Source: an uncultured Candidatus Saccharibacteria bacterium
GTDB lineage: Bacteria > Patescibacteriota > Minisyncoccia > Phycocordibacterales > PALSA-1337
Reading direction: 5' to 3'
Length of the DNA stretch: 34,094 nt
Assembly: GCA_964362725.1 (NCBI GenBank)
Contig: CAYIFO010000003.1
Span: 1-34,094 of the forward strand
This document shows positions 1 through 34,094 of this stretch, piece after piece. Both the position numbers and the translations under genes were made by a program. Each line of letters begins with the position of its first letter. The first letter of the stretch is position 1. The notes under the pieces are model-generated. The model made no database searches and had not been told where the DNA came from. It saw only the letters and a program-made list of their open reading frames with translations.

Positions 1-71
1 TTCCTTGTCAAATCAGGCTTGTGGTATGAAAAGGAGTTGGGTGAAGGTCAGTAAGCAATATTCTCGAATTA

Positions 72-596
72 GTGACTGATGCGTGGAATTATTTTCCGCA
101 TGAGCGTCTAGGTGGGGTATCTCCGGTAGAGAAATCACTAGAATATGAAAATAAGCATCCGAAGAATAAAAAGAGTGAGAAAGGTAAAGATAGTATGCCT
201 CGCGTGCGTGTGGGTGATAGGGAGATGTCTTGGAATGAACATCAAGTGATGCTTGCGGAAATGGAAAAAGCTCAGCAATCGTTCAAAAAATGGATATCCG
301 GAGTTCTAAAAGATTACAAGTCGTTCTTGAAGCAGGATGAATCATCCACGAAGGAGGCTAAAAAACACTATTTTATTGCCGAAACTTTCTTTGACAGGGT
401 TCTTTGGCTTGGTTGGCTGAATTTTGGAAGCATCAGAAAAGAATTTATTACCGATGAATTTCCCAAGTGGTGGCAGACACATGTCATCGCTCCGGGAATC
501 AATGGTCCCAAAGAAATTAAGGACTCTGTTCATAAGCTAGCAGACTTCATTGGAAATAAATATTCATTAAAGGATTCTAACGGCTCAACACTATGA
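72..596 (+). CDS. hypothetical protein; its N-terminus resembles the tail of an rve/DDE integrase core
   Basis: 174-aa ORF with a GTG start that overlaps the TGA of an open frame running off the left edge (GTGACTGA, 72-79). 'WNYFPHERLGGVSPVE' resembles the 'YN..RPH..LG..TP.E' block that ends integrase/IS transposase catalytic domains. I recognise no motif in the remaining ~150 aa. Confidence 0.45.
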   Translation: MTDAWNYFPHERLGGVSPVEKSLEYENKHPKNKKSEKGKDSMPRVRVGDREMSWNEHQVMLAEMEKAQQSFKKWISGVLKDYKSFLKQDESSTKEAKKHYFIAETFFDRVLWLGWLNFGSIRKEFITDEFPKWWQTHVIAPGINGPKEIKDSVHKLADFIGNKYSLKDSNGSTL

Positions 597-620
597 GCCG
601 TTGATCAAATAATTACAAAC

Positions 621-1265
621 ATGAAGAAAACCATTTATTTAATACGCCACGGCGAGAGTGAGGGGAATATAAGCGAGACGGGCAATATGGATCATTCTCC
701 ATTGAGCGATAACGGCCGGAAGCAAGCGGAGTTTTTGACAAAGAGATGCGCCGGACTCTCCGTGAAGGCGGTTATAACTAGCCCACTCGAAAGATCAATG
801 GAGACCGGACAGATAATCGCCTCATCTCTAGGAATAACCACTGAATCGTCGGACTTGTTCGCCGAGCGTCGCAAGCCTTCTGCTGTTTTTGGTCAAGTTA
901 TAGAATCGCCGGATCAGCAAAAAATATGGCGGTCTGTATGGGACAACTTCCACATACCTGGTTTCAGACATTCCGACGAAGAGAATTTCGAGGATTTGAA
1001 AATAAGAGCGCAAAAAGCACTGAAATATCTAGCTTCAAGGCCGGAAGAAACGATATTGGCGGTGACGCATGGAATATTTCTGAAAGTCCTGGCCGCTCTC
1101 GTCGTTATTGGGCCTGAGTTGGACGGGCGCGAGTGTAGGCGATTTATGTCGGTCATGGAGATAGGAAATACCGGATTATCAGTTTTCAAATATGACAGCG
1201 AGGAACGATTCGGCCGTTTCTGGATACTCTCGACATGGAACGATCAGGCGCATTTGGGGGAGTAA
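621..1265 (+). CDS. histidine phosphatase family protein (phosphoglycerate mutase-like)
   Basis: 'IYLIRHGESEGN' is the RHG catalytic-His motif at the N-terminus, and 'LAVTHG' supplies the second His. The 214-aa length is typical of the family. Confidence 0.85.
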   Translation: MKKTIYLIRHGESEGNISETGNMDHSPLSDNGRKQAEFLTKRCAGLSVKAVITSPLERSMETGQIIASSLGITTESSDLFAERRKPSAVFGQVIESPDQQKIWRSVWDNFHIPGFRHSDEENFEDLKIRAQKALKYLASRPEETILAVTHGIFLKVLAALVVIGPELDGRECRRFMSVMEIGNTGLSVFKYDSEERFGRFWILSTWNDQAHLGE

Positions 1266-1277
1266 ACACAAGTTGAT

Positions 1278-2408
1278 CTATTCAGTGATAAATCTTTTTA
1301 TAAATGGATTGATTCCAGTAGCAATGTCATCAACAATCGTATTACATTCCCTCGCGATATTCATCATTGAATTCTGGTCAGAAGAATTTCGACTGATAAC
1401 GATGACTTGAGTATTAAGCTGAACGTTCTCAATTTCCGTTATGTCAATTATCGTTGTATTCATGCTTATGATACCGATAATTTTTGCAAATTTATTGCCG
1501 ATTTTTACAACACCCTTATTAGATAGTCGTCGATCTAATCCAGTATCATAACCAACGGGTATTGTTGCTATTCTTTTCGTTGTATCTGAAATGAATGTTC
1601 CGTTGTATCCAACCTTGGATCCCGGATCGATGTCTTTTATGCCTGAGATCACAGTTGATAATTCTAGGACTGGTTTCAAATTTACAAGTGAGTCAACTTT
1701 TCCGTTGCCACTGAAACCGTACAAACCCATTCCTGCACGAGTCACGTTCGCATCAATTTTTTCCGTGTACCCATGGCCGGCCGAATTGCTTATGTGAAAA
1801 TAAGACATCTTGGGAAAATTGGTCTTGAAAATTTTAACGACACTATTCCATGCCTCAATCTGGGTATGGGTATATGCCGAATCAGAATTATTTGCGTCAG
1901 AGAAGTGAGAATAGATTCCTTCGGGAATAAGTAATGTCTGCTGTTGTATGATTTGAATTGCTCCGGACACTTGCGATAAAAAAATTCCTTGACGATGCAT
2001 GCCTGTATCGATTTTTAGATGTATATTGGTTTTTTTATGCACTTTACTGCGCAGTTCCAGAAGCATTTCAATACTGGTTATTGCGAATGATATATTACTC
2101 AATTCTGAACAATTGATCGTCTCTGCTTGTATATATCCAATTATGAGAATCGGATTTGGTACCTCGTTTTTTCTAATAGCTGAGGCTTCATCATAAGAAT
2201 CGACGACAATAAAAGAAGTTTTTTCATCTTTTAGTATACTGATTACCTCAGTCAATCCGTGTCCATACGCATTACTTTTTAATACGGGAGCAATAGCCGG
2301 TGACAATTTCTGAAATTCTCGAAGATTATTTATGAATGCACTCCTGGACAGAGTGACAATGGTATAAGGATTTGGTTGCATTTGTGTTTTTGCTACTGAA
2401 TCTAACAT
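1278..2408 (-). CDS. alr: alanine racemase
   Basis: 376 aa. 'APVLKSNAYGHG' matches the PLP-lysine motif (V-x-K-A-N-A-Y-G-H-G) at the expected N-terminal position. Length and C-terminal beta-domain layout fit Alr. Confidence 0.9.
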   Translation of the reverse strand: MLDSVAKTQMQPNPYTIVTLSRSAFINNLREFQKLSPAIAPVLKSNAYGHGLTEVISILKDEKTSFIVVDSYDEASAIRKNEVPNPILIIGYIQAETINCSELSNISFAITSIEMLLELRSKVHKKTNIHLKIDTGMHRQGIFLSQVSGAIQIIQQQTLLIPEGIYSHFSDANNSDSAYTHTQIEAWNSVVKIFKTNFPKMSYFHISNSAGHGYTEKIDANVTRAGMGLYGFSGNGKVDSLVNLKPVLELSTVISGIKDIDPGSKVGYNGTFISDTTKRIATIPVGYDTGLDRRLSNKGVVKIGNKFAKIIGIISMNTTIIDITEIENVQLNTQVIVISRNSSDQNSMMNIARECNTIVDDIATGINPFIKRFITE

Positions 2409-2442
2409 TGAGATATTTTGATATTTATACTATTATACCTGT

Positions 2443-3897
2443 ATGTCAAGCGAATTAAAAATCAAGACGATAGACAAGGAGATCACAAGTCGAAAAGCAG
2501 ATTATTCCCAGTGGTATCTCGATATCATCTCGGCCGCCGATCTTGCTGAATATGGTCCTGTAAAGGGATGTATGGTCATCAAGCCGTATGGTTATGCGCT
2601 TTGGGAAAGGACGCAACAGATCCTTAACGAAAAATTCAAAGAGACTGGTGTGCAAAATGCGTATTTTCCACTTTTTATTCCAGAAAAATATCTTAATAAA
2701 GAAAAGGAACATATAGAAGGTTTTGCGCCAGAGGTTGCGGTTGTGACACACGCTGGAGGAAAGAAGCTCGATGAACCCTTGGTTGTTCGCCCGACTTCTG
2801 AGACGATAATGTATGAGAGTTTTTCACGTTGGATACACTCATATCGAGATCTGCCTTTACTGATTAATCAGTGGGCAAATGTAGTCAGGTGGGAAATGAG
2901 GCCCCGCCTCTTTTTGCGCACTGTAGAATTTCTATGGCAGGAAGGTCATACCGTTCACGAAACTGAACAAGAAGCTGATGATCGTGCTCGAATGATGTTA
3001 GCTATATATAAAGATTTTGCTGAAAATATAATGGCCATTCCTGTCATTACCGGTACCAAATCTGAATCTGAGAAATTTGCCGGTGCATTAAGAACATATT
3101 CTCTTGAAGCAATGATGCAAGACGGAAAAGCTCTGCAATTTGCGACTTCTCATAACCTGGGTCAGAATTTTGCGAAAGCGTTCGATGTGAAGTTTCTAGA
3201 TCGAAATAGTACTGAGCAGTACGGGTGGCAAACAAGTTGGGGGTTGAGTACGCGCACGATAGGAGGTCTTATCATGACACATAGTGACGATAAAGGACTC
3301 GTGCTTCCACCAAAGATTGCCTCGATTCAAGCGGTTATCACGACCATTATTCCTTCAGAAAATGATAAAGATGTGGTAAACAACAAAGCTAAAGAACTTA
3401 ACGATCTATTGAATGCCGGTGGAGTTAGATCCCATGTTGATGTAAGGGACATGCGACCAGGAAAGAAATATTATGAGTGGGAAAAGAAAGGTGTTCCGAT
3501 TCGGATTGAACTTGGACCGAAAGATATTGCCGATGAATCCGCCATGCTTGTTCGACGTGATACGGGAGAAAAGTCAAAGGCATCTCTTAAGTCATTAGTT
3601 GAGACTGTTACATCAATGTTAAATGAGATACAACAGAACTTATTTAATCGGGCGGTTGAGTATCGTAAAACGAAGACTAAAACTGTAGATACTTGGGACG
3701 AATTCGTAAAAGCAATTGAAGAAGGAAATTTTGTTCTTGCTCATTGGTCTGGTGAAAAAGAAGTTGAAGCTCAAATCAAAGACGAGACTGGCGCTACTAT
3801 CCGATGCCTCCCTTTTGATCAAAAAGACGAAGCTGGCATATGTATAAAGACCGGTAAGCCTTCCGCAAGGAGAGTTATATTTGCCAAGTCTTACTAA
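2443..3897 (+). CDS. proS: proline--tRNA ligase, archaeal/eukaryote-like type
   Basis: 484 aa. N-terminus 'YSQWYLDII..ADL..YGPVKGCMVIKPYGYALWE' and a class II core ('FLRTVEFLWQEGHT'). There is no large editing insertion, and a C-terminal extension ends in Tyr ('FAKSY'), as in archaeal-type ProRS. Confidence 0.95.
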   Translation: MSSELKIKTIDKEITSRKADYSQWYLDIISAADLAEYGPVKGCMVIKPYGYALWERTQQILNEKFKETGVQNAYFPLFIPEKYLNKEKEHIEGFAPEVAVVTHAGGKKLDEPLVVRPTSETIMYESFSRWIHSYRDLPLLINQWANVVRWEMRPRLFLRTVEFLWQEGHTVHETEQEADDRARMMLAIYKDFAENIMAIPVITGTKSESEKFAGALRTYSLEAMMQDGKALQFATSHNLGQNFAKAFDVKFLDRNSTEQYGWQTSWGLSTRTIGGLIMTHSDDKGLVLPPKIASIQAVITTIIPSENDKDVVNNKAKELNDLLNAGGVRSHVDVRDMRPGKKYYEWEKKGVPIRIELGPKDIADESAMLVRRDTGEKSKASLKSLVETVTSMLNEIQQNLFNRAVEYRKTKTKTVDTWDEFVKAIEEGNFVLAHWSGEKEVEAQIKDETGATIRCLPFDQKDEAGICIKTGKPSARRVIFAKSY

Positions 3898-3902
3898 AAT
3901 GT

Positions 3903-5069
3903 ATGTCTTTCAAGATTTCTATTCATGAGGATATATCCATAGCTGATCTGATTAAAATTCACAATGAAAAAGGCGTGGTATTGAAAACACCGCATATTGG
4001 TAATATCTATCCAAATAATCTCGCAATAGCTTCTCTGGGCATACCGATGCTCTTTTATGATCGTACTCTTGGTACGAAAGATAATAATTTTCATCCAGAC
4101 AGTCTAATCGTAGGCGGAAAAGCAGAAGAAATAGCGGATCCGAGTATATTGACTACGCATTCAAAAATCACACGACTTCCAAGTTCTATATCGCGAGAAA
4201 CACAGATCGGGACAAGTCTAGTGGATTTCCACATGTCAGCATTAAAGCGGGCGTTGCCAAAGTCATTATGTTTTACATATACGGAGTATATTCAAGAGAA
4301 TAAAAATCAAGTCCTTCAAATTTTAGAAAAAATTACTGAACTTCATCCAAATTTATGGAGTAGGATCGTTGATGAAGAAGGGAAAACTTCTAAGTCTCAA
4401 GTAAATAACTGGAATGATGTATTGAAGTTGGGTGTTTTTGGTCTGACAAATATGAAGAGTGGTTGGCTTATACCGAATCCGGTAAGCGTCCTTTTCCATG
4501 GAACAATTGATGCCGCAAAAGCTAAGGTTAAGGATGTTTATCTTTTGTCTGGTCCGGACATGTATAAATATATTGATGGTTATCAGACGGAACTCAATGA
4601 GACATATGATTATGTGAGAAAGACATCAGGTTTAAATCTTCCGGAAACGATTCATTGTCACATTATTCCAGTCATAAGTATGAGATTTATCATTGAGGAG
4701 AAATATAGGAATGCGTTAGATGAATTGGTTAGTGCATACTTAAAACATAATTCAGCCGATGAATCGATTAGAACCTTGATGAAAAATGAAATTAGGGATT
4801 TTGATGCTAAGCAATTAATTCATGAGAAACATTCAATAAAAGATGAGATTCACACTTGCATCAGAAATAAATTTGAAGCTTTTAAAACGACTATGTTTTA
4901 CGATATAGAAGAAGCTAATTGTTTTACTCAATATGATTTACTTATCAGCAGTGGTTTATATATTCACCCGTGGGCAATCAATAGTAAGCTAACTGATGTT
5001 TCCAGAGCATACGGTTTTTTAGCTGGTTGTTACTCATATGTTAGAGATAGGCTACAGGATGAGGCGTAA
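3903..5069 (+). CDS. hypothetical protein (orphan A of the proS-coupled operon)
   Basis: 388-aa uninterrupted ORF starting 5 nt after the proS stop and ending 1 nt before the next start. No family recognised. 'TPHIGNIY' near the N-terminus and 'NMKSG' about 150 aa later are only faintly HIGH/KMSKS-like. Confidence 0.6.
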   Translation: MSFKISIHEDISIADLIKIHNEKGVVLKTPHIGNIYPNNLAIASLGIPMLFYDRTLGTKDNNFHPDSLIVGGKAEEIADPSILTTHSKITRLPSSISRETQIGTSLVDFHMSALKRALPKSLCFTYTEYIQENKNQVLQILEKITELHPNLWSRIVDEEGKTSKSQVNNWNDVLKLGVFGLTNMKSGWLIPNPVSVLFHGTIDAAKAKVKDVYLLSGPDMYKYIDGYQTELNETYDYVRKTSGLNLPETIHCHIIPVISMRFIIEEKYRNALDELVSAYLKHNSADESIRTLMKNEIRDFDAKQLIHEKHSIKDEIHTCIRNKFEAFKTTMFYDIEEANCFTQYDLLISSGLYIHPWAINSKLTDVSRAYGFLAGCYSYVRDRLQDEA

Positions 5070-5834
5070 TTGAACAAAAATATGTCGATGGAATATGATC
5101 CAATTTTATATGATTCTGACCCGAGACCATTTCTCAAGGATGAGGTGGCATTTTATGTGAAACTTGTTGAAAGATTCAGACCAAAAACAATACTCGAACT
5201 TGGCGTAGGTACGGGCAGAATATTCTCCAAACTTCTTCCGTTGGTTAAATCCGGCGTTGGAATTGATATATCAGAGACTATGCTGGATAGGTGTCGAAAA
5301 GTGTGTGCTGAAAATCATAACTATAAATTATACAAGTTAAGTTTCGTGGATTTTGATTTGCAGACGACGTTCGATCTTATCTATTTACCCTTTAATACTT
5401 TTCAGCATTTACTTACTGAAGGAGACCAGATGGCGTGTCTGAAAAATATCAGAAATCACATGCATGGCAAAAGCCATTTTATTCTGGACTTAATGAATGG
5501 CGATAATCTTTCTTTTGATCTTGAACAATGGAAGCAAGATTATTCAACCATATTACCATCTGGAGATATTTTACAACGAGACCAAAAGACGGTTGGTGTT
5601 GATAAGGTAACCTCGATTGTTCAAAAAAAATTTAGGTACACAGAGACTGTTAAAGGCGCAATGGATAAGGTACAAGAATTTGACGCCTTAATGAAAATAA
5701 ACCCCAATAAAAAGATACATGAAATTTTAGAGAAATTAGGTTTTGAGATAGAAGGCATTTGGTCTGATTATTTATTTGGCCATGACACAGATACTAAAAA
5801 GATGATTTATTGCTTAAAAACTCATGAAATTTAA
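5070..5834 (+). CDS. class I SAM-dependent methyltransferase
   Basis: 'ILELGVGTGR' is the glycine-rich SAM-binding motif I, followed by 'GIDISETM' (acidic motif II) and 'LIYLPFNTFQH'. The start is uncertain: TTG 5070, ATG 5082 or ATG 5088. Confidence 0.8.
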   Translation: MNKNMSMEYDPILYDSDPRPFLKDEVAFYVKLVERFRPKTILELGVGTGRIFSKLLPLVKSGVGIDISETMLDRCRKVCAENHNYKLYKLSFVDFDLQTTFDLIYLPFNTFQHLLTEGDQMACLKNIRNHMHGKSHFILDLMNGDNLSFDLEQWKQDYSTILPSGDILQRDQKTVGVDKVTSIVQKKFRYTETVKGAMDKVQEFDALMKINPNKKIHEILEKLGFEIEGIWSDYLFGHDTDTKKMIYCLKTHEI

Positions 5835-7128
5835 ACCGGTACCGATCAAGCTTGGGAAAGGGCACACGGTTACCTCCTTGTACCACAGTCCTTTCGATTT
5901 CAACCTGCTATATTTAATTTGCCTTGCCAAGACGGGACTCAAGTTAAAGATAGTCATAGACGACATTGATAATATCGGTATTGATAAGAGTAATTCGGAT
6001 TTGACATATCACTATGGTGAGAGATTTTTTATGAGTAAGACTGAAAGAACAAATGTAAGGCCATTATCTTTCGTCATGCCCAAGCATCTATTGGCGAATC
6101 TGTCATACCCAGCCCTCAAAGAACTTGATTCAAAGGTCGGTATAGCTACGATAAAACAACACTTCAAATATGAGGATACTGTTGAACATTGGATTAAGGA
6201 TGTCACTAATAGTCTCGGATCTTTTTCTCTTGTTGGACCTAATAGAGCCTTCGCTTTCTCTGTAATTGATGATAGCTTTATTCAATCTCTTAGACAGGCG
6301 AAATGTAATATCATCTCGATGTTGAGAAGATTTCCGGAGCAAAGTGACAGCGCGATTGATTTTATTGAATGGCTTCTGAATGAAGAATTTATGCAAGTCG
6401 GCATCAAGATTTCAGATTATTATGTCTCACTGTTACAAAGAATAGTCAGTAAGTTTGAGTTAGATGATAATATCGTTATCCAAAGAATGTCTGATTTGGA
6501 TATTCAGGGTAAGACGAGACAGCTTTTGGATATTTTCAATAATGATGAATCACTACGCGAAACGTATAAGAATGCTCTTGCGTACGAAGGAAGAAAGAGT
6601 CAGGATGATTTTCCATTCTATGCGATATCAAAAGCGAGCGGTGAACGATTATTACCAGTAGACAATTACATAAGCAATCCGACAGATTATTTGCTAGCTC
6701 CAAAAGTCCTAATGCTTAATAATTTTGAAAATCTTGTTTTGCCATTTCATGCCATAGAAAGTAAGAATGTTTGGGCTAGAGAAATAATGTATCAAAATAA
6801 GATGGTAAACTGCAATCAGATCTTTTGTGATGAAAAGTGGGTAAACAAGCTATCTTCATTCGGATTCAATATTAGACTTGATGATGAAGAGCAAAGAATT
6901 TATGGTGTAAATAGTCTGAATACATCTTATTTCAACGAACTTCTTGAAAATGGACAGAATATGTATGAAGACGGCCAAAACATTGAAGAAAAGTATAAGG
7001 GATGGATGATTACTTCGACTTTCAAGGCAATGGATAGGATGAAATACCCATTGATATTTATGGCACTACTTCAGGAAAAGACTTTTTTGACTGATATTCC
7101 AGAGTTTTATAAATTAATACCATGTTAA
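5824..7128 (+). CDS. hypothetical protein (orphan C of the proS-coupled operon)
   Basis: 434-aa ORF. Its ATG overlaps the methyltransferase 3' end by 11 nt, and its stop overlaps the next start (ATGTTAA). No motif recognised. Confidence 0.6.
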   Translation: MKFKPVPIKLGKGHTVTSLYHSPFDFNLLYLICLAKTGLKLKIVIDDIDNIGIDKSNSDLTYHYGERFFMSKTERTNVRPLSFVMPKHLLANLSYPALKELDSKVGIATIKQHFKYEDTVEHWIKDVTNSLGSFSLVGPNRAFAFSVIDDSFIQSLRQAKCNIISMLRRFPEQSDSAIDFIEWLLNEEFMQVGIKISDYYVSLLQRIVSKFELDDNIVIQRMSDLDIQGKTRQLLDIFNNDESLRETYKNALAYEGRKSQDDFPFYAISKASGERLLPVDNYISNPTDYLLAPKVLMLNNFENLVLPFHAIESKNVWAREIMYQNKMVNCNQIFCDEKWVNKLSSFGFNIRLDDEEQRIYGVNSLNTSYFNELLENGQNMYEDGQNIEEKYKGWMITSTFKAMDRMKYPLIFMALLQEKTFLTDIPEFYKLIPC

Positions 7129-8423
7129 ATCTTCTTGAAAAAACTGCCACGGCTTTAATCAGGAAATTTAGTCCTATGGTTATATGTGTTACTGGAAGTG
7201 TAGGTAAGACATCGACTAAAGAAGCGATAGCTTGCACACTATCAACCTCATTTAGAATTAGGAAGACATCGCGTAATTATAATAATGATTTTGGCGTGCC
7301 AATATCTGTGATCGGCGGTTTTGAATCCGAGGAAGGCTTTTTGTCATTGTGCACCATACTTGCTTATGGCTTGTGGCAGTTATATTTTGGAGCAAGATTT
7401 CCTGAAATTTTGATAATAGAAGTCGGTGCAGGTAAAGTGGGAGAAATTGAAAGGATTGCAAAATGGCTTAAGCCGAACATAGTCTTGGTAACTAATCTTC
7501 CTCATATTCCATCCCATCTTGGGGTTTTTGGCTCAAAAGAGATGCTGATTAAAGAAAAGAAATTTCTCATCAGTGCTATGGATAAAGACGGTGTACTTAT
7601 AATCGATAAAGATGAAGCTAATATCGAGCACTTTTATGGGGATTTTCCAGGTAAAATAATCTTTTGCAATGGAGATAAGTTTATCAAAGATGGTAATTAT
7701 GAAATCACATATAGGCATAAGGATAATTTTACTTTACCGATCGGTTTCAATATCGAAGTTCGTTTAGATAATCCTAATAAGAGGAGTATTACGTTCGCAG
7801 GCTTTTTGGGTATTCAAAATATGAAGGCTATTGATATGGCTATTTTGGTGGCCAAACATCTGAATTGTACTGCCGATAAGATTCAATTAGGATTACAGAA
7901 GTATAGACCGCAAAGTGGCCGCCTTAGAATAATTCCTGAACAGAATACTAGTATAATCGTACTGGATGATACATTTAACGCATCACCATATGCAGTCGAA
8001 AATTCAGTCAATACTCTAATATCCCTGAAGAAATCTGATGATCAAAGACGGATTGCAGTCCTAGGAGATATGCTAAATTTAGGAAAAGAGACAGAAAACA
8101 TCCACAGAGAGACTGCTATTGAGGTAATCCCCAAAGTGGATATTCTTATAACTGTGGGAAATGTATCGAAAGTGTGGCAAGAATTTAATGCGGACATTCA
8201 CCATCTAAACAAACATTTTAAAAATTCTCTAAACGCGGCACACTATATTGAGAATATCCAAAAAGAAGGAGATTTGATTCTTTTTAAAGGTGGACACCTG
8301 ACTCGTCTGGAAAAGGCTGTAGCTTTTCTTACAAAATGTCCATCGGATTATCTTGTTCGTCAAGAAACATATTACAATACGCATGAGTTAGATCTGAATC
8401 CAATATCAGCCGACCATGAATAA
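7122..8423 (+). CDS. Mur ligase family protein, MurF-like but lacking the N-terminal UDP-binding domain
   Basis: P-loop 'VTGSVGKTSTKE' sits at residues ~23-34. 'NYNNDFGVPIS' (MurF N-x-NN-x-IGVP signature), 'DDTFNASP' (MurF DDTYNANP) and 'IAVLGDMLNLG' are also present. In canonical MurF the P-loop follows an N-terminal domain of roughly 80-100 aa, which is absent here. Confidence 0.8.
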   Translation: MLNLLEKTATALIRKFSPMVICVTGSVGKTSTKEAIACTLSTSFRIRKTSRNYNNDFGVPISVIGGFESEEGFLSLCTILAYGLWQLYFGARFPEILIIEVGAGKVGEIERIAKWLKPNIVLVTNLPHIPSHLGVFGSKEMLIKEKKFLISAMDKDGVLIIDKDEANIEHFYGDFPGKIIFCNGDKFIKDGNYEITYRHKDNFTLPIGFNIEVRLDNPNKRSITFAGFLGIQNMKAIDMAILVAKHLNCTADKIQLGLQKYRPQSGRLRIIPEQNTSIIVLDDTFNASPYAVENSVNTLISLKKSDDQRRIAVLGDMLNLGKETENIHRETAIEVIPKVDILITVGNVSKVWQEFNADIHHLNKHFKNSLNAAHYIENIQKEGDLILFKGGHLTRLEKAVAFLTKCPSDYLVRQETYYNTHELDLNPISADHE

Positions 8424-9399
8424 AAATAAGTCAAAAATTACTCCCATTTTACGACAATTGGCCGACCTGTATGGTCGTGAATTTTGTGTAATGGATCACG
8501 ATCTGGATGCCGGATACATCGTAGGTCTTGACGGGATTAGGCACTATTTTTCTTATGGCACTCTAGATTTGAACAATAATGCGGCTACTGAATTTTCGGG
8601 TAGCAAGATTCTGTCTTCAGAAATCGTTTCGACGGCAGGTATCAGAGTTCCGAAAGAGGAAACAGTTAGCAATTCAAATAATGTAAAAGATGGTATTCGC
8701 ATTGCCTTGAAGACTGTCGGGGTGCCGGCGATAATCAAGCCTGTACATGGTGCGCAAGGCAAGAATGTCTTTAGAATAGATTCGATCGATGAGTTAGATC
8801 TGATTTTAGGTGATAATGATTTTGATGCTGATGACGTGATCGTTCAGGAATATATTGATGCTCCAACTGAAATCAGAGTCGTATTACTAGATGGTGAGAT
8901 TATTCAAGCCTATAAGAGAGATTATTCACATATTATCGGCGACGGAGTGACTACGATAAAGGGACTGATTGAAAAAAGAAACAAATCCTTTCAGGATAGG
9001 AAGCGAAATACTTGTATTGATTTAATTGATAGCCAGTTAACGGTAATTCTTAAACGACATAAATATGATCTAGGTTTCGTATTACCTAAGGATGAACGGC
9101 TCAATATATCTTACGGGCGTAATCTATCGCGTGGTGGGGAATATGAATTTATTCCTAACCGGCTTAGTTCGACAGTCGAGAAAGTCTCAAAAAAGATTGC
9201 AAATGTTTCTGCACTACGTCTTGTTGGGATTGATCTGTTTATTTTAGGTGATGTCGAATCAATAGACCGTGAGGATCAGATTGTATTCATTGAGTATAAT
9301 GCGTCACCTGACATGGAAAACAATTTTTATTACGATACTGACTATAGTGAGCAATTACTTGCTATCTACGAGAAGATATTTACTAAATTAATAAACTAG
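8416..9399 (+). CDS. ATP-grasp ligase, RimK/cyanophycin synthetase/GshF-like
   Basis: 'AIIKPVHGAQGKNVFRI' (ATP-grasp K-P-x-x-G-x-x-G), 'VIVQEYID..TEIRVVLLDGEII' and 'YSHIIGDGVTTIKGLIEKRN'. The last resembles the 'AHV(V/I)GDG..TI.ELI...N' block of CphA/GshF-type ATP-grasp domains. It does not look like Ddl (no S-S-x-G motif). The ATG overlaps the upstream stop (ATGAATAA). Confidence 0.8.
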   Translation: MNKNKSKITPILRQLADLYGREFCVMDHDLDAGYIVGLDGIRHYFSYGTLDLNNNAATEFSGSKILSSEIVSTAGIRVPKEETVSNSNNVKDGIRIALKTVGVPAIIKPVHGAQGKNVFRIDSIDELDLILGDNDFDADDVIVQEYIDAPTEIRVVLLDGEIIQAYKRDYSHIIGDGVTTIKGLIEKRNKSFQDRKRNTCIDLIDSQLTVILKRHKYDLGFVLPKDERLNISYGRNLSRGGEYEFIPNRLSSTVEKVSKKIANVSALRLVGIDLFILGDVESIDREDQIVFIEYNASPDMENNFYYDTDYSEQLLAIYEKIFTKLIN

Positions 9400-9533
9400 C
9401 CAAAACGGCTTAAATCCGTTCGGATAACATCCCACACGGCCAGCAATTTCGTAGAAAACTCAAAATCGCCCGAAATAACGTCAATCGTTTTCATTTGCTG
9501 TCCTCTTTTCCTGTCTGGGTGTAAAATCAGTCC

Positions 9534-9785
9534 ATGGAAAAACTGAATTCCCAAATCGTTATATATAAAGACAAAAACGGAAAAATCAAGATAGATGTTC
9601 GTTTTGATGGCGACACGGTGTGGTTGACACAGGACACTATCGCAACCCTCTACGGCAAGGGTCGTTCGACGGTGACCGAGCATATCCAAAATATCTTTCA
9701 GGAAGGAGAATTGGATGAAAAAGTGGTATGTCGGGAATTCCGACGAATTGGCGCCGATGGCAAGGAATATCTCGTCAAATACTAC
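9534..9785 (+). pseudogene. RhuM-family protein, N-terminal fragment (about 84 codons)
   Basis: 'IVIYKDKNGKIKIDVRFDGDTVWLTQDTIATLYGKGRSTVTEHIQNIFQEGEL..VCREFRRIGADGKEYLVKYY' matches the N-terminal region of RhuM-family proteins. Similarity stops abruptly after 'KYY', where the frame runs into unrelated residues. Confidence 0.55.
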
Positions 9786-10030
9786 ATTTTTATAATCCAG
9801 AAGACGAATTTTCTGTCTTATCTACCATATCTATTCCCTCGATAACCATTATGGGCAAAAAGGATGGAGCTTTGAGTATTCCCGTCGAACAGACAATGGA
9901 AAGAATTAAAAAAGCGATGACTAATTCAAAAAGAGTTGAAACTGTAATTCTAGGAGACGCTAATCATCAATATGATGACTATCAGCAAGAATTGGCTGAT
10001 ACTGTAAAAACATGGATTCAAATAATGTAA
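9786..10030 (+). pseudogene. alpha/beta hydrolase, C-terminal fragment
   Basis: In a different frame from the RhuM fragment: 'ISIPSITIMGKKDGALSIP....VETVILGDANHQY...TVKTWI'. This has the typical last beta-strands, the G-x-x-D loop and the catalytic-His region of alpha/beta hydrolases. There is no N-terminal nucleophile-elbow part upstream. Confidence 0.5.
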
Positions 10031-10091
10031 AAATTGTAGTCTCCGTATTTGATTCAAAAACATCAGCAATTACATTTGATATACTAAACTT

Positions 10092-10538
10092 ATGGAAACT
10101 TCAGAAAATAAACCAAGGGTTAGTGTGGGTGTAATGATATTTAAGGACGGAAAAGTCTTGATGACGAAGCGTAAAGGTTCACATGGGGCGGGTGAGTATG
10201 GATTCCCAGGAGGGCATCTTGAGCACATGGAATCATTTGAGGATTGCGCGATTCGAGAGACCAGAGAAGAATCTGGATTGGAAATCAAAAATATCAGATT
10301 CCTGTATCTTACTAATGTGACAAAATATGCTCCCAAACATTATGTTCATATAGGACTGGTGGCTGATTGGTCGAGTGGAGAAGCTCAAACATTGGAGCCA
10401 AATAAGGCGGAAGGGTGGAGGTGGTATAGTCTAGACGATTTACCAAAAGGACCAACTTTTGAATTTTGTATTCTCGCATTCGATGCTTTTAAGACAGGTA
10501 AGAAGTATTATTGTTCGGAAAATGATTTAGTGGCTTAA
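10092..10538 (+). CDS. NUDIX hydrolase
   Basis: 'GGHLEHMESFEDCAIRETREESGLE' fits the Nudix box G-x5-E-x7-R-E-U-x-E-E-x-G-U. Confidence 0.9.
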   Translation: METSENKPRVSVGVMIFKDGKVLMTKRKGSHGAGEYGFPGGHLEHMESFEDCAIRETREESGLEIKNIRFLYLTNVTKYAPKHYVHIGLVADWSSGEAQTLEPNKAEGWRWYSLDDLPKGPTFEFCILAFDAFKTGKKYYCSENDLVA

Positions 10539-10812
10539 TTTCTCAAATAAGTTCTGAATCTATCCCACGCATCCAACAAATAAAATTGGAATGTCAATTT
10601 TTGTGGTACAATCATTTTATGAAAAAAATTTACGCTATCTTTTCATATGCTTGTGTATTACTATTGGTAATTATACAAGATCGGTTTACTAAATTCGGTG
10701 TCCGGGCCACTTGCATCACTAAATGAGGCGGAGGATAAAAAAACCTATCTGCAAATAAAACCGTTTGCCAAGCTCAAGGATTTTCTCGAGTCGAGAGATA
10801 ACCCCTAATCAC

Positions 10813-12342
10813 ATGATTGTTGTATTAAATTTTGGAAGCCAGTTTGCACACCTGATAGCTCGTCGTGTAAGAGATCTCGGAGTAACAGCCGAGATTCTGC
10901 CTTTTGATACTTCTGCAACAAAGATTAAAGAGTTAAATCCTTCCGGCATTATTTTCTCTGGTGGTCCTGCTTCTGTATTGGAAAAAGGTAGCCCAAGGCC
11001 CGATAAGAAAATATTTGACTCAAATATTCCTATTCTAGGCATTTGTTATGGCCATCAAGTAATGGCTTGCATGTTTGGTGGCCGAGTTGAGAAAGGTAAA
11101 CATCGAGAGTTTGGCAAAGAGATTTTGACTGTAAAGCAACGCTCAGCTCTTTTTAAGAATCTTTCTTCGAAAGAGTTGGTCTGGTTTTCTCATGGAGACC
11201 AAGTGTCTAAACTTCCAAATGGCTTTGTAACCACAGCGTCTACTTCTGGCTGTAACTGCGCGGCATATCGTCATAAAAACAAAGATTTGTTTGCCATTCA
11301 ATTTCATCCGGAAGTGACACATACAAAGAAAGGTTTAAAGATTCTCTCCAACTTCATGTTTGATATCTGCAAAGCTCCTAAGGACTGGAAGATTGATTCA
11401 GTGGCAAAAAATCTTATTTCTCACCTCAAAGAGCAAATCGGTAAGGATCATATTATTGTTGGAATTTCCGGAGGGGTAGACTCTATGGTCGCTGGCACTC
11501 TGCTTCATAAGGCTGTTGGTAAGCAGCTGCACGCTGTCTTTGTTGATACGGGCCTTCTCCGGAAGAATGAAGTAAAAGATGTTGCAACAGTCTTAAAGAA
11601 AAGGGGCTTTGATTTACATGTCATAGACGCGTCAAAAATATTTCTCGGTAGACTTAAGGGTGTAACTGACCCAGAACAAAAAAGAAAGATAATTGGCCAT
11701 ACATTCATTGAAGTGTTTGAAGATACTATCAAGAACAAACTCAAGAAATATCCGATTAAATATTTTGCACAAGGCACAATCTATCCTGATCGGATTGAAT
11801 CAGCCGAAGCTTCAAAGCATGCTTCTAAAATAAAGAGCCATCACAACCTTACGCTACCTGAAAAGTTCGGATTCCAGATAGTTGAACCGATAAGAGATTT
11901 GTATAAAGATGAGGTTCGAAGATTGGGAGAAGTTCTGGGACTAGCAAAAGATTTGCTTTGGCGGCATCCGTTTCCTGGACCTGGCTTGGCAGTCCGAATT
12001 GTTGGAGAAATTACTCTTGATAGGATTCATATTCTTAAGGAAGCAGATGCAATCTTCATTGATGAACTAAAGAAGGCTGGAGAGTACGAGAAAATCTGGC
12101 AGGCTTTTGCAGCATTACTTCCTTTGAAAACTGTAGGGGTTATGGGTGACGCTCGAACTTATGAATATATGCTTGCTCTTAGGGCTGTCGATTCGGTAGA
12201 TGGTATGAGTGCAGATTGGCATAAGATACCAACTGAATTACTTGAAAAGATTTCCAGCTCAATAGTTGGAAAAGTAAGAGGCGTAAATAGAGTTCTATTT
12301 GATATCACTCAAAAACCACCGGCAACTATTGAGTACGAATAA
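10813..12342 (+). CDS. guaA: GMP synthase (glutamine-hydrolysing)
   Basis: 'GICYGHQ' is the GATase nucleophile, 'GISGGVDS' the PP-loop, and 'KPPATIEYE' the characteristic C-terminus. The ORF track starts at TTG 10765. ATG 10813 ('MIVVLNFGSQF') matches the conserved GuaA N-terminus. Confidence 0.93.
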   Translation: MIVVLNFGSQFAHLIARRVRDLGVTAEILPFDTSATKIKELNPSGIIFSGGPASVLEKGSPRPDKKIFDSNIPILGICYGHQVMACMFGGRVEKGKHREFGKEILTVKQRSALFKNLSSKELVWFSHGDQVSKLPNGFVTTASTSGCNCAAYRHKNKDLFAIQFHPEVTHTKKGLKILSNFMFDICKAPKDWKIDSVAKNLISHLKEQIGKDHIIVGISGGVDSMVAGTLLHKAVGKQLHAVFVDTGLLRKNEVKDVATVLKKRGFDLHVIDASKIFLGRLKGVTDPEQKRKIIGHTFIEVFEDTIKNKLKKYPIKYFAQGTIYPDRIESAEASKHASKIKSHHNLTLPEKFGFQIVEPIRDLYKDEVRRLGEVLGLAKDLLWRHPFPGPGLAVRIVGEITLDRIHILKEADAIFIDELKKAGEYEKIWQAFAALLPLKTVGVMGDARTYEYMLALRAVDSVDGMSADWHKIPTELLEKISSSIVGKVRGVNRVLFDITQKPPATIEYE

Positions 12343-12458
12343 CGATGTAACTACTTGATGAAGCTCTACAGAGTAACCTATATGAATCATTACCCTGAGC
12401 CGGAGATAAATGCTAAACTTAGCTAGAAATTCGTCAATCAAAAGATAAGGAGGATGTG

Positions 12459-13085
12459 ATGCCGTGGATCAAAGCACTACGTCCTATTTGTGGGACGTCT
12501 ACAGCTCTTTTAGTAATTTCCGGCTTTCGGCATGCCAATCAGCCAATCGACTGGATTGTTGTGGCTACTGTGTTTTTTATCACCAGCATGGCAATGATCT
12601 GGAATGACTACCATGATCGAGAAATCGATGTTGCGAAAGGCAGGTTCTTGGCCAGTAAACAACCGGCTATATTCCTTTGCTACGCACTTGGGCTTGCGAC
12701 GGTGAGCCTTGCTCTCTCGCTATGGGTCTTATTTCAGAACGTCATGTTCGGATCGCTTTGTTTAGGGATGTGGGTAGCATCCATGCTCTACAACAAAGCC
12801 CAAAGCAATCCGTTTGCTAAAAACGTGATTGTTAGTCTGAACGTAGCGGCCACGGTTACATTCCCATTGTTCTTGGATACCAAGATTACAAGATTATGGT
12901 TTATGGCAGCCTACGTGTTCGTGGTCATAAGTATCCGGGAGTATATCAAGGATGTTGAAGACATGGAGGTAGACCGAGACAGAAAGTTGACCCTAGCACT
13001 GGTGTTGGACAGCCGGATCAGCGATCGATCGGCAACCTATATCCGCCACTTGATGAGCCTGTTACTAGTGGCGTTGATGGTCTAG
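12459..13085 (+). CDS. UbiA-family prenyltransferase-like membrane protein (short)
   Basis: First Asp-rich motif 'NDYHDREIDVAKGR' (N-D-x-x-D-x-x-x-D) and second 'KDVEDMEVDRDRK', with hydrophobic helices between them. AAGGAGG at 12447-12453 lies 5 nt before ATG 12459. At ~208 aa it is shorter than typical UbiA enzymes. Confidence 0.7.
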   Translation: MPWIKALRPICGTSTALLVISGFRHANQPIDWIVVATVFFITSMAMIWNDYHDREIDVAKGRFLASKQPAIFLCYALGLATVSLALSLWVLFQNVMFGSLCLGMWVASMLYNKAQSNPFAKNVIVSLNVAATVTFPLFLDTKITRLWFMAAYVFVVISIREYIKDVEDMEVDRDRKLTLALVLDSRISDRSATYIRHLMSLLLVALMV

Positions 13086-13088
13086 TCG

Positions 13089-13129
13089 GGACTGGAAAGA
13101 AACCTCGCGTTTCTAGTCAGTCCTTTTTT
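13089..13129 (+). terminator. rho-independent terminator
   Basis: GGACTG-gaa-AGAAAC-ctcgc-GTTTCT-agt-CAGTCC (two stacked perfect 6-bp stems) followed by TTTTTT, 4 nt after the UbiA-like stop codon. Confidence 0.75.
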
Positions 13130-13228
13130 AGCTTGTTTTGGTGGATACGAAAATGCTTCGACTAAGCCAGGGCATTCGCGTAGCTACAGAGTTATATTAT
13201 GGCTGGTAAAAAGTACAAAAAAATACGA

Positions 13229-13256
13229 TTGGCAAACCGACACTTTTTGCTATAAT
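13229..13256 (+). promoter_or_regulatory. sigma70-type promoter with extended -10
   Basis: TTGGCA (13229-13234), a 16-nt spacer ending in TGc, then TATAAT (13251-13256). It lies upstream of a 42-codon ORF and the PL14-like gene. Confidence 0.45.
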
Positions 13257-13426
13257 CCAAATATGCAAAAAATACACTTTTCAATTTATGTCAGATCCGG
13301 ATGGAGATGTAACAGAAATCAAACTTATTGATCCGGCTGATTACAGGAAATATTTTGATTGGGGTGAGGTGGGAGAGAGGATTATGGAGAGGGCTATGGA
13401 ACTGAAAAAATTTTGACACAAAAATA

Positions 13427-14185
13427 ATGGATAAAAAGATTACATTCACATCGCAACCTTTGGGATTATATACGAAGGATCAGATAAATCAGGATTGGAA
13501 TAATCCCCCAAGAATCATGGGCGCTGATAGTGGTAGGTGTAACATCGTCGAAGACCCATTAGACAAATCGCGACATGTATTTGAAATCAAATATCCAAAA
13601 GGAAAAATTGGCCAAGAAGAACATGGTGGGGGCGCACAATGGAGGTTTAAATTTGATAAATCATATTTGAAGTGTACGATTGAGTATCAGGTTATGTTTC
13701 CGGCTGGTTTTGATTTTGTTAAAGGAGGAAAATTGCCAGGTTTATGTGGAGGTACTTCACCGGCTGGAGGCAAGAAGTCGGATGGATCAGATGGTTTTTC
13801 AGCCAGAATTATGTGGCGGGAGAGAGGTGAGATATTTCAATATATGTACTGGATGGAGAGAGCTCAAGAGAAGAATTGGGGCGATGATTTTCCTTGGAAG
13901 GATCTTGAGTCAAAAGAACAAAAGTCTTTCGGGTTTATTCCAGGTCAGTGGCATACGCTTAAAACTGAAATTACCATGAATGCGCCAGGCGAAAGAGATG
14001 GTCAGATCATATCCTGGTTAGATGGTAAACTTGCTCTTGATCAAAAGGGAGCATTTAGAGCAAAAGGAGCTACTTTTGGGATTGATTCATTCAACTTCAC
14101 GACTTTCTTTGGCGGCAATATGCCAGATTGGGCACCGACAAAAGATGAGGTGGCGTATTTTGCGGATTTTGTTATTAAGGGGTAG
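13427..14185 (+). CDS. polysaccharide lyase family 14-like protein
   Basis: 'FVKGGKLPGLCGG....GGKKSDGSDGFSARIMWRERGEIFQYMYW' resembles the 'GGKLPGL.GG ... FS.R.MWR..G..Y.Y' core that I recall for PL14 / Polysacc_lyase domains. There is no N-terminal signal peptide or TM segment. Confidence 0.55.
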   Translation: MDKKITFTSQPLGLYTKDQINQDWNNPPRIMGADSGRCNIVEDPLDKSRHVFEIKYPKGKIGQEEHGGGAQWRFKFDKSYLKCTIEYQVMFPAGFDFVKGGKLPGLCGGTSPAGGKKSDGSDGFSARIMWRERGEIFQYMYWMERAQEKNWGDDFPWKDLESKEQKSFGFIPGQWHTLKTEITMNAPGERDGQIISWLDGKLALDQKGAFRAKGATFGIDSFNFTTFFGGNMPDWAPTKDEVAYFADFVIKG

Positions 14186-14298
14186 TATATTTTCAATAAG
14201 TCCAAGTTGATCGTTACGAAAAAATTTCTTACAGGTTTGCCTAGCGCAGTTGTACTTGAAGGGATGGGAACAATAAGATCATAAAAAAACGTTTTTAC

Positions 14299-14694
14299 AT
14301 GATTCACATTAAGTACAAATTGGATCGATCATCGAAACATGGCATCGGTCTATTTGCAGATGAAAATATAAGGAAAGGAACACTTGTTTATACTTCTAGC
14401 CCTGCGCTTGATGTAAATATTACTCAGGAGCAATTTGATGTATTAGAGGAAAAAGAGAAGCAAGAAATTCGCTGGTGGGGATTTTTTGATAAGCAGGCTC
14501 ATAAATGGCATGTTGATTTTGATGTATCACATTTTATAAATCATTCAGAAGAAGGGACGGTGACACAGGATACCAAGTACAAAGATGCATATCTTATAAC
14601 AACAAGGGATATAGAAAAAGGTGAGGAGTTGACGCAAAATTATCTAGAATTTGAGAGTAAAGATGATCTCAAGGCAAGAGGGATTAATATCTAA
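14299..14694 (+). CDS. minimal SET-domain protein (putative lysine methyltransferase)
   Basis: 131 aa. 'KHGIGLFADENIRKGTLVY' (SET N-terminal G-x-G), 'HFINHSEEG' (N-H-S pseudoknot motif) and 'RDIEKGEELTQNY' (G-E-E-L-x-x-x-Y). No post-SET Cys cluster. Confidence 0.8.
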   Translation: MIHIKYKLDRSSKHGIGLFADENIRKGTLVYTSSPALDVNITQEQFDVLEEKEKQEIRWWGFFDKQAHKWHVDFDVSHFINHSEEGTVTQDTKYKDAYLITTRDIEKGEELTQNYLEFESKDDLKARGINI

Positions 14695-14743
14695 ATGTTC
14701 ATTTCAAGTGGAAACTGTGATGGATATATGTTTTTAACAAAAT

Positions 14744-15304
14744 ATGATAAACATCGATTGGTCAGAATACTATAAAGGAACAGTCGGGAATCCACCTCAT
14801 CCGTTGCTTGTAAAAGCTCTTACTTATATGCAAAGCAGAGACAAGGCAATAGATATTGGTGCTGGCGCCCTTAATGAAACGAGATATCTGCTCGAACAAG
14901 GTTTTGATGTTACTACTGTCGATCAGAGTTCGCTTGTGGAACAAGAAGTTAAGCGTACGGGATCTCCAAAGCTGCACGCATTTACTGTTTCGTTTGAAGA
15001 CTTCGATTTTCCCAAAGACACCTATGACCTTGCGATGGCAATGTTCGCTTTGCCATTTATGGAGGATCATTTTAGTGATGTATTTGCGAAGATAAAGTTA
15101 TCGCTCAAAAAAGGTGGTGTTTTCTGCGGTCAATTTTTCGGCAATCGAGATCAGAGGAAAAACAACACAAACAGGACCTTTCATACCAAGGAGCAAGTAA
15201 TGGAACTTCTGGACGATCTTGCGGTATTGTCATTTGAGGAGGAAGAAAGATTGAAGGGAAATATGAACGCACATATATTTCATGTTATAGCGAGGAGGAA
15301 ATAG
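14744..15304 (+). CDS. class I SAM-dependent methyltransferase
   Basis: 'AIDIGAGALNETRYLLEQGFDVTTVDQS' gives motif I plus the acidic motif II residue, followed by 'YDLAMAMFALPF' and 'LKKGGVF'. 186 aa, a small-molecule MT-like size. Confidence 0.8.
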   Translation: MINIDWSEYYKGTVGNPPHPLLVKALTYMQSRDKAIDIGAGALNETRYLLEQGFDVTTVDQSSLVEQEVKRTGSPKLHAFTVSFEDFDFPKDTYDLAMAMFALPFMEDHFSDVFAKIKLSLKKGGVFCGQFFGNRDQRKNNTNRTFHTKEQVMELLDDLAVLSFEEEERLKGNMNAHIFHVIARRK

Positions 15305-15317
15305 CCGGCATAATCTT

Positions 15318-16028
15318 ATGAGAATAGCTACTTATCTAAACACGACACCAGATGAAGTTCAAAAGAAAAGCCACAATATATGGCTAGGTATAAGTCTTGG
15401 AAATAAATATTTTACAAAAGAGAATATCGCAGAATATATAAAATGGGCTATGAATAATACTAAAAACGAAGTCTTGGTCGTAATAGCTGACGCTTTACAT
15501 GCTGTTAATTTGGAAGTGTTAGATAAACGAAGTCCTGAACATGCGTTAAGAAAAGCGATGAAGATTGGTGATGATAAAGATAGGGAGATCCGAGAAATTA
15601 TCGCTACCCTGCAACCAAATGATCGAAATAAAGTTCGTTTAGTAAGATGGGATGATGTGACTCAAAATGAGATCTATAAATATAATCTGAAGGCGATAAA
15701 AGATGAATTTGTTAGTGATAAAGAATTCCACGATTTCATGACAAATATTGTAGTCGATGGAAGAAATGATCGGACAGCGAGCATTTCCAAAATGTCCCGA
15801 GAAGAATTAGACAGATTGTCAGACTATGTACTTTATGAATTACCACTTTTCGTGAATGGGGTACATATCCAGGGTAGTGATCTGGTTTATACACTATTGC
15901 CATATCCGGGTTTGAATAAATTGGATGATCTAAGCATTGGCCTTTCAAACAGGACTATGTTTCCACATTTAGCTGAAAAATTGCATTTATCAAATCACAT
16001 AGGCATCGTCGAGGCGTACACTGACTAA
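15318..16028 (+). CDS. tRNA-dependent cyclodipeptide synthase (CDPS)
   Basis: 236 aa. 'HNIWLGISLGNKYFTKENI..YIKWA' resembles the AlbC-type 'ALIGISAGNSYFS..N...LL.WA' block holding the catalytic Ser. 'YVLYELPLF' resembles the 'YVLAEAPLF' Tyr-x3-Glu block. 'LLPYPG' gives a Y-P pair (XYP-subfamily-like). Alignment is from memory. Confidence 0.72.
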   Translation: MRIATYLNTTPDEVQKKSHNIWLGISLGNKYFTKENIAEYIKWAMNNTKNEVLVVIADALHAVNLEVLDKRSPEHALRKAMKIGDDKDREIREIIATLQPNDRNKVRLVRWDDVTQNEIYKYNLKAIKDEFVSDKEFHDFMTNIVVDGRNDRTASISKMSREELDRLSDYVLYELPLFVNGVHIQGSDLVYTLLPYPGLNKLDDLSIGLSNRTMFPHLAEKLHLSNHIGIVEAYTD

Positions 16029-16382
16029 ATATGGTAATCAAGGCTTAAATCCATGCGGAAGTAGTGGAATTAAAAAGTTACCGGTGGCTTTGAACTCGGC
16101 TCTTGAAATTCTTTGCTAAGATTCCATTTTATCTACGATTGTCCACAAATAATCTGCTACAATACGACCATGAGTCCCGTTAACCTCCGCCAAAGAGCCC
16201 TAGAAATACTCAAAAACACTCACCTCACTTTGGTCTCCAACTCGAAGGCAATGCTGTGCGCTTGGAAGGTGTAAGATTTGATCTTATTATCAAACATTGG
16301 ACCAAGAGAAGTCATCGGGTGGTTATTCTTCCTGATGCATCCTGACAAAGAAGCTCCATGAGACTAATAAAATTATTAAAAT

Positions 16383-16901
16383 ATGAACCAAAATTTGGAA
16401 ATAAAGAAATCAAAAATTGCCGGAAAAGGCGTTTTCTCAAAAAATAAAATCAACCAAGGTCAAACTATCTGTTTTCTTACTGGAGAATTATGTTCCTTGG
16501 AAGAAGTCTTAAAGAGAGTTGATGAGGGTCGAGAAGAACCGTCGGATCCTCTCGGGGTCGATGATGAAAAATATTTGGACTTGGATGAAATATCTAGAAC
16601 TTTTAACCATTCATGCGAACCCAACTCTTATATAAGAGGCCAGAATGAATTGGTGGCGATTCGGAACATAAGTGGCGGGGAAGAGATAACATATGATTAT
16701 TCAACGACCATGAATGATAACGAGGAGAAGATTATCAAAGCCGGCCGAAATCTTTGGACATGCAAGTGTTATTGCGGAAGTGATAAATGTCGAGGAAAAA
16801 TTGATCAGTTCAAAACTTTACCAAAAAATGTTCAGTCATATTATATTGATAATAAATTGATGCCCAATTTTATGCTAAAAGTTTTTGCATCAACTGATTA
16901 G
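16383..16901 (+). CDS. SET-domain methyltransferase with post-SET Cys cluster
   Basis: 'IAGKGVFSKNKINQGQTI', 'FNHSCEPNSY', 'ISGGEEITYDY' and post-SET 'CKCYCGSDKCRG'. This is a canonical SET plus post-SET architecture in 172 aa. Confidence 0.85.
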   Translation: MNQNLEIKKSKIAGKGVFSKNKINQGQTICFLTGELCSLEEVLKRVDEGREEPSDPLGVDDEKYLDLDEISRTFNHSCEPNSYIRGQNELVAIRNISGGEEITYDYSTTMNDNEEKIIKAGRNLWTCKCYCGSDKCRGKIDQFKTLPKNVQSYYIDNKLMPNFMLKVFASTD

Positions 16902-16922
16902 ATAATAAGATATCTTACTGCA

Positions 16923-17627
16923 ATGTCTTCCACCTCTTTTCTCATCACAAAAGAACTACAATCTCTAGCCAGCCCCACCAAAGCCAAACTCCTACAAGGC
17001 TTTTTTAAGACTGGCAAAGGTCAGTATGGGGAAGGTGATAAATTCTTAGGCGTTATGGTGCCTGTGCAGAGGAATATTGCCAAGAAATTATTGGATATTG
17101 ATTTGTCAGAAGTTGGCAAGCTCTTGAGAAGTCCTTACCATGAATGCCGATTTACGGCTTTGCAAATTCTGGTCATGAAATACAAAAAAGGCGCCGAAAA
17201 AGAAAAGAAAGCGATCGTCACCTTCTATATCAAAAACCGGCAGGCAATAAACAATTGGGACTTGGTTGATACTTCTGTGCCTTATATTCTGGGTGACTGG
17301 TTGTTAAATGAAGACAGGGCTGTACTTTATAAACTGGCCGGTTCAAAAAATCTGTGGGACAGGCGCATTGCCATAATTTCAACTTTTGCCTTCATTAAGG
17401 CAGGTCAATTTGAAGATTCTATTAAAATAGCTGAACTATTACTGACTGACAGACATGATCTTATCCACAAAGCCGTTGGTTGGATGCTCCGCGAGATCGG
17501 CAAAAAATCTCATCAAACACTCGAACAATTTTTGAACCAACACGCGACGCGAATGCCGAGAACAATGCTTCGATATGCCATAGAAAAAATGAGCGTTGAG
17601 AAAAAAATAAAATACATGGACAAGTAA
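16923..17627 (+). CDS. DNA alkylation repair protein (AlkD/AlkC-like HEAT-repeat glycosylase family)
   Basis: 'KAKLLQGFFKTGKGQYGEGDKFLGV', 'NNWDLVD', 'WDRRIAIISTF' and 'HDLIHKAVGWMLREIGK' are the recurring blocks of the DNA_alkylation family. It starts 21 nt after the second SET gene. Confidence 0.85.
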   Translation: MSSTSFLITKELQSLASPTKAKLLQGFFKTGKGQYGEGDKFLGVMVPVQRNIAKKLLDIDLSEVGKLLRSPYHECRFTALQILVMKYKKGAEKEKKAIVTFYIKNRQAINNWDLVDTSVPYILGDWLLNEDRAVLYKLAGSKNLWDRRIAIISTFAFIKAGQFEDSIKIAELLLTDRHDLIHKAVGWMLREIGKKSHQTLEQFLNQHATRMPRTMLRYAIEKMSVEKKIKYMDK

Positions 17628-17767
17628 CCTTGCCGAGTTATGCACATTTTTTGCAATTTGGCATTGTAATATTTTTTCAATGCCTCATAATGATAGAGTC
17701 AATGTAATAATTTTTGTCGAAGAATTATTATAAACATACTATCTCCGTAATTTTCTCTCCACTCCAA

Positions 17768-17839
17768 ATGAAAAAGAAGAAGCGTGTTACCAAGAGAAAG
17801 ACCACCAAAAAGCGCAAGACTACCAAGCGCCGCCGTTAA
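17768..17839 (+). CDS. possible 23-aa ultra-basic peptide
   Basis: ATG...TAA encodes MKKKKRVTKRKTTKKRKTTKRRR (17 of 23 residues are K/R). The stop lies 2-3 nt before a very strong terminator. No Shine-Dalgarno sequence is seen, and the ORF is too short for the ORF track. Confidence 0.3.
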   Translation: MKKKKRVTKRKTTKKRKTTKRRR

Positions 17840-17840
17840 G

Positions 17841-17868
17841 AAAAAAACTCCCCGTCAGGGGAGTTTTT
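17841..17868. terminator. bidirectional rho-independent terminator
   Basis: AAAAAAA-CTCCCC-gtca-GGGGAG-TTTTT: a perfect GC-rich stem flanked by an A-run and a T-run. It sits between the convergent small ORF/AlkD-like unit (+) and the peptidase gene (-). Confidence 0.85.
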
Positions 17869-17891
17869 GATCCTATAATCAACAGGACACT

Positions 17892-20117
17892 CTATCTAAT
17901 CCTGATCGAGACTGCGTTTGAATAAGCCGACTCTTTTCCGGTCTGACTGTTCACGGCCTTGACCCGATAATAGTATGTGCCGCTTGTTAAGGACTCGGAA
18001 TACTTCGTGACGTTGCTTCCGACGGTACCGACGACTAGGTAGGAAGGCACGGCATTTCTGCCTTTGGCCGCCAAAGCCCGTTCGATAACGAATCCGGTTT
18101 CATTGTTTGAATTGTCAGTCCAGAGGAGTGTGGCGGTATTTTGCAGGGCGCTGACGCTGATCGATGCCGGTGGGTTGATAATATTGGGGTCGGTGACAGT
18201 TATAAGCACGCTGGCGCTGACCTTGGCGCCGGAATTATCGGTAACAGTCAGAGTGGTCGTGAAATTGCCCGCCTGGGAGTATGTGTGCAGAGCGATCGGT
18301 TCTGAAGAAGTTGTTCCATCCCCGAAATCCCAGAAATAGGCCACAATAGTACCATCTACATCCTTTGAATCGGTACCGATCAGGGCCGTGGAAAAAGGAA
18401 CCGTTCCGCTCGTGGAAGTGGCGATTATAATAGCGGTCGGTGCTACATTACCCGATCCAAAATCATAATCGATATAGGCATAATCTTGGGCCGCGTCGAT
18501 AGTCTTTGGAACGATGTTATAGGAGAGAATTTTGTTTTTTGCCAGATCGATGAGGTTGAAAGATTGAAGAGTTGTTGGGCTCAAAGCGGTCGAATCATAG
18601 GTGTTGAGAAAATAGCGTCGCGGGCCGCTCACACCTGATACCAGATCAGTGAAATCAAGATAGAATGTGCCGCTCCTCTCCACTGTTCCACCATCATAGG
18701 CATAGGCGCCACCGGCTCTGGCCAGGACTCTATTGGTGCTCCAGATGGTCGTCGGTGTCATTGAATCGGTTGTCGATAGGCCGAGACTCATAACCAATTC
18801 GTTGCGTTTGAGGTTCTTGACGGTAAATTCGGCCAGAACCTGCGGTGTATAGTTAGTCAAAGGGGTGATCCAGACCGCTTCGTCATACCAGAATATGCCT
18901 TCACCGGTATAAGAGGGATTGCGCGTACGCAGGGCTTGATAAGCGATCCATGCAAAACCGCTTTCATTCCAGGTCGAGCCCCAGGAATTGGCTATGCGCA
19001 AAGCACCTTTTTCGTTTGAATCAACCAAACCGTTTAGATTGAGATCGACCCAGATATTATCGTCATAGCCGACGATAGTCATGGCATGTGCGCCAGCTGT
19101 GCCACTGACCGAAGTAACAATTCTCTTTCCAACAAAAGAGTCGTCCGCGGCGTTTTGCAGATCATTGCCGATTGTTTTCCAAACCCAGGAATTTATATAG
19201 GTGGCATAGTTGAGGACATAGCCGTTTACCAAGAGTTGTTTAACTTGAGTCAGACCGGTTTCGGTATCGACATCCAGCACTTTACCGACTTTATCAACCT
19301 GCATATTGATGGCTGATTTCCAGACTTCGGAATCAAGGCTCCAGGCGCGATAGTTTCCGTCATAGGGGAATTGAGCCCAGGTCGCCAAACCGTGTTTTTG
19401 GGCTATGGCAAAAGCCTCGAAATATGTGCTACCGACATTTGCCCCTCCGTTGACCATGTTGTAGGTCCATTTTGGAGAAAAGCGAAACATGTCGCCTCCG
19501 TTTTTGGCATCCAAATCGCGAGCCATCGCGTTCATATGAGTAAAGGTATAGTAGACGCCCGCAAACTGGGCGCAAGAGTTCAAGGAGCCCTGACTGCGGA
19601 TAGGAGGAAAATATTTGAGCGTGCTGTTATCGACGCCGAAAACCTCCGCGGTTACCAGTATTTCGGCCGTCTGGCCGGTGACATCGGCTATTGGCCCGGC
19701 GCCGACCGCACCTTCCACTTCCTGGCCTTGCGGTGCTATCTCAATGTCTCTTTCATTGAGAACCTGCTTGCCATGCTTGACTCGCTCGGCGTTGACGCGA
19801 TCAAAACCAAGTTTGTTCAGTTTGACTTTTTTTGTTTTAAGGACGTTTTTTTCAATCCAGTCAGTTTGTTCGCTATTGGGTCTGGTCGCGCCGGTCCCAA
19901 GTAGTTCGTCACCGATTCTTTCCAAGGATGTTTCACTGGAAGTAAAAGAACCGTCTATTGTTGCCGCCAGATTGTCAGAAATCGCAAGAGGGGCGGGGAT
20001 TTGCGTAACCACAGGACTTGACCGGGTCCGGTTCAAGGCGACAATGTAATATTCTGAAACTAGGAGACTGATCATAATGATCAGCATCAGTCCAACGATT
20101 TTAATGTTTTTCATCAT
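17892..20117 (-). CDS. secreted/anchored papain-like (C1 family) cysteine peptidase with PKD and fibronectin type III domains
   Basis: N-terminal hydrophobic segment 'IVGLMLIIMISLLV'. Catalytic blocks 'RSQGSLNSCAQFAG' (Q...C), 'GAHAMTIVGYDDN' (His) and 'ANSWGSTWNESGFAWIAY' (N-S-W). PKD signature 'FWDFGDGTTS...TLTVTDNSG'. C-terminal Fn3-like 'LLWTDNSNNETGFVIER...YYYRVKAVN'. Confidence 0.85.
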   Translation of the reverse strand: MMKNIKIVGLMLIIMISLLVSEYYIVALNRTRSSPVVTQIPAPLAISDNLAATIDGSFTSSETSLERIGDELLGTGATRPNSEQTDWIEKNVLKTKKVKLNKLGFDRVNAERVKHGKQVLNERDIEIAPQGQEVEGAVGAGPIADVTGQTAEILVTAEVFGVDNSTLKYFPPIRSQGSLNSCAQFAGVYYTFTHMNAMARDLDAKNGGDMFRFSPKWTYNMVNGGANVGSTYFEAFAIAQKHGLATWAQFPYDGNYRAWSLDSEVWKSAINMQVDKVGKVLDVDTETGLTQVKQLLVNGYVLNYATYINSWVWKTIGNDLQNAADDSFVGKRIVTSVSGTAGAHAMTIVGYDDNIWVDLNLNGLVDSNEKGALRIANSWGSTWNESGFAWIAYQALRTRNPSYTGEGIFWYDEAVWITPLTNYTPQVLAEFTVKNLKRNELVMSLGLSTTDSMTPTTIWSTNRVLARAGGAYAYDGGTVERSGTFYLDFTDLVSGVSGPRRYFLNTYDSTALSPTTLQSFNLIDLAKNKILSYNIVPKTIDAAQDYAYIDYDFGSGNVAPTAIIIATSTSGTVPFSTALIGTDSKDVDGTIVAYFWDFGDGTTSSEPIALHTYSQAGNFTTTLTVTDNSGAKVSASVLITVTDPNIINPPASISVSALQNTATLLWTDNSNNETGFVIERALAAKGRNAVPSYLVVGTVGSNVTKYSESLTSGTYYYRVKAVNSQTGKESAYSNAVSIRIR

Positions 20118-20188
20118 TCTTTGAAGATAAGCTAATAAACCACGTACAGTTTACCATTTTTTTGCATAGTCTATGTGGATAACCACCC

Positions 20189-20217
20189 TTTACAATACCC
20201 CTAGGGGGGTATATAAT
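20189..20217 (+). promoter_or_regulatory. csoR/copA promoter with embedded CsoR operator
   Basis: TTTACA (20189-20194), 17 nt, TATAAT (20212-20217). The spacer and -10 region contain the palindrome ATACCCC-tagg-GGGGTAT (20195-20212), a G/C-tract inverted repeat of the kind bound by CsoR-family repressors. Confidence 0.65.
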
Positions 20218-20223
20218 GGCTGG

Positions 20224-20499
20224 ATGAAATACATGAATCCGGAAAAACAGAATAAAATCATCAGGCGCTTGAAGCTCATTGAGGGTCAGATACGGGGGCT
20301 TCAGAGGATGATCCAGGATGACAGTTATTGTATTGATATTATTACCCAAACCTCGGCAGTCAAAAAGGGTCTTTCCAATATCGAGGATTTGCTTTTGGAA
20401 AATCACTTGAATAGTTGCGTGACCAAGCAGATGGCTGAAGGTCAGGCTAGGAAGGCCCAGGAAGAAATTCTCAAAGTCTACAAGCTCAAGCGTAAATAG
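20224..20499 (+). CDS. csoR: CsoR-family copper-sensing transcriptional repressor
   Basis: 'RRLKLIEGQIRGLQRMIQDDSYCIDIITQTSAV...LLENHLNSCV' is the CsoR/RcnR fold with the Cys...His...Cys ligand set (x-C-H-C pattern). ATG 20224 or 20233 is preferred over the track start at 20173, because the TATAAT box lies at 20212-20217. Confidence 0.85.
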   Translation: MKYMNPEKQNKIIRRLKLIEGQIRGLQRMIQDDSYCIDIITQTSAVKKGLSNIEDLLLENHLNSCVTKQMAEGQARKAQEEILKVYKLKRK

Positions 20500-20528
20500 A
20501 AATTTTATTGGCCATAATCTCCAACATC

Positions 20529-22868
20529 ATGCAAAGTGGTAATTATCGAGTAAAAGGAATGCACTGCGCCTCTTGCGCCGGTATTATCGAAAAAACCTTC
20601 AAGAAGACCGAGGGTGTTTCTGCTGTGGAGGTCAATTACGGTACCGAAACAGCCAAAATGACCTTCGATGAGACCAAGATCAATATTCCAGACCTATCAA
20701 ATAAAATCGAGAAGCTCGGCTATTCTTTGGTCGATCATTTGCAAAATAAAAACCATGACCGGAATGTCTCTGCGACCGATATGGGTATGACAGATGCGGA
20801 ACATACCGGCCATCTTGGTCTGAACCAATCAAAAAAAGAAAAGCTGGCTGAAATAAAAGATATGAAGACGAAAGTTTTTTCAGCCATACCGCTTGCTTTA
20901 ATCAGCATTTTTGTCATGGTCTGGGAAATTTTGATCAAGTATCAAGTAGTGCCAGAAATGGGTAATACAATCGAGGAATTTATTCACCATCTTTTGCCTT
21001 TGATGGCCGCTTACACTCTTTTTGTAGTTGGTAAACCCTATCTTCTCGGCCTCTACCGATTTTTGCGTTATGGCAAAGCCAATATGGACACCCTGATCGG
21101 TCTGGGCACCGTTGCCGCCTTTCTCTACAGTTTTGCCGTGACTGCCTTTGAGGATGTTCTCAAGCCGTATATCGATATTAGCAACACTTATTATGATGTT
21201 ACGATCGTTGTTATTACCTTCATCGCTCTGGGTAAATATCTGGAAGCCCGGTCAAAAATCAAGACCGGCGATGCTATCGAGAAACTTCTCAATCTTCAGG
21301 CCAAAACGGCTTTGGTTGTGAGAGATGGTCGGGAAATGGAGATTTCGGTAAATGATGTCAAACACGGCGATAGTATTATCATCAAACCTGGGGCCAAAAT
21401 TCCGGTGGACGGAACAATAATAGAGGGCGGGTCTTTTGTTGACGAATCGATGGTTACCGGTGAGCCGATGCCGGCCCAAAAGAAAATTGGCGACAATGTT
21501 GTGGCCGGTACCCTGAATACCAGTGGTTCTTTCACCTTCAAGGCCACGAAAGTCGGTTCAGAAACTCTCTTGGCCCAGATTATAAAGATGGTTGAGGAAG
21601 CCCAGGGAAGCAAAGCACCTATTCAGGCCCTGGCCGATAAGATTTCCGGAGTCTTTGTGCCCATTGTTTTGGTTATCGCTTTTCTGACTCTAGGAGTTTG
21701 GCTTTTACTTGGAAGCGGTTCTCTGGGTTTTTCTCAAGCTTTGTCTTTCGGTCTGGTTTCATTTGTGAGCATTCTGGTCATTGCCTGTCCTTGCGCTCTG
21801 GGCTTGGCTACGCCGACCGCTATTATTGTTGGAGTAGGCAAGGGAGCCAAAGAGGGGATTCTTATCAAAGACGCGGCCACCTTGGAAAAACTCCATAAGA
21901 TCAATACCGTGGTTGTCGATAAAACGGGAACGATTACCATAGGCAAGCCCAGCTTGGTTGACATCAATAATTATTCAGATTTGAAAGAAGAGGAATTTTT
22001 GTCTATTCTGGCTTCGTTGGAGAAGAAATCCGAACACCCGATCGCTCATGCCATCGTAGGTTATGTTCAAAATATGGCCAAGATTGATAACAACGCCAAA
22101 AGATTTTTTGATGTTTCAAATTTTCAAGCTCTTCAAGGTAAGGGCTTGAAAGGAACAATTGACGGGATAGAATATTATGTTGGCAATGTCAAGCTTATTC
22201 GGGAATTGAATTTGGATTTCGATGGCGCGCAAATCGAACGATTTACCGCCCAAGGCAAAACACCGGTCATATTGGCCAATAAGGAAAAGGTTCTCGGTTT
22301 TGTCATGGTGGCCGATGAAATAAAAAAGGAGTCAAAACAGGCTGTGGCCGATCTTCACGATTTGGGAATACAGGTTGTCATGTTGACCGGAGATGATGAA
22401 AAAGCCGCCAAGTACATGGCCGGTCTGGTCGGTATTGACGATGTTGTCGCCCATGTGTTGCCAGAGGACAAATTGATCAAAATAAAGGAACTTCAGTCTC
22501 GTGGTCGGATTGTGGCCATGGCTGGGGACGGCGTCAACGACGCACCGGCTCTGGCCCAGGCTGATGTGGGGATTGCCATGGGTACCGGCACCGATGTGGC
22601 TATAGAGTCGGCCGGCCTTACTCTACTCGGTGGTGATATATCCAAACTGGTCAAAGCCATCAAACTTTCAAAAATGACCATGAGAGGGATCAAACAAAAT
22701 CTTTTTTGGGCTTTTTTCTACAATGTCGTCGGTATTCCCTTGGCGGCCGGCCTTTTCTTTCCATTTTTCGGCTGGCTTTTGAGCCCGGTCTTCGCCGGCA
22801 TGGCCATGGCCCTCTCCAGTGTTTCCGTTGTCTCCAATTCACTTCGGATCAAAGCCAAGAAACTTTAA
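20529..22868 (+). CDS. copA: copper-translocating P1B-type ATPase
   Basis: N-terminal HMA 'GMHCASCAGIIEK', 'TGEPMP', transmembrane 'CPCALGLATP', phosphorylation site 'DKTGTIT', 'SEHPIAHAI' and 'GDGVNDAPAL'. ATG 20529 is preferred over the track's TTG at 20508. Confidence 0.95.
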   Translation: MQSGNYRVKGMHCASCAGIIEKTFKKTEGVSAVEVNYGTETAKMTFDETKINIPDLSNKIEKLGYSLVDHLQNKNHDRNVSATDMGMTDAEHTGHLGLNQSKKEKLAEIKDMKTKVFSAIPLALISIFVMVWEILIKYQVVPEMGNTIEEFIHHLLPLMAAYTLFVVGKPYLLGLYRFLRYGKANMDTLIGLGTVAAFLYSFAVTAFEDVLKPYIDISNTYYDVTIVVITFIALGKYLEARSKIKTGDAIEKLLNLQAKTALVVRDGREMEISVNDVKHGDSIIIKPGAKIPVDGTIIEGGSFVDESMVTGEPMPAQKKIGDNVVAGTLNTSGSFTFKATKVGSETLLAQIIKMVEEAQGSKAPIQALADKISGVFVPIVLVIAFLTLGVWLLLGSGSLGFSQALSFGLVSFVSILVIACPCALGLATPTAIIVGVGKGAKEGILIKDAATLEKLHKINTVVVDKTGTITIGKPSLVDINNYSDLKEEEFLSILASLEKKSEHPIAHAIVGYVQNMAKIDNNAKRFFDVSNFQALQGKGLKGTIDGIEYYVGNVKLIRELNLDFDGAQIERFTAQGKTPVILANKEKVLGFVMVADEIKKESKQAVADLHDLGIQVVMLTGDDEKAAKYMAGLVGIDDVVAHVLPEDKLIKIKELQSRGRIVAMAGDGVNDAPALAQADVGIAMGTGTDVAIESAGLTLLGGDISKLVKAIKLSKMTMRGIKQNLFWAFFYNVVGIPLAAGLFFPFFGWLLSPVFAGMAMALSSVSVVSNSLRIKAKKL

Positions 22869-22872
22869 TTCC

Positions 22873-23916
22873 ATGAATATTCAAAAAAACAAACAAAACC
22901 AAAGACATCTCTTTCATATCCAGGGCATGCATTGCAAGGCTTGTGTTTTTTTGACCGAAAGTGAAGTTGGCGACTTGCCTCATGTGACTTATGTTCGGTC
23001 GCGACTAGAAAACCATACTATCGAGATTGAAGGTGATTTTGGTCAAAAGACACCTGTGGAAATCGTTCAGGAACTGACAAATTTACTCCAACCTCGCGGC
23101 TACGCGGTTTCAATGGAACCAGGAACGAATGTCAATAAGTGGCGGGATTTCACATTCGCTTTACCCATAGCCATCGGTTTTGCCACCCTATTTGTGATTA
23201 TGCAAAAGTTGGGCATAGTGAACTTGGTTGACGCCACTCAAGTCACCTATGGCACGGCTTTTGTGATCGGCATTGTCGCCTCGCTTTCGACTTGCATGGC
23301 GGTCGTCGGAGGTTTGCTCTTGTCGATGTCGGCCACCTTTGCCAGGGAAGGCGAAAGGTTCAAGCCCCAAATCATGTTCCATGGCGGTCGCCTAGTTTCC
23401 TTCTTTGTCTTGGGTGGTTTCATCGGTTCTCTGGGAGCGGCTTTTGCCTTGAATGCCACGGCAACTTTTATTATTAGTCTAATAATCGGTCTTGTCATGT
23501 TTGTTCTCGGCTTGAATCTCTTGGATATCTTCCCTTGGGCCAAAAAACTTCAACCCTCCATGCCTCAATTCATTGCCAGGCGTGCCCATAACCTGTCAAA
23601 ATACAACCATACTCTGACACCTCTTTTGGTCGGTATCGCTACATTTTTCCTGCCCTGCGGCTTTACCCAATCAATGCAGATTTACACACTGACGACAGGC
23701 AATTTTCTCCAAGGTGGTTTGACGATGCTGGCTTTCGCCCTTGGTACTTTGCCTGTCTTGGCTTTGGTCAGCTTCAGCTCTTCAGGCTTGAAAAATTACA
23801 GGCAAAAGGGAGTTTTCTTCAAAAGCGCCGGTTTGGTGGTCATAATGTTTGCCATTTTCAACCTGGTAAACAGTTTGGCGGCAATCGGTCTTATATCGCC
23901 TCTCTTCAATTTTTAG
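22873..23916 (+). CDS. HMA-domain membrane protein (DsbD_2/TauE-like permease fold)
   Basis: The N-terminus 'FHIQGMHCKACVFLTE' is a heavy-metal-associated M-x-C-x-x-C domain. About six hydrophobic helices follow, including 'FFLPCGFTQSM'. ATG 22873 lies 4 nt after the copA stop, whereas the track start at 22819 would overlap copA. Confidence 0.75.
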   Translation: MNIQKNKQNQRHLFHIQGMHCKACVFLTESEVGDLPHVTYVRSRLENHTIEIEGDFGQKTPVEIVQELTNLLQPRGYAVSMEPGTNVNKWRDFTFALPIAIGFATLFVIMQKLGIVNLVDATQVTYGTAFVIGIVASLSTCMAVVGGLLLSMSATFAREGERFKPQIMFHGGRLVSFFVLGGFIGSLGAAFALNATATFIISLIIGLVMFVLGLNLLDIFPWAKKLQPSMPQFIARRAHNLSKYNHTLTPLLVGIATFFLPCGFTQSMQIYTLTTGNFLQGGLTMLAFALGTLPVLALVSFSSSGLKNYRQKGVFFKSAGLVVIMFAIFNLVNSLAAIGLISPLFNF

Positions 23917-23931
23917 TATAATCTATAAATA

Positions 23932-24321
23932 ATGAAAACTATTATTTTATCCATTGTTGTCGCCGTAGCCTTTATTAGTGGAGCGATTATTATTTCCAAG
24001 AATGGTGATCGAAGCCAGGTCAATTCGGGTGGGAACAATGTCTCAATAGAAAATGGCAAGCAGATTATCGAAATTACGGCCAAAGGTGGATATCAGCCTA
24101 GGAAAAGTTTGGCTAAAGCCGGTTTGCCCACAGTCATTCGTTTTAACACCGAAGGCACTTTTGACTGTTCATCTTCCATTCGAATCCCTAGCTTGAAGAT
24201 TTCAAAATATTTACCCCAGACTGGTACAACTGATATCTATATAGGCACACCAGAGGCTTCGACTTTACGCGGTTCTTGCGGCATGGGCATGTATTCTTTT
24301 GAGGTTGAATTTGAGCTATAA
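23932..24321 (+). CDS. membrane-anchored cupredoxin-like domain protein
   Basis: 129 aa with an N-terminal TM anchor. The beta-rich domain 'IEITAKGGYQP....VIRFNTEGTFDCSSSIRIP....GSCGMGMYSFEVEF' has Cys/Met ligand candidates. This type of protein commonly accompanies HMA-permease genes. Confidence 0.6.
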   Translation: MKTIILSIVVAVAFISGAIIISKNGDRSQVNSGGNNVSIENGKQIIEITAKGGYQPRKSLAKAGLPTVIRFNTEGTFDCSSSIRIPSLKISKYLPQTGTTDIYIGTPEASTLRGSCGMGMYSFEVEFEL

Positions 24322-24366
24322 CGGGTGTCTTTCTGGCATAAGAGCTAGTATGGTATATTTATGTAA

Positions 24367-25029
24367 ATGAAGAAAGTTTATATTATCGTAGTGGTTATCG
24401 TTCTGGCGGTTATTGCCGCTTTCATTTTCTGGCCGGCTCCCCAGGAAGAGGTGATTACCGATCAAAAAGCCACCGGTTTGGATTATAAAAATGCGACTTA
24501 TAACATCGAGGGCGATGATTGGACTCTGGTCAATGGGTTAGCAGAAGAAAATATCTACAACTCTTCCGATAAAATTGTTCTCAAATATTTTGGTTATGAA
24601 ACAACGGGTGACCTTGATGGCGATGGTTTGCCGGATATAGCTTTTATCCTGACTTATAGCACAGGTGGAACAGGAACATTCTACATTGTGGTGGCGGCTT
24701 TGAAGACGGCCGAAGGTTATGTTGGTACCAACGGCATTGGTCTGGGAGACCGGATTGCTCCGCAGACGACAACCATAAAGAACGGTCTGATTATAGTCAA
24801 TTATGCCGACAGACGACCCAATGAAGGTATGGCCACCCAGCCCTCGGTTGGCAAAAGCAAGTATTTGAGAGTGGTCGGCAATAAACTCATTGAAGAAATC
24901 AGGAATAGTCAGTTGGAAGCCGATGATATTGTCTGTACCATGGAGGCCAAGATTTGCCCTGACGGCACGGCCGTCGGCCGGGTCGCGCCAAAATGCGAGT
25001 TTGCACCTTGTCCGGAGTTTGCGAAGTAA
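24367..25029 (+). CDS. hypothetical membrane-anchored protein with Cys-rich C-terminal tail
   Basis: 220 aa. N-terminal anchor 'VYIIVVVIVLAVIAAFIF', a 'GDLDGDGLPD' loop, and four Cys in the last 30 residues: 'CTMEAKICPDGTAVGRVAPKCEFAPCPE'. Confidence 0.6.
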   Translation: MKKVYIIVVVIVLAVIAAFIFWPAPQEEVITDQKATGLDYKNATYNIEGDDWTLVNGLAEENIYNSSDKIVLKYFGYETTGDLDGDGLPDIAFILTYSTGGTGTFYIVVAALKTAEGYVGTNGIGLGDRIAPQTTTIKNGLIIVNYADRRPNEGMATQPSVGKSKYLRVVGNKLIEEIRNSQLEADDIVCTMEAKICPDGTAVGRVAPKCEFAPCPEFAK

Positions 25030-25125
25030 GTGTTATGAGGATTTGAACTATAATTTATTATAAGGTTGCGTATATATATCACCATGCTTTAATAGAGGCA
25101 TTACTAGCCCTTATTATTTTATTCC

Positions 25126-26256
25126 ATGAAAAAAATTATTTGGTGGATTGTGGGGATTGTGGTCATAGTCCTTATCGTTCTGGCTTTGACCAACAAAAAG
25201 CCTTCTGAAACGGGATCGATTAAGATTGGGTGGATATCTGATTTATCTGGACCTCAAGCTAAATATGGAGCGTTTGAAGCTGGAACATTAGCAATGGAGG
25301 AGATTAATAAAAATGGTGGAATTAACGGCAGACCCCTAAAGATAATTTTTGAGGATGGAAAATGCAATGGAACTGCTGCTGTAAATGCAATGCAAAAACT
25401 AGTAAATATAGATAAAGTAAACGTGGTTCTGGGTGGTCATTGTTCGCCAGAAAGTTTGGCGATTGCCCCGATTGCAGAAAAGAATCATGTAATAATGCTT
25501 GCTTCAATCACTACTAGTCCCGGGTTAACAAAGGCCGGAGATTACATATTTCGAACATCGCCCATTTCGACAGTCCAATCGGGCATACTAGCCAAATACA
25601 TGACAGAAAAACTCGGACTTAAGAACGTTGGGATTATCTACGAACAGACTGATTACGCGAGACCAATAGCCGAAGGGTTGAAACAAAGTTTTGAAACTAA
25701 CGGCGGACAGGTTATAGCGTCCGAAGCATACAATCCCGGTTCTAACGATTTTCGAACAATTATTTTAAAGATCAAGGCATTAAAACCTGATGCTGTATTT
25801 GTCTCACCGCAAAGTCCTGATGCCGGAATGAATATCCTTAAGCAGATAAATGAATTAGGTCTCAATACAAAAATATTTGGCAATGATGTCTTGGCTAACA
25901 TGATTAATATTCAAAAAGAACCAAATCTTTTTGAGGGTTTGATTCTCGCTCAACCCGATTTTGACGAGAGCGCCAATTTACTAACAAAGAAATTCGTTGA
26001 TGCGTATAGTATACGATTTAATACAACGGCAATACCGTACGGAGTATGGACCGCCGAGTCATATGATGCCGTCTATATCATTTCCAAGGCAATTGAACAA
26101 GAGGGTGATAGTGCTGACGGAATAAGAGATTATCTTAAAAATTTGAAAGATTATAGTGGTGCTTCTGGTCTGATAAATTTCGATTCTAATGGCGATGGGA
26201 TTAGAAATTATGCGCTCCGCTTGATTACTGGAGGGAAAATAATAAAACTTCAATAA
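25126..26256 (+). CDS. ABC transporter substrate-binding protein, branched-chain amino acid (LivJ/K-like) type, paralog 1
   Basis: N-terminal TM anchor with no lipobox Cys, then 'IKIGWISDLSGPQAKYG', 'INKNGGINGRPL' and 'AGDYIFRTSP'. These are typical Peripla_BP_6 blocks. Confidence 0.85.
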   Translation: MKKIIWWIVGIVVIVLIVLALTNKKPSETGSIKIGWISDLSGPQAKYGAFEAGTLAMEEINKNGGINGRPLKIIFEDGKCNGTAAVNAMQKLVNIDKVNVVLGGHCSPESLAIAPIAEKNHVIMLASITTSPGLTKAGDYIFRTSPISTVQSGILAKYMTEKLGLKNVGIIYEQTDYARPIAEGLKQSFETNGGQVIASEAYNPGSNDFRTIILKIKALKPDAVFVSPQSPDAGMNILKQINELGLNTKIFGNDVLANMINIQKEPNLFEGLILAQPDFDESANLLTKKFVDAYSIRFNTTAIPYGVWTAESYDAVYIISKAIEQEGDSADGIRDYLKNLKDYSGASGLINFDSNGDGIRNYALRLITGGKIIKLQ

Positions 26257-26269
26257 GTACTTCACGACA

Positions 26270-26295
26270 AAAACCGCTCCTCACCAGACGGTTTT
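26270..26295 (+). terminator. weak intercistronic hairpin / partial terminator
   Basis: AAAACCG, a 12-nt loop, CGGTTTT, then T, lying between the binding-protein gene and livH. There are only three G:C pairs, so at best this is an attenuating structure. Confidence 0.3.
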
Positions 26296-26321
26296 TGTTG
26301 TATAGTAAAGGAGAAAGTTTT

Positions 26322-27188
26322 ATGGAAATCCTCCCCCAATTGATAGTCAACTCGATCATCGCCGGAGCGATCTACGCGATGGTGGCTTTGGGTTTCAACC
26401 TCATTTACGGCACCGCCAAATTTTTTGACCTGGGTTACGTGGCCTTGGCGGCCGTGGGCGGTTATGCCGTTTTTTATTTTTACAAAAACCTGGGTTTGGA
26501 CCTTTATCTTTCGATAATTCTGGGGATTGCCATTGCCGGAGCTATCGGCTTTCTTATTTACCGCCTGGTCTACTCGCCACTCCGAGCCAGGAAATCATCG
26601 GGTATGGTCCTTCTGGTGGCCGCTTTGGGAGTAATGACCGCTCTCCAGGCTATTGTCGCTATCCTTTTCACCAGTCAATTCCAGACTTTGTCCAGAAATG
26701 CCGGTTATGAACGGGTCTTCAATGTTTTGGGAGGCGTTATTACCCAGACCCAGGTCATCATCTTGATTTTGGGAATAGTGATAATGATCGGCATCGCTCT
26801 GGTCTTCCGCTATACTCTTTTCGGCAAGGCTATCAAAGCCATAGGCGATGATGAAGAGGTTTCGAAAATAGTCGGCATCAATACCGGATGGATCATCGGC
26901 TGGGTGTTTTTCATCGGTTCAGCCATTGCCGGCTTGGCCGGTATCTTGGTCGGTTTTGACACGGGCATAGAGCCGACCATGGGTCTGTCCCTGCTTTTGA
27001 AGGGAGTGATCGCCTCTATTATCGGCGGTATAGGTAATGTTTACGGCGGTGTCCTGGGAGGCTTTCTTCTGGGCTTTATCGAAAACTTCGGCATCTGGAA
27101 AATTTCGGGAGAGTGGAAGGATGCCATAGCTTTTGGAGTTCTGATTATTTTCCTATTGTTCAGGCCGAAAGGGATTTTGAGAAGGTGA
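26322..27188 (+). CDS. livH: branched-chain amino acid ABC transporter permease
   Basis: 'LIVNSIIAGAIYAMVALGFNLIYG' is the LivH N-terminal signature, and the protein is multi-pass hydrophobic. AAGGAG at 26308-26313 precedes ATG 26322; the track start at 26295 is less likely. Confidence 0.9.
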   Translation: MEILPQLIVNSIIAGAIYAMVALGFNLIYGTAKFFDLGYVALAAVGGYAVFYFYKNLGLDLYLSIILGIAIAGAIGFLIYRLVYSPLRARKSSGMVLLVAALGVMTALQAIVAILFTSQFQTLSRNAGYERVFNVLGGVITQTQVIILILGIVIMIGIALVFRYTLFGKAIKAIGDDEEVSKIVGINTGWIIGWVFFIGSAIAGLAGILVGFDTGIEPTMGLSLLLKGVIASIIGGIGNVYGGVLGGFLLGFIENFGIWKISGEWKDAIAFGVLIIFLLFRPKGILRR

Positions 27189-27189
27189 G

Positions 27190-27272
27190 GAACATCTGTT
27201 CAAACTAAAGAACATAATTTTCAAGCTATAGAACATAATGTTCAAGCTAGGGAACATAATTGACAGCTGAAA
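27190..27272. repeat. four tandem ~21-bp direct repeats (GAACATaaTGTTCAAgCTA-like)
   Basis: Units: GAACATCTGTTCAAACTAAA / GAACATAATTTTCAAGCTATA / GAACATAATGTTCAAGCTAGG / GAACATAATTGACAGCTGAAA. They begin 2 nt after the livH stop. The 21-bp period equals two helical turns. Unit 1 contains the perfect palindrome GAACATCTGTTC. Confidence 0.85.
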
Positions 27273-27287
27273 TTGAGGTTATATAAT
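27260..27287 (+). promoter_or_regulatory. consensus sigma70 promoter for the AAA ATPase gene
   Basis: TTGACA (27260-27265, inside repeat unit 4), 16 nt, TATAAT (27282-27287), 40 nt upstream of ATG 27328. Confidence 0.6.
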
Positions 27288-27327
27288 AAATGATATCGTA
27301 ATCGCATTTGTTATAAATGGTCAAAAT

Positions 27328-28470
27328 ATGATTATATTTCAACGCGAAAACTACATACCAATACTGGAAAAGCTCTATAAAGGCAAGATTATTATCATAT
27401 ACGGTCCAAGACAGGTCGGAAAGACGACCTTATGCAAAGAGATTCAAAAGAAGTATCCAAATAGTAAAATAGTGGTTTGCGATGATCCTGTCGTTGCGAA
27501 GAATTTAGAACCAAGATCTATAGAAGAATTGATGAAGTATTTCGGCAATGAGAGTTTGATTATAATTGACGAGGCGCAAAGAGTGGAGAATATTGGCTTA
27601 ACTCTCAAAATAATTTCCGATAATCGCAATGATATTCAAGTGATCGCGACAGGTTCATCGTCGTTTGATTTGGCTAATAAAGTAAATGAGCCATTAACTG
27701 GTAGGAATTGGAAATTTTATCTTTTCCCATTATCAATCAAAGAACTATCGTTGGTATATGGTGGAGGATTGAAGAGTAAATTATCGGATTTGCTGGTTTT
27801 CGGTTCATATCCTGAAGTTGTCTCCGTTGAAGACAATAAGAAAGAGATTTTGACTACCTTATCAAGTGATTATTTATACAAAGACTTGCTTTCTTACGAA
27901 GGTATCAGGAAGCCAAAGGTCATCTTTGACTTACTAAGATTATTGGCTTTACAGGTTGGCAATGAAGTCTCTTACAATGAAATCGCTAGAACCTTATCGG
28001 TTAATAGAGAGACAGTTCGTTCGTATATTGATATATTAGAACAGGCCTTTATTATTTTTACCGTTTCTCCGTTGCATAAGAATAAGAGAAAAGAAATAAG
28101 CCGTCTAAATAAAATATATTTTTATGATAACGGCATCAGGAATGCTCTGATAGATAACTTTGAGCCATTGGAGAAAAGAACTGATGTAGGGGTATTATTT
28201 GAAAATTTCTTTGTATCTGAGAAGATGAAAAGGCGCTACAGTAATGGTTCTTTGGGCAAAATATATTTTTGGAGAACAAAACAGGGTCAGGAGATTGATC
28301 TTGTCGAAGAATACAAGGGTGGCGAGGAATATAAGATATTTGAATGTAAATGGAGAGATCAAATTCAAAAAATTCCGCCGATGTGGCAAAAAGGATACAA
28401 AAATTTTGAGGCCAAATTGATTCATAAAGATAATATTATAGATTATTTCTTAAACCATGAAACTGTCTAA
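27328..28470 (+). CDS. AAA family ATPase (AAA_14 + DUF4143-type)
   Basis: The opening 'RENYIPILEKLYKGKIIIIYGPRQVGKTTL' (Walker A) and 'LIIIDEAQRV' (Walker B), with a ~380-aa length, are typical of the AAA_14/DUF4143 'ATP-binding protein' family. It is markedly more AT-rich than the flanking livH and livM. Confidence 0.8.
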   Translation: MIIFQRENYIPILEKLYKGKIIIIYGPRQVGKTTLCKEIQKKYPNSKIVVCDDPVVAKNLEPRSIEELMKYFGNESLIIIDEAQRVENIGLTLKIISDNRNDIQVIATGSSSFDLANKVNEPLTGRNWKFYLFPLSIKELSLVYGGGLKSKLSDLLVFGSYPEVVSVEDNKKEILTTLSSDYLYKDLLSYEGIRKPKVIFDLLRLLALQVGNEVSYNEIARTLSVNRETVRSYIDILEQAFIIFTVSPLHKNKRKEISRLNKIYFYDNGIRNALIDNFEPLEKRTDVGVLFENFFVSEKMKRRYSNGSLGKIYFWRTKQGQEIDLVEEYKGGEEYKIFECKWRDQIQKIPPMWQKGYKNFEAKLIHKDNIIDYFLNHETV

Positions 28471-28505
28471 TAAAATAGTCCCATAAAATCTATTCATCAC
28501 GAAAC

Positions 28506-29372
28506 ATGGAATATCTTATCCACATCGCCATACTGATCTCAATATATGCCATCTTAGGTCTCTCTTTGAACTTAGTCGTTGGCTATGCAGGTCTTTTGAG
28601 TATCACGCAGGCGGCTTTTTACGGGATTGGCGCCTATACCACGGCTATTCTGCTGACTTCCACCGGCCTGAATTTCTTCTTGGCTTTGATTATTGGAATA
28701 ATTATTACGGCCATTTGCAGTCTGGCTATCGGTTTTGTTCTTTCCAAATTCAAGGATGACTACTATGCTCTCGGTTCCTTCGGTTTCAACGTGATTATTT
28801 ACAGCATATTCTTGAATTGGCAATCGCTGACCCGAGGTCCGCTCGGCATTCCGGGCATTCCCCGACCGTCACTCTTCGGCTTTACATTTTCCGAAAATAT
28901 CTGGTTCCTTGTTTTGTCCATTACCTTTCTTGTTCTCGTGTATTTCATATCCCGATTTATCACCGGTTCATCTTTCGGACGCGTGTTGAAGTCGATCCGC
29001 GAAGATGAAGAAGCCATATCGGTCTTCGGTTACCGCGCCCTCTGGTACAAACTGACCGTTTTTGTAATTTCAGCCGGAATGGCGGCCGTGGCCGGTTCGC
29101 TCTTCGCCGTTTATATAACCTTTATCGACCCTTCGTCATTTACTCTGACAGAATCGATATTCATCCTGGCTATTATCATCCTGGGCGGTCTGGCGAATAA
29201 CAAAGGCGCCATGATCGGTGCCGCCTGTTTGATTCTTCTGCCGGAAATCCTGCGCTTCGTCGGCTTTCCCAACGACATTGCTGCCCAGATGCGCCAGGTG
29301 ACTTACGGTGTTATACTGATACTGCTCATGCTTTACAGACCGCAGGGGCTGGTGGGGGAGTATAGGTTGTGA
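28506..29372 (+). CDS. livM: branched-chain amino acid ABC transporter permease
   Basis: 'YAILGLSLNLVVGYAGLLSITQAAFYGIGAY' is the LivM signature (L-N-x-x-x-G-x-x-G-x-x-S-x-G-x-A-A-F-x-G-x-G-A-Y). Multi-pass hydrophobic protein. Confidence 0.9.
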   Translation: MEYLIHIAILISIYAILGLSLNLVVGYAGLLSITQAAFYGIGAYTTAILLTSTGLNFFLALIIGIIITAICSLAIGFVLSKFKDDYYALGSFGFNVIIYSIFLNWQSLTRGPLGIPGIPRPSLFGFTFSENIWFLVLSITFLVLVYFISRFITGSSFGRVLKSIREDEEAISVFGYRALWYKLTVFVISAGMAAVAGSLFAVYITFIDPSSFTLTESIFILAIIILGGLANNKGAMIGAACLILLPEILRFVGFPNDIAAQMRQVTYGVILILLMLYRPQGLVGEYRL

Positions 29373-29453
29373 AATCAATATCATCCAACATCATATTGAT
29401 TATGAGTAAATAGTGGAGTATCGCGATATTATTAGCAGTTTTCAATTATATAC

Positions 29454-30578
29454 ATGACCAAATCAACCAAAACCATATTATGGATTGTCGGTATTGTTAT
29501 AATCGTTGCCGTCGCGATTGCGGCCACGCGAGATTCAAATACCGATACGGGTCCGATAAAGATTGGGTTTATAGGGCCGCTTACTGGTGACGCGGCTGCC
29601 TACGGTGCCGACACTATTGAAGCGGCTAAAATCGCCCAAGATGAGATAAATAATTCAGGCGGTATAAATGGTAGGCAGATAAAAATTATACAAGAAGATG
29701 GTAAATGCCAAGCTAAGGATGGTCTAAGTGCGGCTCAGAAACTCATTACTGTCGATCAGGTTAAATTCATGGTCACTTCAAGTTGCAGTGGAGAGCTGTT
29801 GGGCTACTCAAATATTGCCGAACAGAATAAAGTTCTAGTGCTGAATTCTCTGGCTTCGAGCCCCAAAATTACCACAGCCGGAGATTATATTTTCCGAAAC
29901 GATCCGAATGATAACGACGGTGGAAAACAATTAGCTGATTTGGTTACAAAAAAATACAAAAAAGTGGCTGTTATCACGGAAAATACCGAATTTTCACAAG
30001 GCATAAAGCAAGTCTTCGTCGATACTTTCACCAGAAATGGCGGGATAGTTGTGTCTGACGAAGTTTATGCTCCGGAATCGACAGACTTCCGATCTATTGT
30101 TCTTAAAATCAAAGATACCAATCCTGATGCGGTTTTCCTTAATCCTCAAGCCCCGGCAAACGGTGTTCGTTTGGCAAATCAGATGCGGCAACAAGGTATG
30201 AATCAACAGCTGTATTTAGTTTATATGAGTGGTCCCGAGGTTGCCAAGGATGGAGCAATGCAAGGTGCCTATATCATGGATGCTCCAGGATTTATAGGCG
30301 GTTCTGGTCAAAAGCTTCTGGAAAAATTTAAAAGCGTAACTAATCGGGAGCCGGGTTATCCCTATTTTGTCGGCGCTACATACGACGCGGTCTATATCTT
30401 AGCCCAAGCGATAAAAACTGTCGGAGACGATCCGACAAAAGTGAAAGAGTATCTATATAAAATGCCAGACTACACTGGAACAGTCGGTACATATCATTTT
30501 GACCAGAATGGCGATCTTGTCGGCGTTAATTATGTGGTACGGCAGGTCGTTAATCAAAAAACCGTCGAGGTCCAATAG
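29454..30578 (+). CDS. ABC substrate-binding protein, LivJ/K-like, paralog 2
   Basis: TM anchor, 'IKIGFIGPLTGDAAAYG', 'INNSGGINGRQI', 'AGDYIFRNDP', 'NPDAVFLNPQ'. Clearly paralogous to the protein at 25126..26256. Confidence 0.85.
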   Translation: MTKSTKTILWIVGIVIIVAVAIAATRDSNTDTGPIKIGFIGPLTGDAAAYGADTIEAAKIAQDEINNSGGINGRQIKIIQEDGKCQAKDGLSAAQKLITVDQVKFMVTSSCSGELLGYSNIAEQNKVLVLNSLASSPKITTAGDYIFRNDPNDNDGGKQLADLVTKKYKKVAVITENTEFSQGIKQVFVDTFTRNGGIVVSDEVYAPESTDFRSIVLKIKDTNPDAVFLNPQAPANGVRLANQMRQQGMNQQLYLVYMSGPEVAKDGAMQGAYIMDAPGFIGGSGQKLLEKFKSVTNREPGYPYFVGATYDAVYILAQAIKTVGDDPTKVKEYLYKMPDYTGTVGTYHFDQNGDLVGVNYVVRQVVNQKTVEVQ

Positions 30579-30602
30579 TTGCAAAATCGCAGATATACTG
30601 TT

Positions 30603-31706
30603 ATGAAAAACAATAGATTCATTTGGATAGTAATTATAGCAATCATTGTTGTTGGGGTTGTCATTTTCTTTTCAAATAACAATAATGACGCAAAAACCAT
30701 TAAAATCGGAGTATCAGTCGCAATGACCGGATCAGCGGCCTACATCGGTGAATCCTATACAACTGGTCTCAAAGCCGCACAAAAAGAAATTAATGCCCAA
30801 GGTGGCATAAACGGAAAGTCGATTGAGCTTCTCATTGAGGACAACAAGAATAATGCCCAAGAAGGAATAACTGTTTTTAGAAAGCTCGAATTGCAAAAAC
30901 CGGACTTATTCATAACGACAATGTCGACGCCAAGTATCCCAATTTCGCCGCTGGTCAAGCAGGCCGGGATTCCCCTGTTTGTTTCGGTTGTTTTTGCGGA
31001 CATCACATCAAAAAATGAAAATTCAGTTAGCTTCTTTCCGACGCCAGACAATGACGCCCGCGCCACCATTCAAGATATGGTTATAAATCATGTGAATAAA
31101 GTCGGAGTGTTGTATCTAAATTCAGAATATGGCCAGGCTAGTCTGACATCATTCTTGAAAGAGGCTAAGCAAAATAATATTAGCGTTATAAGCAAGGAAG
31201 CTTTCTTGAATGGCATAACGGATTACTCGACACCATTGGCGAAAGTGTTGGCGACGAAGCCCCAAGCCATTTATATTATAGCTGTTGCTTCGACCCCCAT
31301 TATTAAACAAGCGAAGACGATGAATTCATCAGTTGTCATATATGCAAATCTATTACCGATATTTGGAAATCTTGTAAATCAAGACAAAAGTACTTTTGAA
31401 GGCGTTCACCTGACGGCGTCTACCGTTTCGATTCCAGGCACGACAGAATATAATCAGATTCGAAATCAACTAAAAGATGTTGATCCGACAAACACTCTCG
31501 GATATGCCGCTGTTGGTTATGACAATCTTTATTCTATAAAAGCCGTCCTTACCAAAGATCCGAACACAAAAGACTTTGTTCAGACATTTTCGCGGTTTGG
31601 GCCATTTAGCGGTATTGGCGGATCTTTCATTTTGGATAGTAGAAATGTCGGAATGGTTCTTTATCCGGTCATATTCAAAAACGGTGTAATTCAGGAGGTC
31701 AAATAA
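30603..31706 (+). CDS. ABC substrate-binding protein, LivJ/K-like, paralog 3
   Basis: TM anchor 'FIWIVIIAIIVVGVVIFF', 'IKIGVSVAMTGSAAYIG', 'INAQGGINGKSIEL'. ATG 30603 is preferred over the track's TTG at 30579, which abuts the previous stop. Confidence 0.8.
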   Translation: MKNNRFIWIVIIAIIVVGVVIFFSNNNNDAKTIKIGVSVAMTGSAAYIGESYTTGLKAAQKEINAQGGINGKSIELLIEDNKNNAQEGITVFRKLELQKPDLFITTMSTPSIPISPLVKQAGIPLFVSVVFADITSKNENSVSFFPTPDNDARATIQDMVINHVNKVGVLYLNSEYGQASLTSFLKEAKQNNISVISKEAFLNGITDYSTPLAKVLATKPQAIYIIAVASTPIIKQAKTMNSSVVIYANLLPIFGNLVNQDKSTFEGVHLTASTVSIPGTTEYNQIRNQLKDVDPTNTLGYAAVGYDNLYSIKAVLTKDPNTKDFVQTFSRFGPFSGIGGSFILDSRNVGMVLYPVIFKNGVIQEVK

Positions 31707-31869
31707 TATGGTGGCTGTTGCGTAAAGAACTATAAAGATCACCCGACCTTGACGAGAGACTCTGTGTGCGGGGCATGCTCGGGCAACCGTTTTTCATATC
31801 GTACAATATGTCTTGACAACCGCAAGTAGGCATGTTAACGTATCAAGCGAACATTGAACATTTCCAATT

Positions 31870-32670
31870 ATGAACATAAACGTCTACGCTCATAAACCGG
31901 GGCCCGTGAGCAAGGCCTTTTTGCAAGTCGTCGGTCTGACCGATGTCAACCTGGTCGAGGTCGCCGATCAAAAGTTGGCTGACATCGTCCTCCTCACGGG
32001 ATCGGATGACCTTCGCGCTCTCTACAACAAGGAGCAAATGTTTTGCGTACTCTCGCTTCCTAGGCAACGAGTTGCCCAAAATCAGCCGGAGAACGTTTGT
32101 CTGCTTGACAGTCTCAAGCTTTTCGAGGACACCAATGGCATTCCTCACCTCCTCGAACTGATCGAGAAACGCAGTAAAACCGCACCCGACAACGCCACTC
32201 CCAAAGTGGAACTTCCGAAATTCTCCGATGTCGCCACCTTCAAGAAGCGTTACTCCGTTCTAGTCATCGACGACACGGAGCAGAATCTCCACATCGCCGA
32301 GTCTGTCCTCGAAAGGCACTCTGTGACGGTCGTTGGATCGCTACGAGATGCCATGGTCAAGATTGGCCAGCAGCATTTCGACGCAGTCCTTACCGACATG
32401 GAAATGCCTCCGGACAAGCACTACTCCTCGCTTAACCTCGATCATTACGCGGTCGACGAGAATGTCCCGTACGGCTTCGCAGTCGTCCTGGAAATGACCG
32501 AGCGGGGAATGCCTGTCGCAGTCGTGACCGACGGCAACCACCATGAGGGCTGGGTGTCGGCGATGTTCGATCACATCAAAGGTGCTACCGTGAATGGACA
32601 GAAGGTTCTATTTTTTAACGGCATCGGTAAACGGTGGGATACGGCGCTCAAGCGCCTAATGGAGGAATAA
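31870..32670 (+). CDS. receiver (REC)-like domain protein with unknown N-terminal domain
   Basis: 'YSVLVIDDTEQNLHIAESVL......FDAVLTDMEMP' has the acidic pair and phospho-acceptor Asp pattern of CheY-like receivers. The later part is atypical (long insertion before 'PVAVVTDG'). No output domain is recognised. The gene is far more GC-rich than its neighbours. Confidence 0.55.
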   Translation: MNINVYAHKPGPVSKAFLQVVGLTDVNLVEVADQKLADIVLLTGSDDLRALYNKEQMFCVLSLPRQRVAQNQPENVCLLDSLKLFEDTNGIPHLLELIEKRSKTAPDNATPKVELPKFSDVATFKKRYSVLVIDDTEQNLHIAESVLERHSVTVVGSLRDAMVKIGQQHFDAVLTDMEMPPDKHYSSLNLDHYAVDENVPYGFAVVLEMTERGMPVAVVTDGNHHEGWVSAMFDHIKGATVNGQKVLFFNGIGKRWDTALKRLMEE

Positions 32671-32694
32671 CCTCCCGAACTTTTGAGATTACAA

Positions 32695-32730
32695 CGCGCA
32701 GTTGGCCTCGGCTGACTGCGCGGTTTTGTT
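32695..32730 (+). terminator. rho-independent terminator
   Basis: CGCGCAGT (32695-32702), a 12-nt loop, ACTGCGCG (32715-32722), then GTTTTGTTT, 25 nt after the REC-like stop. Confidence 0.7.
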
Positions 32731-32800
32731 TACAAATACTAATTTTAATGCAATGATAATATGAAGTATTTTTATTAACTAGTTAAAACAAATTTTGATT

Positions 32801-33859
32801 ATGAATAATAAATTTCTTTGGATAGTACTTGCAGTAATTATTGTTGTATTGATTGCCATTGCAGTCAAATCACCAAGACCTGCTACAAATAACTCTTTTA
32901 CAGTTGGGGCGGTGCTACCTCTGACAGGACCCGCGGCTCTGTGGGGCGAAACAGTAAAAAATGGTATGGAGTTAGCGCTTGAAAAAAAGACGGGTATAAA
33001 TGTGATTTATGAAGATAGCAAGTCTACTGCAGCTGACGGCGTTTCTGCGTATAATCTGCTTCAAAACAAAGGGGTTGATCTTACGGTATCGGAATTATCT
33101 CTAGTCGCTGTTCCGCTTTCAAAAATTGCTTTGGAAAGGAAGTTGCCTCTACTGGTCTCGTTGGTTGCCACTGAACATTCAAAAATAGTCAATGACTATA
33201 CGACAAGGTATTATACTGATCCGACAAACTATGCCATGCCGGCTTTCACCGATCCACTATCCCCGGTTATTAAAGCAAAGAAAATAGCTTTACTAAATAG
33301 AAATGATGAACTTGGTGTTTCCGTAAAAGATAAGATTGTGGAATTAAGCGCGACAAATAATAAGGAAATCGTAATACAGGAATCGTTTACGCCAAACGAA
33401 AAAGATTATCGCACGATTCTGACGAAAATCAAGAATTCAGGAGCGGATGTGTTTATCTTTGTTGTCGCTAATCCACTTGAAGCGGTTGGTATAGTCAAGA
33501 CAGCCAATGAGCTGAATATCGATATACCCATGGTTGAATCATCCGCGGTGTTTGCTGATCTGGATACTCGGAAGCAGGCTGGAGATATAACATTCTTCTC
33601 AAGTTCGTATGATTTTTCATTACCAAGTAAAGCTGTGGATTTCAAGGTCGCATATAAGGCAAAATTCGGAAAAGAGCCTAACTTCGGCTCAGCCTTCGGT
33701 TACGACATCGTTAATCTAATTGATGTTTGTAAGAATAAAAAAGAGGCTGTTCGAGAATGTTTGTCTGGAGTAAATCAGAATGATGGTGTTGCTGGTACCG
33801 CAAGACAAGTAGCCCCGGGAGACTTTGTTGTTCCGATGCATTTGGAGAAGGTGAATTAG
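32801..33859 (+). CDS. ABC substrate-binding protein, LivJ/K-like, paralog 4
   Basis: TM anchor 'FLWIVLAVIIVVLIAIAV', 'FTVGAVLPLTGPAALWG', 'YRTILTKIKNSGADVFIFV'. It is more divergent than paralogs 1-3. ATG 32801 is preferred over TTG 32795. Confidence 0.8.
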   Translation: MNNKFLWIVLAVIIVVLIAIAVKSPRPATNNSFTVGAVLPLTGPAALWGETVKNGMELALEKKTGINVIYEDSKSTAADGVSAYNLLQNKGVDLTVSELSLVAVPLSKIALERKLPLLVSLVATEHSKIVNDYTTRYYTDPTNYAMPAFTDPLSPVIKAKKIALLNRNDELGVSVKDKIVELSATNNKEIVIQESFTPNEKDYRTILTKIKNSGADVFIFVVANPLEAVGIVKTANELNIDIPMVESSAVFADLDTRKQAGDITFFSSSYDFSLPSKAVDFKVAYKAKFGKEPNFGSAFGYDIVNLIDVCKNKKEAVRECLSGVNQNDGVAGTARQVAPGDFVVPMHLEKVN

Positions 33860-33935
33860 GAATGGATTGAATTATGCGGAAAATACCCTCTAAATCCGAG
33901 CAGCTGATTTTTTGACGCCCTCCCCTGGTCATTAT

Positions 33936-33970
33936 GTCAAGGGTACTGACAAATTATCCGTACCCTTGAC
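33936..33970. repeat. perfect 11-bp inverted repeat (hairpin or protein-binding site)
   Basis: GTCAAGGGTAC (33936-33946), 13 nt, GTACCCTTGAC (33960-33970). It lies in the non-coding stretch after paralog 4, and no T-run follows it. Confidence 0.6.
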
Positions 33971-34021
33971 CCAGTTCAGGATCTCGTTCTTTCATTTTCG
34001 TTATATAATCTTTTACATTAT

Positions 34022-34094
34022 TATGCTTTAATGATGGTATTGTATTGATACTGCTCATGCTTTACCAACCACAGGGGTTGGTTGGGGAGTATAG
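34022..34094 (+). pseudogene. orphan 3' fragment of a livM-like gene (runs off the window end)
   Basis: 34046-34094 aligns with the 3' end of livM at 29317-29365: a 20-nt identical core TGATACTGCTCATGCTTTAC, then 24 of 29 matches. It translates as 'GIVLILLMLYQPQGLVGEYR' against livM 'GVILILLMLYRPQGLVGEYRL'. The frame opens only at 34009 (TAA at 34006-34008), so no permease body precedes it. Confidence 0.6.

Follow-up and report, generated by a model that had tools for sequence, protein, structure and literature searches.

A proS-linked operon of Patescibacteria that may encode an accessory multi-ligase pathway to a short N-methylated peptide

Cyanophycin synthetase (CphA1) is a single polypeptide with N, G and M domains, in which a G-domain-type ATP-grasp ligase is paired with a Mur-type ligase. 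The MurF-Ddl-Alr branch that leads to D-Ala-D-Ala likewise combines a ligase of the MurF family with an ATP-grasp enzyme and a racemase for alanine. Operons of ddl and murF and fusions of MurF with Alr are known, and accessory murF copies occur in glycopeptide-resistance or producer clusters. The pairing of a ligase with an amino-acid racemase is seen in the Aslfm/Racfm-type systems, which ligate D-amino acids to side chains in the cell walls of Gram-positive bacteria; the M19 enzymes are L-Xaa-D-Xaa dipeptidases. The HUP-class adenylate-forming ligases comprise the class I aminoacyl-tRNA synthetase (aaRS) core, PanC and MshC. Enzymes of the CcbJ family (CorZ/BytZ of myxarylin, CcbJ of celesticetin, and CypM) transfer a methyl group to small peptides, at a free N-terminal or a secondary amine (PMC12951456, PMC11447909).

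The operon that is compared with these systems here lies in a window of 34,094 nucleotides, the whole stretch of DNA analysed, from an uncultured Candidatus Saccharibacteria bacterium. Its features are:

1278..2408, minus strand: alr, alanine racemase, divergent from proS and 34 nt apart from it
2408..2436, plus strand: candidate sigma-70-like promoter (TTGAGA-17-TATTAT), 6 nt upstream of the proS ATG
2443..3897, plus strand: proS, prolyl-tRNA synthetase (ProRS), family I (archaeal/eukaryotic type); opens the operon
3903..5069, plus strand: protein A, 388 aa, without a Pfam or NCBIfam family; 5 nt gap after proS
5070..5834, plus strand: MT, class I SAM-dependent methyltransferase; 0 nt gap after A
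5824..7128, plus strand: protein C, 434 aa, of an undescribed family; 11 nt overlap with MT
7122..8423, plus strand: Mur ligase (“MurF2”), MurF-type without domain 1; 7 nt overlap with C
8416..9399, plus strand: ATP-grasp ligase of the cyanophycin-synthetase-G/GshF/RimK type, 327 aa; 8 nt overlap with the Mur ligase

Re-reading of the boundaries from proS to the ATP-grasp gene from the open reading frames (ORFs) reproduced exactly the gaps of 5 and 0 nt and the overlaps of 11, 7 and 8 nt claimed in a preliminary description of this DNA. The 0 nt gap before the MT depends on a TTG start, which has a Shine–Dalgarno-like box (GGATGAGG) 6 nt upstream. The first ATG of the MT is at 5082, and its use widens the gap to A to 12 nt. 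The match before proS is the top sigma-70-like match of the region (10/12); as the region holds no more such matches in total than shuffled sequences do, it is only a pointer to a promoter.

The order proS-A-MT-C-Mur ligase-ATP-grasp, with similar overlaps, is found in at least five independent lineages of Patescibacteria, and on at least 14 contigs A is joined by both C and the Mur ligase. In four of the loci (L002, L004, L006 and L097) the order is kept by proteins that are only 42–83% identical to those of the window. The MT overlaps C by 11–14 nt in these loci, the boundary between C and the Mur ligase ranges from -4 to +1 nt, and the Mur ligase overlaps the ATP-grasp gene by 8–20 nt. The recurrence of order and overlaps despite this divergence shows that the packing is not due to chance. 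This bears out the earlier view of a translationally coupled operon, the five genes of which co-occur across related genomes. A search of the operon with the PADLOC protein models for anti-phage defence gave only a generic methyltransferase match and noise.

The proS gene is recognized in the NCBIfam profile search by TIGR00408 (607 bits, cutoff 437) and adjoins the system in every carrier found, including the rearranged variant L096. From this constant linkage, the pathway may draw on proline or Pro-tRNA. Not one of 100 bootstrap trees recovers the operon-linked ProRSs as a monophyletic group. The alr gene (TIGR00492, 258 bits, cutoff 168) holds the same divergent position in L002, L003 and L006 and is absent from L004, where a serine recombinase occupies its place. 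The divergent alr and the persistent link to proS had not been mentioned in the preliminary description, nor had the conserved module of MT and C or the association of A with racemases.

All motifs quoted earlier were located: NYNNDFGVP, DDTFNASP and the P-loop TGSVGKTS (residues 24–31) in the Mur ligase, and HIIGDGVTTIKGLIEKRN. In the Mur ligase, only the Mur_ligase_M (PF08245) and Mur_ligase_C (PF02875) domains are detected, and the N-terminal UDP-binding domain 1 is absent. The NCBIfam models give 214 bits for murF (TIGR01143), at most 36 for MurC, MurD and MurE, and 24.9 for CphA (TIGR02068). The murF score lies under the curated cutoff of 288.6, as do those of the dcw-type MurFs of Patescibacteria (242–256 bits). 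As the top PDB matches are also all MurF structures, the protein is, by profile and structure comparison, a true member of the MurF family. The loss of domain 1 had been taken as a sign of a special role. The loss is real, but it does not discriminate the operon gene, since the standard MurF of Patescibacteria equally lacks this domain, with its P-loop at about residue 33 in hundreds of clusters, including those that come directly after mraZ-rsmH-ftsI.

In the phylogeny, the operon Mur ligases form a monophyletic clade on a long stem inside the Patescibacteria MurF radiation. They and the dcw MurFs share 41 invariant and 66 conserved columns, among them the LVRQE tail at the C-terminus. The clade has 16 switches of its own; radical switches at otherwise fixed positions are W76L, D104G, E134G and S391G. 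None of six carrier loci has the gene in the dcw cluster, whereas the standard MurF follows mraZ-rsmH-ftsI in about 70 of 80 Patescibacteria genomes. The family is also small: about 31 clusters, compared with about 3000 MurF-like matches. The separate long-branch clade, the location outside the dcw cluster and the patchy distribution indicate that the ligase is probably a paralogue rather than the dcw housekeeping copy, and the earlier doubt that it is the housekeeping MurF is probably justified.

The ATP-grasp protein matches the NCBIfam model cya_phycin_syn (TIGR02068) with 114 bits over model positions 204–447. Its best PDB match is CphA1 (7lg5) at 3e-18, as against 3e-3 for DdlB. The Ddl signature is absent, with 19.1 bits for PF07478 (cutoff 24) and 32 bits for NF002378 (cutoff 243). 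Judged by these scores, the protein groups with the CphA G-domain, GshF and RimK, closest to the first, and not with Ddl, as had been proposed.

The operon thus resembles CphA1 in pairing a G-domain-type ATP-grasp enzyme with a Mur-type ligase. It differs in encoding the two ligases as individual proteins, M before G, and in adding a methyltransferase and two other proteins. Nothing among the operon proteins matched the N-terminal domain of CphA. The idea of a split cyanophycin synthetase was rejected as homology because the Mur ligase derives from MurF and is no relative of the CphA M-domain (214 against 24.9 bits). Cyanophycin synthetase would serve as a loose mechanistic analogy only. Of the earlier interpretation as a whole, the operon, the co-occurrence and the type of the ATP-grasp enzyme have stood, and the domain-1 argument and the kinship with the M-domain have not.

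The MT has the class I SAM fold (Methyltransf_25 in Pfam, 5e-13), and its best NCBIfam match, the daptide methyltransferase, scores 57 bits, under the cutoff of 175. Among solved structures, CorZ (9SOT, 1.6e-15), CcbJ (4HGY, 7e-11) and CypM come nearest, with a similarity of only 45–61 bits that falls mainly in the SAM-binding half. By these matches, the MT is probably an amine (alpha-N) methyltransferase. It differs from the CcbJ family in its setting, as no conserved RiPP precursor was found downstream of the operon.

Protein C gives no match in Pfam or NCBIfam. Its family amounts to 32 clusters among 5.8e9 proteins, with only 12 matches among 1.84e9 representatives. The AF2 model is confident (pLDDT 93.3), and Foldseek detected no solved-structure relative for it (best E 0.25 in the PDB and 0.49 in BFVD). 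The conserved motifs are DDxDNxG, GPD/N and PFYxIxKxxGxR. Protein C is always paired with an MT, even in distant gene clusters, where the MTs are homologous (E 7e-24). These clusters look biosynthetic; one of them also contains an aminotransferase, an amidohydrolase, IPMS-like and FemAB-like enzymes, an MT::GNAT protein and an MFS transporter.

The family of protein A, which likewise has no match in Pfam or NCBIfam, comprises 68 clusters, all of them from Patescibacteria wherever the source names the organism. Its AF2 model (pLDDT 93) finds GluRS, ArgRS and PanC as best Foldseek matches, which are weak (E 5.8e-3, prob 0.84, TM about 0.25), and the profile gave no sequence-level match against the PDB. 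The invariant H31-x-G33-N34 (HxGN) lies between strand 25–28 and helix 37–44, that is, after a beta strand at the HIGH site of the HUP-class ligases. Unlike these, A has no canonical KMSKS, with an invariant SGPDM at 216–220 instead, and no anticodon-binding domain. The model points to a putative HUP-type (class-I-aaRS/PanC-like) adenylating ligase. The genes beside distant homologues of A encode a racemase (MurI-like or Asp-type), an M19 dipeptidase or a prolyl aminopeptidase. In gene neighbourhood, this putative pairing of ligase and racemase recalls the Aslfm/Racfm-type systems; A differs in not being an ATP-grasp enzyme.

From the observed gene identities, families, synteny and distribution, the substrates, the order of steps and a cell-wall target can be inferred as follows. 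Stepwise ATP-dependent ligation would assemble or remodel a short peptide without the ribosome or an NRPS. Alr would supply D-Ala, and the CphA-G-type ATP-grasp enzyme would build or lengthen a di- or oligopeptide at a C-terminal alpha-carboxylate, with an acyl phosphate as the intermediate. The MurF paralogue would attach an amino acid or a dipeptide to an acceptor with a carboxylate; given the descent of the enzyme from the Patescibacteria MurF, this acceptor would most likely be a UDP-MurNAc-peptide-like cell-wall precursor. As a HUP-type adenylating ligase, A may handle a racemase-derived D-amino acid. The MT would methylate a free amine, and C, which represents a new family, could be an enzyme that depends on Mg-nucleotide and acts on the same intermediate.

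The preferred reading is held tentatively, at a little under an even chance: an accessory, NRPS-independent multi-ligase pathway, linked to proS and restricted to Patescibacteria, that leads to a short N-methylated peptide with D-Ala. It draws on the conserved operon, the MurF2 clade and its patchiness, the type of the ATP-grasp enzyme, the HxGN motif and racemase context of A, the kin of the MT and the pairing of MT with C. Counted against it are that no exporter, flippase, acceptor or product of the pathway was identified, that the fold matches behind the role given to A are weak and those for C lacking, that an N-methylated amine cannot itself serve as the MurF nucleophile, and that the proS linkage could instead be inherited synteny. 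Distant relatives of C stand beside MFS exporters and amino-acid-making enzymes, a setting that suits a free small molecule better than a cell-wall product.

It is conceivable, if unlikely, that the operon is a small-molecule cluster unrelated to the cell wall. Four ligase-like enzymes and an N-methyltransferase would then yield a free product, either an N-methyl peptide or a conjugate of amino acids, that acts for example as antimetabolite, signal or osmolyte, with proS as a source of Pro-tRNA or a resistant target copy. This would suit the biosynthetic-looking clusters that hold relatives of C and the MT (one with aminotransferase, IPMS-like, MFS and FemAB-like genes), the likeness of the MT to natural-product alpha-N-methyltransferases, the cyclodipeptide synthase cluster also within the window, and the serine recombinases that adjoin the operon in L002 and L004. 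Since bacterial-type ProRS is present in other Patescibacteria, the family-I gene of the operon may be an additional proS. However, the operon has no exporter, its Mur ligase is closely derived from the cell-wall MurF, and the context is peptidoglycan-related, with alr, MurI-like racemases beside the homologues of A and an S66 LD-carboxypeptidase at the rearranged locus L096.

A rather improbable alternative is the housekeeping D-Ala branch, with the operon gene as the sole MurF of its carriers, relocated from dcw to the side of alr. The ATP-grasp enzyme would be a non-orthologous D-Ala-D-Ala (or D-Ala-D-X) ligase, and A, MT and C would modify the stem peptide. An alr, a murF and a dipeptide-forming ATP-grasp enzyme are exactly the set of that branch, the MurF-Alr fusion model NF008897 appears in the NCBIfam search, and the Mur ligase retains the catalytic and family-specific residues, including every residue common to the Patescibacteria MurFs. 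Among the best 120 of 3020 MurF-like matches, carrier contigs show only the operon copy, which is uninformative on a second murF. Against this branch, the ATP-grasp enzyme is not Ddl-like, the Mur gene stands outside dcw in a divergent, long-stemmed clade with its four radical switches, and the family is very small. Close ProRS relatives (62–72% identity) have no operon downstream of proS, which makes the operon dispensable or mobile. The operon also departs from the known D-Ala branch in its coupling to A, MT, C and proS.

A split cyanophycin-synthetase-like polymerase, with the ATP-grasp enzyme lengthening a poly-amino-acid backbone and the Mur ligase adding to the side chains, is very improbable: the CphA G domain is the nearest relative of the former, and the Mur/ATP-grasp overlap in all carriers would fit a complex, but the Mur ligase prefers the murF model, the primer-binding N-terminal domain is missing, the 327-aa ATP-grasp protein spans only CphA positions 204–447, and MT, A and C have no role in cyanophycin synthesis.

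The known carriers of the operon are a few dozen ultra-small bacteria (CPR/Patescibacteria) of about 30 lineages, and the operon is most likely accessory and restricted to Patescibacteria. Its product in these bacteria may well be a short methylated peptide rather than a part of routine cell-wall work.

The operon under study consists of a proS gene followed by the genes for protein A, a SAM-dependent methyltransferase (MT), protein C, a Mur ligase (MurF2) and an ATP-grasp enzyme, with an alanine racemase gene (alr) lying divergently upstream. The gene coordinates and tight boundaries reported in the preliminary description are borne out by the ORF list and the sequence, and the motifs that it quoted are all present.

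Genes of the operon and its divergent neighbour
1278-2408, reverse strand: alr, alanine racemase (TIGR00492, 258 bits), 34 nt from proS and in the opposite direction
2443-3897, forward strand: proS, from the ORF list and sequence
3903-5069, forward strand: protein A, 5 nt after proS
5070-5834, forward strand: MT, 0 nt after A, given a TTG start
5824-7128, forward strand: protein C, overlapping MT by 11 nt
7122-8423, forward strand: Mur ligase, overlapping C by 7 nt
8416-9399, forward strand: ATP-grasp enzyme, overlapping the Mur ligase by 8 nt

A GGATGAGG box lies 6 nt before the TTG start of MT, whose first ATG is at 5082. The top promoter-like match of the region (2408-2436) falls in the short gap between alr and proS; overall, the promoter and terminator scans of the region give counts no better than those of shuffled sequences. 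As to RNA leaders, the window contains no Rfam matches and no tRNAs. A RiPP reading was rejected because the small downstream ORFs (9534-10030) are unconserved in other carriers of the operon, and a defence-system reading because a PADLOC search returned no match.

By every sequence test, the Mur ligase of the operon is a MurF. It scores 214 bits against TIGR01143 (murF), at most 36 against MurC, MurD and MurE, 24.9 against the cyanophycin synthetase model and 15.5 against PgsB, and its strong PDB matches are MurF in every case. The preliminary description had singled it out as a MurF-like ligase without domain 1, the N-terminal Mur-ligase domain. The domain is indeed missing, but this is not distinctive, as its absence is the rule in the MurFs of the phylum. 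The next-best homologues are of approximately 431 amino acids, with 31-40% identity and a P-loop near residue 33, and make up about 90 clusters among the best 120 of 3020 matches. Standard patescibacterial MurFs score 242-256 bits, under the curated murF cutoff of 288.6. For annotation purposes, MurF in Patescibacteria should thus be expected to lack domain 1 and to fall under this cutoff. The standard gene lies directly behind mraZ-rsmH-(ftsL)-ftsI in L010, one of the loci compared with the window, and in approximately 70 of 80 GTDB Patescibacteria loci; in none of the 80 does A or C occur within 10 kb of it. In a neighbour-joining tree, the operon-type Mur ligases form one monophyletic, long-stemmed clade inside the patescibacterial MurF radiation. 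The two types have 41 invariant and 66 conserved columns in common, the C-terminal LVRQE tail included, and the operon clade carries 16 specific switches, of which the radical ones include W76L, D104G, E134G and S391G. The MurF scores, shared columns, separate clade and specific switches together argue for a MurF-type ligase that is functional but shifted, either a paralogue or a relocated, accelerated orthologue.

The ATP-grasp enzyme is of the cyanophycin synthetase (CphA) type rather than a Ddl, in agreement with the preliminary description. In NCBIfam it scores highest (114 bits) on the G-domain part of the cyanophycin synthetase model, at positions 204-447; N-acetylglutaminylglutamine synthetase, RimK and GshAB follow, and Ddl models reach at most 32 bits. 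The same order is seen in the PDB, where CphA1 (7lg5) is the best match at 3e-18 against 3e-3 for DdlB. Enzymes of this ATP-grasp group join an amino acid to a C-terminal alpha-carboxylate via an acyl-phosphate.

Protein A matches no Pfam or NCBIfam family, and sequence profiles of A and of C find no match in the PDB. The AF2 model of A is confident (pLDDT 93), and in Foldseek the PDB entries closest to it are pantothenate synthetase and the class I aaRS cores of GluRS and ArgRS, at a weak level (E 5.8e-3, probability 0.84, TM approximately 0.25). An invariant H31-x-G33(-N34) lies between the strand at 25-28 and the helix at 37-44, the place of the HIGH motif, and the likewise invariant SGPDM at 216-220 follows a strand. 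Kinship between A and C was rejected, since hhalign shows a shared “GPD” motif alone (probability 0.6%). Distant homologues of A (25-38% identity) occur outside this operon type. In the compared loci L007 (10001-14572) and L009 (10001-12972), their neighbours are an M19 dipeptidase and a MurI-like glutamate racemase, with two A paralogues around this pair in L007. In L008 (10001-12821), there is a 4-nt overlap between the A gene and an Asp-type racemase gene, and a prolyl aminopeptidase is next. With alr beside the operon of the window, there are three settings in which A is linked with an amino-acid racemase. A may be a ligase that works by adenylation and takes a D-amino acid as its substrate.

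MT is a class I SAM enzyme whose nearest characterised relatives are amine methyltransferases, namely CorZ (9SOT, 1.6e-15) and CcbJ (4HGY, 7e-11); it also matches the NCBIfam daptide methyltransferase. The substrate of CorZ is the tripeptide myxarylin, whose free N-terminus it methylates (PMC12951456), and CcbJ gives its name to an alpha-N-methyltransferase family that includes CypM (PMC11447909). The AF2 model of C is also confident (pLDDT 93.3), and its fold search gives best E-values of 0.25 in the PDB and 0.49 in BFVD, so that no fold can be assigned. Scattered matches to CDPS, CysRS, MshC and TyrRS lie inside the noise and are a mere hint. C may be a Mg-nucleotide-dependent enzyme, as suggested by its conserved DDxDNxG, GPD/N and PFYxIxKxxGxR motifs and its many conserved Arg and Lys residues. 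It has four distant full-length relatives at approximately 23% identity; of the three whose loci were inspected, two again have a homologous MT nearby. MT of the window matches that of L091 with an E-value of 7e-24.

Other loci with relatives of C
L091, GC 30%: C paralogue, MT, C', SDR
L093: MFS, C'''
L094, 703-11398, GC 32%, not CPR-like: aminotransferase, IPMS/homocitrate-synthase-like protein, amidohydrolase, C paralogue, MT::GNAT, MFS, FemAB-like protein and C'', tightly overlapping
L096, a CPR (patescibacterial) variant: MT, C, GNAT, U32-like protein, ProRS, S66 LD-carboxypeptidase and histidine phosphatase, without Mur ligase or ATP-grasp enzyme

From its recurrence in the settings of L091, L094 and L096, the pair of MT and C is a conserved two-enzyme module that joins different partners. 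The L094 cluster is itself likely an undescribed small-molecule pathway that uses this module.

The genes of the operon do co-occur in other genomes. The full order (alr<)proS-A-MT-C-Mur-grasp is found in L002/L003, L004/L005 (without alr), L006 and L097, with proteins at 42-83% identity to those of the window. The synteny is confined to the operon block, with nothing shared beyond it. Across carriers, the MT to C overlap is kept at 11-14 nt, the C to Mur junction at -4 to +1 nt and the Mur to grasp overlap at 8-20 nt. The C family comprises 32 clusters in a search of 5.8 billion proteins, and HMMER, run exhaustively on 1.84 billion representatives, gave 12 matches. There are approximately 36 operon-type clusters of A and 30 more distant ones, and approximately 31 clusters of the operon-type Mur ligase among the best 120 of 3020 matches listed. 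When contigs are paired by their lengths, A and C share 21 of them, and both occur with the Mur ligase on 14. Homologues of A and C are labelled Parcubacteria, Moranbacteria, Uhrbacteria or plain “bacterium”, which places the source of the window among CPR/Patescibacteria. An identical Mur ligase is encoded in Hainich groundwater, on an 8-kb contig of a 0.1-µm-filtered metagenome. The papers searched contain no description of this operon or of a CPR MurF without domain 1. Large serine recombinase genes lie downstream of the operon in L002 (16213-17541, reverse strand) and upstream in L004 (4579-5898, reverse strand), there at the usual place of alr and alongside an HTH_17 excisionase-like gene (6377-6589). 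Both are 0.7-2.6 kb from the operon, which hints at mobility or an integration hotspot.

The remainder of the window has further content of its own. A cyclodipeptide synthase gene (15318-16028; Pfam CDPS, 2e-22) has a SET-domain gene on either side (14299-14694 and 16383-16901) and also adjoins a class I methyltransferase gene (14744-15304), and the stretch 14299-16901 is possibly a tRNA-dependent cyclodipeptide cluster in a CPR-like genome. At 17892-20117, on the reverse strand, a 741-amino acid protein with a papain-like C1 peptidase and PKD domains is encoded in a patch with a GC content of 0.49-0.51, against approximately 0.38 nearby; horizontal transfer is a possible source of the gene. 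The locus at 25126-31706 encodes a Liv-type ABC transporter with three substrate-binding protein genes, and between its two permease genes lies an AAA_14/DUF4143 ATPase gene (27328-28470). The stretches 13427-14185 and 20508-24321 hold a polysaccharide lyase family 14 gene and a copper-handling block of P-type ATPase, HMA-DsbD-like protein and cupredoxin, both unusual for a minimal CPR genome.

The proS gene of the operon encodes a bona fide family-I ProRS (607 bits), and a ProRS adjoins the system in every carrier seen, the rearranged L096 included. Among 80 loci with close ProRS relatives, the operon occurs in L097 only (77% identity). In L099-L107 (ProRS 59-72% identity) there is no trace of it downstream of proS; L098 (72%) is uninformative, as its sequence stops 236 nt past proS. 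The operon-linked ProRSs are monophyletic in 0 of 100 bootstrap neighbour-joining trees, and the four closest (window, L002, L097 and L006) in 2 of 100. The operon is therefore patchy with respect to proS, yet always beside it. Two histories are compatible with this pattern: proS and the operon were an ancestral unit from which the operon was lost repeatedly, or the unit moved as a whole. The use of proS as a molecular clock was rejected, given that family-I ProRSs are approximately 54% identical even across bacteria that appear unrelated by source names and GC content. Patescibacteria have two types of ProRS, and some of those with the standard MurF of the cell-wall and division (dcw) cluster have the bacterial family-II enzyme instead. 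This is seen in some Parcubacteria (L032, L037 and L038), 8-10 kb upstream of the dcw cluster; all operon carriers have family I.

The best-placed reading, still a tentative one, is that the operon is an accessory multi-ligase pathway that makes or remodels a short, N-methylated, D-Ala-containing peptide, with a MurF paralogue most likely still acting on a UDP-MurNAc-peptide-like acceptor. It is unlikely that the operon is instead a cluster for a free small molecule, with proS as a supplier or resistant copy. It is possible that carriers have an extra, dedicated proS copy, and the proline hints (ProRS, the prolyl aminopeptidase by an A homologue and the CcbJ-like MT) are suggestive only. That the operon is a relocated housekeeping D-Ala branch appears improbable. 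As regards a second murF in carriers, a separate matter, a genome-contig scan with the Mur alignment gave only standard MurFs (27-35% identity) and no carrier genome among the best 600 listed, and no second Mur ligase lies on a carrier contig among the best 120 of 3020 matches. A tetranucleotide comparison did not link the window to any dcw-bearing locus. The split cyanophycin-like polymerase of the preliminary description can be given very little credence, as the operon falls outside CphA on the M and N domains, and it is left only as an analogy for possible cooperation between the ATP-grasp enzyme and the Mur ligase.

The accessory multi-ligase pathway can be extended into a joint reading of all the genes, which is speculative and rather doubtful. 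The MurF paralogue, the CphA-G-type ATP-grasp enzyme, the HUP/class-I-aaRS-like A and the new-fold C would be four mechanistically different ATP-dependent ligases, working in one line without NRPS or ribosome and with a dedicated alpha-N-methyltransferase. Coupling to ProRS would be via prolyl-adenylate or Pro-tRNA, or by way of a proS copy that is resistant or dedicated. Such a line would yield an N-methyl Pro/D-Ala peptide on or from the cell-wall precursor of these ultra-small bacteria. Were this assembly line real, A and C would be the founders of two new amide-ligase families.

The genomes of Patescibacteria are minimal, little is understood of their envelopes, and the organisms are not culturable alone. 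With such genomes and envelopes, six conserved genes devoted to peptide ligation probably do something of importance. If the accessory pathway is real, a MurF paralogue would have come to serve a new substrate, a Mur ligase would work alongside a free-standing relative of the cyanophycin synthetase G domain, and two enzyme families without a Pfam model would be involved. One of these, C, has a confident predicted fold without a PDB relative and is present too in biosynthetic-looking clusters outside CPR. The operon would then open cell-wall or small-peptide chemistry of Patescibacteria to concrete tests.

Follow-up and report, generated by a model that had tools for sequence, protein, structure and literature searches.

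Cyclodipeptide synthases (CDPSs) of CPR and DPANN organisms are coupled, across their family, to SET-domain proteins, an association that appears to be undescribed so far. The stretch of DNA analysed here, 34,094 nucleotides of a Candidatus Saccharibacteria contig (the window), encodes what its sequence identifies as an intact tRNA-dependent CDPS (15318..16028) of the XYP subfamily, within the clade of the Parcubacteria enzyme ParcuCDPS, together with a class I SAM-dependent methyltransferase (MT) and two SET-domain proteins (SET1 and SET2). In its affiliation the contig resembles Paceibacterota (CPR). The statistical and fusion evidence for the family-wide link comes from SET subfamilies other than those of the window, and we regard the participation of the window's own two SETs in the CDPS pathway as evenly balanced.

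Organization of the window locus

Re-derivation from the sequence confirmed four ORFs at 14299-16901, all on the + strand and with the coordinates given in an initial annotation of this DNA. These and the features surrounding them are:

13229..13256, + strand: sigma-70-like promoter match (TTGGCA-16-TATAAT plus TG extension), a consensus match only, at 11/12 positions
13427..14185, + strand: polysaccharide lyase family 14 protein (PL14), 252 aa (PF21294, E = 6e-48)
14299..14694, + strand: SET1, minimal SET-domain protein, 131 aa (PF00856, E = 2e-13)
14744..15304, + strand: class I SAM-dependent MT, 186 aa (Methyltransf_11/25/23)
15318..16028, + strand: CDPS, 236 aa (PF16715, 80.4 bits; TIGR04539, 98.8 bits)
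16029..16382, no strand: non-coding gap between CDPS and SET2, 354 nt, without an ORF of 60 aa or more
16383..16901, + strand: SET2, SET plus post-SET protein, 172 aa (PF00856, E = 7.7e-14)
16923..17627, + strand: AlkD-like DNA-alkylation repair glycosylase, 234 aa (PF08713, E = 2e-65)

Intergenic spacings are 49 nt for SET1-MT, 13 nt for MT-CDPS (as first annotated), 354 nt for CDPS-SET2 and 21 nt for SET2-AlkD. The promoter match at 13229..13256 is the best of the region and, positioned 5' of PL14, could drive a PL14-SET1-MT-CDPS unit; no terminator-like site was found on the + strand within 13000-18000. The gap preceding SET2 is unusually long given the compactness of the contig, and contains a weak promoter-like site at 16262-16290 (9/12 match). 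Comparison of this gap with all fetched loci and neighbour proteins gave no DNA or protein similarity, and no non-coding RNA or tRNA was found in the window. Both outer neighbours recur near related CDPSs: PL14 lies 5' of the CDPS block in the near-identical strain L137 (100% identical) and in L048 (83% at the nucleotide level), and directly 3' of the CDPS in L012, while AlkD homologues are encoded two to three genes 3' of the CDPS in L001 (65% amino acid identity) and L025 (53%).

The window CDPS and its predicted specificity

Profile searches placed the window CDPS well above the curated cut-offs of both family models (27 bits for PF16715 and 45 bits for TIGR04539), in agreement with the initial assignment. 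The motifs from which that assignment had been made, LGISLGNKYF, YVLYELPLF and LLPYPG, are present, and when aligned to solved CDPSs they fall on the catalytic Ser, the Tyr-x3-Glu block and the Tyr-Pro pair. In AlbC numbering these residues are S37, Y178/E182 and Y202, with Pro at 203 in the XYP subfamily. Residues S26, N29, D58, Y170, E174, Y196 and P197 are invariant across 34 homologues; S26 (in GISLGN) and D58 align to S26 and D58 of ParcuCDPS, and S26, D58, Y170, E174 and Y196-P197 are counterparts of residues mutagenised in that enzyme. Since Y196-P197 is invariant across the clade, the window CDPS is classed as XYP-type, following a study that defined the subfamily and established the roles of the catalytic Ser/Asp and of the mutagenised ParcuCDPS residues (PMC7613923). 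Pairwise alignment of the two proteins gave E = 7e-27 at 26% identity, and the family profile matches the ParcuCDPS crystal structures (7QB8, 7QAY and others) over their full length (E = 1e-48), from which we infer a class Ic aaRS-like Rossmann fold. ParcuCDPS, itself a member of this clade, is experimentally active (PMC5816076, PMC7613923).

ParcuCDPS makes cHP and cHE (PMC5816076), and its Y55V, E174L and Y189L mutations shift specificity to Leu or Phe (PMC7613923). The corresponding positions of the window CDPS are occupied by V55, L177 and L194, giving a hydrophobic P1 pocket. Because the His-recognition trio is thus replaced by V, L and L, the first residue taken by the window CDPS is probably hydrophobic (Leu, Phe or Met-like) and not His. 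A SETD3-like methylation of a His-containing cyclodipeptide was rejected for pocket P1 on the same ground, the trio being hydrophobic in every SET-linked CDPS. Alignment of P2 to ParcuCDPS is ambiguous, P2 specificity cannot be read from sequence, and the idea that partner type (SET, GNAT or none) might be predicted from P1/P2 motifs was discarded as these gave no clean separation.

CDPS-SET coupling across CPR and DPANN

A survey of 99 other non-redundant CDPS loci from CPR and DPANN MAGs, comprising 824 kb of CDPS flanks, revealed a SET ORF directly adjoining the CDPS in 14 loci, distributed over both groups. SET genes make up 14 of the 178 adjacent genes versus 1 of 834 other genes (Fisher p = 2e-10). 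When 117 direct neighbours were classified by Pfam, SET ranked top with 14, followed by GNAT with 12-13, and all other families were represented three times or fewer. Most CDPS-adjacent SETs belong to a third subfamily, defined here as SET-C, whose genes abut or overlap the CDPS stop codon and whose members share no more than 40% identity with the SET2 family. CDPS and SET-C have diverged in step, with correlated pairwise identities (r = 0.80), and SET-C is fused to the CDPS C-terminus in three divergent proteins (P0317, P0319 and P0362) with three different junctions, single fusion genes spanning ~380 codons (e.g. the natural CDPS-SET fusion MEX0287766.1). In all, four distinct SET lineages occur beside CDPSs, and small GNAT acetyltransferases occupy the SET-C position in 14 other loci. 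The SET-C profile matches BurB, a SET-domain methionine S-methyltransferase, with E = 6.4e-8, ranking it below KMT2 and ASH1L.

Enrichment, correlated divergence and fusions together establish that the CDPS-SET coupling is real across the family. The link suspected in the initial annotation is therefore upheld at the family level, but not for the exact gene order or the SET families of the window: a main-family SET1 or SET2 neighbour was found at none of the other CDPS loci surveyed. That annotation also knew of no described CDPS locus with SET proteins, and our literature search likewise found no paper on a CDPS locus with a SET gene.

SET proteins and gene order in the window

SET1 carries the motifs HGIG, INHS (NHS) and GEELTQNY, conserved across 26 homologues, and lacks a post-SET region, which makes it a minimal SET; SET2 possesses GKG, NHSCEPN and EEITYDY followed by a post-SET CxCxCx4C (CKCYCGSDKC). 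The architectures first proposed for both proteins are thus borne out by PF00856 matches and motifs. An AF2 model of SET2 (pLDDT 89.6) retrieved the SET domains of MLL1 and ASH1L as top Foldseek matches (E = 1e-11, TM 0.62-0.68), with BurB ranking under KMT2 and ASH1L (E = 2.4e-4 by sequence; Foldseek E = 1.4e-9, TM 0.59-0.62). For SET1, a confident structure was rejected, the alignment being too shallow (pLDDT 66), and the significant Foldseek matches of this model were all SET domains (TM 0.40-0.51).

Contrary to the initial remark that SET proteins are uncommon in bacteria, both families are abundant in this lineage. SET1 has at least 607 homologous 90%-identity clusters, 68-78% identical, and SET2 at least 213, of which the 120 listed are 55-76% identical; both sets are mostly CPR/DPANN. 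A literature search for SET proteins in Patescibacteria found no paper. The genomic contexts of SET1 homologues (L133-136, L140) and four contexts of SET2 homologues contain no CDPS, and homologues 73-77% identical to the window SETs had no CDPS nearby in 6/6 contexts; a Tag-type glycosylase lies near the SET2 homologue in L128. Given this similarity to stand-alone homologues, nothing in SET1 and SET2 points to specialisation towards a CDPS role, and by sequence they are members of two abundant stand-alone CPR/DPANN families, outside the CDPS-dedicated subfamily. SET-C comprises proteins that share at least ~45% identity with cassette SETs, lack an insert after beta-4, and are encoded by a gene directly contiguous with, overlapping or fused to that of the CDPS. 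SET2 falls outside it, with 28-32% identity, an extra insert (EEVLKRVDEGREEPSDPLG), a distance of 354 nt from the CDPS, and 73-76% identical homologues that stand alone; SET1 has a different architecture from SET-C. Remnants of a SET-C or GNAT gene were sought in the 354-nt gap and the other intergenic regions and rejected, as no signal rose above noise. We also rejected a virus-borne cassette (IMG/VR contains no CDPS or SET-C relatives) and a signature of anti-phage defence or of a toxin-antitoxin system (no PADLOC match for the CDPS, SETs or GNAT). PADLOC did match one Fic neighbour to SoFic, and the window MT, generically, to the Mad2 MT domain.

The complete SET-MT-CDPS-SET order recurs only in the near-identical strain L137 (97-100% identical, partial locus; MT 100%), and its wider conservation, which would have favoured the initial proposal, is not seen in relatives at 82%, 79% and 74% CDPS identity. 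At 82% (L001) neither MT nor SET is present, and the CDPS and AlkD alone are kept. At 79% (L048) PL14 and the MT-CDPS pair (79% nucleotide identity) are retained, and an S51 peptidase takes the SET1 slot. Close relatives likewise exchange SET2 for META plus a 348-aa ORF, such that the window CDPS sits in a stretch whose flanking slots differ between close relatives. The pairing of MT with CDPS pointed out earlier fares better, combining a 13-nt gap with retention in L048. The best PDB relatives of this MT are the uncharacterised MTs 3E23 and 2KW5, and L008 encodes a 48% homologue 3.8 kb away from its CDPS. Class I MTs are rare among direct CDPS neighbours in this clade. Three CDPS-class I MT fusion proteins were identified within it; their MT domains were rejected as orthologues of the window MT, ~23% identity reflecting generic Rossmann-MT similarity. 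The further suggestion of a host-interaction island aimed at eukaryotes finds no support: both SETs lack N-terminal extensions that could serve as signal peptides, and the relatives are groundwater and sediment CPR/DPANN.

Proposed pathway and alternative explanations

The explanation that we favour, tentatively and with a little less than even confidence, is a pathway of CDPS, class I MT and SET or GNAT tailoring, to which the window SETs would have been recruited through the affinity of this CDPS clade for SET partners. The CDPS would take two aminoacyl-tRNAs and release a cyclodipeptide, and the class I MT, 13 nt upstream, would most likely be a co-transcribed tailoring enzyme. A SET partner, or a GNAT in its stead, would act in cis, its substrate being either the small-molecule product or an aminoacyl or dipeptidyl intermediate still bound to the enzyme, the SET methylating and the GNAT acetylating a nucleophilic N or S. 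BurB, which S-methylates free methionine, offers a precedent for a SET enzyme acting on a small molecule. In the weakest step, the two window SETs would probably share this affinity for CDPSs, having been recruited from paralogous families. From a SET background density of 1/834 genes in the 824 kb of CDPS flanks, we estimate that a pair of SETs within the four genes closest to a CDPS is expected at ~1e-5 (3e-4 at the upper confidence bound). Evidence against this explanation includes the restriction of the complete gene order to a near-identical strain, the CDPS-free contexts of close SET1 and SET2 homologues, the ~23% identity of CDPS-fused class I MTs to the window MT, the gap with its promoter-like site before SET2, the tight linkage of SET2 to AlkD, the closer resemblance of all SETs to histone-lysine methyltransferases (KMT2/MLL, ASH1L) than to BurB, and hydrophobic P1 pockets that present no obvious N nucleophile.

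In a rival account the genes are coincidental neighbours in a variable accessory stretch, which we consider a serious possibility, though not a probable one. The CDPS, perhaps with the MT, would then be the sole biosynthetic unit, SET1 and SET2 ordinary, mobile and frequently exchanged protein-lysine MTs, and SET2 functionally tied to, or merely co-transcribed with, AlkD. Both SET slots differ in content from one close relative to another, the two SET families are abundant, and their 73% identity between bacteria and archaea implies horizontal mobility. The absence of a CDPS from all six other contexts, the lack of main-family SET1 or SET2 neighbours at other CDPS loci, the separation of SET2 from the CDPS and its 21-nt spacing from AlkD, and the Tag glycosylase near a SET2 homologue point the same way. 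Chance proximity sits poorly, however, with the very low expectation for two SETs so close to a CDPS and with the independent strong affinity of this CDPS clade for SETs, fusions included. A rather improbable alternative is that the SET and GNAT partners are protein modifiers, acting on a Lys or the N-terminus of the CDPS or of an aminoacyl-tRNA-handling component, and thereby regulating or insulating the diversion of charged tRNA from translation. All SETs are nearest to histone-lysine methyltransferases and keep canonical lysine-MT motifs, the GNAT partners have RimI, which acetylates protein N-termini, as their nearest match (below threshold), Fic-type protein modifiers directly adjoin the CDPS in two loci, and fusion to the CDPS, like overlap or abutment at its stop codon, fits a partner acting on the CDPS in cis. 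Fused or adjacent enzymes in known CDPS clusters are, however, tailoring enzymes, including MT and P450 fusions (PMC5816076); sister CDPSs swap SET for GNAT-like partners, in keeping with diversification of tailoring, S51 dipeptidases are repeatedly encoded in the vicinity, and neither a target lysine nor a PADLOC or toxin-antitoxin signature was identified.

Tailoring by SET or GNAT partners could also be read more broadly. We think it unlikely that CDPS-SET modules in CPR/DPANN represent a new type of diketopiperazine pathway, in which a small molecule, or an aminoacyl or dipeptidyl intermediate bound to the CDPS, is methylated by SET, GNAT is the alternative for the same nucleophile, and SET1 and SET2 are independently recruited paralogues doing the same job. 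In its boldest form the nucleophile would be a Lys side chain. According to a 2022 review (PMC11610984), every proteinogenic residue except Lys and Asp has been seen in CDPS products, and the CDPSs of these modules would accordingly be the first to incorporate Lys.

Bioactive diketopiperazines can be reached through compact, engineerable CDPS pathways, for which the same review lists P450s, 2OG dioxygenases, flavin oxidases, alpha/beta-hydrolases, prenyltransferases, class I MTs, cyclases and ligases as tailoring families (PMC11610984). A recurrent, sometimes fused SET partner would, if true, add a new enzyme class to this toolbox and, as far as we found, be only the second SET enzyme, with BurB, whose activity lies beyond protein methylation. 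A first entry point would thereby be gained to the function of the abundant SET-domain proteins of CPR/DPANN, and to the question of why ultra-small symbionts with poor biosynthetic capacity invest charged tRNAs in cyclodipeptides.

Comparison with known systems

Among the closest known systems is ParcuCDPS (CDPS 90, from Parcubacteria bacterium RAAC4_OD1_1; PDB 7QB8 and mutants), with which the window CDPS shares the XYP subfamily and a CPR-centred clade, the S26/D58 dyad, the Tyr/Glu pair and the Tyr-Pro pair. Unlike ParcuCDPS, which accommodates His in P1 through Y55, E174 and Y189, the window enzyme naturally carries V, L and L, the very substitutions by which ParcuCDPS was redirected towards Leu or Phe; ParcuCDPS has no reported partner gene. 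The co-directional class I MT adjoining the window CDPS resembles the arrangement of the Actinosynnema mirum CDPS with its UbiE-type MT and the drimentine N-methyltransferases, class I MTs being an accepted class of CDPS tailoring enzymes (PMC2922099, PMC11610984, PMC7358741). In contrast to the MTs of known CDPS-MT clusters (actinobacterial NYH-type pathways), that of the window is short and TehB/Methyltransf_11-type, without a characterised close relative.

Among SET enzymes, BurB acts in the DMSP/malleicyprol pathway (PMC12542666; PDB 9L4T, 9L4V) as a bacterial SET protein of ~160-180 aa that methylates a free amino acid in a natural-product pathway, and it resembles SET2 in fold and SET-C by profile. 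It differs in having no CDPS association, and the SETs described here are nearer to KMT2/MLL and ASH1L. SET1, in turn, is similar to vSET (3KMA) and Schizosaccharomyces pombe Set7 (5H6Z) as a minimal SET of ~130 aa without post-SET, and its low-confidence model matches such SETs only; unlike these proteins, it is one member of a family specific to CPR that counts at least 607 clusters.

A cyclodipeptide synthase flanked by two SET-domain genes

The four open reading frames proposed by the initial annotation were confirmed at their coordinates, all on the forward strand:

14299-14694, +, SET1: minimal SET-domain protein, 131 aa (PF00856, E 2e-13)
14744-15304, +, MT: class I SAM methyltransferase, 186 aa (Methyltransf_11/25/23)
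15318-16028, +, CDPS: cyclodipeptide synthase, 236 aa (PF16715, 80.4 bits, cut-off 27; TIGR04539, 98.8 bits, cut-off 45)
16383-16901, +, SET2: SET plus post-SET protein, 172 aa (PF00856, E 7.7e-14)

The genes are separated by 49 nt (SET1-MT), 13 nt (MT-CDPS) and 354 nt (CDPS-SET2), with a PL14 polysaccharide lyase gene upstream of SET1 and an AlkD-type DNA-alkylation glycosylase gene 21 nt past SET2. The 354-nt gap contains a promoter-like site, no ORF of at least 60 aa and no similarity to any sequence fetched. Genes in the window are nearly all co-directional, GC near the locus is ~0.38-0.40, and scans of the whole window for tRNAs and Rfam RNAs returned none. Between a UbiA-like ORF and the PL14 gene lies a 111-nt segment (13284-13394) that matches the 3' end of a NUDIX gene from a related locus (L001, 2981-3091) at 84% identity and resembles a gene remnant or the scar of a rearrangement.

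The assignment of the CDPS was upheld, with both family models above their cut-offs and the catalytic residues aligning with those of solved CDPSs. A profile of 34 homologues matched, over its full length, the crystal structures of ParcuCDPS, the characterised enzyme of Parcubacteria bacterium RAAC4_OD1_1 (PDB 7QB8 and mutants; E 1e-48), as well as AlbC (E 4e-11). S26, N29, D58, Y170, E174, Y196 and P197 are invariant among the 34 homologues, and the catalytic residues align with S26, D58, Y167, E171 and Y191-P192 of ParcuCDPS, of which S26, D58, Y167 and E171 have been mutated and assayed, with activity loss reported for D58 mutants (PMC7613923). Owing to its Tyr-Pro pair, the enzyme belongs to the XYP subfamily.

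ParcuCDPS produces cyclo(His-Pro) and cyclo(His-Glu) (PMC5816076), and its first substrate pocket (P1) reads His through Y55, E174 and Y189, pairwise replacement of which by V, L and L shifts recognition to Leu or Phe (PMC7613923). The window CDPS is only 26% identical to ParcuCDPS overall and naturally carries V55, L177 and L194 at these positions, within a P1 reading W-G-V-A-(W)-L-F-L at the published pocket positions. Given V/L/L where ParcuCDPS recognises His, the first substrate is probably hydrophobic. The second pocket (P2) reads, less reliably, I-D-G-D-G-N-K; according to the authors of the pocket code, P2 specificity is unreadable from sequence, and the same holds for the second substrate here. 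In another locus (L110, 4051-7900), the genes for the two subunits of phenylalanyl-tRNA synthetase flank the CDPS gene, which might point to Phe-tRNA as a substrate in that lineage.

SET-domain genes recur beside and within CDPS genes

Our set of 126 genomic and metagenomic CDPS loci formed 100 clusters at 95% identity with the window included, and six-frame ORFs of all loci were searched iteratively for SET domains. In 14 of the 99 other loci, an immediate neighbour of the CDPS is a SET gene; it lies on the same strand in 13 (the SET of L090 being divergent), there overlapping the CDPS stop codon or lying within 3 nt, except in L017, where it is 76 nt upstream. ORFs were called with translation table 11 only, such that Gracilibacteria loci may be mis-split. 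The MAGs of origin of the SET-bearing loci are assigned to Patescibacteria, Saccharibacteria and Woesearchaeota, assignments that may include mis-binned contigs. Among 117 direct CDPS neighbours scanned with Pfam, SET was the commonest family (14), followed by GNAT (12-13), with every other family represented at most three times. With the window excluded, 14 of 178 adjacent genes are SET genes, compared with 1 of the 834 other genes that these loci contain (Fisher p = 2e-10, a value that overstates significance owing to the phylogenetic non-independence of the loci).

Twelve of the 14 adjacent SETs belong to a subfamily that we term SET-C (~150 aa, SET plus post-SET), whose identity to the SET2 family does not exceed 40%; the other two resemble SET1, with identities to the SET1 family of no more than 50%. 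Pairwise identities of CDPS and SET-C are correlated (r = 0.80). An exhaustive HMMER search yielded 146 CDPS representatives at E 1e-30 or better, and a Pfam scan of the long matches revealed three CDPS-SET fusions (P0317, P0319 and P0362; 374-389 aa), which differ in their junctions and whose C-terminal halves are all of the SET-C type. P0362 (NCBI MEX0287766.1) is encoded on a 39.8-kb contig of a MAG labelled 'Flavobacteriaceae'. That CDPS and SET-C are functionally linked is supported by neighbourhood, correlated divergence and Rosetta-stone fusions. The same scan identified three fusions of CDPS to a class I MT (P0394, P0410 and P0419; 435-440 aa); P0420 fuses a phosphoribosyltransferase to a CDPS.

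A second partner was observed in 14 loci (L007, L018, L023, L028, L030, L033, L062-L064, L076, L078, L082, L089 and L118), where a small GNAT acetyltransferase (~145 aa, RimI-like below threshold) adjoins the CDPS, often with overlapping start and stop codons; a weakly GNAT-like family of ~200 aa holds this position in four more (L027, L029, L092 and L093). No locus has both a SET and a GNAT partner. Partner types (SET, GNAT, GNAT-like or none) are interleaved across the CDPS tree, and sister CDPSs have differing partners.

The SET proteins of the window belong to large stand-alone families

SET2 possesses the GxG, NHSCEPN and EEITYDY motifs and a post-SET Cys cluster, and its AlphaFold model (pLDDT 89.6) superposes on the SET domains of MLL1 and ASH1L (E 1e-11) and on BurB, a SET-domain methionine S-methyltransferase (E 1.4e-9). 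SET1 is a minimal SET lacking a post-SET region; its model is poor (pLDDT 66), with matches to SET domains only. Each is a member of a large, strongly conserved family, comprising at least 607 clusters for SET1 (68-78% identical among the matches listed) and at least 213 for SET2 (55-76% among the matches listed). The initial annotation had considered SET proteins uncommon in bacteria; in this lineage they are common. Members of the SET2 family from Paceibacterota and Woesearchaeota share ~73% identity, and one Pacearchaeota member ~69% (P0078, P0098, P0100 and others), identities that imply recent inter-domain transfer.

No CDPS was found, including by tblastn, in any of four genomic contexts of 73-76% SET2 homologues or in either of two contexts of 77% SET1 homologues. 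The window SETs are genuine, yet not dedicated CDPS partners. In L128 (5001-6486), a 74% SET2 homologue is followed two genes downstream by a Tag-type 3-methyladenine glycosylase; with AlkD beside SET2 in the window (16383-17627), the SET2 family may be linked to alkylation repair.

Gene order around the closest CDPS relatives was also compared.

Gene content of loci encoding close relatives of the window CDPS
L001: CDPS 82% identical (aa); CDPS (79% nt) and AlkD (69% nt) retained, with a META-domain gene and a 348-aa ORF between them; MT and SET absent
L048: CDPS 79% identical (aa); PL14 (83% nt) and MT-CDPS (79% nt) retained; S51/PepE-like peptidase in the SET1 slot
L010: CDPS 74% identical (aa); downstream SET absent

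The SET-MT-CDPS-SET order, on whose conservation the initial annotation had let its reading depend, is absent from all three, and among close relatives both CDPS-flanking slots therefore vary in content. One contig, L137, is near-identical (PL14 100%, SET1 97%, MT 100%) and originates, like L048, from Hainich H43 aquifer assemblies, and the label Candidatus Paceibacterota (phylum Minisyncoccota in NCBI taxonomy) is borne both by the best CDPS relative (82%) and by a 74% SET2 relative. The window thus probably comes from a groundwater bacterium of the candidate phyla radiation (CPR). The S51 peptidase of L048 (2004-2729) sits exactly where SET1 lies in the window; seven loci (L048, L015, L030, L037, L064, L095 and L106) have such a PepE/cyanophycinase-like dipeptidase gene no more than four genes from the CDPS.

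Possible roles of the partner enzymes

The likeliest co-transcribed tailoring enzyme in the window is the MT, 13 nt upstream of the CDPS. For SET1 and SET2, we consider a role in the CDPS pathway to be evenly balanced. In its favour, this CDPS clade recruits SETs, with four SET lineages found beside CDPSs, and, against a background of ~1 SET per 834 genes, we estimate a chance expectation of ~1e-5 (3e-4 at the upper bound) for the four genes closest to a CDPS to include two SETs. Conversely, SET1 and SET2 occupy variable slots and show no specialisation within their mobile stand-alone families, 354 nt with a promoter-like site separate SET2 from the CDPS, SET2 is tightly linked to AlkD, and a homologue has a Tag-type glycosylase nearby.

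Where a partner is fused to the CDPS, or abuts or overlaps its stop codon, it would most plausibly act on the cyclodipeptide that the synthase is expected to form from two aminoacyl-tRNAs, or on the covalently bound aminoacyl or dipeptidyl intermediate. Since SET and GNAT are alternative partners, methyl and acetyl transfer might share a nucleophile, either an amine or a thioether, the latter by analogy with BurB. Within the DMSP/malleicyprol pathway, BurB transfers a methyl group to the sulfur of free methionine (PMC12542666), such that a SET fold can accommodate a small molecule. The main rival is that SET partners methylate a protein, either the CDPS itself or a translation component; consistent with this, the closest relatives of all these SETs are histone-lysine methyltransferases, and that of the partner GNATs is RimI. 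A bold variant of the small-molecule reading is that CDPSs with SET or GNAT partners use Lys, which is still absent from known CDPS products according to a 2022 review (PMC11610984).

Other features of the window

Downstream of an alanine racemase gene (1278-2408), a tightly overlapping forward-strand operon of five genes (3903-9399) encodes a 388-aa protein without family, a class I MT whose best NCBIfam match, below cut-off, is the daptide-type RiPP MT, a second protein without family (434 aa), a MurF-like ligase, and an ATP-grasp ligase nearest the cyanophycin-synthetase G domain. The UbiA-family ORF (12456-13085), with best sub-threshold matches to archaeal GGGP-type prenyltransferases, is only 209 aa and may be truncated. 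The only long reverse-strand gene between 2.5 and 34 kb (17892-20117) encodes a papain-like (C1) peptidase of 741 aa that carries a PKD domain, and was possibly acquired, given a GC of ~0.50 versus ~0.38 nearby. The region 25126-33859 encodes a Liv-type ABC transporter and four Peripla_BP_6 paralogues; between its two permease genes, an AAA_14/DUF4143 ATPase gene (27328-28470; GC 0.37) appears to have been inserted.

Comparison with known CDPS systems

The initial annotation knew of no described CDPS locus with SET-domain proteins, and full-text searches for CDPS with SET domains yielded a single, unrelated paper on fungal chromatin; searches pairing SET with Patescibacteria, or CDPS with the candidate phyla radiation, found nothing. 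The tailoring families listed for CDPSs in the 2022 review include neither SET nor GNAT acetyltransferases (PMC11610984), and the sole GNAT remark in an older comparative study concerns a GNAT-fold ligase beside a Rickettsiella CDPS (PMC2922099). The pairing of a CDPS with a class I MT, by comparison, is a known cluster type (PMC2922099, PMC7358741, PMC11610984), and CDPSs in CPR are already known through ParcuCDPS.
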